The notes under the pieces: model-generated
The model's input: only the letters and a program-made list of their open reading frames with translations
Database searches by the model: none
What the model was told of the DNA's origin: nothing
DNA from: Nemertoderma westbladi
Taxonomy: Eukaryota > Animalia > Xenacoelomorpha
Reading direction: 5' to 3'
Assembly: GCA_032718475.1 (NCBI GenBank)
Contig: JAUCBJ010000075.1
Location: 45,487-109,486 of the forward strand
Length of the DNA: 64,000 nt
Part shown: positions 1-64,000 of the stretch, one piece after another
Numbering within the stretch: the first letter of the stretch is position 1
How the letters are laid out: each line of letters begins with the position of its first letter
Program-made: the position numbers and the translations under genes

Positions 1-31
1 GATCTTGCACTGTCCGGGGGCAAAAGAGGGG

Positions 32-55
32 TAGGCAGCGACGCCCGCTAGCCTA
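32..55 (+). promoter_or_regulatory. Conserved hairpin upstream of accessory ORF-A (TAGGC-AGCG-acgcc-CGCT-w-GCCTA)
   Basis: Also present at 37073-37096 (minus strand); the only difference between the copies is the bulged base. Confidence 0.5.
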
Positions 56-96
56 ATATATAAACTCATTATAATATTGATAAACTCATAGCAAAT

Positions 97-576
97 ATGA
101 CTGAGTTGATAGAAGATGATCTTGGTATCAGGGAGCGATATACTCTACCTTTACAAGCGTTTGTCGATAGCTTGATACGCGGCGACGCTGGTCCAACTAC
201 TACGGAGGACGATGGTCGTTATATTGAACCGCCAATGTCCCAGGAGCAACTTACGCGTGAATTGGATTATAGAAAGTTCACCGCTCGATATACGCATCGT
301 AATGGTACGTATATGGACTTCTTAACTACTGGTCATCCTATCGATTTACACGATACGGACGATGTAGACACCGAAAGGGAAATAGTTTTATTTAAATATC
401 ATACCCAGCGGAGTCGGAAGGATAAACCGAGAATAGAACACGAGAACTCTATTCGAAACAAACTCGAAAGGGAAGACGTTGAAGAGCCGGATAAACGCAG
501 CGACTTTAACGATTATCTGGAATTCCTGAGAGAGACATATCTCAATATTGCCAGCCAACAAAATCTCGAAACTTGA
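97..576 (+). CDS. Retrotransposon accessory ORF-A, 159 aa acidic protein of unknown function
   Basis: 88 of the first 92 aa are identical to ORF 37030-36731, with many synonymous changes (6 in the first 14 codons). Confidence 0.8.
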   Translation: MTELIEDDLGIRERYTLPLQAFVDSLIRGDAGPTTTEDDGRYIEPPMSQEQLTRELDYRKFTARYTHRNGTYMDFLTTGHPIDLHDTDDVDTEREIVLFKYHTQRSRKDKPRIEHENSIRNKLEREDVEEPDKRSDFNDYLEFLRETYLNIASQQNLET

Positions 577-603
577 TATCCTCAAGGTATACATCATGAC
601 CCT

Positions 604-1110
604 ATGATAGAACTCAAACGACTCTATTTCACTATGATGTATCTTACCGCCGATCGACCGCTACCTGTCGTTCCAGATAGCTTCGAACAGATGGAGGAAT
701 ATTGTAAAACTGGAGAACGATCACCCGCGTTTCCCCTGCAGGACGTGCGTCTTTGGTATTATTGCGATGAATGCCCTAGACCCAACCAACAAACGGAAAG
801 ACCTAAACATCCGCAGAGACGTTGCACTAAACACGGTTTTACTCGCTATACTAGCGGGAGTTTCGAGCGAAATTTGTTTGACGTATCACCTACGCTCGTT
901 CGACTCAGACGATCCTTAAATAAACCAATGATCAGAGTTTCGGAATACTCGATCAGACCTCCTCATTCCCTAGTGAGACCTCAGACTCTTGATCCTATTA
1001 GTATGATGGATCCTCCCGAGCTGTACTCACTGTTCAAAGATCTAGTGTTACCTGAACAATTAGTCGGTGGCACCCCGGTTGTGGGCTTCCTAGATATTAG
1101 CCCATCCTAA
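604..1110 (+). CDS. Accessory ORF-B, 168 aa, putative C-x2-C-x16-C-x2-H zinc-binding motif
   Basis: ATG-started ORF 27 nt after the ORF-A stop; its motif VRLWYYCDEC...RRCTKHG parallels VRLSPCQLC...RPCYAHG in the second element. Confidence 0.6.
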   Translation: MIELKRLYFTMMYLTADRPLPVVPDSFEQMEEYCKTGERSPAFPLQDVRLWYYCDECPRPNQQTERPKHPQRRCTKHGFTRYTSGSFERNLFDVSPTLVRLRRSLNKPMIRVSEYSIRPPHSLVRPQTLDPISMMDPPELYSLFKDLVLPEQLVGGTPVVGFLDISPS

Positions 1111-1440
1111 CTAGCCGGATTGGGACGCGGACATTTAATATCGCCGTTTAACCCTTACCATCGTCCCGGCTTAACACGATATAACCTGTCACCAAAGTGG
1201 CGGAGAGCGTTGTACCAAATGAGTTAGACGCTATTCTACAAAGATCAGAAAAGGAACTTACGCTTGTTCAGATAAACGTAAATTGCACTAGCAAGTCCAA
1301 GCGGTAAACAAAGTAACTTTATCTCAGTTCGATCGGGAAATCCAGAATCTCTAAGAAGTTATCGAACTTGGACGACCCTATTCTCTGCGAGAGTTTTTGG
1401 ATGAACGTATCCAGCTACGAGCGGAGGAAAATCAGCTCGA

Positions 1441-1619
1441 GGAGAAGCATATCGAAACGGCGGATACCCCGACCATAATCCTACACCTTCTGATGCAATC
1501 ATATTGCACCCTTCACCCAGGATTTATAGCCCTCCTAGTAAAGTGGCTCCCCCAAAGAGAAAAGGACTCTTGCTAGCCTCAAAAAACTGCATAAACGCCG
1601 TCCTCGTAAGAAAGACTAA
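1441..1619 (+). pseudogene. Disrupted terminal accessory ORF-D with basic NLS-like tail
   Basis: Reads GGYPDHNPTPSDAIILHPSPRIYSPPSKVA, then a 1-nt deletion in a C run (~1549-1553) before PKEKRTLASLKKLHKRRPRKKD*; homologous to 36067-35735. Confidence 0.65.
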
Positions 1620-1697
1620 CTGTTTAGAGTATTTTTATATTTTAGAAACTGTGATTTGTTATATTTTATAGACTTAAATCCCATTTTCTGGGAGCGG

Positions 1698-2788
1698 TGT
1701 AAAGGCTTTTGCGTAATTAGCCGGTTATTTTCCCGGTAAAGTACTCTGTAGTTGGTTTAACAGGCATAAAAAGCCGTGTCCTTACTGTACTGGTGTAGCT
1801 ACCATGGCGACGGCTAACAGCTGATGCTGTACACGTGGAGCTTGTTCTTTGTTCTCTGTTCCTTCTTTGTTCGGTCGACCAATCAGAGCGTTTTTTGCCT
1901 CTGTGTTAGAGATTGTATATAGAAACTCGTGGAGTTGAGTCAGTATGTGATTTGTCCACAGCCTAGAACATTGGCTTTGGAACCTCCGTGTTTCAGTCTT
2001 TAGCCCAACATTAGTAGGCTTAATTATAGAACGTATATCTGTTATCTCACTCACATACATATTATCATACCATACCTAACCCAATCGATCATATCAATTT
2101 ATACCTTAACATTTTACTGCTTTTACTGTCGGTTATTCATTATATTTGTTGATGGAATATTATATTTGGAATACTGATGAATAATCAGACACCCCAATCT
2201 TCTTGATATACTAAAGGTTAGAGAGACCGGTTACATATAACAATTGCAACTTACATTAAGTGGTTTGAAGTGAATCTAATGCTATTTTATAGGCCCTACA
2301 CGTATTGTCTGTTGTTCTCCTTATATGTGACTAAAATTAGTGAAGGTCGGCAGATTGGTGTGCAGCATTGTGCAGTATTGTGTATGATCGTGATTGATAA
2401 CGAAGCATCTCCTAAAGAATGCGCCATATACGTGAATCTATAGCCATCCCGTTGTGTCTAGTTTAAGTCATAACTCTGTTTATATACTTAAAGCGCCACG
2501 TCCTAAAGGAACTGTTAATATTTCCCGAAAGTGAATAATATTTGTCAGAGATTATATATATTACGATCAGTCGAATAATACAGTAGGCCTACCCCGCAAT
2601 ACGGTTAGGCTTCCGAATCCAGTCTCCCGGGTAGATCCAGCGGGTGAATGATTGCGCATAGACTGGTTTCGGCTAATGTAGTGTATCAAATACTTGTCAT
2701 AGGCTAAAGACTATCTATCATCTCAAAGACATCCCATGGGATGTCTAATTTGGCAGGTTAAACTGCTAAAGGTCTGAAAGCGCGAACA
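1698..2788 (+). repeat. 3' LTR (1091 bp, TG...CA), preceded by short PPT GGGAGCGG (1690-1697)
   Basis: Begins TGTAAAGGCTT and ends GCGCGAACA; shares conserved blocks with the LTRs of the second element, e.g. GCGCCACGTCCTAAAGGAACTGTTAATATTTCCCGAAAGT and TTGGCAGGTTAAACTGCTAAAGGTCT. Confidence 0.85.
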
Positions 2789-3398
2789 TATGAGGCATCT
2801 TTTACAGCAACAAACTTCGCGTTTACATAGAGCAACTTGATCGGCAACCTGACATGCTCACTAAGTTGCTGATAGAGTTGCTCAAAATATACTGTAGAAA
2901 AAACAGGTCTTTAATTATTCGTCATGACGTACTGTAAGTGAATTTTACTTTAACGTAGCTGTAACCCTGTAGCTAGACTTTGTTCTTACTGTAGAGTACC
3001 ACCCATGGCTATATTTTGTACTTAGAGTTCCGCTTTCTTGAATCTAAATTTTGTTCTTATAGTTCTGCATTTTGGCTACATTTTGTTCAATTTGTATTGA
3101 TACATGATTCTAACTACAGTCCCGTACTTATTTTAGAAGCAATTAATACCAAAATATCAAAAACCTTATGGAGCACTTTAGAATTTTGAATTCAAAAATT
3201 TCCAACATGTGCGCAAGTGTGTTAGCTATATTGTATGTGATTATTTGTTATTATTGCGGTTACAGGTAATACTAACACCTGATCATGTGCTAGTTAACAT
3301 GTTAGATAGCACGTATTAGCTAATAACAAATGCGCGCATGTATTACGTGCGCACTACGCACTAAATAATTAAGGACGTACGATACGCCTTGGCTATAA

Positions 3399-3594
3399 TT
3401 TGATATATTTTGCGTGTTTTTTGTAAAAATTCGGACTTGTGGTGTTTTGCCAAATTGAGGATACCTTGTTTTCCAGGCAATACCCCGCAACTATCGTATA
3501 GTTACGGGATAATACCAGAAAATGGTGTTCCCCTTTGTTTTGGCAAAACACCATAAGTCCGAATTTTTACAAAAAAACCGCAATATATTTCAAA
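3399..3594. mobile_element. MITE-like element with ~55-bp imperfect terminal inverted repeats
   Basis: TTTGTAAAAATTCGGACTTGTGGTGTTTTGCCAAA pairs with TTTGGCAAAACACCATAAGTCCGAATTTTTACAAA; central hairpin CCCGCAACTAT...ATAGTTACGGG. Confidence 0.65.
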
Positions 3595-4470
3595 GGCAAT
3601 TCTAAATCAAATTGAAAGTTTAGTTATATGAATTCTATATATATTTATTTGTCAAAAAACACAATAACAAGTAAACTGAGGCATCTCCCTAAAAAATAAA
3701 CAGTTTTTATCGATTATCTCAGAACTACAAAAATCGACTTAGGGGGTTCTGCCTTTAAGGTGACGATTTATGCCTAACTCATGTTGTATACCACCGTTAA
3801 CCTTGTTTATATGTTGCCTAGCAGCAGTTATGGTAGTGCTGGGCTCCCATTGGTAACTACCGATAAAGGTATTCTTGCGTCCTATTGGCTGTTCTATTTT
3901 GCAGTGTTGTTTGTTTATATAGTCGATGTTCATCCCATTACTCTCAGGCATAACCTAACAACATATTAGCCTGTTGCGAGTCATGTAACTTGCAGGACTC
4001 GTATTATTTCACCTTGCTGTATTGCATTATTATTAATTACTATTATTGCACTGCTATTGTTGATGATACGAGACCAGAGATCAAACCAACTCGATTCCAC
4101 ACGGTTAGTGTTGACTGCGCCCTGTCTGTAATAGATTCGGTTCATTTTAGTGCGAGTGTGTGCGTCCATAGTACTGCAATATTATTCCCCAACTGGTAAA
4201 TATCATCTAAAAGGCCGTAAAAGCCTTGACAGACATTTCCTAAAGAAATTCCACCAAAAACATTTTACTTCACTTTTTTCGCCGGGAAAAAATTTAAATC
4301 AATGCAATCTTATGGGTTACTTTTTTTCCCTAGGAGAAACAAGTGAAACTTTTTCTCCCGATTTTGGGGTATATTCGATCGAAAAAGTACAATTTAAGAA
4401 TAAAAGTTTTTGTAATCTTTTCTTGTTCTCCCGACTTTTGCAAACTCGTTCGAACGTCTTTACAAAACTC

Positions 4471-4540
4471 GAGTCTCTAGCAGAATGGTTAGAGCGCCAG
4501 ACTTCCAACGTGGACGTCACCAGTTCGGACGTCACCATTA
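4471..4540 (+). other. Degenerate tRNA-like (SINE-head-like) sequence
   Basis: A-box-like TAGCAGAATGGTTAGAGCG and B-box-like AGTTCGGAC at tRNA spacing; stems pair poorly. Confidence 0.3.
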
Positions 4541-4705
4541 CCTTCTTACTTCTTGCTAAAAAATAAAACACTTAAAATGATTTAATTTAAGCAAATATTT
4601 GTAGTTTGTTACGTTACGATATCAGTGTAATCTCCATATATTGTTTACTACACTATTACAGTAGTATTACCATTTAATTCTCATCGATATATTGTTGAAA
4701 ACCTA

Positions 4706-5203
4706 GTGCAGTTTAAACACCCGTGTATTATGCTTTACTCTCGCTTCGTTTCATTTTGTTTATCATTACGTAGGTCTAACAAAATGTGCATTCGTTTTCT
4801 TGCTAATATATGTTTAGTTGATTGTCGTACCCGGTCTGGGAGAAATTTACGAGAAATAGGAAACATGTGTAACATATTTAATCTTGAATTGCTGACATCT
4901 CGTGCGGTATCTAATCTTACTTATGTACCGTTACTGAACGCAGATAAGTGGCGAGTTAATTTTTGTAGGGAAATTATTTGGTGCCTAAACAACGGAGGTA
5001 GTGTAGATGGCTTTACCCGCCAGGAATTGAGTAATATTTTAAATAGTGTATCTTCATCATAATTAATCACCTTCTTAGATCTGCAGTACTTAGACATATC
5101 ATATTATTTTATAATAGTGCTTGTATTATTAACCTATTGTGCTTTGTGTACCCATCTGTATATTTGGTGTACGAAATTAAATTAAATTAAATAAAATTAA
5201 ATT
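4706..5203 (+). mobile_element. 5'-truncated non-LTR retrotransposon (LINE) remnant: C-terminus of the RT-containing ORF, 3' UTR and A-rich tail
   Basis: ORF 4706-5062 (LYSRFVSF...D.RT..GRNL...KWRV...REII...GFTRQEL) resembles LINE ORF2 C-termini as recalled from memory; followed by an (AATTA)n-like tail at ~5175-5203. Confidence 0.6.
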
Positions 5204-5280
5204 ATACCGGTAGTGGAAAGCAAGCACCTCAAAGTAGCTACTGTATTTACAGAGACATTGAATATGTTTCAACAATCGAG

Positions 5281-5628
5281 TTATTTTATGCAGCAGACCA
5301 GACAGGAGTTCTCGGGAAGAGTGCACACGCAAGCATCCTCGGTAGGGTATCCGATGAAGGGGTCTCTGCCACATAATCCACAACCGTTGGTTCCGGCACA
5401 TAGTGGTTCATAATCAATTCTACTCAGCAAACAGACACCCATCAAACTCATTTTCTGACAAGTACAGGATGTAAAGTTTGTATCGATACAGGATTGGCAG
5501 GTTGTTGTGGTTGTTTCGGGAATACAGCTCGGTTGAGTGAGTGAGGCTGATCGGGTTTCAGTAAGAAGTAAACTCATCGCCGCAATGATTAGTACCGGTA
5601 AACAAGCCATCACTGAAAATCGAGTCAT
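5281..5628 (-). CDS. Small secreted cysteine-rich protein, 115 aa
   Basis: ATG start, hydrophobic signal-peptide-like N-terminus (MTRFSVMACLPVLIIAAMSLLLTETRS), 14 Cys in the mature part ending CLVCCIK*, GC-richer than its flanks. Confidence 0.75.
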   Translation of the reverse strand: MTRFSVMACLPVLIIAAMSLLLTETRSASLTQPSCIPETTTTTCQSCIDTNFTSCTCQKMSLMGVCLLSRIDYEPLCAGTNGCGLCGRDPFIGYPTEDACVCTLPENSCLVCCIK

Positions 5629-5982
5629 TGGTCGTGGGAGTGAATATAAAAGTCTTTATTAAGAGAAATGTAAATTTATTACTGAAGGAGCAAGTTATGT
5701 TGTTATATATGTTACTTTTTTAAAATTATATTTTGTTTGTTTATCTATTTATAGTTTCTAATTTCTAAGCAACATAATACAAAATTGCGATGAAAAAGTA
5801 AGAAATAGTGATGATCAAAATAGAGTGACCCATGAAGTTTATTCATACCAATAAGTACTTCATTTATATTCCACAGTCCTATGCACTTTTACGATATAAT
5901 TTTTGACCAGATATCACTCAGCGTGTATTCCATTAACATCGGCTAAAATGAGAGGCCAGGATGATGGAAATTACGGGCGTAT

Positions 5983-6325
5983 CATATCATATCAACACCT
6001 TTCGGGATTGATAAAATTACTCAAAATACATAACCACGAGACCATACACTATGCTTTTTTGGTTTGTTGAATTCATTATTAGTAATCGAAAGCAAGATTA
6101 GAAGCAAAATCATCATGCTTTCTACTTCAGTAATACAGTACTGGTCCGGTAATGCAGTGTATTTTTAAAAAATGAAAATTTTGCTTCTAATCTTACTTTC
6201 GATTACTAAAAATGAATTCAACAAACCAAAAAAGCATAGTATGGTTTCGTGGTTATACCCAAGTCTTTGAAGGGTGATGTATTTTGAGTAATTTTATCAA
6301 TCCCGAAAGATGTTGATATGGTATG
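5983..6325. mobile_element. Foldback/MITE-like near-palindromic element
   Basis: ~130-bp arms pair (GGGATTGATAAAATTACTCAAAATACAT / ATGTATTTTGAGTAATTTTATCAATCCC; CTATGCTTTTTTGGTTTGTTGAATTCATT / AATGAATTCAACAAACCAAAAAAGCATAG); one arm has a ~20-nt insertion. Confidence 0.75.
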
Positions 6326-6967
6326 GGTGCCAGGAACTCCTCATATCTCGAAAACTACTGAAGCAATTTAATTTTTATTTGTCTCATCTGAAAGCGGAAA
6401 TAACTGGCCCCCTAATTTTAAGGGCTTTGCAGTAGCTTGGCGGGTCGTATCTATAGTACAGTAGGTCATGTCACATCGAATTTGAAGTAATCGAAAATTG
6501 CCCCGTACGGATACAAAAAATATAGAATTCCACTGTTGGGAAATTTAATAAGGTCAACTAAAATGTTAGCAGAGATTTTTCACATAAAAAATTGCTATAT
6601 TGATTTTATGTGTAATTTATATAATTGTTTTAGTAAAAAACTACACTAGTTTTAGTATAGATACTAAGGTACAGTATTTACACTACTAGTATAGAGTCAA
6701 TGTTTTGGGAACAAGGGTTTTTGAGGTCGGCAAATATGACGGGGCCTCTTTATATTTTTTCGTTTAGTGGGGAATTTTATTAAATATTATGGTCGCCCTA
6801 TTGTTTGAGCTAAATTGTTCGAGACAAAACTCATTAAAAAAAGATTAGACACATTTCCGTTGATCGAGAACTGAAACTAAATTGGTACCTATGTACAGTA
6901 GAAGTGCATACTGTAGTTCAGTGAATCGAAAGTAATTGGCATAAAGTTTGACTACACCAAATTTTGC

Positions 6968-7247
6968 ATAGTTATAAAACCCGAAAATAACGAAAAAGAC
7001 GAAATGATAAACGAAAATATCGAATTTATCAAACAATCTGAAAAATCTCGCTTTCCAGTAAGATCGGTATTATTAGAAGGCACACTTTATAAATTTTTTA
7101 ATTAATAAAATCCGATAATTTCGCCCCATTTTCGACCTTAAAAGTAATTTAATACCAAATACTGTCTGCTGGTTGGTTGTTAGGTGTTTGCTGTTGACCA
7201 ATGGCGGCTTGGATGAAATCAGTGTACTGCAGTATATGTCTGGTGCA
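6968..7247 (+). repeat. Left arm of a ~280-bp long inverted repeat (partner 11019-11296; partial extra copy 10793-10945)
   Basis: Direct reverse-complement match, e.g. TTGACCAATGGCGGCTTGGATGAAATCAGTGTACTGCAGTAT. Confidence 0.85.
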
Positions 7248-7316
7248 CGGTTGAAGGAACCCAGAACCGGACCGGTACCCCAAACCAACACTGAACGATA
7301 TGGCAGTAGGGGATTA

Positions 7317-8840
7317 CAGGCCTCCCAGAGTTTCCTTTTTTCCTTTTTTTTCCTTTTTTTTTAGAAAGTTTCCTTTTTTTCCTTTTTTTTTAGAATGTTT
7401 CCTTTTTTCCTTTTTTTGTCAATTTTCACACCTTTTTTCCCTTTTTTTAGTTCAGAAAATAGCCTGATGTAAGTGTAACATGTTCTAGTCAGTACAAGGC
7501 AGCGCAGCGGGGAGACAGCTGGACAGGTCTTGTAGTCTAATCAATTACCGGTACTGTACCACTGTCAGACTGTAGTTCCATATATGACGATTTCAGTACT
7601 TACTATATCAGTATAGTAGTCCTTGGCTTGGTACTAAACTAATATAACAACAATGTACGGGACAAGTGCTGAAGTGATTTTCCTGTTATCTGCAATCATA
7701 CTTACCGGTAACTGTACCAATGGAAACCATCCAAGCAATCATAAGATAAGCTGAAATTTCAGCTTGCTGCTGATATTGACAAGGTTATAACAGAGATTGA
7801 GGGGCTATGTCGATTATATTTTGATTATATATTTTTTTGACAAAAATCACAAGCTACTGTAAGCTACAATAAAAATGTAGCTCTGTGGTTAGAACTTTAA
7901 TATATTTATTTCTGAGACAGAGGCTGTCTCTGTCTCAGAAAATATGTAGGCCTATATTAAAGTTCTCTCCACAGCTACATTTTTAGCGTGTGATTTATTA
8001 TAATTGACGCAAAACCCGCCTTGGTGAATCAACAATGATGATTTTCAATTTAGGGAAAGGAAGAGGTTGCAGTGGCAGTCTATTCTAACCAAAACAATAA
8101 AAGAAAGCATATAACACTGTTACAGTTTCATTTTTGCTCGTAATAATCTGTTATTTGCGTCCATTTTCCCCTGGAGATGGTTGTATTTTGATTGCGTCTT
8201 TTAAAGCATTTTTGTTATTTATATAAATGTAGCCACGACCGGAAATCCGTAACAAAGTTTTTATAACACTTTCAAACTAAAGTTATATTTACAAGAATTT
8301 GATAGACCTCTATCAATGACCATCAATCGGCGGAGCTCGACAATCTTTTATAACTAGGCAAAAAAGGTGAAAATATCTGTATAATTATATATATATATAT
8401 ATGTATATATAATTAATATATATAATTAATATATATAATTAATAATAATTATATTGCTATTGCCGTTGTTCTCTTTCCTGTGTGTTATATTTTTTAACTT
8501 TCTTTGATATCTTCCTGTCATTTAAAACCGTGACGTTTCTTAATGGGATTCTTCAAATTATATACCGGTACAGTTGTTAATGAAATAGATTCAAGAAACA
8601 GCACTAAAGACATAATGTTTACTATTACTTTTGTAAAGATAATATCTATTCAGTTTTTCCCTTTTTTTTTTAATTGTATTCGATCCTTTTTTTCATTATT
8701 TTTTTTTCATTTATTTATTTTCCTGCATCCTATCTTTTTTTCCTTTTTTTTAACTGCATCCTGTCCTTTTTTTCCTTTTAATTGAAAATATAAAATCCTT
8801 TTTTCATTTTTTTTCTCGATATTTTTGGCTGGGAGGGCTG
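7317..8840. mobile_element. Non-autonomous DNA transposon with 12-bp TIRs and a 6-bp TSD (hAT-like termini)
   Basis: GGATTA|CAGGCCTCCCAG ... CTGGGAGGGCTG|GGATTA; TTCCTTTTTT-rich subterminal regions; no transposase ORF. Confidence 0.7.
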
Positions 8841-8902
8841 GGATTAGGCATTCTGCATTCAGCATTCATTGGGAGGTAGTTCAACAACAGATTACTATCA
8901 GA

Positions 8903-9138
8903 GCGACTGAGTCTATTAAACTGGAACGATGGCGACGGAGTCTATTGAACCCGGAAAGATGGCGACGGAGTCTATTAAACCCGGAACGATGGTGACGGAG
9001 TCTATTACACCTAGAATAATGGCGACGGACTCGATTAAACCCGGAACGATGGCGACGGAGTCTATTAAACATGGAACCATGGCCTCTTTTAAACCTGGCC
9101 TGGCTGCCTGGGACGTTGGCGACGGAGTCCATTAAACC
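8903..9138 (+). repeat. 30-bp tandem repeat CCGGAACGATGGCGACGGAGTCTATTAAAC
   Basis: About 7 diverged units; inverted relative to the array at 10170-10577. Confidence 0.85.
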
Positions 9139-10169
9139 AAGGCCTACCGAATTAGGCAAATGATGGATTCCCTGAGGGAGATGGAGTTTACAACGGTTTT
9201 GATATAGTTTGGGGTAGGGCGGGTTAAGTTGACCTCAGGTCACCCAACCAACCTATCTAGAGACGAAACTACCTCTCTAGAGACGAACTCCGCGCCCTGA
9301 ACTGAAGTAAAAGAGTAACAGTTTAATTTTAGTACAACTGTAACTAATTCTGGTTAAATTTATTTAAACTTAAATTTGGTACAGTTGTTGTGATGGTTTA
9401 ATTTCGGTGTAAAATGTAGCATGTAGTAAACTACTGTAATACAGCATAAATATAATATTGCAATTTGTCATATTAATTTGGTGCGGGATTAGCAAGTAAC
9501 TGTGTTCAATTAGCACTTGTTGGAGGCCTTCTGACTCCTGCCACTGTCGGTTTTGTGGCGCGCCTGCCACAAATATTCTACACTCGTTACACTGCAGTCT
9601 TCTACCTGACGATCTATCCCATCTGCGTCTCGCTTTTCACTTGCAGTCCTTACAAGACTCGTCACTTAATTTATCTTAAGTAATTCTTACTTTAATCATT
9701 TTGCGATCTTTCTTCGACTTATTTATTTTATTGCTGTATTGGTGGATACAGTGCATAATAGTGATTGGCTGCTCAGGTTCAAATCTGGCTAAAGGCTGTA
9801 TCAATTTCGCACTGGTGTGCCCCACAACCCACCCCCCCCCCCCCCCCCCCCATAATAATCAACATTGACGTTAAAAGCAATGATTCGAATTAATACCACA
9901 CTGATATGATTCATATGTAATGTTAAAAATAAGGAGATTATCATAAAAGTTGCCGGTAGCTCATGATTAATCATAAATTGACACGTAACATATAAAGTCA
10001 GAAAGTGATTGACAGATTGATGTTAAATAATTTCAAAATTATCAATATCAAAATACAGAAATATATTACCGTATTATGATTTTAGTATTGGCGACAAACC
10101 AGTCTGACTTTGAAACTCTCTTGTTCAATGTATTTTCCTGGTTATTTGATTGGCATCACAATCCCTCGG

Positions 10170-10577
10170 GCAGTCGGGGTTTAATAGACTCAGCATTCGA
10201 TCGATCTCGTAATTCCGGGTTTAATAAACTCTATCGCTATCGTTCCGGGTATAATAGACTCCGTCGCCATCGTTCCGGGTTTAATAGACTCCGTCACCAT
10301 CGTTCCGGGTTTAATAGACTCCGCCGCCATCGTTCTGCAGTTCTGGGTTTAATAGACTCCGTCGCCATCGTTCAGTCGTTCCGGGTTTAATAGACTCCGT
10401 CACCATCGTTCCGGGTTTAATAGGTAGACTCCGTCGCCATCGTTCTGGGTTTAATAGACTCCGTCGCCATCGTTCCGGGTTCATTCAGGGTTCGATAGAC
10501 TCCGTCGCCATCGTTCTGGGTTTAATAGACTCAGTCGCCATCATTCCGGGTTTGATAGACACCGTCGCCATCGTTCC
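10170..10577 (-). repeat. Same 30-bp repeat in the opposite orientation (GTTTAATAGACTCCGTCGCCATCGTTCCGG)
   Basis: About 12 units with small insertions. Confidence 0.85.
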
Positions 10578-10722
10578 TCCTTTTAATAATTATCCTCTAC
10601 CGGTATCTGATAGTCCAGAATAAATCCTTATGCTGTACCCCCTACGCCCTACCCCGTGGGACGCTATCTCTCTGTCTGTCAGCGCAACAGCTCATGTAGG
10701 CTGATAGGACTGTTGTACCATG

Positions 10723-11175
10723 CTGACCATGTGGCCTGGTTGTACTGTTGTAGGCCTGTACATCAGTACACCTGTAGCGCCACATCTGTAATGCACCAGA
10801 CCAATACTGCAGTACACTGATTTCATCCAAGCCGCCATTGGTCAACAGCTAACACCTAACAACCAACCAGCAGACAGTATTTGGTATTAAATTACTTTTA
10901 AGGTCGAAAATGGGGCGAAATTATCGGATTTTATAAATTAAAAAATGTTGACCATGCATGGCCTGGTTGTACTGTTGTAGGCCTGTACATCAGTACACCT
11001 GTAGCGCCATATCTGTAATGCACAAGACCAATACTGCAGTACACTGATTTCATCCAAGCCGCCATTGGTCAACAGCTAACACCTAACAACCAACCAGCAG
11101 ACAGTATTTGGTATTAAATTACTTTTAAGGTCGAAAATGGGGCGAAATTATCGGATTTTATAAATTAAAAAATGT
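10723..11175. repeat. Tandem duplication, ~227-bp unit x2
   Basis: TGACCATG..GGCCTGGTTGTACTG...AAAAATGT repeated at 10723 and ~10949. Confidence 0.85.
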
Positions 11176-11293
11176 AAAGTGTGCCTTCGAATAATACCTA
11201 TCGTACTGGAAAGCGAGATTTTGCAGATTGTTTGATAAATTCGATATTTTGGTTGATCATTTCGTCTTTTTCGTTATTTTCGGGTTTTATAAC

Positions 11294-11553
11294 TATCCCC
11301 AAATTTTGTGGTTACAGTAGTTACACCAAAAATTCCACCAATAGTTAGTTACCTTGTTGCTATGTGAAATCTATGTTGCTAAGGAAAGAAATAGGAAATT
11401 TTGTAAGTTTTTATACAGCATATTATCCCCAAATTTTGTGGTTACAGTAGTTACACCAAAAATTTCACCAATAGTTAGTTACCTTGTTGCTATGTGAAAT
11501 TTATGTTGCTAAGGAAAGAAATAGGAAATTTTGTAAGTTTTTATACAGCATAT
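11294..11553. repeat. Tandem duplication, ~130-bp unit x2
   Basis: TATCCCCAAATTTTGTGGTTACAG...TATACAGCATAT occurs twice. Confidence 0.9.
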
Positions 11554-12319
11554 CTTCAGATTTTTTGGCGCATGGGCGCATATGCACTCACACAGGTAGG
11601 GCCTACTCTCAGTTTGGCAGTTTTGTAACATTTTTTTTCTTATTGTGACGCTAAGCCACATTTACTTAATCTTACATACAAAATCCCGCAATATATTATG
11701 TCGGACTTGTAGAGAATATATTATTTAAAATAAAACTTATTTAGTTTGTTTGTAATTTACTGCCACCGTGCTGCATAATAGTGAACTTTATAAATCAAAT
11801 TATGTTTGCGAATAAGAAACAAATTCAGTAAAGCAGAATATTAATAAGAACAGATTTTTTCATTCACATCAGTTCTTACAATGTTACGTTGATATAAGGT
11901 TAGTGTGACATTTTCCGTAGAAATGCAAATATGCACAAACTCTTAGTTATAACGTCATCATGTGATTTATCACGCTGTAATTTCAACACAAATAATAGCT
12001 ATGTGGGTGTTCTAATGATGAAATAAAGTACTGAACACAGATTTTGTAATCTTTTGGGTGAATTAATTTTTAGCTGAAGCTAATATTGAATGACTCAAAA
12101 AATTGTCTTATAAAATCAAGGTAATTCAAAATAATCTACAAATTTTGAGACATAAATAATTGATTTCTTACACTAAACTTGAACAAGTTTGTTTATAGTG
12201 TCGTTTAATTAACGGAAAAAACATAATAAATAATAATTGTGAGAATTTAAGTCAATAATTTTCCCTATGAATTTACTTTTATTCTAGGCGAACTGTTAAA
12301 TCGACACTGTCAAAAACTT

Positions 12320-12743
12320 GGTTCATGGATTTAATAATTATAGGTGAAAGATTCATTTTAACATTTGTATTTGTCTTTTAGTTGTTGTGAATATTGATAC
12401 ATAGCTGTTTATTGTTCATTATTTATTTTGATGCAAAATTTGTGAATGTACTATATAAGTCGTAATGAACTATGTATTACCGTTAGATATAAGCCTAATA
12501 CACACTCAATGCGTTTAAACCAATGTTGTCTGTAGGCTAATACCTATACGAAGTGGGGCCTTTGAGCATCACGTGGCATTTATGGGGGTTACAGTGTGTC
12601 CTGGCTATGTTGGAAATCTAGTTTGTGATAGACAGAGGGTAGCAGTTACAAAGTCGGGTCTAGAAGATCCAAATATTCCTAAATTTTGTATCCCTAAACA
12701 TTTTGGTATGCCTATATGAAATATGGGCTCCGATTAAACGTAA
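12320..12743 (+). repeat. Non-repetitive flank duplicated at 22151-22586, each copy followed by the 62-bp minisatellite
   Basis: Near-identical from GGTTCATGGATTTAATAA onward; the second copy has a short CAGA-repeat insertion. Confidence 0.92.
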
Positions 12744-15700
12744 AGGCCAAAGTAACCCAGGTTAATTGGAACACGTAGGAAAAGCAAACAAACTGGCAGA
12801 GGCGCAGGCCATAGTAACCCAGGTTAGTTGGAACGCGGAACAACAACACACAGACTGCCACAGGTGCAGGCCACAGTAACCCAGGTTAATTGGAACACGG
12901 AACAACAGCAAACAAACTGGCACAGGTGCAGTCCACAGTAACCCAGGTTAGTTGGAACACGGAACAACATCCCACAGACTGGCAGAGGTGCAGGACGCAT
13001 TAACCCATGTTAGTTTGAACACGGAACAACAGCACACAGACTGGTACAGGTGCAGGCCGCAGTAACCCATGTTAGTTTGAACACGGAACAACAGCACACA
13101 GACTGGCTGAGATGCAGGCCACAGTACCCCAGGTTAGTTGGAACACGGAACAACATCCCACAGACTGGCAGAGGTGCAGGACGCATTAACCCAGGTTAGT
13201 TGGAACACGGAACAACAGCACACAGACTGGTACAGGTGCAGGCCACAGTAACCCAGGTTAGTTGGAACACGGAACAACAGCACACAGACTGGTACAGGTG
13301 CAGGCCACAGTAACCCAGGTTAATTGGAACACGGAACAACAGCAAACAAACTGGCACAGGTGCAGTCCACAGTAACCCAGGTTAGTTGGAACACGGAACA
13401 ACATCCCACAGACTGGCAGAGGTGCAGGACGCATTAACCCAGGTTAGTTGGAACACGGAACAACAGCACACAGACTGGTACAGGTGCAGGCCGCAGTAAC
13501 CCAGGTTAGTTGGAACACGGAACAACAGCACACAGACTGGTACAGGTGCAGGCCGCAGTAACCCAGGTTAGTTGGAACACGGAACAACATCCCACAGACT
13601 GGCAGAGGTGCAGGACGCATTAACCCAGGTTAGTTGGAACACGGAACAACAGCACACAGACTGGTACAGGTGCAGGCCGCAGTAACCCAGGTTAGTTGGA
13701 ACACGGAACAACATCCCACAGACTGGCAGAGGTGCAGGACGCATTAACCCAGGTTAGTTGGAACACGGAACAACAGCACACAGACTGGTACAGGTGCAGG
13801 CCGCAGTAACCCAGGTTAGTTGGAACACGGAACAACAGCACACAGACTGGTACAGGTGCAGGCCGCAGTAACCCAGGTTAGTTGGAACACGGAACAACAT
13901 CCCACAGACTGGCAGAGGTGCAGGACGCATTAACCCAGGTTAGTTGGAACACGGAACAACAGCACACAGACTGGTACAGGTGCAGGCCACAGTAACCCAG
14001 GTTAGTTGGAACACGGAACAACAGCACACAGACTGGTACAGGTGCAGGCCGCAGTAACCCAGGTTAGTTGGAACACGGAACAACAGCACACAGACTGGTA
14101 CAGGTGCAGGCCACAGTAACCCAGGTTAGTTGGAACACGGAACAACAGCACACAGACTGGTACAGGTGCAGGCCGCAGTAACCCAGGTTAGTTGGAACAC
14201 GGAACAACAGCACACAGACTGGTAGAGGTGCAGGCCGCAGTAACCCAGGTTAGTTGGAACACGGAACAACATCACAAAGACTGGCAGAGGTGCAGGACGC
14301 ATTAACCCATGTTAGTTTGAACACGGAACAACAGCACACAGACTGGCTGAGATGCAGGCCGCAGTAACCCAGGTTAGTTGGAACACGGAACAACATCACA
14401 AAGACTGGCAGAGGTGCAGGACGCATTAACCCATGTTAGTTTGAACACGGAACAACAGCACACAGACTGGCTGAGATGCAGGCCGCAGTAACCCAGGTTA
14501 GTTGGAACACGGAACAACATCACAAAGACTGGCAGAGGTGCAGGACGCATTAACCCATGTTAGTTTGAACACGGAACAACAGCACACAGACTGGTACAGG
14601 TGCAGGCCGCAGTAACCCAGGTTAGTTGGAACACGGAACAACAGCACACAGACTGGTACAGGTGCAGGCCGCAGTAACCCAGGTTAGTTGGAACACGGAA
14701 CAACATCACAAAGACTGGCAGAGGTGCAGGACGCATTAACCCATGTTAGTTTGAACACGGAACAACAGCACACAGACTGGTACAGGTGCAGGCCGCAGTA
14801 ACCCAGGTTAGTTGGAACACGGAACAACAGCACACAGACTGGTACAGGTGCAGGCCGCAGTAACCCAGGTTAGTTGGAACACGGAACAACAGCACACAGA
14901 CTGGTACAGGTGCAGGCCGCAGTAACCCAGGTTAGTTGGAACACGGAACAACAGCACACAGACTGGTACAGGTGCAGGCCGCAGTAACCCAGGTTAGTTG
15001 GAACACGGAACAACATCACAAAGACTGGCAGAGGTGCAGGCCACAGTAACCCAGGTTAGTTGGAACACGGAACAACATCACAAAGACTGGCAGAGGTGCA
15101 GGACGCATTAACCCAGGTTAGTTGGAACACGGAACAACAGCACACAGACTGGTAGAGGTGCAGGCCGCAGTAACCCAGGTTAGTTGGAACACGGAACAAC
15201 ATCACAAAGACTGGCAGAGGTGCAGGACGCATTAACCCAGGTTAGTTGGAACACGGAACAACAGCACACAGACTGGCAGAGGTGCAGGCCGCAGTAACCC
15301 AGGATAGTTGGACCACGGAACAACATCACACAGACTGGTGCAGGTCGCAGTAACCCAGGTTAGTTGGAACACGGAACAACATCCCACAGACTGGCACAGG
15401 TGCAGGCCGCAGTAACCCAGGTTAGTTGGAACACGGAACAACAGCACACGGACTGGCAGAGGTGCAGGCCGCAGTAACCCAGGATAGTTGGACCACGGAA
15501 CAACATCACACAGACTGGTGCAGGTCGCAGTAACCCAGGTTAGTTGGAACACGGAACAACATCCCACAGACTGGCACAGGTGCAGGCCGCAGTAACCCAG
15601 GTTAGTTGGAACACGGAACAACAGCACACGGACTGGCAGAGGTGCAGGCCGCAGTAACCCAGGATAGTTGGACCACGGAACAACATCACACAGACTGGTG

Positions 15701-17756
15701 CAGGTCGCAGTAACCCAGGTTAGTTGGAACACGGAACAACATCCCACAGACTGGCAGAGGTGCAGGACGCATTAACCCATGTTAGTTTGAACACGGAACA
15801 ACAGCACACAGACTGGTACAGGTGCAGGCCGCAGTAACCCATGTTAGTTTGAACACGGAACAACATCCCACAGACTGGCAGAGGTGCAGGACGCATTAAC
15901 CCATGTTAGTTTGAACACGGAACAACAGCACACAGACTGGTACAGGTGCAGGCCGCAGTAACCCATGTTAGTTTGAACACGGAACAACAGCACACAGACT
16001 GGCTGAGATGCAGGCCACAGTACCCCAGGTTAGTTGGAACACGGAACAACAGCACACAGACTGGTACAGGTACAGGCCGCAGTAACCCAGGTTAGTTGGA
16101 ACACGGAACAACAGCACACAGACTGGTACAGGTACAGGCCGCAGTAACCCAGGTTAGTTGGAACACGGAACAACAGCACACAGACTGGTGCAGGTCGCAG
16201 TAACCCAGGTTAGTTGGAACACGGAACAACATCCCACAGACTGGCACAGGTGCAGGCCGCAGTATCCCAGGTTAGTTGGACCACGGAACAACAGCACACA
16301 GACTGGTACAGGTGCAGGCCGCAGTAACCCAGGTTAGTTGGAACACGGAACAACATCACAAAGACTGGCAGAGATGCTGGCCGCAGTAACCCAGGTTAGT
16401 TGGACCAAGGAACAACATCACACAGACTGGTGCAGGTCGCAGTAACCCAGGTTAGTTGGAACACGGAACAACATCCCACAGACTGGCACAGGTGCAGGCC
16501 GCAGTATCCCAGGTTAGTTGGACCACGGAACAACAGCACACAGACTGGTACAGGTGCAGGCCGCAGTAACCCAGGTTAGTTGGAACACGGAACAACATCA
16601 CAAAGACTGGCAGAGATGCTGGCCGCAGTAACCCAGGTTAGTTGGACCACGGAACAACAGCACACAGACTGGTGCAGGTCGCAGTAACCCAGGTTAGTTG
16701 GAACACGGAACAACATCCCACAGACTGGCATAGGTGCAGGCCACAGTAACCCAGGTTAATTGGAACACGGAACAACAGCAAACAGACTGGCACAGTAACC
16801 CAGGTTAGTTGGAACATGACATAACATCACACAGACTGGCAGAGATGCAGGCCGCAGTAACCCAGGTTAGTTGGACCAAGGAACAACAGCAAACAGACTG
16901 GCACAGTAACCCAGGTTAGTTGGACCACGGAACAACATCCCACAGACTGGCACAGGTGCAGGCCGCAGTATCCCAGGTTAGTTGGACCACGGAACAACAT
17001 CACACAGACTGGCAGAGGTGCAGGCCACAGTAACCCAGGTTAATTGGAACACGGAACAACAGCAAACAGACTGGCACAGTAACCCAGGTTAGTTGGACCA
17101 CGGAACAACATCCCACAGACTGGCACAGGTGCAGGCCGCAGTATCCCAGGTTAGTTGGACCACGGAACAACATCACACAGACTGGCTGAGGTGCAGGACG
17201 CAGTAACTCATGTTAGTTTGAACAGGGAACAACAGCACACAGACTGGTACAGGTGAAGGCCGCAGTAACCCAGGTTAGTTGGAACATGGAACAACATCAC
17301 ACAGACTGGCAGAGGTGCAGGCCACAGTAACCCAGGTTAATTGGAACACGGAACAACAGCAAACAGACTGGCACAGTAACCCAGGTTAGTTGGAACATGA
17401 CATAACATCACACAGACTGGCAGAGATGCAGGCCGCAGTAACCCAGGTTAGTTGGACCACGGAACAACAGCACACAGACTGCTGACTGGTGCAGGTCGCA
17501 GTAACCCAGGTTAGTTGGAAAACGGAACAACAGCAAACAAACTGGCAGAGGTACAGGCCGCAGTCACTCAGGTTAGTTGGAACACGGAACAACAGCAAAC
17601 AAACTGGCAGAGGTACCCAGGTTAGTTGGAACACGGAACAACATCACACGGACTGGTTGAGGTGCAGGCCGCAGTAACCCAGGTTAGTTGGAACACGGAA
17701 CAACATCACACAGACTGGCTGAGGTGCAGGCCGCAGTAACCCTGGTTAGTTGGAAC
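12744..17756 (+). repeat. 62-bp minisatellite (~80 units; 56-bp and shorter variants)
   Basis: Unit GAACACGGAACAACAGCACACAGACTGGTACAGGTGCAGGCCGCAGTAACCCAGGTTAGTTG. Confidence 0.97.
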
Positions 17757-18622
17757 AACAATGTCGAAGCATCGACATCCAATATCGAGCGCTTCATCTT
17801 TATATTGAATTGTTTTTTTTCCATAAAATTTCGCATTTTATACTGGTATCTAATATTATAAGTTCTTTCCTTTTTCATCTACTCAAGGTGAAATATACCC
17901 AATAATAAATAATAATTATTATTTAATAAACTAATTATTGATTTAATATAACATTTTTACACAGTATTTATTAACTACTATTATTAGCTAATAACATTGC
18001 AATGCAAATGAGCGGACGAACTGGGAAAATAATACAGTAAAAAAGTTACTGTATGACACAGTAGGTATGTAATCTAAACATAACGAACCCAAACACGGCT
18101 AAGGGCAATTACATCCTGTAAAATACTAGAATTGCACCTGAAGATTTAAGAAGATGCTATTTTTCATGCGCAATAAGAGTGTAGTGAAAACAAAATTCTA
18201 CATTATTTAAAACTAACTTAATAATTTAATTTTCAAATAAACATTAATAATTTGTTAAAAGAATTCGATTGGCGACAGTGAAATAAAAGTAAAATAAAAT
18301 AAATTATCTCTCCGAAGGGGGGGGGGGGGGGGGGGGTGCATAACTCGGAGACATTGTATGCCATCCTTGTGAATCAATTCAATAAATGCACCAAATATTA
18401 TACCGGTAAATGCCAGTCATGCACCAATTTAAGCCGGCTAGAAAGCCAATAAAAATGAATTCAACAATACACACGATTTCAATATAACAAATAATAATGA
18501 CGGTCTTTTTTATGACAATTTCCGCGAACGAAATATCCAGTTCCCATTTTGGTATCTTCGCATTCTAATTAACAGACTATACTGAAGTAGTGAATGTTAT
18601 CTCTATTATAGTCTCGTTATTA

Positions 18623-18714
18623 TCACCTCCTATTCCAACCCAATATCGACAGACATCCACAACCCTGACCCCGCCGGTCGCGTGGACCACTTTCCTTTCG
18701 TTGGGGTGAAGAAC
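18623..18714 (-). CDS. Probable last coding exon of the host coiled-coil gene: (G)SSPQRKESGPRDRRGQGCGCLSILGWNRR*
   Basis: Acceptor TATTTTTAAG|GT; phase 1 matches the end of exon 28596-28392; GC-richer than its flanks; ends in TGA. Confidence 0.62.
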
Positions 18715-18812
18715 CTTAAAAATATAATAACATAATATAATAATTTAAATTTTACAATTTTCCCGATCACTCAGGTAATAAGTAATGTAATTATCCCACA
18801 CAATCAACCTCG

Positions 18813-20306
18813 CCACCCACACACACCGGCTCGCCCCTCGCCTCCACCCACACACACGGCTCGCCCCTCCCCTCCACCCACACACACGGCTCGCCCCCAC
18901 CCTCCACCCACACACACGGCTCGCCCCTCCCCTCCACCCACACACACCGGCTGGCTCCTTCCCTCCACCCACACACACACACGGCTCGCCCCCACCCGCC
19001 ACCCACACACACCGGCTCGCCCCTCCCCTCCACCCACACACATCGGCGCGCCCCCACCCTCCACCCACACACACCAGCTCGCCCCCACCCTCCACCCACA
19101 CACACCGGGTCGCCCCTCCCCTCCACCCACACACACGGCTCGCCCCCACCCTCCACCCACACACACGGCTCGCCCCTCCCCTCCACCCACACACACCGGC
19201 TGGCTCCTCCCCTCCACCCACACACACACACGGCTCGCCCCTCCCCTCCACCCACACACACCGGCTCGCCCCTCCCCTCCACCCACACACGCGGCTCGCC
19301 CCTCCCTTCCACCCACACACACGGCTCGCCCACACCATCCACCCACACACACGGCTCGCCCCCACCCTCCAACCACACACACGGCTCGCCCCCACCCTCC
19401 ACCCACACACACGGCTGGCCCCTCCCCTCCACCCACACACATCGGCGCGCCCCTCCCCTCCACCCACACACATCGGCTCGCCCCTCCCCTCCACCCACAC
19501 ACACCGGCTCGCCCCTCCCCTCCACCCACACACACCGGCTCGCCCCTCCCTCCACCCACACACACCGGCTCGCCCACACCATCCACCCACACACACGGCT
19601 CGCCCCCACCCTCCAACCACACACACGGCTCGCCCCCACCCTCCACCCACACACACGGCTGGCCCCTCCCCTCCACCCACACACATCGGCGCGCCCCTCC
19701 CCTCCACCCACACACATCGGCTCGCCCCTCCCCTCCACCCACACACACCGGCTCGCCCCTCCCCTCCACCCACACACACCGGCTCGCCCCTCCCCTCCAC
19801 CCACACACACCGGCTCGCCCACACCATCCACCCACACACACGGCTCGCCCCCACCCTCCACCCACACACACGGCTCGCCCCCACCCTCCACCCACACACA
19901 CGGCTGGCCCCTCCCCTCCACCCACACACATCGGCGCGCCCCTCCCCTCCACCCACACACACCGGCTCGCCCCCACCCTCCACCCACACACACCGGCTCG
20001 CCCCTCCCCTCCACCCACACACACCGGCTCGCCCCTCCCCTCCACCCACACACACGGCTCGCCCCTCCCCTCCACCCACACACACGGCTCGCCCCCCCCC
20101 CTCTACCCACACACACGGCTCGCCCCTCCCCTCCACCCACACACACCGGCTCGCCCAACCCCTCCGCCCACATACACCGGCTCGCCCCTCCCCTCCACCC
20201 ACACACATCGGCTCGCCCCTCCCCTCCACCCACACACACCGGCTCGCCCCTCCCCTCCACCCACACACACCGGCTCGCCCCTCCCCTCCACCCACACACA
20301 CACCGG
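18813..20306. repeat. 30/31-bp C-rich minisatellite (CCCTCCACCCACACACAC[C]GGCTCGCCCCT)
   Basis: Direct tandem repeat; same family as 23187-28391. Confidence 0.97.
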
Positions 20307-22150
20307 ATCGTGTGAAATATAATATTTATTAAAAGGGACGAAAAATTTTTTTTTTTAACAAATCGCTATTCCATTATAATTTAGCGTATTGCGCCAAAAG
20401 TACCTGTAAAATGTAGCAAATTTACTCCGCTATCTTTTTTCTTAACATTTATAATTAAAATTACGAATTTTAAGGGTCGAAAAATATCGCGTTATTTTGG
20501 CCCTTTTTTTTCATTATTTTTGGGGCCAAAAATGACCCCCTCTCAAAAGATTAGAGAAAAAAATTACGGCAAAGAATATACCAATTTTATTGAATTTGGA
20601 CCATCAGAACCGAAGTTAGAGCGATTTTAGCGAAAAAATAAAAAAAAAATTTTTTTACAAAAAATTAAGAATGGTCAGGTCAATATTGGATTTCGTACCC
20701 ACGAACTTAGGTTTCATTAACGTGATTGATTACCACTAGACTATGTGACCAAGAGTATTTGAAATTTTCGAGTGACTATTTTTAAACATCAATAACTTCG
20801 GTTCTATTGGGCCGTTTGATCTGAATCTTTTTTTCATTGGATAGAGGATAGATTGTAGTGTGTGAAATAGGATAAAACTTGGGAAAAGACTTATGTGCAC
20901 TTAGTGCAAAATGCACTTAAATAGTGCACATTTTATCTATATTTCAAACGCTATTTTTTTTGATTAAAATGTAGTTTGGAGTGATTTCTAACTATAATCT
21001 TAACATTTGTATAACTTTTTATATCAATAAAGTGACTTAAATTGTCCATGAATATGGTCCAAATTCGCAAATGTCGCGCTTTATTAAATTGCACTTTTTG
21101 AGACTTTTAGGAACTGACACTTGATCTTACACCATCGTAGATCGGTAGAGGATAAACATAAGTGTGTTAAATGGGAACCATCTTTAGGATCCGCTAAAGT
21201 GCACTTGTGCAAAAGTGCAAAATTTTTGCAAAAAGGTCAAATAGTTCAATACATTACTTCCTGTGGTATTTAACTGTATTCTTAACATCTGTGTAACATG
21301 AAAGATACACACGAAAAGGATCAACAGACATCAAATATGGCAAAAAAACAAGTGTATCATTAAATGCACTTTAAACAATAAACAGCACAAGAAATGGACC
21401 ACACAATTCATAACCCGCACAATTTTGAACTTATTATTTCGCTTCAAATTAATTCAACAGTGGATATTTGGGGGAAGGGGGAAGTTACAGTGTGCATTCG
21501 GGGGAAGTTTGGTGAACTGCATTTATGCAGTGAATCCAAACTTCCCCCTTTGAGATATCATATACTTAAGACATGCTAGGGTGACGGGGAAATATTTGTT
21601 ACTGTCACACTTTGCTTCCATTTATCCTATCCTTTATTATTACCCCAGTCAGATAAAGAGATAATAATCAGTAATTTAGAACTCTAAACTGTCTTTCATG
21701 CAAACAAAATTCTAACTAAAGACGGGTGATGACCATGACCATGGAAATAATTTTAAATATAATTGTATATCAACTATTTGGGGAGGCTTCCAAGTTAAAC
21801 CCGAAAACAATTATTTTGTTACATACTATAGTAAATAACGTTGTATGTTCTTCTTCCTCTCATAATAAAATATAAATGAAATATCTCAGATCGCTATGCC
21901 CTGTAACATTTCACAACCAAAATATTTAAGTGTGAAAAGTGTAGGCCTACCACACTCCGCCCAAACAACCGCAAACGCATAGCCAACAAATTTAACAAAA
22001 GGTTACATACATGTTGGGTTCATGACGGGATGAGTGAAAATTGATCGCGTAATATAAAGTAAAAAATTAAGAGACGGGCTGGCTCTCCTCCACTTTCTTA
22101 CCCAATGGATATGTTGTTGTAATAATCTAATATTGGGGCGGCTTTCTCTC

Positions 22151-23186
22151 GGTTCATGGATTTAATAATTATAGGTGAAAGATTCATTTTAACATTTGTA
22201 TTTGTCTTTTAGTTGTTGTGAATATTGATACATAGCTGTTTATTGTTCATTATTTATTTTGATGCAAAATTTGTGAATGTACTATATAAGTCGTAATGAA
22301 CTATGTATTACCGTTAGATACAGACAGACAGATAAGCCTAATACACACTCAATGCGTTTAAACCAATGTTGTCTGTAGGCTAATACCTATACGAAGTGGG
22401 GCCTTTGAGCATCACGTGGCATTTATGGGGGTTACAGTGTGTCCTGGCTATGTTGGAAATCTAGTTTGTGATAGACAGAGGGTAGCAGTTACAAAGTCGG
22501 GTCTAGAAGATCCAAATATTCCTAAATTTTGTATCCCTAAACATTTTGGTATGCCTATATGAAATATGGGCTCCGATTAAACGTAAAGGCCAAAGTAACC
22601 CAGGTTAATTGGAACACGTAGGAAAAGCAAACAAACTGGCAGAGGCGCAGGCCATAGTAACCCAGGTTAGTTGGAACGCGGAACAACAACACACAGACTG
22701 CCACAGGTGCAGGCCACAGTAACCCAGGTTAATTGGAACACGGAACAACAGCAAACAAACTGGCACAGGTGCAGTCCACAGTAACCCAGGTTAGTTGGAA
22801 CATGGAACAACATCCCACAGACTGGCAGAGGTGCAGGACGCATTAACCCATGTTAGTTTGAACACGGAACAACAGCACACAGACTGGTACAGGTGCAGGC
22901 CGCAGTAACCCAGGTTAGTTGGAACACGGAACAACATCACACAGACTGGTGCAGGTCGCAGTAACCCAGGTTAGTTGGAACACGGAACAACATCACAAAG
23001 ACTGGCAGAGGTGCAGGACGCAGTAACCCAGGTTAGTTGGACCAAGGAACAACAGCACACAGACTGGTGCAGGTCGCAGTAACCCAGGTTAGTTGGAACA
23101 CGGAACAACATCCCACAGACTGGCACAGGTGCAGGCCGCAGTATCCCAGGTTAGCTGGACCACGGAACAACATCACACAGACTGGT
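22151..23186 (+). repeat. Intronic duplicate of flank plus 62-bp minisatellite (~10 units from 22587)
   Basis: Its first units carry the same private variants as 12744 onward (CACGTAGGAAAAGC, GGCGCAGGCCATAG, GAACGCGG). Confidence 0.92.
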
Positions 23187-26100
23187 CCCTCCACCCACAC
23201 ACACGGCTCGCCCCCACCCTCCACCCACACACACGGCTCGCCCCCACCCTCCACCCACACACAGGGCTCCTCCCTACCCTCCACCCACACACACGGCTCG
23301 CCCCCACCCTCCACCCACACACAAAGCTCCTCCCTACCCTCCACCCACACACACGGCTCGCCCTCACCCTCCACCCACACACACGGCTCCTCCCTACCCT
23401 CCACCCACACACACGGCTCGCCCCCACCCTCCACCCACACACAGAGCTCCTCCCTACCCTCCACCCACACACACGGCTCGCCCCCACCATCCACCCACAC
23501 ACACGGCTCGCCCCTCCCCTCCACCCACCCACACGGCTCGCCCCTCCCATCCACCCACACACACGGCTCCTCCCTACCCTCCACCCACACACACGGCTCG
23601 CCCCCACCCTCCACCCACACACACGGCTCGCCCCTCCTCTCCATCCACACACACGGCTCGCCCCCACCCTCCACCCACACACACAGCTCCTCCCTACCCT
23701 CCACCCACACACACGGCTCGCCCCCACCCTCCACCCACACACACGGCTCGCCCCTACCCTCCACACACACACACGGCTTGCCCCCACCCTCCACCCACAC
23801 ACACGGCTCGCCCCCACCCTCCACCCACACACACGGCTCGCCCCTACCCTCCACACACACACACGGCTCGCCCCCACCCTCCACCCACACACACGGCTCG
23901 CCCCCACCCTCCACCCAGACACACGGCTCGTCCCCACCCTCCACCCACACACACGGTTCGCCCCTGCCCTCCACCCACACACACGGCTCGCCCCTCCCCT
24001 CCACCCACACACACGGCTCGCCCCCACCCTCCACCCACACACACGGCTCGCCCCCACCCTCCACCCACACACACGGTTCGCCCCTGCCCTCCACCCACAC
24101 ACACGGCTCGCCCCTCCCCTTTACCCACACACACGGCTCGCCCATCCCTTCCACCCACACACACCGGCTCGCCCCTCCCCTCCACCCACACACATCGGCG
24201 CGCCCCCACCCTCCACCCACACACACCAGCTCGCCCCCACCCTCCACCCACACACACTGCTCGCCCCTCCCCTCCACCCACACACATCGGCGCGCCCCCA
24301 CCCTCCACCCACACACACCAGCTCGCCCCCACCCTCCACCCACACACACGGTTCGCCCCTCCCCTCCACCCACACACACGGCTCGCCCCTCCCCTCCACC
24401 CACACACACGGCTCGCCCCTACCCTCCACACACACACACGGCTCGCCCCCACCCTCCACCCACACACACGGCTCGCCCCCACCCTCCACCCAGACACACG
24501 GCTCGTCCCCACCCTCCACCCACACACACGGTTCGCCCCTGCCCTCCACCCACACACACGGCTCGCCCCTCCCCTCCACCCACACACACGGCTCGCCCCC
24601 ACCCTCCACCCACACACACGGCTCGCCCCCACCCTCCACCCACCCACACGGCTCGCCCCTACCCTCCACCCACACACACGGCTCGCCCCCACCCTCCACC
24701 CACACACACGGCTCGCCCCCACCCTCCACCCACACACACGGCTCGCCCCTACCCTCCACCCACACACACGGCTCGCCCCCACCCTCCACCCACACACACG
24801 GCTCGCCCCCACCCTCCACCCACACACACGGCTCGCCCCCACCCTCCACCCACACACACGGCTCGCCCCCACCCTCCACCCACACACACGGCTCGCCCCC
24901 ACCCTCCACCCACACACACCGGCTCGCCCCTCCCCTCCACCCACACACACGGCTCGCCCCCACCCTCCACCCACACACACGGCTCGCCCCTCCCCTCCAC
25001 CCACACACACCGGCTGGCTCCTCCCCTCCACCCACACACACACACGGCTCGCCCCTCCCCTCCACCCACACACACGGCTCGCCCCCACCCTCCACCCACA
25101 CACACGGCTCGTCCCCACCCTCCACCCACACACACGGCTCGCCCCTCCCCTCCACCCACACACACGGCTCGCCCCTCCCCTCCACCCACACACACGGCTC
25201 GCCCCCACCCTCCACCCACACACACGGCTCGCCCCCACCCTCCACCCACACACACGGCTCGCCCCTACCCTCCACCCACACACACGGCTCGCCCCCACCC
25301 TCCACCCACACACACGGCTCGCCCCCACCCTCCACCCACACACACGGCTCGCCCCTACCCTCCACCCACACACACGGCTCGCCCCCACCCTCCACCCACA
25401 CACACGGCTCGCCCCCACCCTCCACCCACACACACGGCTCGCCCCTGCCCTCCACCCACACACACGGCTCGCCAACACCCTCCACCCACACACACGGCTC
25501 GCCCCCACCCTCCACCCACACACACGGCTCGCCCCTCCCCTCCACCCACACACACGGCTCGCCCCTCCCCTCCACCCACACACACGGCTCGCCCCTACCC
25601 TCCACCCACACACACGGCTCGCCCCCACCCTCCACCCACACACACGGCTCGCCCCCACCCTCCACCCAGACACACGGCGCGCCCCCACCCTCCACCCAGA
25701 CACACGGTTCGCCCCTGCCCTCCACCCACACACACGGCTCGCCCCTCCCCTCCACCCACACACACGGCTCGCCCCCACCCTCCACCCACACACACGGCTC
25801 GCCCCCACCCTCCACCCACACACACGGCTCGCCCCTACCCTCCACCCACACACACGGCTCGCCCCTCACCCTCCACCCACACACACGGCTCGCCCCCACC
25901 CTCCACCCACACACACGGCTCGCCCCCACCCTCCACCCACACACACGGCTCGCCCCTACCCTCCACACACACACACGGCTCGCCCCCACCCTCCACCCAC
26001 ACACACGGCTCGCCCCCACCCTCCACCCAGACACACGGCTCGTCCCCACCCTCCACCCACACACACGGTTCGCCCCTGCCCTCCACCCACACACACGGCT

Positions 26101-28391
26101 CGCCCCTCCCCTCCACCCACACACACGGCTCGCCCCCACCCTCCACCCACACACACGGCTCGCCCCCACCCTCCACCCACACACACGGCTCGCCCCTACC
26201 CTCCACCCACACACACGGCTCGCCCCCACCCTCCACCCACACACACGGCTCGCCCCTACCCTCCACCCACACACACGGCTCGCCCCTACCCTCCACCCAC
26301 ACACACGGCTCGCCCCCACCCTCCACCCACACACACGGCTCGCCCCTACCCTCCACCCACACACACGGCTTCGCCCCCACCCTCCACCCACACACACGGC
26401 TCGCCCCCACCCTCCACCCACACACACGGCTCGCCCCTACCCTCCACCCACCCACACGGCTCGCCCCTACCCTCCACCCACACACACGGCTCGCCCCCAC
26501 CCTCCACCCACACACACGGCTCGCCCCTACCCTCCACCCACCCACACGGCTCGCCCCTACCCTCCACCCACACACACGGCTCGCCCCCACCTTCCACCCA
26601 CACACACGGCTCGCCCCTACCCTCCACACACACACACGGCTTGCCCCCACCCTCCACACACACACACGGCTTGCCCCCACCCTCCACCCACACACACGGC
26701 TCGCCCCTCCCCTCCACCCACACACACCGGCTCGCCCCTCCCCTCCACCCACACACACGGCTCGCCCCCACCCTCCACCCACCCACACGGCTCGCCCCTA
26801 CCCTCCACCCACACACACGGCTCGCCCCTACCCTCCACCCACCCACACGGCTCGCCCCTACCCTCCACCCACACACACGGCTCGCCCCTACCCTCCACCC
26901 ACACACACGGCTCGCCCCCACCCTCCACCCACACACACGGCTCGCCCCTCCCCTCCACCCACACACACGGCTCGCCCCTCCCCTCCACCCACCCACACGG
27001 CTCGCCCCTCCCCTCCACCCACACACACGGCTCGCCCCCACCCTCCACCCACACACACGGCTCGCCCCCACCCTCCACCCACACACACGGCTCGCCCCTC
27101 CCCTCCACCCACCCACACGGCTCGCCCCCACCCTCCACCCACACACACGGCTCGCCCCCACCCTCCACCCACACACACGGCTCGCCCCTACCCTCCACCC
27201 ACACACACGGCTCGCCCCCACCCTCCACCCACACACACGGTTCGCCCCTCCCCTCCACCCACACACACGGCTCGCCCCTCCCCTCCACCTACCCACACGG
27301 CTCGCCCCTACCCTCCACCCACACACACGGCTCGCCCCCACCCTCCACCCACACACACGGCTCGCCCCCACCCTCCACCCACACACACGGCTCGCCCCTC
27401 CCCTCCACCCACCCACACGGCTCGCCCCTACCCTCCACCCACACACACGGCTCGCCCCCACCCTCCACCCACACACACGGCTCGCCCCTACCCTCCACCC
27501 ACACACACGGCTCGCCCCCACCCTCCACCCACACACACGGTTCGCCCCTCCCCTCCACCCACACACACGGTTCGCCCCTCCCCTCCACCCACACACACGG
27601 CTCGCCCCCACCCTCCACCCACCCACACGGCTCGCCCCTACCCTCCACCCACACATACGGCTCGCCCCTACCCTCCACCCACCCACACGGCTCGCCCCTA
27701 CCCTCCACCCACACACACGGCTCGCCCCCACCCTCCACCCACACACACGGCTCGCCCCCACCCTCCACCCACACACACGGCTCCTCCCTACCCTCCACCC
27801 ACACACACGGATCGCCCCCACCCTCCACCCACACACACGGCTCGCCCCCACCCTCCACCCACACACACGGCTCGCCCCCACCCTCCACCCACACACACGG
27901 CTTGCCCCCACCCTCCACCCACACACACGGTTCGCCCCTCCCCTCCACCCACACACACGGCTCGCCCCTCCCCTTTACCCACACACACGGCTCGCCCCCA
28001 CCCTCCACCCACCCACACGGCTCGCCCCTACCCTCCACCCACACATACGGCTCGCCCCTACCCTCCACCCACACACACGGCTCGCCCCTCCCCTTTACCC
28101 ACACACACGGCTCGCCCCCACCCTCCACCCACCCACACGGCTCGCCCCTACCCTCCACCCACACACACGGCTCGCCCCTACCCTCCACCCACCCACACGG
28201 CTCGCCCCTACCCTCCACCCACACACACGGCTCGCCCCTACCCTCCACCCACACACACGGCTCGCCCCCACCCTCCACCCACACACACGGTTCGCCCCTA
28301 CCATCCACCCACCCACACGGCTCGCCCCTACCCTCCACCCACCCACACGGCTCGCCCCTACCCTCCACCCACACACACGGCTCGCCCCTAC
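23187..28391. repeat. 30-bp minisatellite (~170 units); minus-strand unit GTAGGGGCGAGCCGTGTGTGTGGGTGGAGG
   Basis: Direct tandem repeat that begins at the first intronic base after exon 28596-28392. Confidence 0.97.
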
Positions 28392-28596
28392 CTGATTCAT
28401 CTTTACTCCGACTATCAGCTACGCCTATTAGCCTATCACCCTCTCCTGCTGTTGCTGTCGGTTCTCGTCCAACTGACTCGGAGAGTTTCGATTTGACAGT
28501 CAGCAACTCGCTGGCGAGCTGGTCCCGTTCCTGTCTGAGTGACGTCACCACAGACTCATCGTGGCTACTCGACTTGGGAAGACGAACCCTAGACGC
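28392..28596 (-). CDS. Internal exon of host coiled-coil gene (ASRVRLPKSSSHDESVVTSLRQERDQLASELLTVKSKLSES...SKDES-G)
   Basis: Acceptor TTTTATTATTAG|GCG, donor CAG|GTAGGG, 205 nt open, phase 0 to 1. Confidence 0.82.
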
Positions 28597-29080
28597 CTAA
28601 TAATAAAATGTAAGGTGTAAAAATTGTACTGTATATTAAACGACATAATCTCATCAACATCAACATCATCAACAAGCGGTAATTTATTTAACAATAAGGT
28701 AACAAACAAAGGAAAGGCATTTACGAGAACCACCATATTCTCGACCATCAATCAGTCCGTTCCTCACCTTACACACATAGAGGAGTGGAACAGGACTGCA
28801 AGACTATATTATCGCCTTTCTTTAAATACCTAATATAATACATTTAAATTGTTTAAATTTTCAAACATAAAATTTTTAATTTTTAATACTGCTATTTCTT
28901 CACTACAGCTAATAAAGCAATAAAGGTAACAATTATTATTATTGTCTAGAATTGTATAGCCTTTTAATAGTGTCCCCAATTACATGCTAGTATATTAATA
29001 CCCGCAATTTAACTTTAATTAACTTAACTATATCAACTAACCATCAAACCTAATGTATTCCAACTATTTCTATAACTAAC

Positions 29081-29257
29081 CTCTTCTAACTCAGTTATCT
29101 TACTGAGTTTTGTCTCTAGCTGTCCCTGTAAGTCACCCAGTTCCACTGTTTTATTAGCCAATAAGGTCTCGGTGACCTGCAGATGGGTTTGGAGATCGGC
29201 TTCGCCATTAGTTAATCGGGAGATTGCTGTCTTTAAATCCGCATTCTCTATTTGTAT
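29081..29257 (-). CDS. Internal exon of host coiled-coil gene (IQIENADLKTAISRL...QLETKLSKITELEE)
   Basis: Acceptor TATTTTTCGCAG|ATA, donor GAG|GTTAGT, 177 nt open, phase 0/0, heptad-like L/E/Q/K pattern. Confidence 0.87.
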
Positions 29258-29983
29258 CTGCGAAAAATAAATTATAGAGTTTAAATAAAGCCATAACCCA
29301 ACCGGGTTAGGAAACTCAAATGAATATTTCAGGTTTCGATATTAATGGTTAATAGCTAATAACATTGTGACATTTAATTCTGATTCAATTTCGTCTTTAA
29401 TTTACTTTCGAATGGATACATGGTATAGATATCCCGGTTTGGCAAACAACTTGCGCCCCTAGCGTCAACTCAGGGCATCATACAGACAGGATCAGGTCCG
29501 TACATTGGCTTATTTCTCGATTACCACCCGTACTGGAGGCATTCTTCCATCATCGCAGCACAAAAATAAACCGATATCTACTACTACAGGTGCGACCTTG
29601 ATATACTAATATACTCATTAACAACGGGCCAATTAGACAACAACAACCCACTAAACTACTACGGATAACCAAAGAAACAGGTAAAGTAGTAGTAGAAGGT
29701 TCAGAACACAGCGGCGCAACTGCACTGGAAGGCTTTACAGAGGGGGATTATATCTCACCAGTCCCACGTCAGATTTAATACAAAGTCATTAGGTTAACGT
29801 ATAAATGTTTGAACAACTTAGTAGCATCCATATTTTTCCAACCTACTAACCAGGTACGTAAAGTAAAACTAAAGTCAAAAGGAGGTCCCCCAGATCTATA
29901 ACCCCCAGAGGAAACTGCTTCTCATTTAGCTACCATTTGGATGCAAGACAGAAATGAGCCTTGGCTAGCCCCTTTAGGCCATC

Positions 29984-32231
29984 CTGTGTGCTGTTGTTCC
30001 GTGTTCCAACTAACCTGGGTTACTGTGGCCTGCACCTCTGCCAGTCTGTGTGCTGTTGTTCCGTGTTCCAACTAACCTGGGTTACTGTGGCCTGCACCTG
30101 TCCCAGTCTGTGTGCTGTTGCGCCGTGTTCCAACTAACCTGGGTTACTGTGGCCTGCACCTCTGCCAGTCTGTGGGATGTTGTTCCGTGTTCCAACTAAC
30201 CTGGGTTACTGCGGCCTGCACCTGTACCAGTCTGTGTGCTGTTGTTCCGTGTTCCAACTAACCTGGGTTACTGTGGCCTGCACCTGTCCCAGTCTGTGTG
30301 CTGTTGTTCCGTGTTCCAACTAACCTGGGTTACTGTGGCCTGCACCTGTCCCAGTCTGTGTGCTGTTGTTCCGTGTTCCAACTAACCTGGGTTACTGTGG
30401 CCTGCACCTGTCCCAGTCTGTGTGCTGTTGTTCCGTGTTCCAACTAACCTGGGTTACTGTGGCCTGCACCTGTCCCAGTCTGTGTGCTGTTGTTCCGTGT
30501 TCCAATTAACCTGGGTTACTGTGGCCTGCACCTCTGCAAGTCTTTGTGATGTTGTTCCGTGTTCCAACTAACCTGGGTTACTGTGGCCTGCACCTGTCCC
30601 AGTCTGTGTGCTGTTGTTCCGTGTTCCAACTAACCTGGGTTACTGTGGCCTGCACCTGTCCCAGTCTGTGTGCTGTTGTTCCGTGTTCCAATTAACCTGG
30701 GTTACTGTGGCCTGCACCTCTGCAAGTCTTTGTGATGTTGTTCCGTGTTCCAACTAACCTGGGTTACTGTGGCCTGCACCTGTCCCAGTCTGTGTGCTGT
30801 TGTTCCGTGTTCCAACTAACCTGGGTTACTGTGGCCTGCACCTGTCCCAGTCTGTGTGCTGTTGTTCCGTGTTCCAACTAACCTGGGTTACTGTGGCCTG
30901 CACCTGTCCCAGTCTGTGTGCTGTTGTTCCGTGTTCCAACTAACCTGGGTTACTGTGGCCTGCACCTGTCCCAGTCTGTGTGCTGTTGTTCCGTGTTCCA
31001 ACTAACCTGGGTTACTGTGGCCTGCACCTCTGCCAGTCTTTGTGATGTTGTTCCGTGTTCCAACTAACCTGGGTTACTGTGGCCTGCACCTGTCCCAGTC
31101 TGTGTGCTGTTGTTCCGTGTTCCAACTAACCTGGGTTACTGTGGCCTGCACCTGTCCCAGTCTGTGTGCTGTTGTTCCGTGTTCCAACTAACCTGGGTTA
31201 CTGTGGCCTGCACCTGTCCCAGTCTGTGTGCTGTTGTTCCGTGTTCCAATTAACCTGGGTTACTGTGGCCTGCACCTCTGCAAGTCTGTGTGCTGTTGTG
31301 CCGTGTTCCAACTAAGCTGGGTTACTGCGGCCTGTATCTCAGCCAGTCTGTGGGATGTTGTTCCGTGTTCCAACTAACCTGGGTTACTGCGACCTGCACC
31401 AGTCTGTGTGATGTTGTTCCGTGTTCCAACTAACCTGGGTTACTGCGGCCTGCACCTCTGCAAGTCTGTGTGCTGTTGTGCCGTGTTCCAACTAAGCTGG
31501 GTTACTGCGGCCTGTATCTCAGCCAGTCTGTGGGATGTTGTTCCGTGTTCCAACTAACCTGGGTTACTGCGGCCTGCACCTCTGCCAGTCTGTGTGCTGT
31601 TGTTCCGTGTTCCAACTAACCTGGGTTACTGTGGCCTGCACCTCTGCCAGTCTGTGTGCTGTTGTTCCGTGTTCCAACTAACCTGGGGTACTGCGGCCTG
31701 CACCTCAGCCAGTCTGTGTGATGTTGTTCCGTGTTCCAACTAACCTGGGTTAATACGGCATGCACCTGTCCCAGTCTGTGTGCTGTTGTTCCGTGTTCCA
31801 ATTAACCTGGGTTACTGTGGCCTGCACCTCTGCCACGCTGTGTGATGTTGTTCCGTGTTCCAACTATCCTGGGTTACTGCGGCCTGCACCTCTGCCAGTC
31901 TGTGTGATGTTGTTCCGTGTTCCAACTAACCTGGGTTACTGCGGCTTGCACCTCTGCCAGTCTGTGTGATGTTGTTCCGTGTTCCAACTAACCTGGGTTA
32001 CTGCGGTCTGCACCTCTGCCAGTCTGTGTGCTGTTGTTCCGTGTTCCAACTATCCTGGGTTACTGCGGCCTGCACCTCTGCCAGTCCGTGTGCTGTTGTT
32101 CCGTGTTCCAACTAACCTGGGTTACTGTGGCCTGCATCTCAGCCAGTCTGTGTGATGTTGTTCCGTGTTCCAACTAACCTGGGTTACTGTGGCCTGCATC
32201 TCAGCCAGTCTGTGTGCTGTTGTTCCGTGTT
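29984..32231 (-). repeat. 62-bp minisatellite (~36 units) whose first unit overlaps the 3' end and splice donor of exon 32346-32179
   Basis: Reverse complement of the 12744-17756 unit; continuous with the exon's coding sequence. Confidence 0.97.
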
Positions 32232-32346
32232 CTAATTTCGCGTTTATATTCTTGGCGTCTAACAGTCGGTTCTGCATAGCGAGATATTGATTCTCATCGC
32301 ACGCTTCCTTCAGTCGCTTTTCCAAACGATCCTTTTCCGTGAGAGC
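32179..32346 (-). CDS. Internal exon of host coiled-coil gene (ALTEKDRLEKRLKEACDENQYLAMQNRLLDAKNINAKLEHGTTAHRLAEMQATVTQ)
   Basis: Poly-C tract plus AAACAG|GCT acceptor, donor CAG|GTTAGT, 168 nt open, phase 0/0. Confidence 0.85.
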
Positions 32347-34426
32347 CTGTTTGGGGGGGGGGGGGGTAATAATAAAGGGAGCTCACATTAGGAGGTATGG
32401 CAGGCTCCCAGATCTATAAGTAAGATATAAAGTGGCAATGTATTAAAATATCTTATTGCATTTCGATAACTTAATGTATTCCGTTCTTTTGGGCGTAATA
32501 TTTTAGAGTACAGTAGTAAGAATATAGATACAATACAGGAGAGTGTTACAGTACAGTAGTAAGAATTAATAGATACAGAACAGTAGTAAGAATTAATAGA
32601 TACAGTACAGTAGTAAGAATTAATAGATACAGTACAGTAGTAAGAATTAATAGATACAGTACAGTAGTAAGAATTAATAGATACAGTACAGTAGTAAGAA
32701 TTAATAGATACAGTACAGTAGTAAGAATTAATAGATACAGTACAGTAGTAAGAATTAATAGATACAGTACAGTAGTAAGAATTAATAGATACAGTACAGT
32801 AGTAAGAATTAATAGATACAGTACAGTAGTAAGAATTAATAGATACAGTACAGTAGTAAGAATTAATAGATACAGTACAGTAGTAAGAATTAATAGATAC
32901 AGTACAGTAGTAAGAATTAATAGATACAGTACAGTAGTAAGAATTAATAGATACAGTACAGTAGTAAGAATTAATAGATACAATACAGTAGTAAGAATTA
33001 ATAGATACAGTACAGTAGTAAGAATTAATAGATACAGTACAGTAGTAAGAATTAATAGATACAATACAGTAGTAAGAATTAATAGATACAGAACAGTAGT
33101 AAGAATTAATAGATACAGTACAGTAGTAAGAATTAATAGATACAGTACAGTAGTAAGAATTAATAGATACAGTACAGTAGTAAGAATTAATAGATACAGT
33201 TAAGTAGTAAGAATTAATAGATACAATACAGTAGTAAGAATTAATAGATACAATACAGTAGTAAGAATTAATAGATACAGTACAGTAGTAAGAATTAATA
33301 GATACAGTACAGTAGTAAGAATTAATAGATACAGAACAGTAGTAAGAATTAATAGATACAGTACAGTAGTAAGAATTAATAGATACAGTACAGTAGTAAG
33401 AATTAATAGATACAGTACAGTAGTAAGAATTAATAGATACAGTTAAGTAGTAAGAATTAATAGATACAATACAGTAGTAAGAATTAATAGATACAATACA
33501 GTAGTAAGAATTAATAGATACAGTACAGTAGTAAGAATTAATAGATACAGTACAGTAGTAAGAATTAATAGATACAGTACAGTAGTAAGAATTAATAGAT
33601 ACAATACAGTAGTAAGAATTAATAGATACAGTTAAGTAGTAAGAATTAATAGATACAGTACAGTAGTAAGAATTAATAGATACAATACAGTAGTAAGAAT
33701 TAATAGATACAATACAATAGTAAGAATTAATAGATACAATACAGTAGTAAGAATTAATAGATACAGTACAGTAGTAAGAATTAATAGATACAGTACAGTA
33801 GTAAGAATTAATAGATACAGTACAGTAGTAAGAATTAATAGATACAGTACAGTAGTAAGAATTAATAGATACAGAACAGTAGTAAGAATTAATAGATACA
33901 GTACAGTAGTAAGAATTAATAGATACAGTACAGTAGTAAGAATTAATAGATACAGTACAGTAGTAAGAATTAATAGATACAATACAGTAGTAAGAATTAA
34001 TAGATACAGAACAGTAGTAAGAATTAATAGATACAATACAATAGTAAGAATTAATAGATACAATACAGTAGTAAGAATTAATAGATACAGTACAGTAGTA
34101 AGAATTAATAGATACAGTACAGTAGTAAGAATTAATAGATACAGTACAGTAGTAAGAATTAATAGATACAGTACAGTAGTAAGAATTAATAGATACAATA
34201 CAGTAGTAAGAATTAATAGATACAATACAATAGTAAGAATTAATAGATACAATACAGTAGTAAGAATTAATAGATACAGTACAGTAGTAAGAATTAATAG
34301 ATACAGTACAGTAGTAAGAATTAATAGATACAGTACAGTAGTAAGAATTAATAGATACAGAACAGTAGTAAGAATTAATAGATACAATACAATAGTAAGA
34401 ATTAATAGATACAATACAGTAGTAAG

Positions 34427-35656
34427 TGTTCGCGCTTTTGAAGACCTTTAGCAGTTTAACCTGCCAAAATTTATATGTCTTTTAGTTAATTAACACACCT
34501 TTAGCATACGACAATATTTTATGCTAATAAACAAAACATTAGCCGAAGCCAGCCCATGCGCGATCATTCACCCGATGGATCTACACCCGGGAGGCTGAAT
34601 TCGGATGCTTAGATTTTATTATTGCAGTGTAAGGTTGCAGTGTAAACCTATTGTATTATTCGATAGATCACTAATAATTAATTTCTGACAGATATTATTA
34701 ACTTTCGGGAAATATTAACAGTTCCTTTAGGACGTGGCGCTCTATCTATTTAAACAGAGCTAGGACTTATACTAAACGCAACGATAAGGCTTATGATTAA
34801 AGTATAAGTCGCATTCTTTAGGAAATGCTTTGTTACCAGTCACATCACACTCACAATCATGCACACTATTCTGCCGACCGTCAGTATATTTGATCACACA
34901 TAAAGAGAACAGCAATTGACTCAGGTAGTGTCTACTAAATAACATTAGATTCAATACACACCACATTGATATAAATCGCAATTGTTATATATAGCCCGCC
35001 TCTCTAACCTGTAGTGTATCAAGAAAATTGGGAATTTTGGGTGATTTATCCGTATTCTCCAAAGAGCAATATTTCCATCAACAAATAGATACAATTAATA
35101 ACTGACGGTAAATAGCAGTACAAACAATATGATTAGTGCAGTTAAATTAAGTGAGGTAACACCGCCGGTAACAGTTATACTTTCTATAATCTAAGCAGTT
35201 TTACTAGAGTTCTTAGAGCCGGTGTTTCTGGCTTAGACAGCAATAACAACAAAGTATCAAGTAAAAGCAGTAAGACTGAACACTCTCCTTATGATCGGCC
35301 GAAAAGCTACACGTCGACAGGAAAAATCGCTCTGATTGGCTCAAGCCAAACAAAGAACCATGCGTCCAATGGCTGTTTCCATGTCAGCAACCAGCTGTTA
35401 GATGTCGTAATATGAATCATCACGGCTAAGCTGTGAAAGGTAGTTGGTGCATTGCAGGTTTTTTGCCTTACCATGTCCGCCAAAACACGTATATAGCAGA
35501 ATGACTTTTATGTCCGTTAAAACACCTGTAACGGTACCTTGCGGGCGAGGGGAATATATATACAGTTAGAGAACCTTTTTAGAGTATTCCAGCGCCTGGG
35601 GGGAAACTGGATTGCGAAGCAAAAGGGGCCAGTTATATCCCACAGAAGCTTTTACA
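34427..35656 (-). repeat. 3' LTR
   Basis: Matches 45087-46316; only one mismatch noticed by eye (35364 G vs 46024 A). Confidence 0.95.
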
Positions 35657-35734
35657 CCGCTCCCAGAAAATGGGATTTGAGTCTATAAATATACAAAAAT
35701 CACAGTTTCTAATATACGTAAATACTCTAAACAG

Positions 35735-36067
35735 TTAGTCTTTCTTGCGCGGACGGCGTTTACGCAGTTTTTTAAAGCTAGCAAGAGTCCTTTTCTCTTT
35801 GGGGCGAGCCACTTTACGAGGAGGGCTATAACTCCTGGGTGAAGGGTGCAATATGATTGCATCAGAAGGTATGGGATTGCGATCGGTATATCCGCCGGTC
35901 GAAGTACCGGGTTGATTGACATCAACGTCCGGGGAGAGGGGTCTAACGGCTTTGAGAGCTCGTTTCAAGACAGCCGCTCTTACGGGTCCTTTACGAGTGG
36001 TCTGAACGAGGGCCGTGGGTGGACCATAGGCAGTTAGAAACTTCCTTGGTTTAATGGTTTTTTCCAA
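35735..36067 (-). CDS. Accessory ORF-D, Pro/basic protein with NLS-like tail KKLRKRRPRKKD (no ATG start; may be fused to ORF-C)
   Basis: Its C-terminal ~50 aa are homologous to 1459-1619; in the tail, synonymous changes are more frequent in this frame than in the overlapping one. Confidence 0.55.
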   Translation of the reverse strand: MEKTIKPRKFLTAYGPPTALVQTTRKGPVRAAVLKRALKAVRPLSPDVDVNQPGTSTGGYTDRNPIPSDAIILHPSPRSYSPPRKVARPKEKRTLASFKKLRKRRPRKKD

Positions 36068-36357
36068 CTCGCGTTCGCGGGCTCGGTACTCGTAAGGCCG
36101 TCGATATACTTCCTGTAACTCGATATGCGTGATTTCTGTTCGACAGAAGCGAATAGATAAGGATGGAACGCATAAATTCCTTCGTAAGCGCGTCCAGGAT
36201 AATAGCGATGGCGCGAATCACGATGTAAATCAGCGTTCGCTTCCCAAGCTCTAATGTAACGTAGTGTGATCATTTCATCTACGCTTTCCAAATCGCGATT
36301 AAAAGGGCAATCGAAACTGGCGTGTCCCTTTAGTGGACAGTAGTGACATTGAGTCAT
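36034..36357 (-). CDS. Accessory ORF-C with canonical CCHC zinc knuckle (CHYCPLKGHASFDC)
   Basis: ATG at 36357; exact C-x2-C-x4-H-x4-C spacing. Confidence 0.6.
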   Translation of the reverse strand: MTQCHYCPLKGHASFDCPFNRDLESVDEMITLRYIRAWEANADLHRDSRHRYYPGRAYEGIYAFHPYLFASVEQKSRISSYRKYIDGLTSTEPANASWKKPLNQGSF

Positions 36358-36391
36358 AAATTGAGGGCAAACCGCAAAAATATGCAAATTA

Positions 36392-36574
36392 TTAAATCTG
36401 CAATACGCTCAATAAATTTCCATCGCCGGTTGTTCGTGGAAATAGGAACAGCGGACGTTTGTGTCCATGGGCGTAACATGGTCTCTCGATGCGCATAACC
36501 GACAACGTTGCCGAGAAACATAGTTGGCATGGCGATAATCGTACGCAGTGAGACACTGTGGACCTTGATACCAT
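36392..36574 (-). CDS. Accessory ORF-B', 60 aa, C-x2-C-x13-C-x2-H motif
   Basis: Same position in the cassette as ORF 604-1110 and a similar VRL..CxxC...RxCxxHG motif. Confidence 0.45.
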   Translation of the reverse strand: MVSRSTVSHCVRLSPCQLCFSATLSVMRIERPCYAHGHKRPLFLFPRTTGDGNLLSVLQI

Positions 36575-36576
36575 TC

Positions 36577-37030
36577 TAGGATGTAATCGTTGTCGCTGTT
36601 CCGAGCGCGATAGGCTGAATCTCCTCAGATTCTAGGCATATTGGTTCGTGTTCGGCTTCCCAGTCTGTTACGAATAGAATTTTCGTGATCTATTCTCGGT
36701 TTATCGTTACGACTCCGCTGGGTATGATATTTAAATAGAACCATTTCCCTTTAGGGTGTCTACATCGTCCGTATCATGTAAATCGATAGGATGGCCGGTA
36801 GTTAAGAAGTCCATATACGTACCATTACGATGCGTATAGCGAGCGGTTAATTTTCGATAGTCCAATTCACGCGTAAGTTGCTCTTGGGACATCGGCGGTT
36901 CGATATAACGACCATCGTCCTCCGTAATAGTCGGATCGGCTTCACCGCGTATCAAGCTATCCACAAACGCTTGTAAAGGTAGAGTATATCGCTCTCTAAT
37001 ACCAAGGTCATCTTCTATTAATTCCGTCAT
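36577..37030 (-). pseudogene. Accessory ORF-A copy with an apparent +1 frameshift at ~36754 (possibly a second in a G run at ~36660)
   Basis: After the shift the frame resumes as REMVLFKYHTQRSRNDKPRIDHENSIRNRL, matching copy 1; the indels lie in homopolymers and may be sequencing errors. Confidence 0.7.
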
Positions 37031-38653
37031 ATCTGCTATCTGAGTTTATTAATATTAGTATGAGTCAATATTTAGGCAAGCGGGCGTCGCTGCCTACTAG
37101 TCTTTGACCCCGGACAGTGGGTTTCTCAGCGCCGATGTACCGTTGTCGCGGTGTTTGCGCCAACATGTAGCAACAGCACGACAACGATAATCGACACAAG
37201 TCCCACCACTGTCCGTCCCAAAGGCTTGAATCCACTTGAGGTTATCTCGGTAGAGTTAGGCTACTTTACAATTGCGATTAGCTACTGTAAACACACTTTA
37301 GTAGTATCATTCACCTATAAACGCACAAATTCCATACAATCATTACTTACTGCACACATGCAAGCCATTTTGTCCGTTAGTCATTGTCTTCCAGAATGTC
37401 ACGTTATTACTATGTATCCTTGGATACTAATAGTGCGCTATGTATTCTCTTATGCTACGCAATGGGGCAAGCTTTTTATTGTTCAGTTAACTTGCTTCTA
37501 ATTCTAGCGTGGGTGTTGCCATGGTGACATTATGGAAAACTAGCGGTAGAATTAGGATAATTCTCATGCATACAGATCTGGGATGTTATTTAATAGTAAT
37601 TCTTTAATTGTCAATATCCTCTTTATGCATGATTTTATAAATTTTATCGACTATTGACTATATGTTGGAGATTCTCACACTCTAGTACACTCAATATGAA
37701 TCTCCGCTCCCATGATCTATTAATTACTGGAATTTTGGGAATGTTGTAAATTGCACAAAATGACAATTTATGAAATTCATTTGAATATGAATTTAAATTT
37801 ATTCCCGTGAATTTTATTATTTGATGTTAAGTTGACACAAATTTTATTCCAGAGCATATCTGGGGACTTAGGATCCTTAATTCTATAAAATAGTCCTTCT
37901 AAGAATATCGGTAAATGCTGCGATATCTTAATTGACTAGAAATTTTAAAGGATCGGGATTTTACAGATTTTAATAAATATTAAATTAATATTTAGGATGG
38001 GCACCGATTTATTCCAGAACTTGTCTGGGGACGTTAACCACTGATTCTAGAATTTGTCTTTCAAGTATATCGGTGGGTGCCACGATATCTTAATCGACTA
38101 GAATTACAGATGGTCAAAAAGTTTAACAGATTTATTTGCGATTTACGCTACTGTTAGAGGGACATCACGCTACTATATGTATTATTTAATATAAGGTAGA
38201 AGAGCAATATCGCACGAAGCAATGTCAGTGTGAAGAGGCAAGTCGTTTCCAAGGTCTACCCAGAGCTTGGTTTAGCCGAGACACGAGGATCTGAACTTTG
38301 CATTCCTAATACTCTGCCTACCAATAATACTTAAATATAGTAGTGGCTTTATTGTACTTTAATAAGTACTGACATGTCATCTTACTATAGTCTCGCATTT
38401 ATAATATAATACGGACAGTAAGGAAAGAGAAAAATAATTATTTCTTGCCGTCGCACTAAATATATTATAAGTAATCAAGTACGTAATAAACACTAATATA
38501 TTGCACTAATTTACTAAATAATCGCTAAAATAACATTCTACTAAATAAAATTAAAGAAAACGATTATAATAAAATTACGTAATAATACATACATAAATAT
38601 AAAATAAAAAACAAATATAAAATGATATAGTCATACACCCACTCCATATGTTA

Positions 38654-41600
38654 TTATGTTATGGAGTCCCTAGATATTTGTCGGATTAGGGAAGTGGTCG
38701 TAGGAAGAGTATCTTGCCTTCCATAGTTTCCGGACAGTTTTTGGTCTCTTTCCAGTAAACATAAACGACCAGCTGGGTGATTGGGTTGTCGTGTTACTTT
38801 CTCCGCTCCCTTGGCCTGTCTAATCTCAGCCGGGTTAAGGTGGGGAGGCCATTCATCTTCTTCTTTACTCAGGGAGTCGGGTCCACCTAACCAGCCTGGA
38901 GTATCTATCAGTTCTTGAGGAGTTGCTCCTCTGGAAGCGATGTCGGCTGGATTAATCGTCCCAAGGCAATGTCTCCATTGATCTACATTGGAGTTAATAT
39001 CGTCATTATCTGAGGAGTATGGTGTTCCCTCAGTTGGATCGTCCACATCACTGCTCTCCACTTCCCCCTTTACTTGGTATACCTGTTGTTGAGGTAATCT
39101 CTCTTTGAGAGTTCTACGGGAAGGGCCAGTGAAGTACCAACCTACTCTAGTTCTTACCGCATAAGTTTGTAATGGCTGCGGTTGAGCAGGCCGTTTCTCC
39201 AATGTCTCGAGCGCCTCATGCGCGTTTTGGCCGATGAGGATTTGCACTCCAGGATAATCGGTTTGGAATCGAGGTATCTCAAGATGTTGGATGCACTCGT
39301 CCTCGTCCCAGTTATAAGGTTCTGCTTGAGTAGTAGCAAAGTTCTTTATGGCCACCATTTTTACTGACCTTATACCTTGTGTTCCTAACTTATCCTGGGG
39401 GGTGGACAACACACCTACATAGTAATCTGCCGTTAGGGTAGATTTCCAAACCTGCATAATTCCTGACATATTCAGTTTAGTCCGGAACTTGGGTTGTCCA
39501 GCAAAGATATCTTCGGCTAGTTCTTGATTGATGAATGTTCCTGTGCTGCCGGAGTCAAGGAGGGCGTTCACTATGTAGCTTTTGTTAAGACCGTGAACTC
39601 TTACTTGAACTACAGGAAATTCTCTGATTCCTACGTTGGAAGCTGGAGCTTTCCAAGATGGTTGTTTGGCGAAAGTAGTTGGGGGAAACTCATCGTTGAT
39701 GTCCTTTTCGTAAGTAAGTGCTCGATACACTGCGGTATTTATTAGATAACAGGATTCGTTGGCATCGGAGAATTCGTCCGTATAGAATCCTTCCCACTCA
39801 GAACTTTGGTCAGTGTCGTTCACATCACTGAATTGGACATGTGATTTGGGCTCACTTACCTGACTCGGGCTGTTTCGTTCGAATTCCGTGTGTAACAAGC
39901 TATGATGTTTCGCGCCGCACTTAGCACACCTTGCGTCAGAGTAACAGGTTCGCCGCTGGTGTCCGCGTCTGAGACAGTTATAACATAACCGCTTATCCCA
40001 CAGGACTCCACGTCTATCTGCCATGGATTTCTTTAGGAATTCTGCACACGCACTCAAACGGTGGGGCCCGTCGCACAGCGCACATTTTGGTTTGATGTTA
40101 CTCACCTTAACTTGGTTAACGTTCTGCACTCTCGTTCTTTCTTCGGGCTTTCTTCCGTGAATTCTCTTAGGAGACGTAGGAGGAGTTGTTGTTACCTGTT
40201 CTCTCCTGTCACTGGTTCGAGACTTGTATTTACTTACGTCTTTATAGGTCTTGTTGTCATAGTAAGATTTTGCTGTGTCTTTCCCGCTGTCCTCTTCTTG
40301 AGAAGCTTGGCTTTCGCCGTCGTCAGTATAACACACTGGTATTATCCTTCTCCTAGAATCGGGTTTCTCACTTACCTTATTTTCCGATGTTTTCTCTCTG
40401 GCCTGCCTTATGAGTTGTAATTTTACTTCACTATCTAAGAAAGACATGAGATCAGCCATGGTAGGACTTCGTCGTTGTTGTTCATTCATGTACAACACTT
40501 TCTTGTCCCAGCGTGTACATACTCCACCCTTTGGTAAAGTAGAGACTACGGCTCCAATAACCATGGAACTCTGATATTCATGCGACTTACCTAACCAGTC
40601 CAGTTGTCTACAGATCTCTTGAATTTCATCGGAAAACTCTATAATCTCGCTACTAAGGAAGTGTCGGGGGGCTACTAATTTTGTATACAAATACTTAGCT
40701 ATGTTATCTTTGTTACCATACCTGATGTTTAATGTATCCCAAACTTGTCTTAATCCATCTGGATGTCCAATAAACTTTAACGCCATTAACTTGGGAGGTC
40801 CTTCCAAGCACTTGATGAGGAACCTAAGTTTCTCTCCATTAGATAGCACAGAGTTCTGTATGCTGTCTTTATAATATTCGTTGAAAGGTAACCATTTCAT
40901 TTCGTCTCCATTGAATTTGACGATCTCTCCCACTTTGACTGCTTGGCGGGCTTCTGTTCTAGCCATCTGACGCGTAAAGCTTTCTTGGGCCATCGTGTTA
41001 TTTAATATCGAATTATCGGTATACAAATTTCTCGGATCATTATCAGGTCTATAGGGAATATCATTAATAACAGGTCTATAATCACCCTTAATAGGGTTTG
41101 CTATAGGAGTTTCAACTTCACTAGCAGTATAGATGCGTGTAGGCTCCACACCTTGCGCATGTAGTACTTCAGACCTAACAGGTTGACACAATGTTACAGG
41201 AGGTATTGGTATGCCTTTTTGTATATTGACTAATTTGTCGCGTTCTAGCGCGATACTTTGCTGCACTTCTTGCAACTCTGCTCTACCTTCCCTCACTGTT
41301 CCCTTAAGTTGGTGGACAGTCTCCTGCATCTGTCCCAGCAGGAGATTCATCCCCCGCCGTCCCTCTTCCACCCACTCAACCGCCGAAGCGGGAGTCGCCA
41401 ACATAGTAGCGGGCTGACGCGGGACGACGGGAGACAAATTATTGATTTCTCTCTCTGCTATCTGGACAGGGGTATTTGCATGGACTGTTCCACCGGGTAC
41501 AGGCAGTGTAGTGCTATGTAAAGGGAATTTAGAGTTAAGCTCTGGAAGTGTAGGGGTCTCTAGCACAGAAGTGACTTTGGGAACGACAGGCCTAACTATT

Positions 41601-42838
41601 TCCGGCTCATCTACTATAGTAGGGAGTCTATTTACGGTAATAATTTGGTCTGTGGGTTCTGTACTACTTAAATCTGTGCTAGCTATTTGTCTTCTAACAG
41701 CGGGGGGCAAATCGGGCAATTTATGACGGTGAGATGTCTTTCTACGCCTACTGAGACGAGATCTATTTCCTCTGCCTTCAGGATCGGTGGTCTCGCCTTC
41801 CTCCGATGATGTGTATCCTTGGCGTTTGGGAGTAGATCGACTCATCATCTGCATTTGATTAGCAGTAAACTGTTTATTTATACTGTCTTGTGTCTCTTGC
41901 AGATTTTCCAACTCCAGTTGGGTAGTCTGCTCAAATGCTCTCCTTTCTGCTTCTGCCACTGCCTTTGCCGCCTTTTTGTCTGCTTCTGCCATTGCTTCTG
42001 CCGCCTTTCTGTCTGCTTCTGCCATTGCTTCTGCCGCCTTTCTGTCTGCTTCTGCTTCTGCCGCCGCTCTTGCTGCTGCCATTGCCCTTCTGTCCTCTAT
42101 CGCTTTTTTCTTTACTTGCTCTTCTTGGACTCTAACGAGGCGGAGTTTTTCATCACATTCAGCTTGGTTTGCAGCTAACATTTCGGCATCAATTGCGTCC
42201 AACACAAGCTTGGTTCCTTCACTATTAGGGGAAAGTCCAGACAGCCGTCTCCTCAACTCTTCGTCTCCTAGGAATCGCTGATAGTCGGACAAATAAATGT
42301 CGATAGCGTCTCTAGTTCGCGGCTTCTCTGCTGATGTTAATTCGCTTTCCACTTCGCTTTCCACCTCGCTTTCCACTTCGCTTTCCACCTCACTTTCCAC
42401 TTCGCTTTCCACCTCACTTTCCACTTGAGAAGAAGTGGCGTCGGTTGATTCCCCACAGGCTGGCCGCCCATCATAAACCGTATCCGCCATCTTCGCTCCG
42501 CGTTCTGGCGTCCGCTCAACAGTATCCGAACTACTGGAGCTATCGGACCGCTGAGGACCCGGTTCTTGGCCAGGAGGTTGCTGCTGTTTTATAGCTTCTT
42601 CTTGATCCCACTTGACTTGGGCCCGAGTGCCTATGGCAGACCAACGGCGCTTCACTAACTTCGCAAATTGCGAAATCTTTTCTACCAACCTAGGTTCTGA
42701 CACAACCACTGCAGGGGTTGCCCTTCTTACAGTATGAGGGGTTTCAGACCTCGGTCTGGGATTCTCTACACTTTGATCTGAGAAACAGGCTGTTGTTTCT
42801 AGGAGACTATCTGACAGAGTTTGCCTTGTGTCAGCCAT
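38654..42838 (-). CDS. gag-pro: BEL/Pao Gag-protease polyprotein with only remnants of pol (1394 aa)
   Basis: DUF1759-like KFNGDEMKWLPF...LSNGEKLRFL...RYGN; knuckles CALCDGPHRLSAC, CYNCLRRGHQRRTC, CAKCGAKHHSLLH; protease ALLDSGS...ILIG...RTRVGW; QWRH...NPADIASRG...GP...WP remnant; no RT YxDD region and no integrase core. Confidence 0.92.
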   Translation of the reverse strand: MADTRQTLSDSLLETTACFSDQSVENPRPRSETPHTVRRATPAVVVSEPRLVEKISQFAKLVKRRWSAIGTRAQVKWDQEEAIKQQQPPGQEPGPQRSDSSSSSDTVERTPERGAKMADTVYDGRPACGESTDATSSQVESEVESEVESEVESEVESEVESEVESELTSAEKPRTRDAIDIYLSDYQRFLGDEELRRRLSGLSPNSEGTKLVLDAIDAEMLAANQAECDEKLRLVRVQEEQVKKKAIEDRRAMAAARAAAEAEADRKAAEAMAEADRKAAEAMAEADKKAAKAVAEAERRAFEQTTQLELENLQETQDSINKQFTANQMQMMSRSTPKRQGYTSSEEGETTDPEGRGNRSRLSRRRKTSHRHKLPDLPPAVRRQIASTDLSSTEPTDQIITVNRLPTIVDEPEIVRPVVPKVTSVLETPTLPELNSKFPLHSTTLPVPGGTVHANTPVQIAEREINNLSPVVPRQPATMLATPASAVEWVEEGRRGMNLLLGQMQETVHQLKGTVREGRAELQEVQQSIALERDKLVNIQKGIPIPPVTLCQPVRSEVLHAQGVEPTRIYTASEVETPIANPIKGDYRPVINDIPYRPDNDPRNLYTDNSILNNTMAQESFTRQMARTEARQAVKVGEIVKFNGDEMKWLPFNEYYKDSIQNSVLSNGEKLRFLIKCLEGPPKLMALKFIGHPDGLRQVWDTLNIRYGNKDNIAKYLYTKLVAPRHFLSSEIIEFSDEIQEICRQLDWLGKSHEYQSSMVIGAVVSTLPKGGVCTRWDKKVLYMNEQQRRSPTMADLMSFLDSEVKLQLIRQAREKTSENKVSEKPDSRRRIIPVCYTDDGESQASQEEDSGKDTAKSYYDNKTYKDVSKYKSRTSDRREQVTTTPPTSPKRIHGRKPEERTRVQNVNQVKVSNIKPKCALCDGPHRLSACAEFLKKSMADRRGVLWDKRLCYNCLRRGHQRRTCYSDARCAKCGAKHHSLLHTEFERNSPSQVSEPKSHVQFSDVNDTDQSSEWEGFYTDEFSDANESCYLINTAVYRALTYEKDINDEFPPTTFAKQPSWKAPASNVGIREFPVVQVRVHGLNKSYIVNALLDSGSTGTFINQELAEDIFAGQPKFRTKLNMSGIMQVWKSTLTADYYVGVLSTPQDKLGTQGIRSVKMVAIKNFATTQAEPYNWDEDECIQHLEIPRFQTDYPGVQILIGQNAHEALETLEKRPAQPQPLQTYAVRTRVGWYFTGPSRRTLKERLPQQQVYQVKGEVESSDVDDPTEGTPYSSDNDDINSNVDQWRHCLGTINPADIASRGATPQELIDTPGWLGGPDSLSKEEDEWPPHLNPAEIRQAKGAEKVTRQPNHPAGRLCLLERDQKLSGNYGRQDTLPTTTSLIRQISRDSIT

Positions 42839-44199
42839 GTTTGATTGTACAGTTGAATGCCTACTGCTATATTACAGTTAAAGCAAGTCTAGCAATTCAG
42901 TATCACTGTTAGCCTAGTAATTAATTACCGATACTGCTACTCAGTGTAGCGTGATATATATATAATATATTAGAATACCGGTATGCTTATAATATATATA
43001 TAAGTATTATTACAGACTAGATTTGTCACAGAGTACCGGTATATAATTTTAGCACAAATATATATAAATATATAATAGGCCTATCGTGAATACCGGTATA
43101 CAGCTTACACTTATAGTATATATAAGTATAATTATGAACTAAAATTAATTACAGAATACCGGTATGATTTCAGCTCAAATTTATAGAAATAAATATAATA
43201 AGCCTATGGTAAATACCGGTATGTCAATTATTTTAGAATAATTGAATTTCTGAATATTTTAGGGTTACTTGGTTACTTTAACTTACTTTGTTACCGTTAT
43301 TTAAGCAGTAGTCCAACTGATATTGAGACCTAGTTGTTGTATGGCAGGCCTACTATTTATAAATCGTTTGAGTTGATTTATAATATTTATATACCCGTTT
43401 AAAAGGGTTTTGTCAATATTTGAAATAAATGTTATTATTTCTGGGGGGTCACTACACAGAAGCTGTGCGCTCTCAGTGAAGTGCTATTTATTTGACACTA
43501 AAACTGATAATTCTAATTTACCTAAGTTACTTAATACTACAAATTACTTACGATACGGGTGAGATTAATTCTCTAATTAAACACAACAAAATATTACGTA
43601 CAAAATTTTTAGGGTAATTTTACAGGAAGTCTACAAACCAGCCTAACAAAGGGTTAGAATTCTGGTTATTACAATGAACAGGGTACTACGGTATTTGAAA
43701 ATAATAAGTAGTAGTAAATACACTGCGTTGTCCAGATAGGAAAATATCACCGCCTGACGACCTATAACCGTATCGCTATAGGTACTACGTTATGTATCAC
43801 GGATTGTTCCTACCCAGAAGCTAATAGAGCTAACGAATGTGCCTATCAACCACTTTACAACACAAATATACTGCCTACACTAATTACTTCGGAAAGCACT
43901 GTACACTAAACCCTAAATTAGGTACAAGTACCGGTATAACAAATAATCAGTAGTTAAATATACTTGAACAGTTAAAAGAACCACGGCATCTGCTGGAGTG
44001 ACCGAAGCACAAAGTCGTCAGTCTTTACCTACGCCGAGCAGCCCTGATGTAGTACCGGGGTTAATTTAACTATAACGGTATCGTAGTAACAAACACAATT
44101 ACTGTAGGAATAAACTTGGGGACATGAATGTTGCGAATAATCGCATAAACTCTGAATAATAAATATTACGCTACCCGTACAGAATACTCAAACAAATAC

Positions 44200-44730
44200 A
44201 AACCAAAACGCTGGCAGACTACCACCAAGCCTAAATAAACTACCGTACGTGTAGATTCTGAAATAGTTAGTTAGTATGCGTTCTAACACGGTAGTACGAC
44301 TTATTCTTCAAGAGGGGATTGACCTTACCGCTATGGCTGCCCCAACTTACTAACGGAGCTTTATCAGACAAACTCTACACACGCAGCAATCTCTTCAGAC
44401 CTAATAATAGCTAGACAACAATCCAGCCTACAAAATATCTGAGTAATAACTATTACGGTACCTGAACAGACCACACAAACAAACACAGGCTAAAACACTG
44501 GCAGACTACGATCAAGCCTAAATAAACTACAGTATATGCAGATTCTGAAACTGTTAGTTAGTATGCGTTCTAACACGGTAGTACGACTTATTCTTTAAGA
44601 GGGGATTGACCTTCAGCATATGGCTGCCCCAACTTACTAACGGCACTTTATCAGACCAACTCTACACACACCGCAATCTCTCCAAACTCAACAACAGTCA
44701 GACAGCAGCTCAGCCTACAATTATCTGAAC
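44200..44730. repeat. ~286-bp diverged direct duplication in the long 5' leader of the LTR element
   Basis: CTGGCAGACTAC...GTTAGTTAGTATGCGTTCTAACACGGTAGTACGACTTATTCTT...ATGGCTGCCCAACTTACTAACGG occurs twice. Confidence 0.85.
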
Positions 44731-45086
44731 AATCTGAGCAGGGTCACACGCCTTCTGCTCAATATTAGCCTACTAGTAAATAAAACCGACAGAAATAAGT
44801 AAACTATACAAAAGAATGAGGGGTGATCAATCCCTATTCCCCTGGCAGCCTACAATATACAATAGATCACAATCGAAATAATACTAAATGTACTTGTACA
44901 GCAGTACCGGTACCGGTGATGACAGTTAGGCCTACTGACCTACAGAAGCACCGGTTCAGTTTTACCAGTCACTACGGTATTTTGCAACCTTATTGCCTAC
45001 TGCAATAAGATTATAACTGTTACTGTTCGACAGAACAGTATTAAACTGTATTTAATGCTTACACTGCAATACAAAGTAACTGTTAC

Positions 45087-46316
45087 TGTTCGCGCTTTTG
45101 AAGACCTTTAGCAGTTTAACCTGCCAAAATTTATATGTCTTTTAGTTAATTAACACACCTTTAGCATACGACAATATTTTATGCTAATAAACAAAACATT
45201 AGCCGAAGCCAGCCCATGCGCGATCATTCACCCGATGGATCTACACCCGGGAGGCTGAATTCGGATGCTTAGATTTTATTATTGCAGTGTAAGGTTGCAG
45301 TGTAAACCTATTGTATTATTCGATAGATCACTAATAATTAATTTCTGACAGATATTATTAACTTTCGGGAAATATTAACAGTTCCTTTAGGACGTGGCGC
45401 TCTATCTATTTAAACAGAGCTAGGACTTATACTAAACGCAACGATAAGGCTTATGATTAAAGTATAAGTCGCATTCTTTAGGAAATGCTTTGTTACCAGT
45501 CACATCACACTCACAATCATGCACACTATTCTGCCGACCGTCAGTATATTTGATCACACATAAAGAGAACAGCAATTGACTCAGGTAGTGTCTACTAAAT
45601 AACATTAGATTCAATACACACCACATTGATATAAATCGCAATTGTTATATATAGCCCGCCTCTCTAACCTGTAGTGTATCAAGAAAATTGGGAATTTTGG
45701 GTGATTTATCCGTATTCTCCAAAGAGCAATATTTCCATCAACAAATAGATACAATTAATAACTGACGGTAAATAGCAGTACAAACAATATGATTAGTGCA
45801 GTTAAATTAAGTGAGGTAACACCGCCGGTAACAGTTATACTTTCTATAATCTAAGCAGTTTTACTAGAGTTCTTAGAGCCGGTGTTTCTGGCTTAGACAG
45901 CAATAACAACAAAGTATCAAGTAAAAGCAGTAAGACTGAACACTCTCCTTATGATCGGCCGAAAAGCTACACGTCGACAGGAAAAATCGCTCTGATTGGC
46001 TCAAGCCAAACAAAGAACCATGCATCCAATGGCTGTTTCCATGTCAGCAACCAGCTGTTAGATGTCGTAATATGAATCATCACGGCTAAGCTGTGAAAGG
46101 TAGTTGGTGCATTGCAGGTTTTTTGCCTTACCATGTCCGCCAAAACACGTATATAGCAGAATGACTTTTATGTCCGTTAAAACACCTGTAACGGTACCTT
46201 GCGGGCGAGGGGAATATATATACAGTTAGAGAACCTTTTTAGAGTATTCCAGCGCCTGGGGGGAAACTGGATTGCGAAGCAAAAGGGGCCAGTTATATCC
46301 CACAGAAGCTTTTACA
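45087..46316 (-). repeat. 5' LTR
   Basis: Upstream of gag in element orientation; same termini as the 3' LTR. Confidence 0.95.
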
Positions 46317-49300
46317 GTAAGAATTAATAGATACAGTACAGTAGTAAGAATTAATAGATACAGTACAGTAGTAAGAATTAATAGATACAATACAGTAGTA
46401 AGAATTAATAGATACAATACAGTAGTAAGAATTAATAGATACAGTACAGTAGTAAGAATTAATAGATACAGTACAGTAGTAAGAATTAATAGATACAATA
46501 CAGTAGTAAGAATTAATAGATACAGTACAGTAGTAAGAATTAATAGATACAGTACAGTAGTAAGAATTAATAGATACAGAACAGTAGTAAGAATTAATAG
46601 ATACAGTACAGTAGTAAGAATTAATAGATACAATACAGTAGTAAGAATTAATAGATACAGTACAGTAGTAAGAATTAATAGATACAGTACAGTAGTAAGA
46701 ATTAATAGATACAGTACAGTAGTAAGAATTAATAGATACAGTACAGTAGTAAGAATTAATAGATACAGAACAGTAGTAAGAATTAATAGATACAATACAA
46801 TAGTAAGAATTAATAGATACAATACAGTAGTAAGAATTAATAGATACAGTACAGTAGTAAGAATTAATAGATACAGTACAGTAGTAAGAATTAATAGATA
46901 CAATACAGTAGTAAGAATTAATAGATACAGTACAGTAGTAAGAATTAATAGATACAGTACAGTAGTAAGAATTAATAGATACAGTACAGTAGTAAGAATT
47001 AATAGATACAATACAGTAGTAAGAATTAATAGATACAGTTACAGTAGTAAGAATTAATAGATACAGTACAGTAGTAAGAATTAATAGATACAATACAGTA
47101 GTAAGAATTAATAGATACAATACAATAGTAAGAATTAATAGATACAATACAGTAGTAAGAATTAATAGATACAATACAGTAGTAAGAATTAATAGATACA
47201 ATACAGTAGTAAGAATTAATAGATACAAGTACAGTAGTAAGAATTAATAGATACAATACAGTAGTAAGAATTAATAGATACAGTACAGTAGTAAGAATTA
47301 ATAGATACAGTACAGTAGTAAGAATTAATAGATACAGTACAGTAGTAAGAATTAATAGATACAGTACAGTAGTAAGAATTAATAGATACAGTACAGTAGT
47401 AAGAATTAATAGATACAGAACAGTAGTAAGAATTAATAGATACAATACAGTAGTAAGAATTAATAGATACAATACAGTAGTAAGAATTAATAGATACAGT
47501 ACAGTAGTAAGAATTAATAGATACAGTACAGTAGTAAGAATTAATAGATACAATACAGTAGTAAGAATTAATAGATACAATACAGTAGTAAGAATTAATA
47601 GATACAGTACAGTAGTAAGAATTAATAGATACAGTACAGTAGTAAGAATTAATAGATACAATACAGTAGTAAGAATTAATAGATACAGTACAGTAGTAAG
47701 AATTAATAGATACAGTACAGTAGTAAGAATTAATAGATACAGAACAGTAGTAAGAATTAATAGATACAGTACAGTAGTAAGAATTAATAGATACAATACA
47801 GTAGTAAGAATTAATAGATACAGTACAGTAGTAAGAATTAATAGATACAGTACAGTAGTAAGAATTAATAGATACAGTACAGTAGTAAGAATTAATAGAT
47901 ACAGTACAGTAGTAAGAATTAATAGATACAGAACAGTAGTAAGAATTAATAGATACAATACAGTAGTAAGAATTAATAGATACAATACAGTAGTAAGAAT
48001 TAATAGATACAGTACAGTAGTAAGAATTAATAGATACAGTACAGTAGTAAGAATTAATAGATACAGTACAGTAGTAAGAATTAATAGATACAGTACAGTA
48101 GTAAGAATTAATAGATACAGAACAGTAGTAAGAATTAATAGATACAGTACAGTAGTAAGAATTAATAGATACAATACAGTAGTAAGAATTAATAGATACA
48201 GTTAAGTAGTAAGAATTAATAGATACAGTACAGTAGTAAGAATTAATAGATACAATACAGTAGTAAGAATTAATAGATACAATACAATAGTAAGAATTAA
48301 TAGATACAATACAGTAGTAAGAATTAATAGATACAGTACAGTAGTAAGAATTAATAGATACAGTACAGTAGTAAGAATTAATAGATACAATACAATAGTA
48401 AGAATTAATAGATACAATACAGAAGTAAGAATTAATAGATACAGTACAGTAGTAAGAATTAATAGATACAGTACAGTAGTAAGAATTAATAGATACAATA
48501 CAGTAGTAAGAATTAATAGATACAGTACAGTAGTAAGAATTAATAGATACAGTACAGTAGTAAGAATTAATAGATACAGAACAGTAGTAAGAATTAATAG
48601 ATACAGTACAGTAGTAAGAATTAATAGATACAATACAATAGTAAGAATTAATAGATACAGTACAGTAGTAAGAATTAATAGATACAGTACAGCAGTAAGA
48701 ATTAATAGATACAGTACAGTAGTAAGAATTAATAGATACAGTACAGTAGTAAGAATTAATAGATACAGTACAGTAGTAAGAATTAATAGATACAATACAG
48801 TAGTAAGAATTAATAGATACAATACAGTAGTAAGAATTAATAGATACAGTACAGTAGTAAGAATTAATAGATACAGTACAGTAGTAAGAATTAATAGATA
48901 CAGTACAGTAGTAAGAATTAATAGATACAGTACAGTAGTAAGAATTAATAGATACAGTACAGTAGTAAGAATTAATAGATACAGTACAGTAGTAAGAATT
49001 AATAGATACAATACAGTAGTAAGAATTAATAGATACAGTTAAGTAGTAAGAATTAATAGATACAGTACAGTAGTAAGAATTAATAGATACAATACAGTAG
49101 TAAGAATTAATAGATACAATACAATAGTAAGAATTAATAGATACAATACAGTAGTAAGAATTAATAGATACAGTACAGTAGTAAGAATTAATAGATACAG
49201 TACAGTAGTAAGAATTAATAGATACAGTACAGTAGTAAGAATTAATAGATACAGTACAGTAGTAAGAATTAATAGATACAGTACAGTAGTAAGAATTAAT

Positions 49301-49461
49301 AGATACAGTACAGTAGTAAGAATTAATAGATACAGTACAGTAGTAAGAATTAATAGATACAATACAGCAGTAAGAATTTATAGATACAGTACAGTAGTAA
49401 GAATTAATAGATACAATACAGTAGTAAGAATTAATAGATACAATACAGTAGTAAGAATTAA

Positions 49462-50233
49462 GGGGTCATCCATAAAAGACGTCCGAGAAAATCCCGAATT
49501 TTTGGACCCCCCCCCTCCCCCCTGTCCGCGAATGTCCGGTTTTTGAACCCCCCCCCCCCTCCCCCCTATTCGGACGTCCGAATTTTAAAAAATAAAACAG
49601 AAAACAAATACACGAATTATTGCTGTACATTGCTTTATCTTTTTTGAGCAAGTTCCATTCTTCTTGCCCCTTTCGGAATTGCTTCTCTCTAGATAACTCG
49701 CTATGCGACTTTCTATATAGTTCGATAAATTTATTGTATTCCGACATTGCTGGGAGTTATTACCGGTACCGGTAGCCTATTTATCGTGCAGCCTTAGGTC
49801 TGCCGGGAGTGGGCACTAGTAAAGAATAGGGGACCGCAGTACTGACCAGTACATTATCAAACTGAAACTACTTATTAGCCAGTATAATATAGCGTTACGG
49901 TACGGGCTTAATACATTGTAATACATGATAAACTTCACGTATACTGTACAGTGTACAGGTACACCCATCAAGGGTTAGGTTGGCCGTCTCCCCAGATTCT
50001 GAAACTTGAAACTGAAACGTTTACTTTCACTTTAAATATGCGGGGCCTAGGTGCCCATCCCAAAGTTAAGTTTAGACTACATTTGGCCATATGGGCTGCA
50101 AAGTTGACAATAAAAAATTTAAAAACAGACGTCCGAATTTTGCTACACCCCCCCCCCCCCTGTCCGTAAATGTCCGGATTTGGCCAACCCCCCTCCCCCC
50201 CCTCTAGCTCGGACGTCTTTTATGGATGACCCC
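49462..50233. mobile_element. PIF/Harbinger-type (Tourist-like) MITE, 772 bp, TSD TAA
   Basis: TAA|GGGGTCATCCATAAAAGACGTCCGAG ... CTCGGACGTCTTTTATGGATGACCCC|TAA, inserted in the 27-bp array. Confidence 0.9.
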
Positions 50234-53200
50234 TAATAGATAAAGTACAGTAGTAAGAATTAATAGATACAATACAGTAGTAAGAATTAATAGATACAGT
50301 ACAGTAGTAAGAATTAATAGATACAGTACAGTAGTAAGAATTAATAGATACAGTACAGTAGTAAGAATTAATAGATACAGTACAGTAGTAAGAATTAATA
50401 GATACAGTACAGTAGTAAGAATTAATAGATACAGTACAGTAGTAAGAATTAATAGATACAGTACAGTAGTAAGAATTAATAGATACAGTACAGTAGTAAG
50501 AATTAATAGATACAATACAGTAGTAAGAATTAATAGATACAGTACAGTAGTAAGAATTAATAGATACAGTACAGTAGTAAGAATTAATAGATACAGTACA
50601 GTAGTAAGAATTAATAGATACAGTACAGTAGTAAGAATTAATAGATACAGTACAGTAGTAAGAATTAATAGATACAATACAGTAGTAAGAATTAATAGAT
50701 ACAGTACAGTAGTAAGAATTAATAGATACAGTACAGTAGTAAGAATTAATAGATACAGATACAGTAGTAAGAATTAATAGATACAATACAGTAGTAAGAA
50801 TTAATAGATACAGTACAGTAGTAAGAATTAATAGATACAGTACAGTAGTAAGAATTAATAGATACAGTACAGTAGTAAGAATTAATAGATACAATACAGT
50901 AGTAAGAATTAATAGATACAGTACAGTAGTAAGAATTAATAGATACAGTACAGTAGTAAGAATTAATAGATACAGTACAGTAGTAAGAATTAATAGATAC
51001 AGTACAGTAGTAAGAATTAATAGATACAGTACAGTAGTAAGAATTAATAGATACAGTACAGTAGTAAGAATTAATAGATACAGTACAGTAGTAAGAATTA
51101 ATAGATACAGTACAGTAGTAAGAATTAATAGATACAGTACAGTAGTAAGAATTAATAGATACAGTACAGTAGTAAGAATTAATAGATACAATACAGTAGT
51201 AAGAATTAATAGATACAGTACAGTAGTAAGAATTAATAGATACAGTACAGTAGTAAGAATTAATAGATACAGTACAGTAGTAAGAATTAATAGATACAGT
51301 ACAGTAGTAAGAATTAATAGATACAGTACAGTAGTAAGAATTAATAGATACAGTACAGTAGTAAGAATTAATAGATACAGTACAGTAGTAAGAATTAATA
51401 GATACAATACAGTAGTAAGAATTAATAGATACAGTACAGTAGTAAGAATTAATAGATACAGAACAGTAGTAAGAATTAATAGATACAGTACAGTAGTAAG
51501 AATTAATAGATACAGTACAGTAGTAAGAATTAATAGATACAGAACAGTAGTAAGAATTAATAGATACAATACAGTAGTAAGAATTAATAGATACAGTACA
51601 GTAGTAAGAATTAATAGATACAGAACAGTAGTAAGAATTAATAGATACAGTACAGTAGTAAGAATTAATAGATACAGTACAGTAGTAAGAATTAATAGAT
51701 ACAGTACAGTAGTAAGAATTAATAGATACAGTACAGTAGTAAGAATTAATAGATACAGTACAGTAGTAAGAATTAATAGATACAGTACAGTAGTAAGAAT
51801 TAATAGATACAATACAGTAGTAAGAATTAATAGATACAGTACAGTAGTAAGAATTAATAGATACAGTACAGTAGTAAGAATTAATAGATACAGTACAGTA
51901 GTAAGAATTAATAGATACAGTACAGTAGTAAGAATTAATAGATACAGTACAGTAGTAAGAATTAATAGATACAGTACAGTAGTAAGAATTAATAGATACA
52001 GTACAGTAGTAAGAATTAATAGATACAGTACAGTAGTAAGAATTAATAGATACAGTACAGTAGTAAGAATTAATAGATACAATACAGTAGTAAGAATTAA
52101 TAGATACAGTACAGTAGTAAGAATTAATAGATACAGTACAGTAGTAAGAATTAATAGATACAATACAGTAGTAAGAATTAATAGATACAGTACAGTAGTA
52201 AGAATTAATAGATACAGTACAGTAGTAAGAATTAATAGATACAGTACAGTAGTAAGAATTAATAGATACAGTACAGTAGTAAGAATTAATAGATACAGTA
52301 CAGTAGTAAGAATTAATAGATACAGTACAGTAGTAAGAATTAATAGATACAGTACAGTAGTAAGAATTAATAGATACAATACAGTAGTAAGAATTAATAG
52401 ATACAGTTAAGTAGTAAGAATTAATAGATACAGAACAGTAGTAAGAATTAATAGATACAGTACAGTAGTAAGAATTAATAGATACAGTACAGTAGTAAGA
52501 ATTAATAGATACAGAACAGTAGTAAGAATTAATAGATACAGTACAGTAGTAAGAATTAATAGATACAGTACAGTAGTAAGAATTAATAGATACAGTACAG
52601 TAGTAAGAATTAATAGATACAGTACAGTAGTAAGAATTAATAGATACAGTACAGTAGTAAGAATTAATAGATACAGTACAGTAGTAAGAATTAATAGATA
52701 CAGTACAGTAGTAAGAATTAATAGATACAGTACAGTAGTAAGAATTAATAGATACAGAACAGTAGTAAGAATTAATAGATACAGTACAGTAGTAAGAATT
52801 AATAGATACAGTACAGTAGTAAGAATTAATAGATACAGTACAGTAGTAAGAATTAATAGATACAGTACAGTAGTAAGAATTAATAGATACAATACAGTAG
52901 TAAGAATTAATAGATACAGTACAGTAGTAAGAATTAATAGATACAGTACAGTAGTAAGAATTAATAGATACAGTACAGTAGTAAGAATTAATAGATACAG
53001 TACAGTAGTAAGAATTAATAGATACAGTACAGTAGTAAGAATTAATAGATACAGTACAGTAGTAAGAATTAATAGATACAGTACAGTAGTAAGAATTAAT
53101 AGATACAATACAGTAGTAAGAATTAATAGATACAGTACAGTAGTAAGAATTAATAGATACAGTACAGTAGTAAGAATTAATAGATACAATACAGTAGTAA

Positions 53201-54984
53201 GAATTAATAGATACAGTACAGTAGTAAGAATTAATAGATACAGTACAGTAGTAAGAATTAATAGATACAGTACAGTAGTAAGAATTAATAGATACAGTAC
53301 AGTAGTAAGAATTAATAGATACAGTACAGTAGTAAGAATTAATAGATACAATACAGTAGTAAGAATTAATAGATACAGTTAAGTAGTAAGAATTAATAGA
53401 TACAGAACAGTAGTAAGAATTAATAGATACAGTACAGTAGTAAGAATTAATAGATACAGTACAGTAGTAAGAATTAATAGATACAGTACAGTAGTAAGAA
53501 TTAATAGATACAATACAGTAGTAAGAATTAATAGATACAGTTAAGTAGTAAGAATTAATAGATACAGAACAGTAGTAAGAATTAATAGATACAGTACAGT
53601 AGTAAGAATTAATAGATACAGTACAGTAGTAAGAATTAATAGATACAGTACAGTAGTAAGAATTAATAGATACAGTTACAGTAGTAAGAATTAATAGATA
53701 CAGTACAGTAGTAAGAATTAATAGATACAGTACAGTAGTAAGAATTAATAGATACAATACAGTAGTAAGAATTAATAGATACAGTACAGTAGTAAGAATT
53801 AATAGATACAGTACAGTAGTAAGAATTAATAGATACAGTACAGTAGTAAGAATTAATAGATACAGTACAGTAGTAAGAATTAATAGATACAGTACAGTAG
53901 TAAGAATTAATAGATACAGTACAGTAGTAAGAATTAATAGATACAGTACAGTAGTAAGAATTAATAGATACAGTACAGTAGTAAGAATTAATAGATACAG
54001 TACAGTAGTAAGAATTAATAGATACAATACAGTAGTAAGAATTAATAGATACAGTACAGTAGTAAGAATTAATAGATACAGTACAGTAGTAAGAATTAAT
54101 AGATACAATACAGTAGTAAGAATTAATAGATACAGTACAGTAGTAAGAATTAATAGATACAGTACAGTAGTAAGAATTAATAGATACAGTACAGTAGTAA
54201 GAATTAATAGATACAGTACAGTAGTAAGAATTAATAGATACAGTACAGTAGTAAGAATTAATAGATACAGTACAGTAGTAAGAATTAATAGATACAGTAC
54301 AGTAGTAAGAATTAATAGATACAATACAGTAGTAAGAATTAATAGATACAGTTAAGTAGTAAGAATTAATAGATACAGAACAGTAGTAAGAATTAATAGA
54401 TACAGTACAGTAGTAAGAATTAATAGATACAGTACAGTAGTAAGAATTAATAGATACAGTACAGTAGTAAGAATTAATAGATACAATACAGTAGTAAGAA
54501 TTAATAGATACAGTTAAGTAGTAAGAATTAATAGATACGGTACAGTAGTAAGAATTAATAGATACAGTACAGTAGTAAGAATTAATAGATACAGAACAGT
54601 AGTAAGAATTAATAGATACAATACAGTAGTAAGAATTAATAGATACAGTTAAGTAGTAAGAATTAATAGATACAGAACAGTAGTAAGAATTAATAGATAC
54701 AGTACAGTAGTAAGAATTAATAGATACAGTACAGTAGTAAGAATTAATAGATACAGTACAGTAGTAAGAATTAATAGATACAGTTAAGTAGTAAGAATTA
54801 ATAGATACAGTACAGTAGTAAGAATTAATAGATACAGTACAGTAGTAAGAATTAATAGATACAATACAGTAGTAAGAATTAATAGATACAGTACAGTAGT
54901 AAGAATTAATAGATACAGTACAGTAGAATATTGTAGATAAGATAAGATGTAGAGGGAAGGAAGTGCCTTGTACCTTTAGTGAGG

Positions 54985-56040
54985 GTCTTTGTTTCTGTGG
55001 GGCGAGCCACGAAGTTGGCGGAGCCTTAGCGAATTGACACTGTTAGGGGGTGGGTCAATTTATGCAAATAGTTGTCGTCGTCGTCGTCGTCGTTGCCGTC
55101 GTCGTCGTCGTCGTCGTTGTCGTCGTCGTCGTCGTTACGATTTTGACATGCTAATAACTTTGTCGGATTTAAAGCTGCCAAGTTGAAAATTTGTAGGTAT
55201 CAATATGAGCAAAAGTTGAGATTTTTGAGAGACTTTCAGACACCATCAGTGCAATGGTCTCCCGCTAGAGGGCCACATGTCTAAACATTAAATGCCCTCC
55301 CATTTCTTTGCTTTTAATCCGTTTAAGCTGAAACTTGGCAGATATGTATTAGACCATTAGCTGCGACTTTCAAAGGAGGCGAATCCATCTGCAGTTCTCC
55401 AGTCTGCCGCTAGAGGGCCAAAGGTCTGAAAGTGAAATCGTTGTCGTCGTTATGATATTGACATGCTAATAACTTTGTCGGATTTAAAGCTGCCAAGTTG
55501 AAAATTTGTAGGTATCAATATGAGCTAAAGTTGAGATTTTTGAGAGACTTTCAGACACCATCAGTGCAATGGTCTCCCGCTGCGGGCCACATGTCTAAAC
55601 ATTAAATGCCCTCCCATTTCTTTGCTTTTAATCGGTTTAGGCTGAAACTTGGCAGATATGTATTAGACCATTAGCTGTGACTTTCAAAGGAGGCGAATCC
55701 ATCTGCAGTTCTCCAGTCTGCCGCTAGAGGGCCAAAGGTCTGAAAGTGAAATCGTTGTCGTCGTTACGATTTTGACATGCTAATAACTTTGTCGGATTTA
55801 AAGCTGCCAAGTTGAAAATTTGTAGGTATCAATATGAGCAAAAGTTGAGATTTTTGAGAGACTTTCAGACACCATCAGTGCAATGGTCTCCCGCTAGAGG
55901 GCCACATGTCTAAACATTAAATGCCCTCCCATTTCTTTGCTTTTAATCCGTTTAAGCTGAAACTTGGCAGATATGTATTAGACCATTAGCTATGACTTTC
56001 AAAGGAGGCGAATCCATCTGCAGTTCTCCAGTCTGCCAGA
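54985..56040 (+). mobile_element. Possible Helentron/DINE-1-like non-autonomous element: short head, (GTC)n microsatellite (55074-55135), three ~315-bp tandem units
   Basis: Units recur at ~55141, 55456 and 55770; family inferred only from the architecture. Confidence 0.5.
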
Positions 56041-56323
56041 TGTTCAGAGCAGATTTTGTTATTTATTTTTAATTTTATGTTCTAGAACATATTCACTGAT
56101 TATTGAAAAAGAGTGTTATTTGTAATCTTTTCAAAAATGTTTTGGAATAAAAAAATATGTTGAGGAAATTTTCTTAAATAATAGCTAACATGATGAAGAA
56201 CATTAACAAAATTGGGAAAAACTAGATAGTATTTATAAGAAATAAAAAAAAATAGTAAAAAATCAACACTACACAACATCACTACACAAATTGACGATGC
56301 AGTAAATAGTTGTCATTACTTAC

Positions 56324-56467
56324 TTTATCCTTGGTGCCGAGCATAATTCTAGAATTTAACAGGGAATTCTGCAAATTTATCTCAGAGCTTTCCAAATATG
56401 AGACCATCGTCTTGAGACCCGCTAATTCCAATTGTAATTCTCTCGTTGTATTTTCCGACGTCTGAAG
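56324..56467 (-). CDS. Internal exon of host coiled-coil gene (LQTSENTTRELQLELAGLKTMVSYLESSEINLQNSLLNSRIMLGTKDK)
   Basis: Acceptor TTTTAAACTTTTAG|CTT, donor AAA|GTAAGT, 144 nt open, phase 0/0. Confidence 0.85.
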
Positions 56468-56530
56468 CTAAAAGTTTAAAAGTAAAAAGTTAAAACAGAT
56501 CCAAAACAACAAGTATCTAAGCTTCTAACC

Positions 56531-59500
56531 ACCTTCAGTAACCTTCTGTCTCCAACATTCACTAACCTTCAATCTCCAACCTTCACTAACCTTCTGTCTC
56601 CAACCTTCACTAACCTTCTATCTCCAACCTTCACGAAACTTCTGCCTCCAACCTTCACTAACCTTCTGTCTCCAACCTTCTGTCTCCAACCTTCACTAAC
56701 CTTCTGCCTCCAACCTTCACTAACCTTCTGCCTCCAACCTTCACTAACCTTCTGTCTCCAACCTTCTGTCTCCAACCTTCTGTCTCCAACCTTCACTAAC
56801 CTTCTGCCTCCAACCTTCACTAACCTTCTGTCTCCAACCTTCACTAACCTTCTGTCTCCAACCTTCACTAACCTTCTATCTCCATCCTTCACTAACATTC
56901 TGTCCCCAACCTTCACTAACCTTCTGTCTCCAACCTTCACTAACCTTCTGTCTCCAACCTTCACTAACCTTCTGTCTCCAACCTTCACTAATCTTCTGTC
57001 TCCAACCTTCACTAACCTTCTATCCTCAACCTTCTGTCTCCAACCTTCACTAACCTTCTGTCTCCAACCTTCACTAACCTTCTATCCTCAACCTTCTGTC
57101 TCCAATCTTCACTAACCTTCTGTCTCCAACCTTCACTAGCCTTCTGTATCCATCCTTCACTAACCTTCTGCCTCCAGCCTTCACTAACCTTCTGTCTCCA
57201 ACCTTCACTAACCTTCTATCCTCAACCTTCTGTCTCCAACCTTCACTAACCTTCTGTCTCCAACCTTCACTAACCTTCTATCCTCAACCTTCTGTCTCCA
57301 ATCTTCACTAACCTTCTGTCTCCAACCTTCACTAACCTTCTGTATCCATCCTTCACTAACCTTCTGCCTCCAACCTTCACTAACCTTCTGTCTCCAACCT
57401 TCACTAACCTTCTGCCTCCAACCTTCACTAACCTTCTGTCTCCAACCTTCACTAACCTTCTGTCTCCAACCTTCACTAACCTTCTGTCTCCAGCCTTCAC
57501 TAACCTTCTGTCTCCAACATTCACCAACCTTCTGTCTCCAACCTTCACTAACCTTCTGTCTCCAACCTTCACTAACCTTCTGTCTCCAACCTTCACCAAC
57601 CTTCTGTCTCCAACCTTCACTAACCTTCTGTCTCCAACCTTCACCAACCTTCACCAACCTTCTGTCTCCAACCTTCACTAACCTTCTGTCTCCAACCTTC
57701 ACCAACCTTCACTAACCTTCTGTATCCATCCTTCACTAACCTTCTGTCTCCAACCTTCACTAACCTTCTGTCTCCAACCTTCACCAACTTTCTGTCTCCA
57801 ACCTTCACTAACCTTCTGTCTCCAACCTTCACCAACCTTCACCAACCTTCTGTCTCCAACCTTCACTAACCTTCTGTCTCCAACCTTCACCAACCTTCTG
57901 TCTTCAACCTTCACCAACCTTCACTAACCTTCTGTATCCATCCTTCACTAACCTTCTGCCTCCAACCTTCACTAACCTTCTGTCTCCAACCTTCACCAAC
58001 CTTCACTAACCTTCTGTCTCCAACCTTCTGTCTCCAACCTTCTATCTCCAACCTTCACTAACCTTCTATCGCCAACCTTCACTAACCTTCTGTCTCCAAC
58101 CTTCACCAACCTTCACCAACCTTCACCAACCTTCACTAACCTTCTGTCTCCAACCTTCACCAACCTTCACCAACCTTCTGTCTCCAACCTTCACTAACCT
58201 TCTGTCTCCAACCTTCACCAACCTTCTGTCTTCAACCTTCACCAACCTTCACTAACCTTCTGTATCCATCCTTCACTAACCTTCTGTCTCCAACCTTCAC
58301 CAACCTTCTATCCAACCTTCACTAACCTTCTGTCTCCAACCTTCACTCAACCTTCTATCTCCAACCTTCACTAACCTTCTATCGCCAACCTTCACTAACC
58401 TTCTGTCTCCAACCTTCACCAACCTTCACTAACCTTCTGTCTCCAACCTTCACTAACCTTCTGTCTCCAACCTTCACCAACCTTCTGTCTCAACCTTCAC
58501 CAACCTTCACTAACCTTCTGTCTCCAACCTTCACTAACCTTCTGTCTCCAACCTTCACCAACCTTCACCAACCTTCTGTCTCCAACCTTCACTAACCTTC
58601 TGTCTCCAACCTTCACCAACCTTCTGTCTTCAACCTTCACCAACCTTCACTAACCTTCTGCATCCATCCTTCACTAACCTTCTGCCTCCAACCTTCACTA
58701 ACCTTCTGTCCTCCAACCTTCACTAACCTTCTGTCTCCAACCTTCACTAACCTTCTATCTCCAACCTTCACTAACCTTCTATCGCCAACCTTCACTAACC
58801 TTCTGTCTCCAACCTTCACTAACCTTCTGTCTCCAACCTTCACTAACCTTCTGTCTCCAACCTTCACTAACCTTCTGTCTCCAACCTTCACTAACCTTCT
58901 GTCTCCAACCTTCACTAACCTTCTGTCTCCAACCTTCACTAACCTTCTGTCTCCAACCTTCACTAACCTTCTGTCTCCAACCTTCACTAACCTTCTGTCT
59001 CCAACCTTCACTAACCTTCTGTCTCCAACCTTCACTAACCTTCTGTCTCCAACCTTCACTAACCTTCTGTCTCCAACCTTCACTAACCTTCTGTATCCAT
59101 CCTTCACTAACCTTCTGCCTCCAACCTTCACTAACCTTCTGTCTCCAACCTTCACTAACCTTCTATCTCCAACCTTCACTAACCTTCTATCGCCAACCTT
59201 CACTAACCTTCTGTCTCCAACCTTCACCAACCTTCTGTCTCCAACCTTCACTAACCTTCTGTCTCCAACCTTCACTAACCTTCTATCTCCAACCTTCACT
59301 AACCTTCTATCGCCAACCTTCACTAACCTTCTGTCTCCAACCTTCACCAACCTTCTGTCTCCAACCTTCACTAACCTTCTGTCTCCAACCTTCACTAACC
59401 TTCTGTCTCCAACCTTCACTAACCTTCTGTCTCCAACCTTCACTAACCTTCTGTCTCCAACCTTCACTAACCTTCTGTCTCCAACCTTCACTAACCTTCT

Positions 59501-62500
59501 GTATCCATCCTTCACTAACCTTCTGCCTCCAACCTTCACTAACCTTCTGTCTCCAACCTTCTGTCTCCAACCTTCACTAACCTTCTATCTCCAACCTTCA
59601 CTAACCTTCTATCGCCAACCTTCACTAACCTTCTGTCTCCAACCTTCACCAACCTTCTGTCTCCAACCTTCACTAACCTTCTGTCTCCAACCTTCACTAA
59701 CCTTCTATCTCCAACCTTCACTAACCTTCTATCGCCAACCTTCACTAACCTTCTGTCTCCAACCTTCACCAACCTTCTGTCTCCAACCTTCACTAACCTT
59801 CTGTCTCCAACCTTCACTAACCTTCTATCTCCAACCTTCACTAACCTTCTGTCTCCAACCTTCACCAACCTTCACTAACCTTCTATCTCCAACCTTCACT
59901 AACCTTCTGTCTCCAACCTTCACCAACCTTCTGTCTCCAACCTTCACTAACCTTCTGTCTCCAACTTTCACCAACCTTCACCAACCTTCTGTCTCCAACC
60001 TTCACTAACCTTCTGCCTCCAACCTTCACTAACCTTCTGTCTCCAACCTTCACCAACCTTCTGTCTCCAACCTTTACTAACCTTCTGTCTCCAACCTTCA
60101 CCAACCTTCTGTCTCCAACCTTCACTAACCTTCTGTCTCCAACCTTCACCAACCTTCTGTCTCCAACCTTTACTAACCTTCTGTCTCCAACCTTCACTAA
60201 CCTTCTGTATCCATCTTTCACTAACCTTCTGTATCCATCCTTCACTAACCTTCTGTCTCCAACCTTCACTAACCTTCTGTCTCCAACCTTCACTAACCTT
60301 CTGTCTCCAACCTTCACCAACCTTCTGTCTCCAACCTTTACTAACCTTCTGTCTCCAACCTTCACTAACCTTCTGTATCCATCTTTCACTAACCTTCTGT
60401 ATCCATCTTTCACTAACCTTCTGTCTCCAACCTTCACCAACCTTCTGTCTCCAACCTTTACTAACCTTATGTCTCCAACCTTCACTAACCTTCTATCTCC
60501 AACATTCACTAACCTTCTATCGCCAACCTTCACTAACCTTCTGTCTCCAACCTTCACCAACCTTCTGTCTCCAACCTTCACTAACCTTCTGTCTCCAACT
60601 TTCACCAACCTTCACCAACCTTCTGTCTCCAACCTTCACTAACCTTCTGCCTCCAACCTTCACTAACCTTCTGTCTCCAACCTTCACTAACCTTCTGTCT
60701 CCAACCTTCACTAACCTTCTGTCTCCAACCTTCACCAACCTTCTGTCTCCAACCTTTACTAACCTTCTGTCTCCAACCTTCACTAACCTTCTGTATCCAT
60801 CTTTCACTAACCTTCTGTATCCATCTTTCACTAACCTTCTGTCTCCAACCTTCACTAACCTTCTGTATCCATCTTTCACTAACCTTCTGTCTCCAACCTT
60901 CACTAACCTTCTGTCTCCAACCTTCACTAACCTTCTGTCTCCAACCTTCACCAACCTTCTGTCTCCAACCTTTACTAACCTTCTGTCTCCAACCTTCACT
61001 AACCTTCTGTATCCATCTTTCACTAACCTTCTGTATCCATCTTTCACTAACCTTCTGTCTCCAACCTTCACCAACCTTCTGTCTCCAACCTTTACTAACC
61101 TTCTGTCTCCAACCTTCACTAACCTTCTATCTCCAACATTCACTAACCTTCTATCGCCAACCTTCACTAACCTTCTGTCTCCAACCTTCACCAACCTTCT
61201 CTCTCCAACCTTCACTAACCTTCTGTCTCCAACTTTCACCAACCTTCACCAACCTTCTGTCTCCAACCTTCACTAACCTTCTGCCTCCAACCTTCACTAA
61301 CCTTCTGTCTCCAACCTTCACTAACCTTCTGTCTCCAACCTTCACTAACCTTCTGTCTCCAACCTTCACCAACCTTCTGTCTCCAACCTTCACTAACCTT
61401 CTATCTTCAACCTTCACTAACCTTCTGTATCCATCCTTCACTAACCTTCTGTATCCATCCTTCACTAACCTTCTGTATCCATCCTTCACTAACCTTCTAT
61501 CGCCAACCTTCACTAACCTTCTGTCTCCAACCTTCACTAACCTTCTGTCTCCAACCTTCACCAACCTTCTGTCTCCATCCTTCACTAACCTTCTGTATCC
61601 ATCCTTCACTAACCTTCTGTATCCATCCTTCACTAACCTTCTGCCTCCAACCTTCACTAACCTTCTGCCTCCAACCTTCACTAACCTTCTGTCTCCAACC
61701 TTCACTAACCTTCTGTCTCCAACCTTCACCAACCTTCTGTCTCCAACCTTCACTAACCTTCTGTCTCCAACCTTCACCAACCTTCTGTCTCCAACCTTCA
61801 CTAACCTTCTGTCTCCAACCTTCACTAACCTTCTGTCTCCAACCTTCACTAACCTTCTGTCTCCAACCTTCACCAACCTTCACTAACATTCTGCCTCCAA
61901 CCTTCACTAACCTTCTATCTCCATCCTTCACTAACCTTCTGTCCCCAATCTTCACTAACCTTCTGTCTCCAACCTTCACTAACCTTCTGTCTCCAACCTT
62001 CACTAACCTTCTGTCTCCAACCTTCACTAACCTTCTGTCTCCAACCTTCACTAACCTTCTGTTTCCAACCTTCACTAACCTTCTGTCTCCAACCTTCACT
62101 AACCTTCTGTTTCCAACCTTCACTAACCTTCTGTCTCCAACCTTCACCAACCTTCACTAACCTTATGTTTCCAACCTTCACTAACCTTCTGTCACCAATC
62201 TTCACTAACCTTCTGTCTCCAACCTTCACTAACCTTCTGTCTCCAACCTTCACTAACATTCTGTCTCCAACCTTCACTAACCTTCTGTTTCCAACCTTCA
62301 CTAACCTTCTGTCTCCAACCTTCACTAACCTTCTGTTTCCAACCTTCACTAACCTTCTGTCTCCAACCTTCACTAACCTTCTGTCTCCAACCTTCACCAA
62401 CCTTCACTAACCTTCTGTCTCCAACCTTCACTAACCTTCTGTCTCCAACCTTCACTAACCTTCTGTTTCCAACCTTCACTAACCTTCTGTCTCAAACCTT

Positions 62501-64000
62501 CACTAACCTTCTGTTTCCAACCTTCACTAACCTTCTGTCTCCAACCTTCACTAACCTTCTGTCTCCAACCTTCACCAACCTTCACTAACCTTCTGTTTCC
62601 AACCTTCACTAACCTTCTATCGCCAACCTTCACTAACCTTCTGTCTCCAACCTTCACCAACCTTCTGTCTCCAACCTTCACTAACCTTCTGTCTCCAACC
62701 TTCACCAACCTTCTGTCTCCAACCTTCACTAACCTTCTGTCTCCAACCTTCACCAACCTTCACTAACCTTCTGTTTCCAACCTTCACTAACCTTCTGTCT
62801 CAAACCTTCACTAACCTTCTGTTTCCAACCTTCACTAACCTTCTGTCTCCAACCTTCACTAACCTTCTGTCTCCAACCTTCACCAACCTTCACTAACCTT
62901 CTGTTTCCAACATTCACTAACCTTCTATCGCCAACCTTCACTAACCTTATGTCTCCAACATTCACCAACCTTCTGTCTCCAACCTTCACTAACCTTCTGT
63001 CTCCAACCTTCACTAACCTTCTATCTCCAACCTTCACTAACCTTCTATCGCCAACCTTCACTAACCTTCTGTCTCCAACCTTCACCAACCTTCTGTCTCC
63101 AACCTTCACTAACCTTCTGTCTCCAACTTTCACCAACCTTCACCAACCTTCTGTCTCCAACCTTCACTAACCTTCTGTCTCCAACCTTCACTAACCTTCT
63201 GTTTCCAACCTTCACTAACCTTCTGTCTCCAACCTTCACTAACCTTATGTCTCCAACCTTCACCAACCTTCACTAACCTTCTATCGCCAACCTTCACTAA
63301 CCTTCTGTCTCCAACCTTCACCAACCTTCTGTATCCATCCTTCACTAACCTTCTGCCTCCAACCTTCACTAACCTTCTGTCTCCAACCTTCACTAACCTT
63401 CTATCTCCAACCTTCACTAACCTTCTATCGCCAACCTTCACTAACCTTCTGTCTCCAACCTTCACCAACCTTCTGTCTCCAACCTTCACTAACCTTCTGT
63501 CTCCAACTTTCACCAACCTTCACCAACCTTCTGTCTCCAACCTTCACTAACCTTCTGTCTCCAACCTTCACTAACCTTCTGTTTCCAACCTTCACTAACC
63601 TTCTGTCTCCAACCTTCACTAACCTTATGTCTCCAACCTTCACCAACCTTCACTAACCTTCTATCGCCAACCTTCACTAACCTTCTGTCTCCAACCTTCA
63701 CCAACCTTCTGTATCCATCCTTCACTAACCTTCTGCCTCCAACCTTCACTAACCTTCTGTCTCCAACCTTCACTAACCTTCTGTCTCCAACCTTCACTAA
63801 CCTTCTATCGCCAACCTTCACTAACCTTCTGTCGCCAACCTTCACCAACCTTCTGTCTCCAACCTTCACTAACCTTCTGTCTCCAACCTTCACTAACCTT
63901 CTATCTCCAACCTTCACTAACCTTCTATCGCCAACCTTCACTAACCTTCTGTCTCCAACCTTCACCAACCTTCTGTCTCCAACCTTCACTAACCTTCTGT
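56531..64000. repeat. 24-bp minisatellite (CCTTCACTAACCTTCTGTCTCCAA) running off the window end
   Basis: Tandem repeat made of 10-bp and 14-bp subunits that also duplicate independently. Confidence 0.97.

What the first reader, a model, noticed from the sequence alone, without database searches (positions are those of the whole stretch)
35657..37120. BEL/Pao LTR family carrying a modular cassette of small non-env accessory genes in the env position
Seen: between the polyprotein and the PPT, both elements carry closely packed sense-strand ORFs. The first (ORF-A, 88/92 aa identical with many synonymous changes) and the tail of the last (basic NLS-like) are shared. The middle is different: 168-aa ORF-B in copy 1 versus ORF-B' plus the CCHC-knuckle ORF-C in copy 2. 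Nucleotide similarity breaks after ENSIRN(K/R)L and resumes at GGY. Known: extra 3' ORFs of BEL/Pao elements (e.g. roo, Tas, some Cer elements) are typically env-like glycoproteins, but these ORFs show no signal peptide or TM helix. Inference: a virus-like accessory or cargo module (anti-silencing, RNA-binding or nuclear functions) with a swappable or fast-evolving centre.
Basis: partly seen in the sequence, partly recalled or inferred. Interest (0 to 1): 0.85.

Follow-up and report, generated by a model that had tools for sequence, protein, structure and literature searches.

The report
Retrotransposon extra gene with swapped middle
A jumping gene in what is likely an animal genome carries a conserved protein-coding stretch with no relatives found, at the spot where some of its kin have a viral envelope gene; it is likely one long gene broken up in these two copies rather than several small genes, its predicted zinc-binding middle has likely been exchanged between subfamilies, and its product would act in the nucleus on the element's own RNA or DNA.

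Summary
The coding signal is real; the "small genes" reading mostly is not. ORF-A is 88/92 aa identical between the two copies (dN/dS 0.044). Homology breaks and resumes where stated, and no piece has a membrane helix or a database relative.

Copy 2's internal breaks are largely decay. The stop between ORF-B' and ORF-C is absent from 98-100% of contig depth in four runs. A frameshift inside ORF-A is absent from 63-100%. A diverged subfamily has 160 more bases that put the CCHC frame in register with the basic tail.

Best reading: one orphan third ORF of about 480-510 codons, with an acidic conserved start, a Cys/His middle and a basic end. The two middles are unrelated, so the exchange happened inside the reading frame. 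The ORF-A/middle junction is unresolved, so two genes remain possible. Function (nuclear RNA/LTR regulator) is inferred only.

Copy 2 is a young, RT-less BEL/Pao derivative. Non-env third ORFs are known in rotifer and plant elements; my searches found none of this kind for BEL/Pao. The scan had not noted it on other DNA.

The parts
45087..46316 (-). 5' LTR of copy 2, 1230 bp, TG...CA
   Evidence: 1229 of 1230 identical to the 3' LTR; 5-bp target duplication on both flanks inside a 27-bp satellite
38654..42838 (-). 1394-aa gag-protease ORF fused in frame to a short piece from the end of the RNase H region; RT and integrase absent
   Evidence: DUF1759 E 1.9e-12, weak aspartyl protease and CCHC hits; 36 Pao-type polyproteins among 3700 candidates; tblastn jumps from homolog residue about 514 to about 1180 and finds nothing elsewhere in the window
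37120..38653 (-). AT-rich spacer between the polyprotein stop and the third ORF; no pol remnant found
   Evidence: no tblastn hit from 36 homologs; internal duplication 37843-37941/38008-38103; covered by contigs in 4 of 4 runs
37031..37119 (-). conserved non-coding stretch before the ORF-A start (possible internal promoter or splice acceptor; untested)
   Evidence: 83.5% identical to window 8-96; sequence shown
36656..37030 (-). conserved acidic N-terminal block of the third ORF (ORF-A, about 124 codons), broken by a one-base frameshift at about 36753 in this copy
   Evidence: dN/dS 0.044, Fisher p 2.5e-11 for codons 1-92; 0.17, p 0.008 for the next 31; frameshift absent from 92%, 63%, 97% and 100% of depth in X1, X3, X4, X6
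36600..36655 (-). unresolved junction between ORF-A and the Cys/His middle: in-frame TGA at 36627-36625; length variants at 36604 and 36650 among copies
   Evidence: one X6 contig over 36605-36720 differs at one base only (36636), so it shares the stop
36122..36624 (-).
   Evidence: 19 of 31 listed variant sites at third positions, 21 synonymous, p 0.0013; stop absent from 98-100% of depth in 4 of 4 runs; motifs
36115..36121 (-). place where a diverged subfamily carries 160 more bases (7-base overlap of the two aligned pieces); this copy is the shorter form
   Evidence: X3 record 1 and X5 record 17; frame arithmetic
35735..36114 (-). C-terminal frame: Arg/Lys- and Pro-rich; the GGY...RKKD tail (from 35897) is shared with copy 1
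   Evidence: net charge +21 over 128 aa and 5 of 7 listed variants at third positions, p 0.045; 13 K/R in the last 25 aa
35657..35666 (-). polypurine tract, identical in both copies
34427..35656 (-). 3' LTR of copy 2
97..576 (+). copy 1 ORF-A, 159 aa to an in-frame TGA; net charge -14
577..1457 (+). copy 1 middle: ORF-B (604-1110, same register as ORF-A) with CX2CX11HX4C at 763, then a decayed stretch with four in-register stops
   Evidence: no DNA similarity to the copy 2 middle (z -0.6)
1458..1619 (+). copy 1 shared tail; GGY block in ORF-A's register, one-base shift at about 1549 before the basic end
1698..2788 (+). copy 1 3' LTR, 1091 bp; 74% like the copy 2 LTR in its 3' 700 bp, barely alignable in its 5' part

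Best explanation
The stretch between pol and the 3' LTR of this BEL/Pao-derived family codes for protein under purifying selection, and it is likely one orphan, non-envelope third gene of about 480-510 codons whose product would enter the nucleus through its basic tail and bind the element's own RNA or LTR through predicted zinc knuckles.

Shown: selection on the N-terminal block and on the CCHC frame; no membrane helix; two internal breaks that other copies lack; unrelated middles between conserved ends.

Inferred steps:
(a) Autonomous relatives hold the frame open from ORF-A to the basic end.
(b) It is made from a spliced or internally started RNA, as the conserved 89-bp leader suggests.
(c) Template switching between two co-packaged subfamilies exchanged the middle while the ends stayed shared.
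(d) The acidic N-terminal block is the constant effector part and the middle sets target specificity. The 5' part of the LTR has diverged along with it, as expected for a Tas/Tat/Rev-like regulator that recognises its own element.
(e) Copy 2 belongs to an amplified RT-less sublineage in which the gene is decaying because it is supplied in trans.

I put the single-gene structure at about 0.6 and, given that, the self-regulator function at about 0.5.
For: Selection: ORF-A dN/dS 0.044; CCHC frame 21 synonymous of 31 listed sites against 8 and 6 in the other sense frames.

Breaks not shared: stop at 36411-36409 absent from 98-100% of depth in 4 of 4 runs; frameshift at 36753 absent from 63-100% in 4 of 4 runs.

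Register: 160 extra bases in two runs put the CCHC frame in register with the tail frame. ORF-A, ORF-B and the GGY block share one register in copy 1; the ORF-A extension and the CCHC frame share one in copy 2. That is 4 of 4 junctions in register, about 1 in 81 if independent (a post hoc count). ORF-B' has no start codon before 36468, yet 4 of 6 listed variants upstream of it, over 36477-36604, are at third positions (positions).

Exchange: the middles score 24 against 25.6 +/- 2.5 for shuffles, while simulated 33-45% divergence scores 68 or more. Contigs leave the window sequence at 36656-36667, where copy 1 does.

Not env.
Against: No unbroken copy was seen: no genome is held and no listed contig piece spans the cassette. 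Both copies have a TGA right after the ORF-A block, and in copy 2 it is shared by at least one other contig. The inside of the 160 bases was not shown. The short form and a further one-base length variant at 36300 are common (2408 of 4403 depth in X3, 58 of 105 in X5), so broken forms are abundant. The protein middles show no significant likeness (best p 0.015 among 135 pairs). Selection on the tail is weak. Variant counts use only the rows shown (40 of 115) and the sites are not independent. Nothing tests function; both folds failed (pLDDT 39.7 and 33.1).
Confidence: 0.45

Rival explanations
1. Two genes: a conserved acidic ORF-A protein (135-160 aa) that ends at a real TGA, followed by one exchangeable zinc-knuckle/basic protein of about 330-350 aa made by splicing, re-initiation or read-through.
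For: Both copies have a TGA soon after the conserved block; copy 1 has an ATG nine codons after it; the copy 2 TGA is shared by another contig.
Against: The two TGAs lie at different, non-homologous places inside the exchanged part. Copy 2 has no Met until the middle of the first Cys motif. Both downstream frames are in ORF-A's register. Length variants cluster at this junction.
Confidence: 0.25
2. Same gene structure as the best reading, but the product is an anti-silencing factor or a second nucleocapsid-like RNA chaperone aimed at host defence or packaging, not a regulator of its own LTR or RNA. The variable middle would track host factors.
For: Retroviral-type CCHC knuckle; sharply exchanged centre; precedent of a transposon-encoded anti-silencing protein, VANC (PMC6446971 passages).
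Against: No similarity to any known protein. An acidic block plus a nuclear-signal-like tail fits a transcriptional role at least as well (inference).
Confidence: 0.17
3. One reading: three or four independent small genes forming a modular cassette in which whole genes are swapped.
For: The window shows several short sense-strand ORFs and a replaced middle.
Against: The B'/C stop and the ORF-A frameshift are absent from most other copies; the tail frame has no start codon of its own; the exchange points are inside frames.
Confidence: 0.07
4. The middle is a passenger: a fragment of a nested element or a captured host or LINE ORF1-type zinc-knuckle exon with no role for the element.
For: CCHC knuckles are common in retroelement ORF1 and Gag proteins (recalled); the middles are unrelated to each other.
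Against: Third-position bias within the family; both middles are of similar length (987 and 758+160 bases), in register, and carry a Cys/His motif; no hit to known elements.
Confidence: 0.05
5. A highly diverged or truncated env gene.
For: Position after pol and before the polypurine tract, where BEL/Pao env-like genes lie (PMC8742986).
Against: Highest 19-residue hydropathy 1.25 in 12 of 12 pieces; acidic N-terminus; ORF-A has no Cys; no Pfam glycoprotein hit.
Confidence: 0.02

Closest known systems
BEL/Pao (Belpaoviridae) elements with a third, env-like gene: roo (F-type), mosquito elements with Chuviridae/gB-like glycoprotein (PMC8742986 whole text; PMC13524379 passages; PMC3118150 passages)
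   Same: Pao-type gag, LTR size at the top of the 0.2-1.2 kb range, extra ORF on the sense strand between pol and the polypurine tract.
   Different: No membrane helix or glycoprotein match; zinc-knuckle and basic motifs instead. This copy lacks RT, integrase and a tRNA-type PBS.
Non-envelope ORF3s of bdelloid rotifer LTR retrotransposons: GDSL esterase, DEDDy exonuclease, coiled-coil and TM types (PMC5408684 abstract and passages)
   Same: A family-specific third ORF after pol that is not env; different ORF3s among related families; typically separate spliced messages.
   Different: Those ORF3s are recognisable enzymes or membrane proteins acquired as whole genes. This one is an orphan, sits in a BEL/Pao lineage, and appears to vary by exchange inside one gene.
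Additional ORFs of plant LTR retrotransposons (PMC7264820 abstract only; SIRE eORF-3'F passage in PMC6317226)
   Same: Conserved extra ORF between pol and the 3' LTR in most copies, function unknown, heterogeneous sequence.
   Different: Plant Ty1/Ty3 elements, often antisense or env-like; no sequence link found.
Foamy virus Tas/Bel-2 region (PMC7828637 figure-legend passages); Tat/Rev-type regulators (recalled)
   Same: Works-like comparison only: a regulatory ORF just before the 3' LTR, made from an internal promoter and acting on the element's own transcription.
   Different: No sequence similarity; no promoter, transcript or activity shown here; different order of domains (recalled).
sORF1/sORF2 of Drosophila MDG1-group elements (bioRxiv 10.1101/2025.03.14.642691 passages)
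   Same: Small accessory ORFs under purifying selection in env-less LTR elements.
   Different: They lie upstream of gag in Metaviridae, and sORF2/FAST-like proteins have a membrane helix. Neither holds here.
VANC of VANDAL transposons (PMC6446971 passages)
   Same: Element-encoded accessory protein that acts back on its own family.
   Different: A plant DNA transposon protein; no similarity; anti-silencing untested here.

Membership tests
Belpaoviridae (BEL/Pao) | LTRs of 0.2-1.2 kb flanking the genes | tested here: met
   1230 bp (slightly above the stated range) and 1091 bp, TG...CA, 5-bp target duplication (range)
Belpaoviridae (BEL/Pao) | Gag with capsid and nucleocapsid domains of Pao type | tested here: met
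   DUF1759 E 1.9e-12; CCHC motifs at 40084 and 39985; 36 hits whose precomputed domains include PF05380 and/or PF03564
Belpaoviridae (BEL/Pao) | Pol with protease, RT, RNase H, integrase in that order | tested here: not met
   Protease weak (E 0.018); only about 45 aa from the RNase H end; RT and integrase absent in copy 2. Filed as a non-autonomous derivative of a BEL/Pao lineage, not as a complete member.
Belpaoviridae (BEL/Pao) | 18-nt PBS complementary to tRNA-Arg or tRNA-Gly | tested here: not met
   No TGG in the 40 nt after the 5' LTR; the first 10 nt are complementary to the LTR itself
Belpaoviridae (BEL/Pao) | Polypurine tract of about 10 nt before the 3' LTR | tested here: met
   Same short purine-rich tract in both copies
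Belpaoviridae (BEL/Pao) | Placement in the family by RT phylogeny | not testable with these tools
   No RT in either copy within the window; no genome held
Env-like third gene | Signal peptide and transmembrane anchor | tested here: not met
   Highest 19-residue Kyte-Doolittle mean 1.25 in 12 of 12 pieces; no dedicated signal-peptide predictor was run; the 160 extra bases were not seen
Env-like third gene | Similarity to F-type or gB-type fusion glycoproteins | tested here: not met
   No Pfam, PDB-sequence or protein-database hit; no fold comparison was possible
Rotifer-type enzymatic ORF3 (GDSL, DEDDy) | SGNH hydrolase or DEDDy exonuclease domain | tested here: not met
   No such Pfam family at E up to 1-10
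sORF2/FAST-like fusogens | Small protein with one membrane helix followed by a polybasic stretch | tested here: not met
   Polybasic tail present, no helix
Tas/Tat/Rev-like regulators (works-like) | Own subgenomic transcript from an internal promoter or splice | not testable with these tools
   No holder on record as RNA; contigs only
Tas/Tat/Rev-like regulators (works-like) | Nuclear protein that binds and regulates its own LTR or RNA | not testable with these tools
   Only sequence hints: acidic block, CCHC motifs, basic tail

The most novel reading that the evidence does not exclude
A very abundant BEL/Pao lineage has become a 'complex' retroelement. In place of env it carries a nuclear regulator gene whose zinc-knuckle specificity module is swapped by recombination between subfamilies together with the 5' part of the LTR, giving each subfamily a private regulator-target pair. 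The same lineage may prime reverse transcription from its own RNA rather than from a tRNA.
Probability: 0.15. Interest if true: 0.8.

Novelty: new variant of a known kind. Interest (0 to 1): 0.5.

Why it matters
The third genes described for BEL/Pao elements in the papers I read are env-like, and their function is called unknown even there (PMC8742986). An orphan third gene under strong purifying selection, with constant ends and an exchangeable zinc-knuckle centre, would show that this family also takes up regulatory or counter-defence genes. Two natural alleles of the centre on one scaffold make specificity directly testable. The case also shows that 'small accessory ORFs' read from single non-autonomous copies can be decay fragments.

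Tried and rejected
Whole genome: none held.

Protein relatives of ORF-A: none among longer proteins (274 candidates) or near-length proteins (5 candidates). One hit among 1.84 billion representatives, P0001, is a 5185-aa repeat protein with 0 matched stretches and was rejected. Atlas: no usable hit for ORF-A, only sub-0.9 bacterial hypotheticals for ORF-B; the copy 2 middle was not searched there. PDB sequences: nothing for ORF-A or ORF-B, one E 5.8 hit for the tail frame.

Loci: none in viral contigs. Two metagenome loci at 29% identity; L001 holds prokaryote-looking genes and was rejected as chance; L002 has the same match statistics and was not opened.

Folding: single-sequence models had pLDDT 39.7 and 33.1, so no fold search was run.

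Protein homology between the two middles: BLASTP E 8 or worse; best shuffle p 0.015 among 135 pairs. A few motif likenesses seen by eye are not counted.

Expression: no RNA holder listed; X6 is only guessed to be RNA. Contig depth was not used as copy number.

Earlier scan notes: nothing by sequence or words; the 8 shown for this genome concern other elements.

PMC3286476 passages gave nothing on non-env third ORFs.
Full report
SETTING. The window is satellite-rich; no genome is held. Copy 2 lies on the minus strand between LTRs at 46316-45087 and 35656-34427 that differ at 1 of 1230 bases, with a 5-bp target duplication inside a 27-bp satellite, so it inserted recently. Its 1394-aa ORF has a Pao-type gag (DUF1759 E 1.9e-12; 36 hits among 3700 candidates). 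Against those homologs it jumps from the protease to about 45 residues from the end of the RNase H region, and no homolog matches anywhere else in the window (rows printed for 7 of 36, the 'outside' test run on all 36). RT and integrase are gone: the copy is non-autonomous. Copy 1 occupies 1-2788 on the plus strand; only its 3' end is in the window. The host is likely an animal, since the family is described as metazoan (PMC8742986, whole text).

OBSERVATION. The two copies match at 89% over 8-470 and 90% over 1458-1711, with nothing between. ORF-A is 88/92 identical, with 20 synonymous and 4 non-synonymous differences (dN/dS 0.044, Fisher p 2.5e-11); the other two sense frames give 3.4 and 1.6. 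The reverse frame that shares third positions also scores low (0.053) but holds stops. Homology continues for 31 codons beyond a one-base frameshift in copy 2 (26 identical, 0.17, p 0.008). The shared tail gives 0.37 and 0.40, neither significant; the second block ran past the stop. No piece has a membrane-length hydrophobic stretch (12 of 12, maximum 1.25). No relative was found in Pfam, the protein collections, the Atlas, PDB sequences, or viral and metagenome contigs. The one exception is a sub-threshold zinc-knuckle hit (E 0.0018).

ARE THE ORFS SEPARATE GENES? Six public runs from 4 studies hold the stretch; five of them were laid as contigs, and the best may be the window's own sample. 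The family is abundant (35,572 records laid in X1).
(i) The frameshift at 36753-36754 is absent from 92%, 63%, 97% and 100% of depth in X1, X3, X4, X6.
(iii) Two contigs of a subfamily about 14% diverged (X3 record 1, X5 record 17) carry 160 more bases at 36115-36121. By arithmetic this places the CCHC frame in register with the basic tail frame. The inside of those bases was not shown. The short form also has high depth (X3 record 2, with only 26-33 letters on its short side).
(iv) Of the variant rows shown (40 of 115; the two stop-site rows left out), 31 fall in 36122-36604: 19 at third positions of the CCHC frame, 21 synonymous (p 0.0013), against 8 and 6 synonymous in the other frames. Tail frame 5 of 7, ORF-A 6 of 7. 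These sites share ancestry, so the p-values are optimistic.
(v) In copy 1, ORF-A, ORF-B and the GGY block share one register, with six stops along it; in copy 2 the ORF-A extension and the CCHC frame share one.
Start-to-tail spans are 1523 bases in copy 1 and 1296 (+160) in copy 2, or about 480-510 codons. The weak point is the junction at 36655-36600. A TGA stands there in copy 2 and in at least one other contig, length variants occur at 36604 and 36650, and copy 1 also stops shortly after the conserved block. One gene is my reading (about 0.6); two genes remain open. Three or four small genes are unlikely.

SWAPPED OR FAST-EVOLVING? Synonymous divergence in ORF-A is 0.43 and the 3' part of the LTR is 74% identical, so neutral DNA between these subfamilies stays alignable. 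The middles are not: score 24 against 25.6 +/- 2.5 in 100 shuffles, while simulated divergence of 33-45% gave at least 68 in 90 of 90 trials. Protein comparisons were not significant. Yet both middles are of similar length and carry a Cys/His motif (CX2CX11HX4C at 763; CX2CX4HX9C at 36504 and CX2CX4HX4C at 36348). Contigs leave the window sequence at 36656-36667, where copy 1 does. An exchange with breakpoints inside the frame, or equivalently homogenised ends on old divergent middles, is the simplest account. The 5' part of the LTR is also barely alignable (best 92 bases at 70%).

MECHANISM. Shown: an acidic conserved start (net -14), a Cys/His centre, a basic end, no membrane segment, and an 89-bp conserved leader (83.5%). 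Inferred: a separate spliced or internally started RNA, as is typical of third ORFs (PMC5408684 passage); nuclear import by the basic tail; nucleic-acid binding by the knuckles; and a role as regulator of the element's own LTR or RNA, with the centre setting specificity. This works like foamy-virus Tas only by position and analogy (PMC7828637 legends). The chief functional rival is anti-silencing or an RNA-chaperone role (VANC precedent, PMC6446971 passages). Both folds failed, and no RNA data bear on expression.

COMPARISON AND NOVELTY. The BEL/Pao third genes named in the papers read are env-like (PMC8742986 whole text; PMC3118150 and PMC13524379 passages). Non-env third ORFs are established in rotifer elements (PMC5408684 abstract and passages) and plant elements (PMC7264820 abstract). 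MDG1 sORFs lie upstream of gag (bioRxiv 10.1101/2025.03.14.642691 passages). Six searches turned up no zinc-knuckle, non-env third ORF in BEL/Pao. The library lacks most subscription papers, I could not search Repbase or Dfam, and I did not open the element sequences in the supplements of PMC3118150, which could hold such ORFs. Copy 2 fails two listed family features (complete pol, tRNA PBS), so I file it as a non-autonomous derivative of a BEL/Pao lineage. The scan's earlier notes hold nothing on this gene.

VERDICT. Observation partly confirmed; interpretation partly supported. A real, selected, orphan non-env third gene region with an exchanged centre, most likely one gene in decay here. 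New variant of a known kind; interest 0.5.

Noticed in passing
window 45086-44980 and LTR 45837-45828, about 45293-45280: No tRNA-type PBS. The first 10 nt after the 5' LTR are the exact reverse complement of LTR positions 480-489 (36 of 5000 shuffles). A 14-nt stretch from 45071 pairs with LTR position 1024 (1 of 2000 shuffles; 0 of 92 control windows), and the leader repeats these motifs about 60 nt further on. Copy 1's LTR keeps 11 of 12 bases of the first site at 2033. This suggests Tf1/Sushi-like self-priming (precedent: PMC6317226 passages) in a BEL/Pao lineage; one search listed no BEL/Pao case by title or abstract. It may be more surprising than the finding itself.
   Followed up: partly
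window 42838-38654: The deletion of RT is in frame and leaves gag-protease open for 1394 codons in an element with near-identical LTRs: a gag-protease-only non-autonomous form. Contigs of X4 and X6 leave the window sequence at 38796, so other copies continue differently there.
   Followed up: partly
window 41946-42062 and 42341-42426: Long low-complexity N-terminal extension of Gag with 33-bp and 12-bp coding repeats.
   Followed up: no
window 42870-45086: 2.2-kb 5' leader with a 287-bp and a 123-bp tandem duplication.
   Followed up: no
window 37120-38653: AT-rich spacer with an internal duplication about 165 bp apart and many length variants among contigs.
   Followed up: no
window 36300: A one-base length variant in about half of the depth in X3 and X5 but not listed for X4: a second abundant broken lineage of the third ORF.
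   Followed up: no
window 12744-17757, 18813-20301, 22587-28392, 29984-32232, 32547-34426, 46316-54926, 55123-56037, 56531-64000: Mosaic of satellites (62, 31/30, 27, 314 and 24 bp units). The 62-bp array recurs in inverted orientation. The long ORFs at 18745-20208, 23033-24287 and 26346-27656 are products of these repeats.
   Followed up: no
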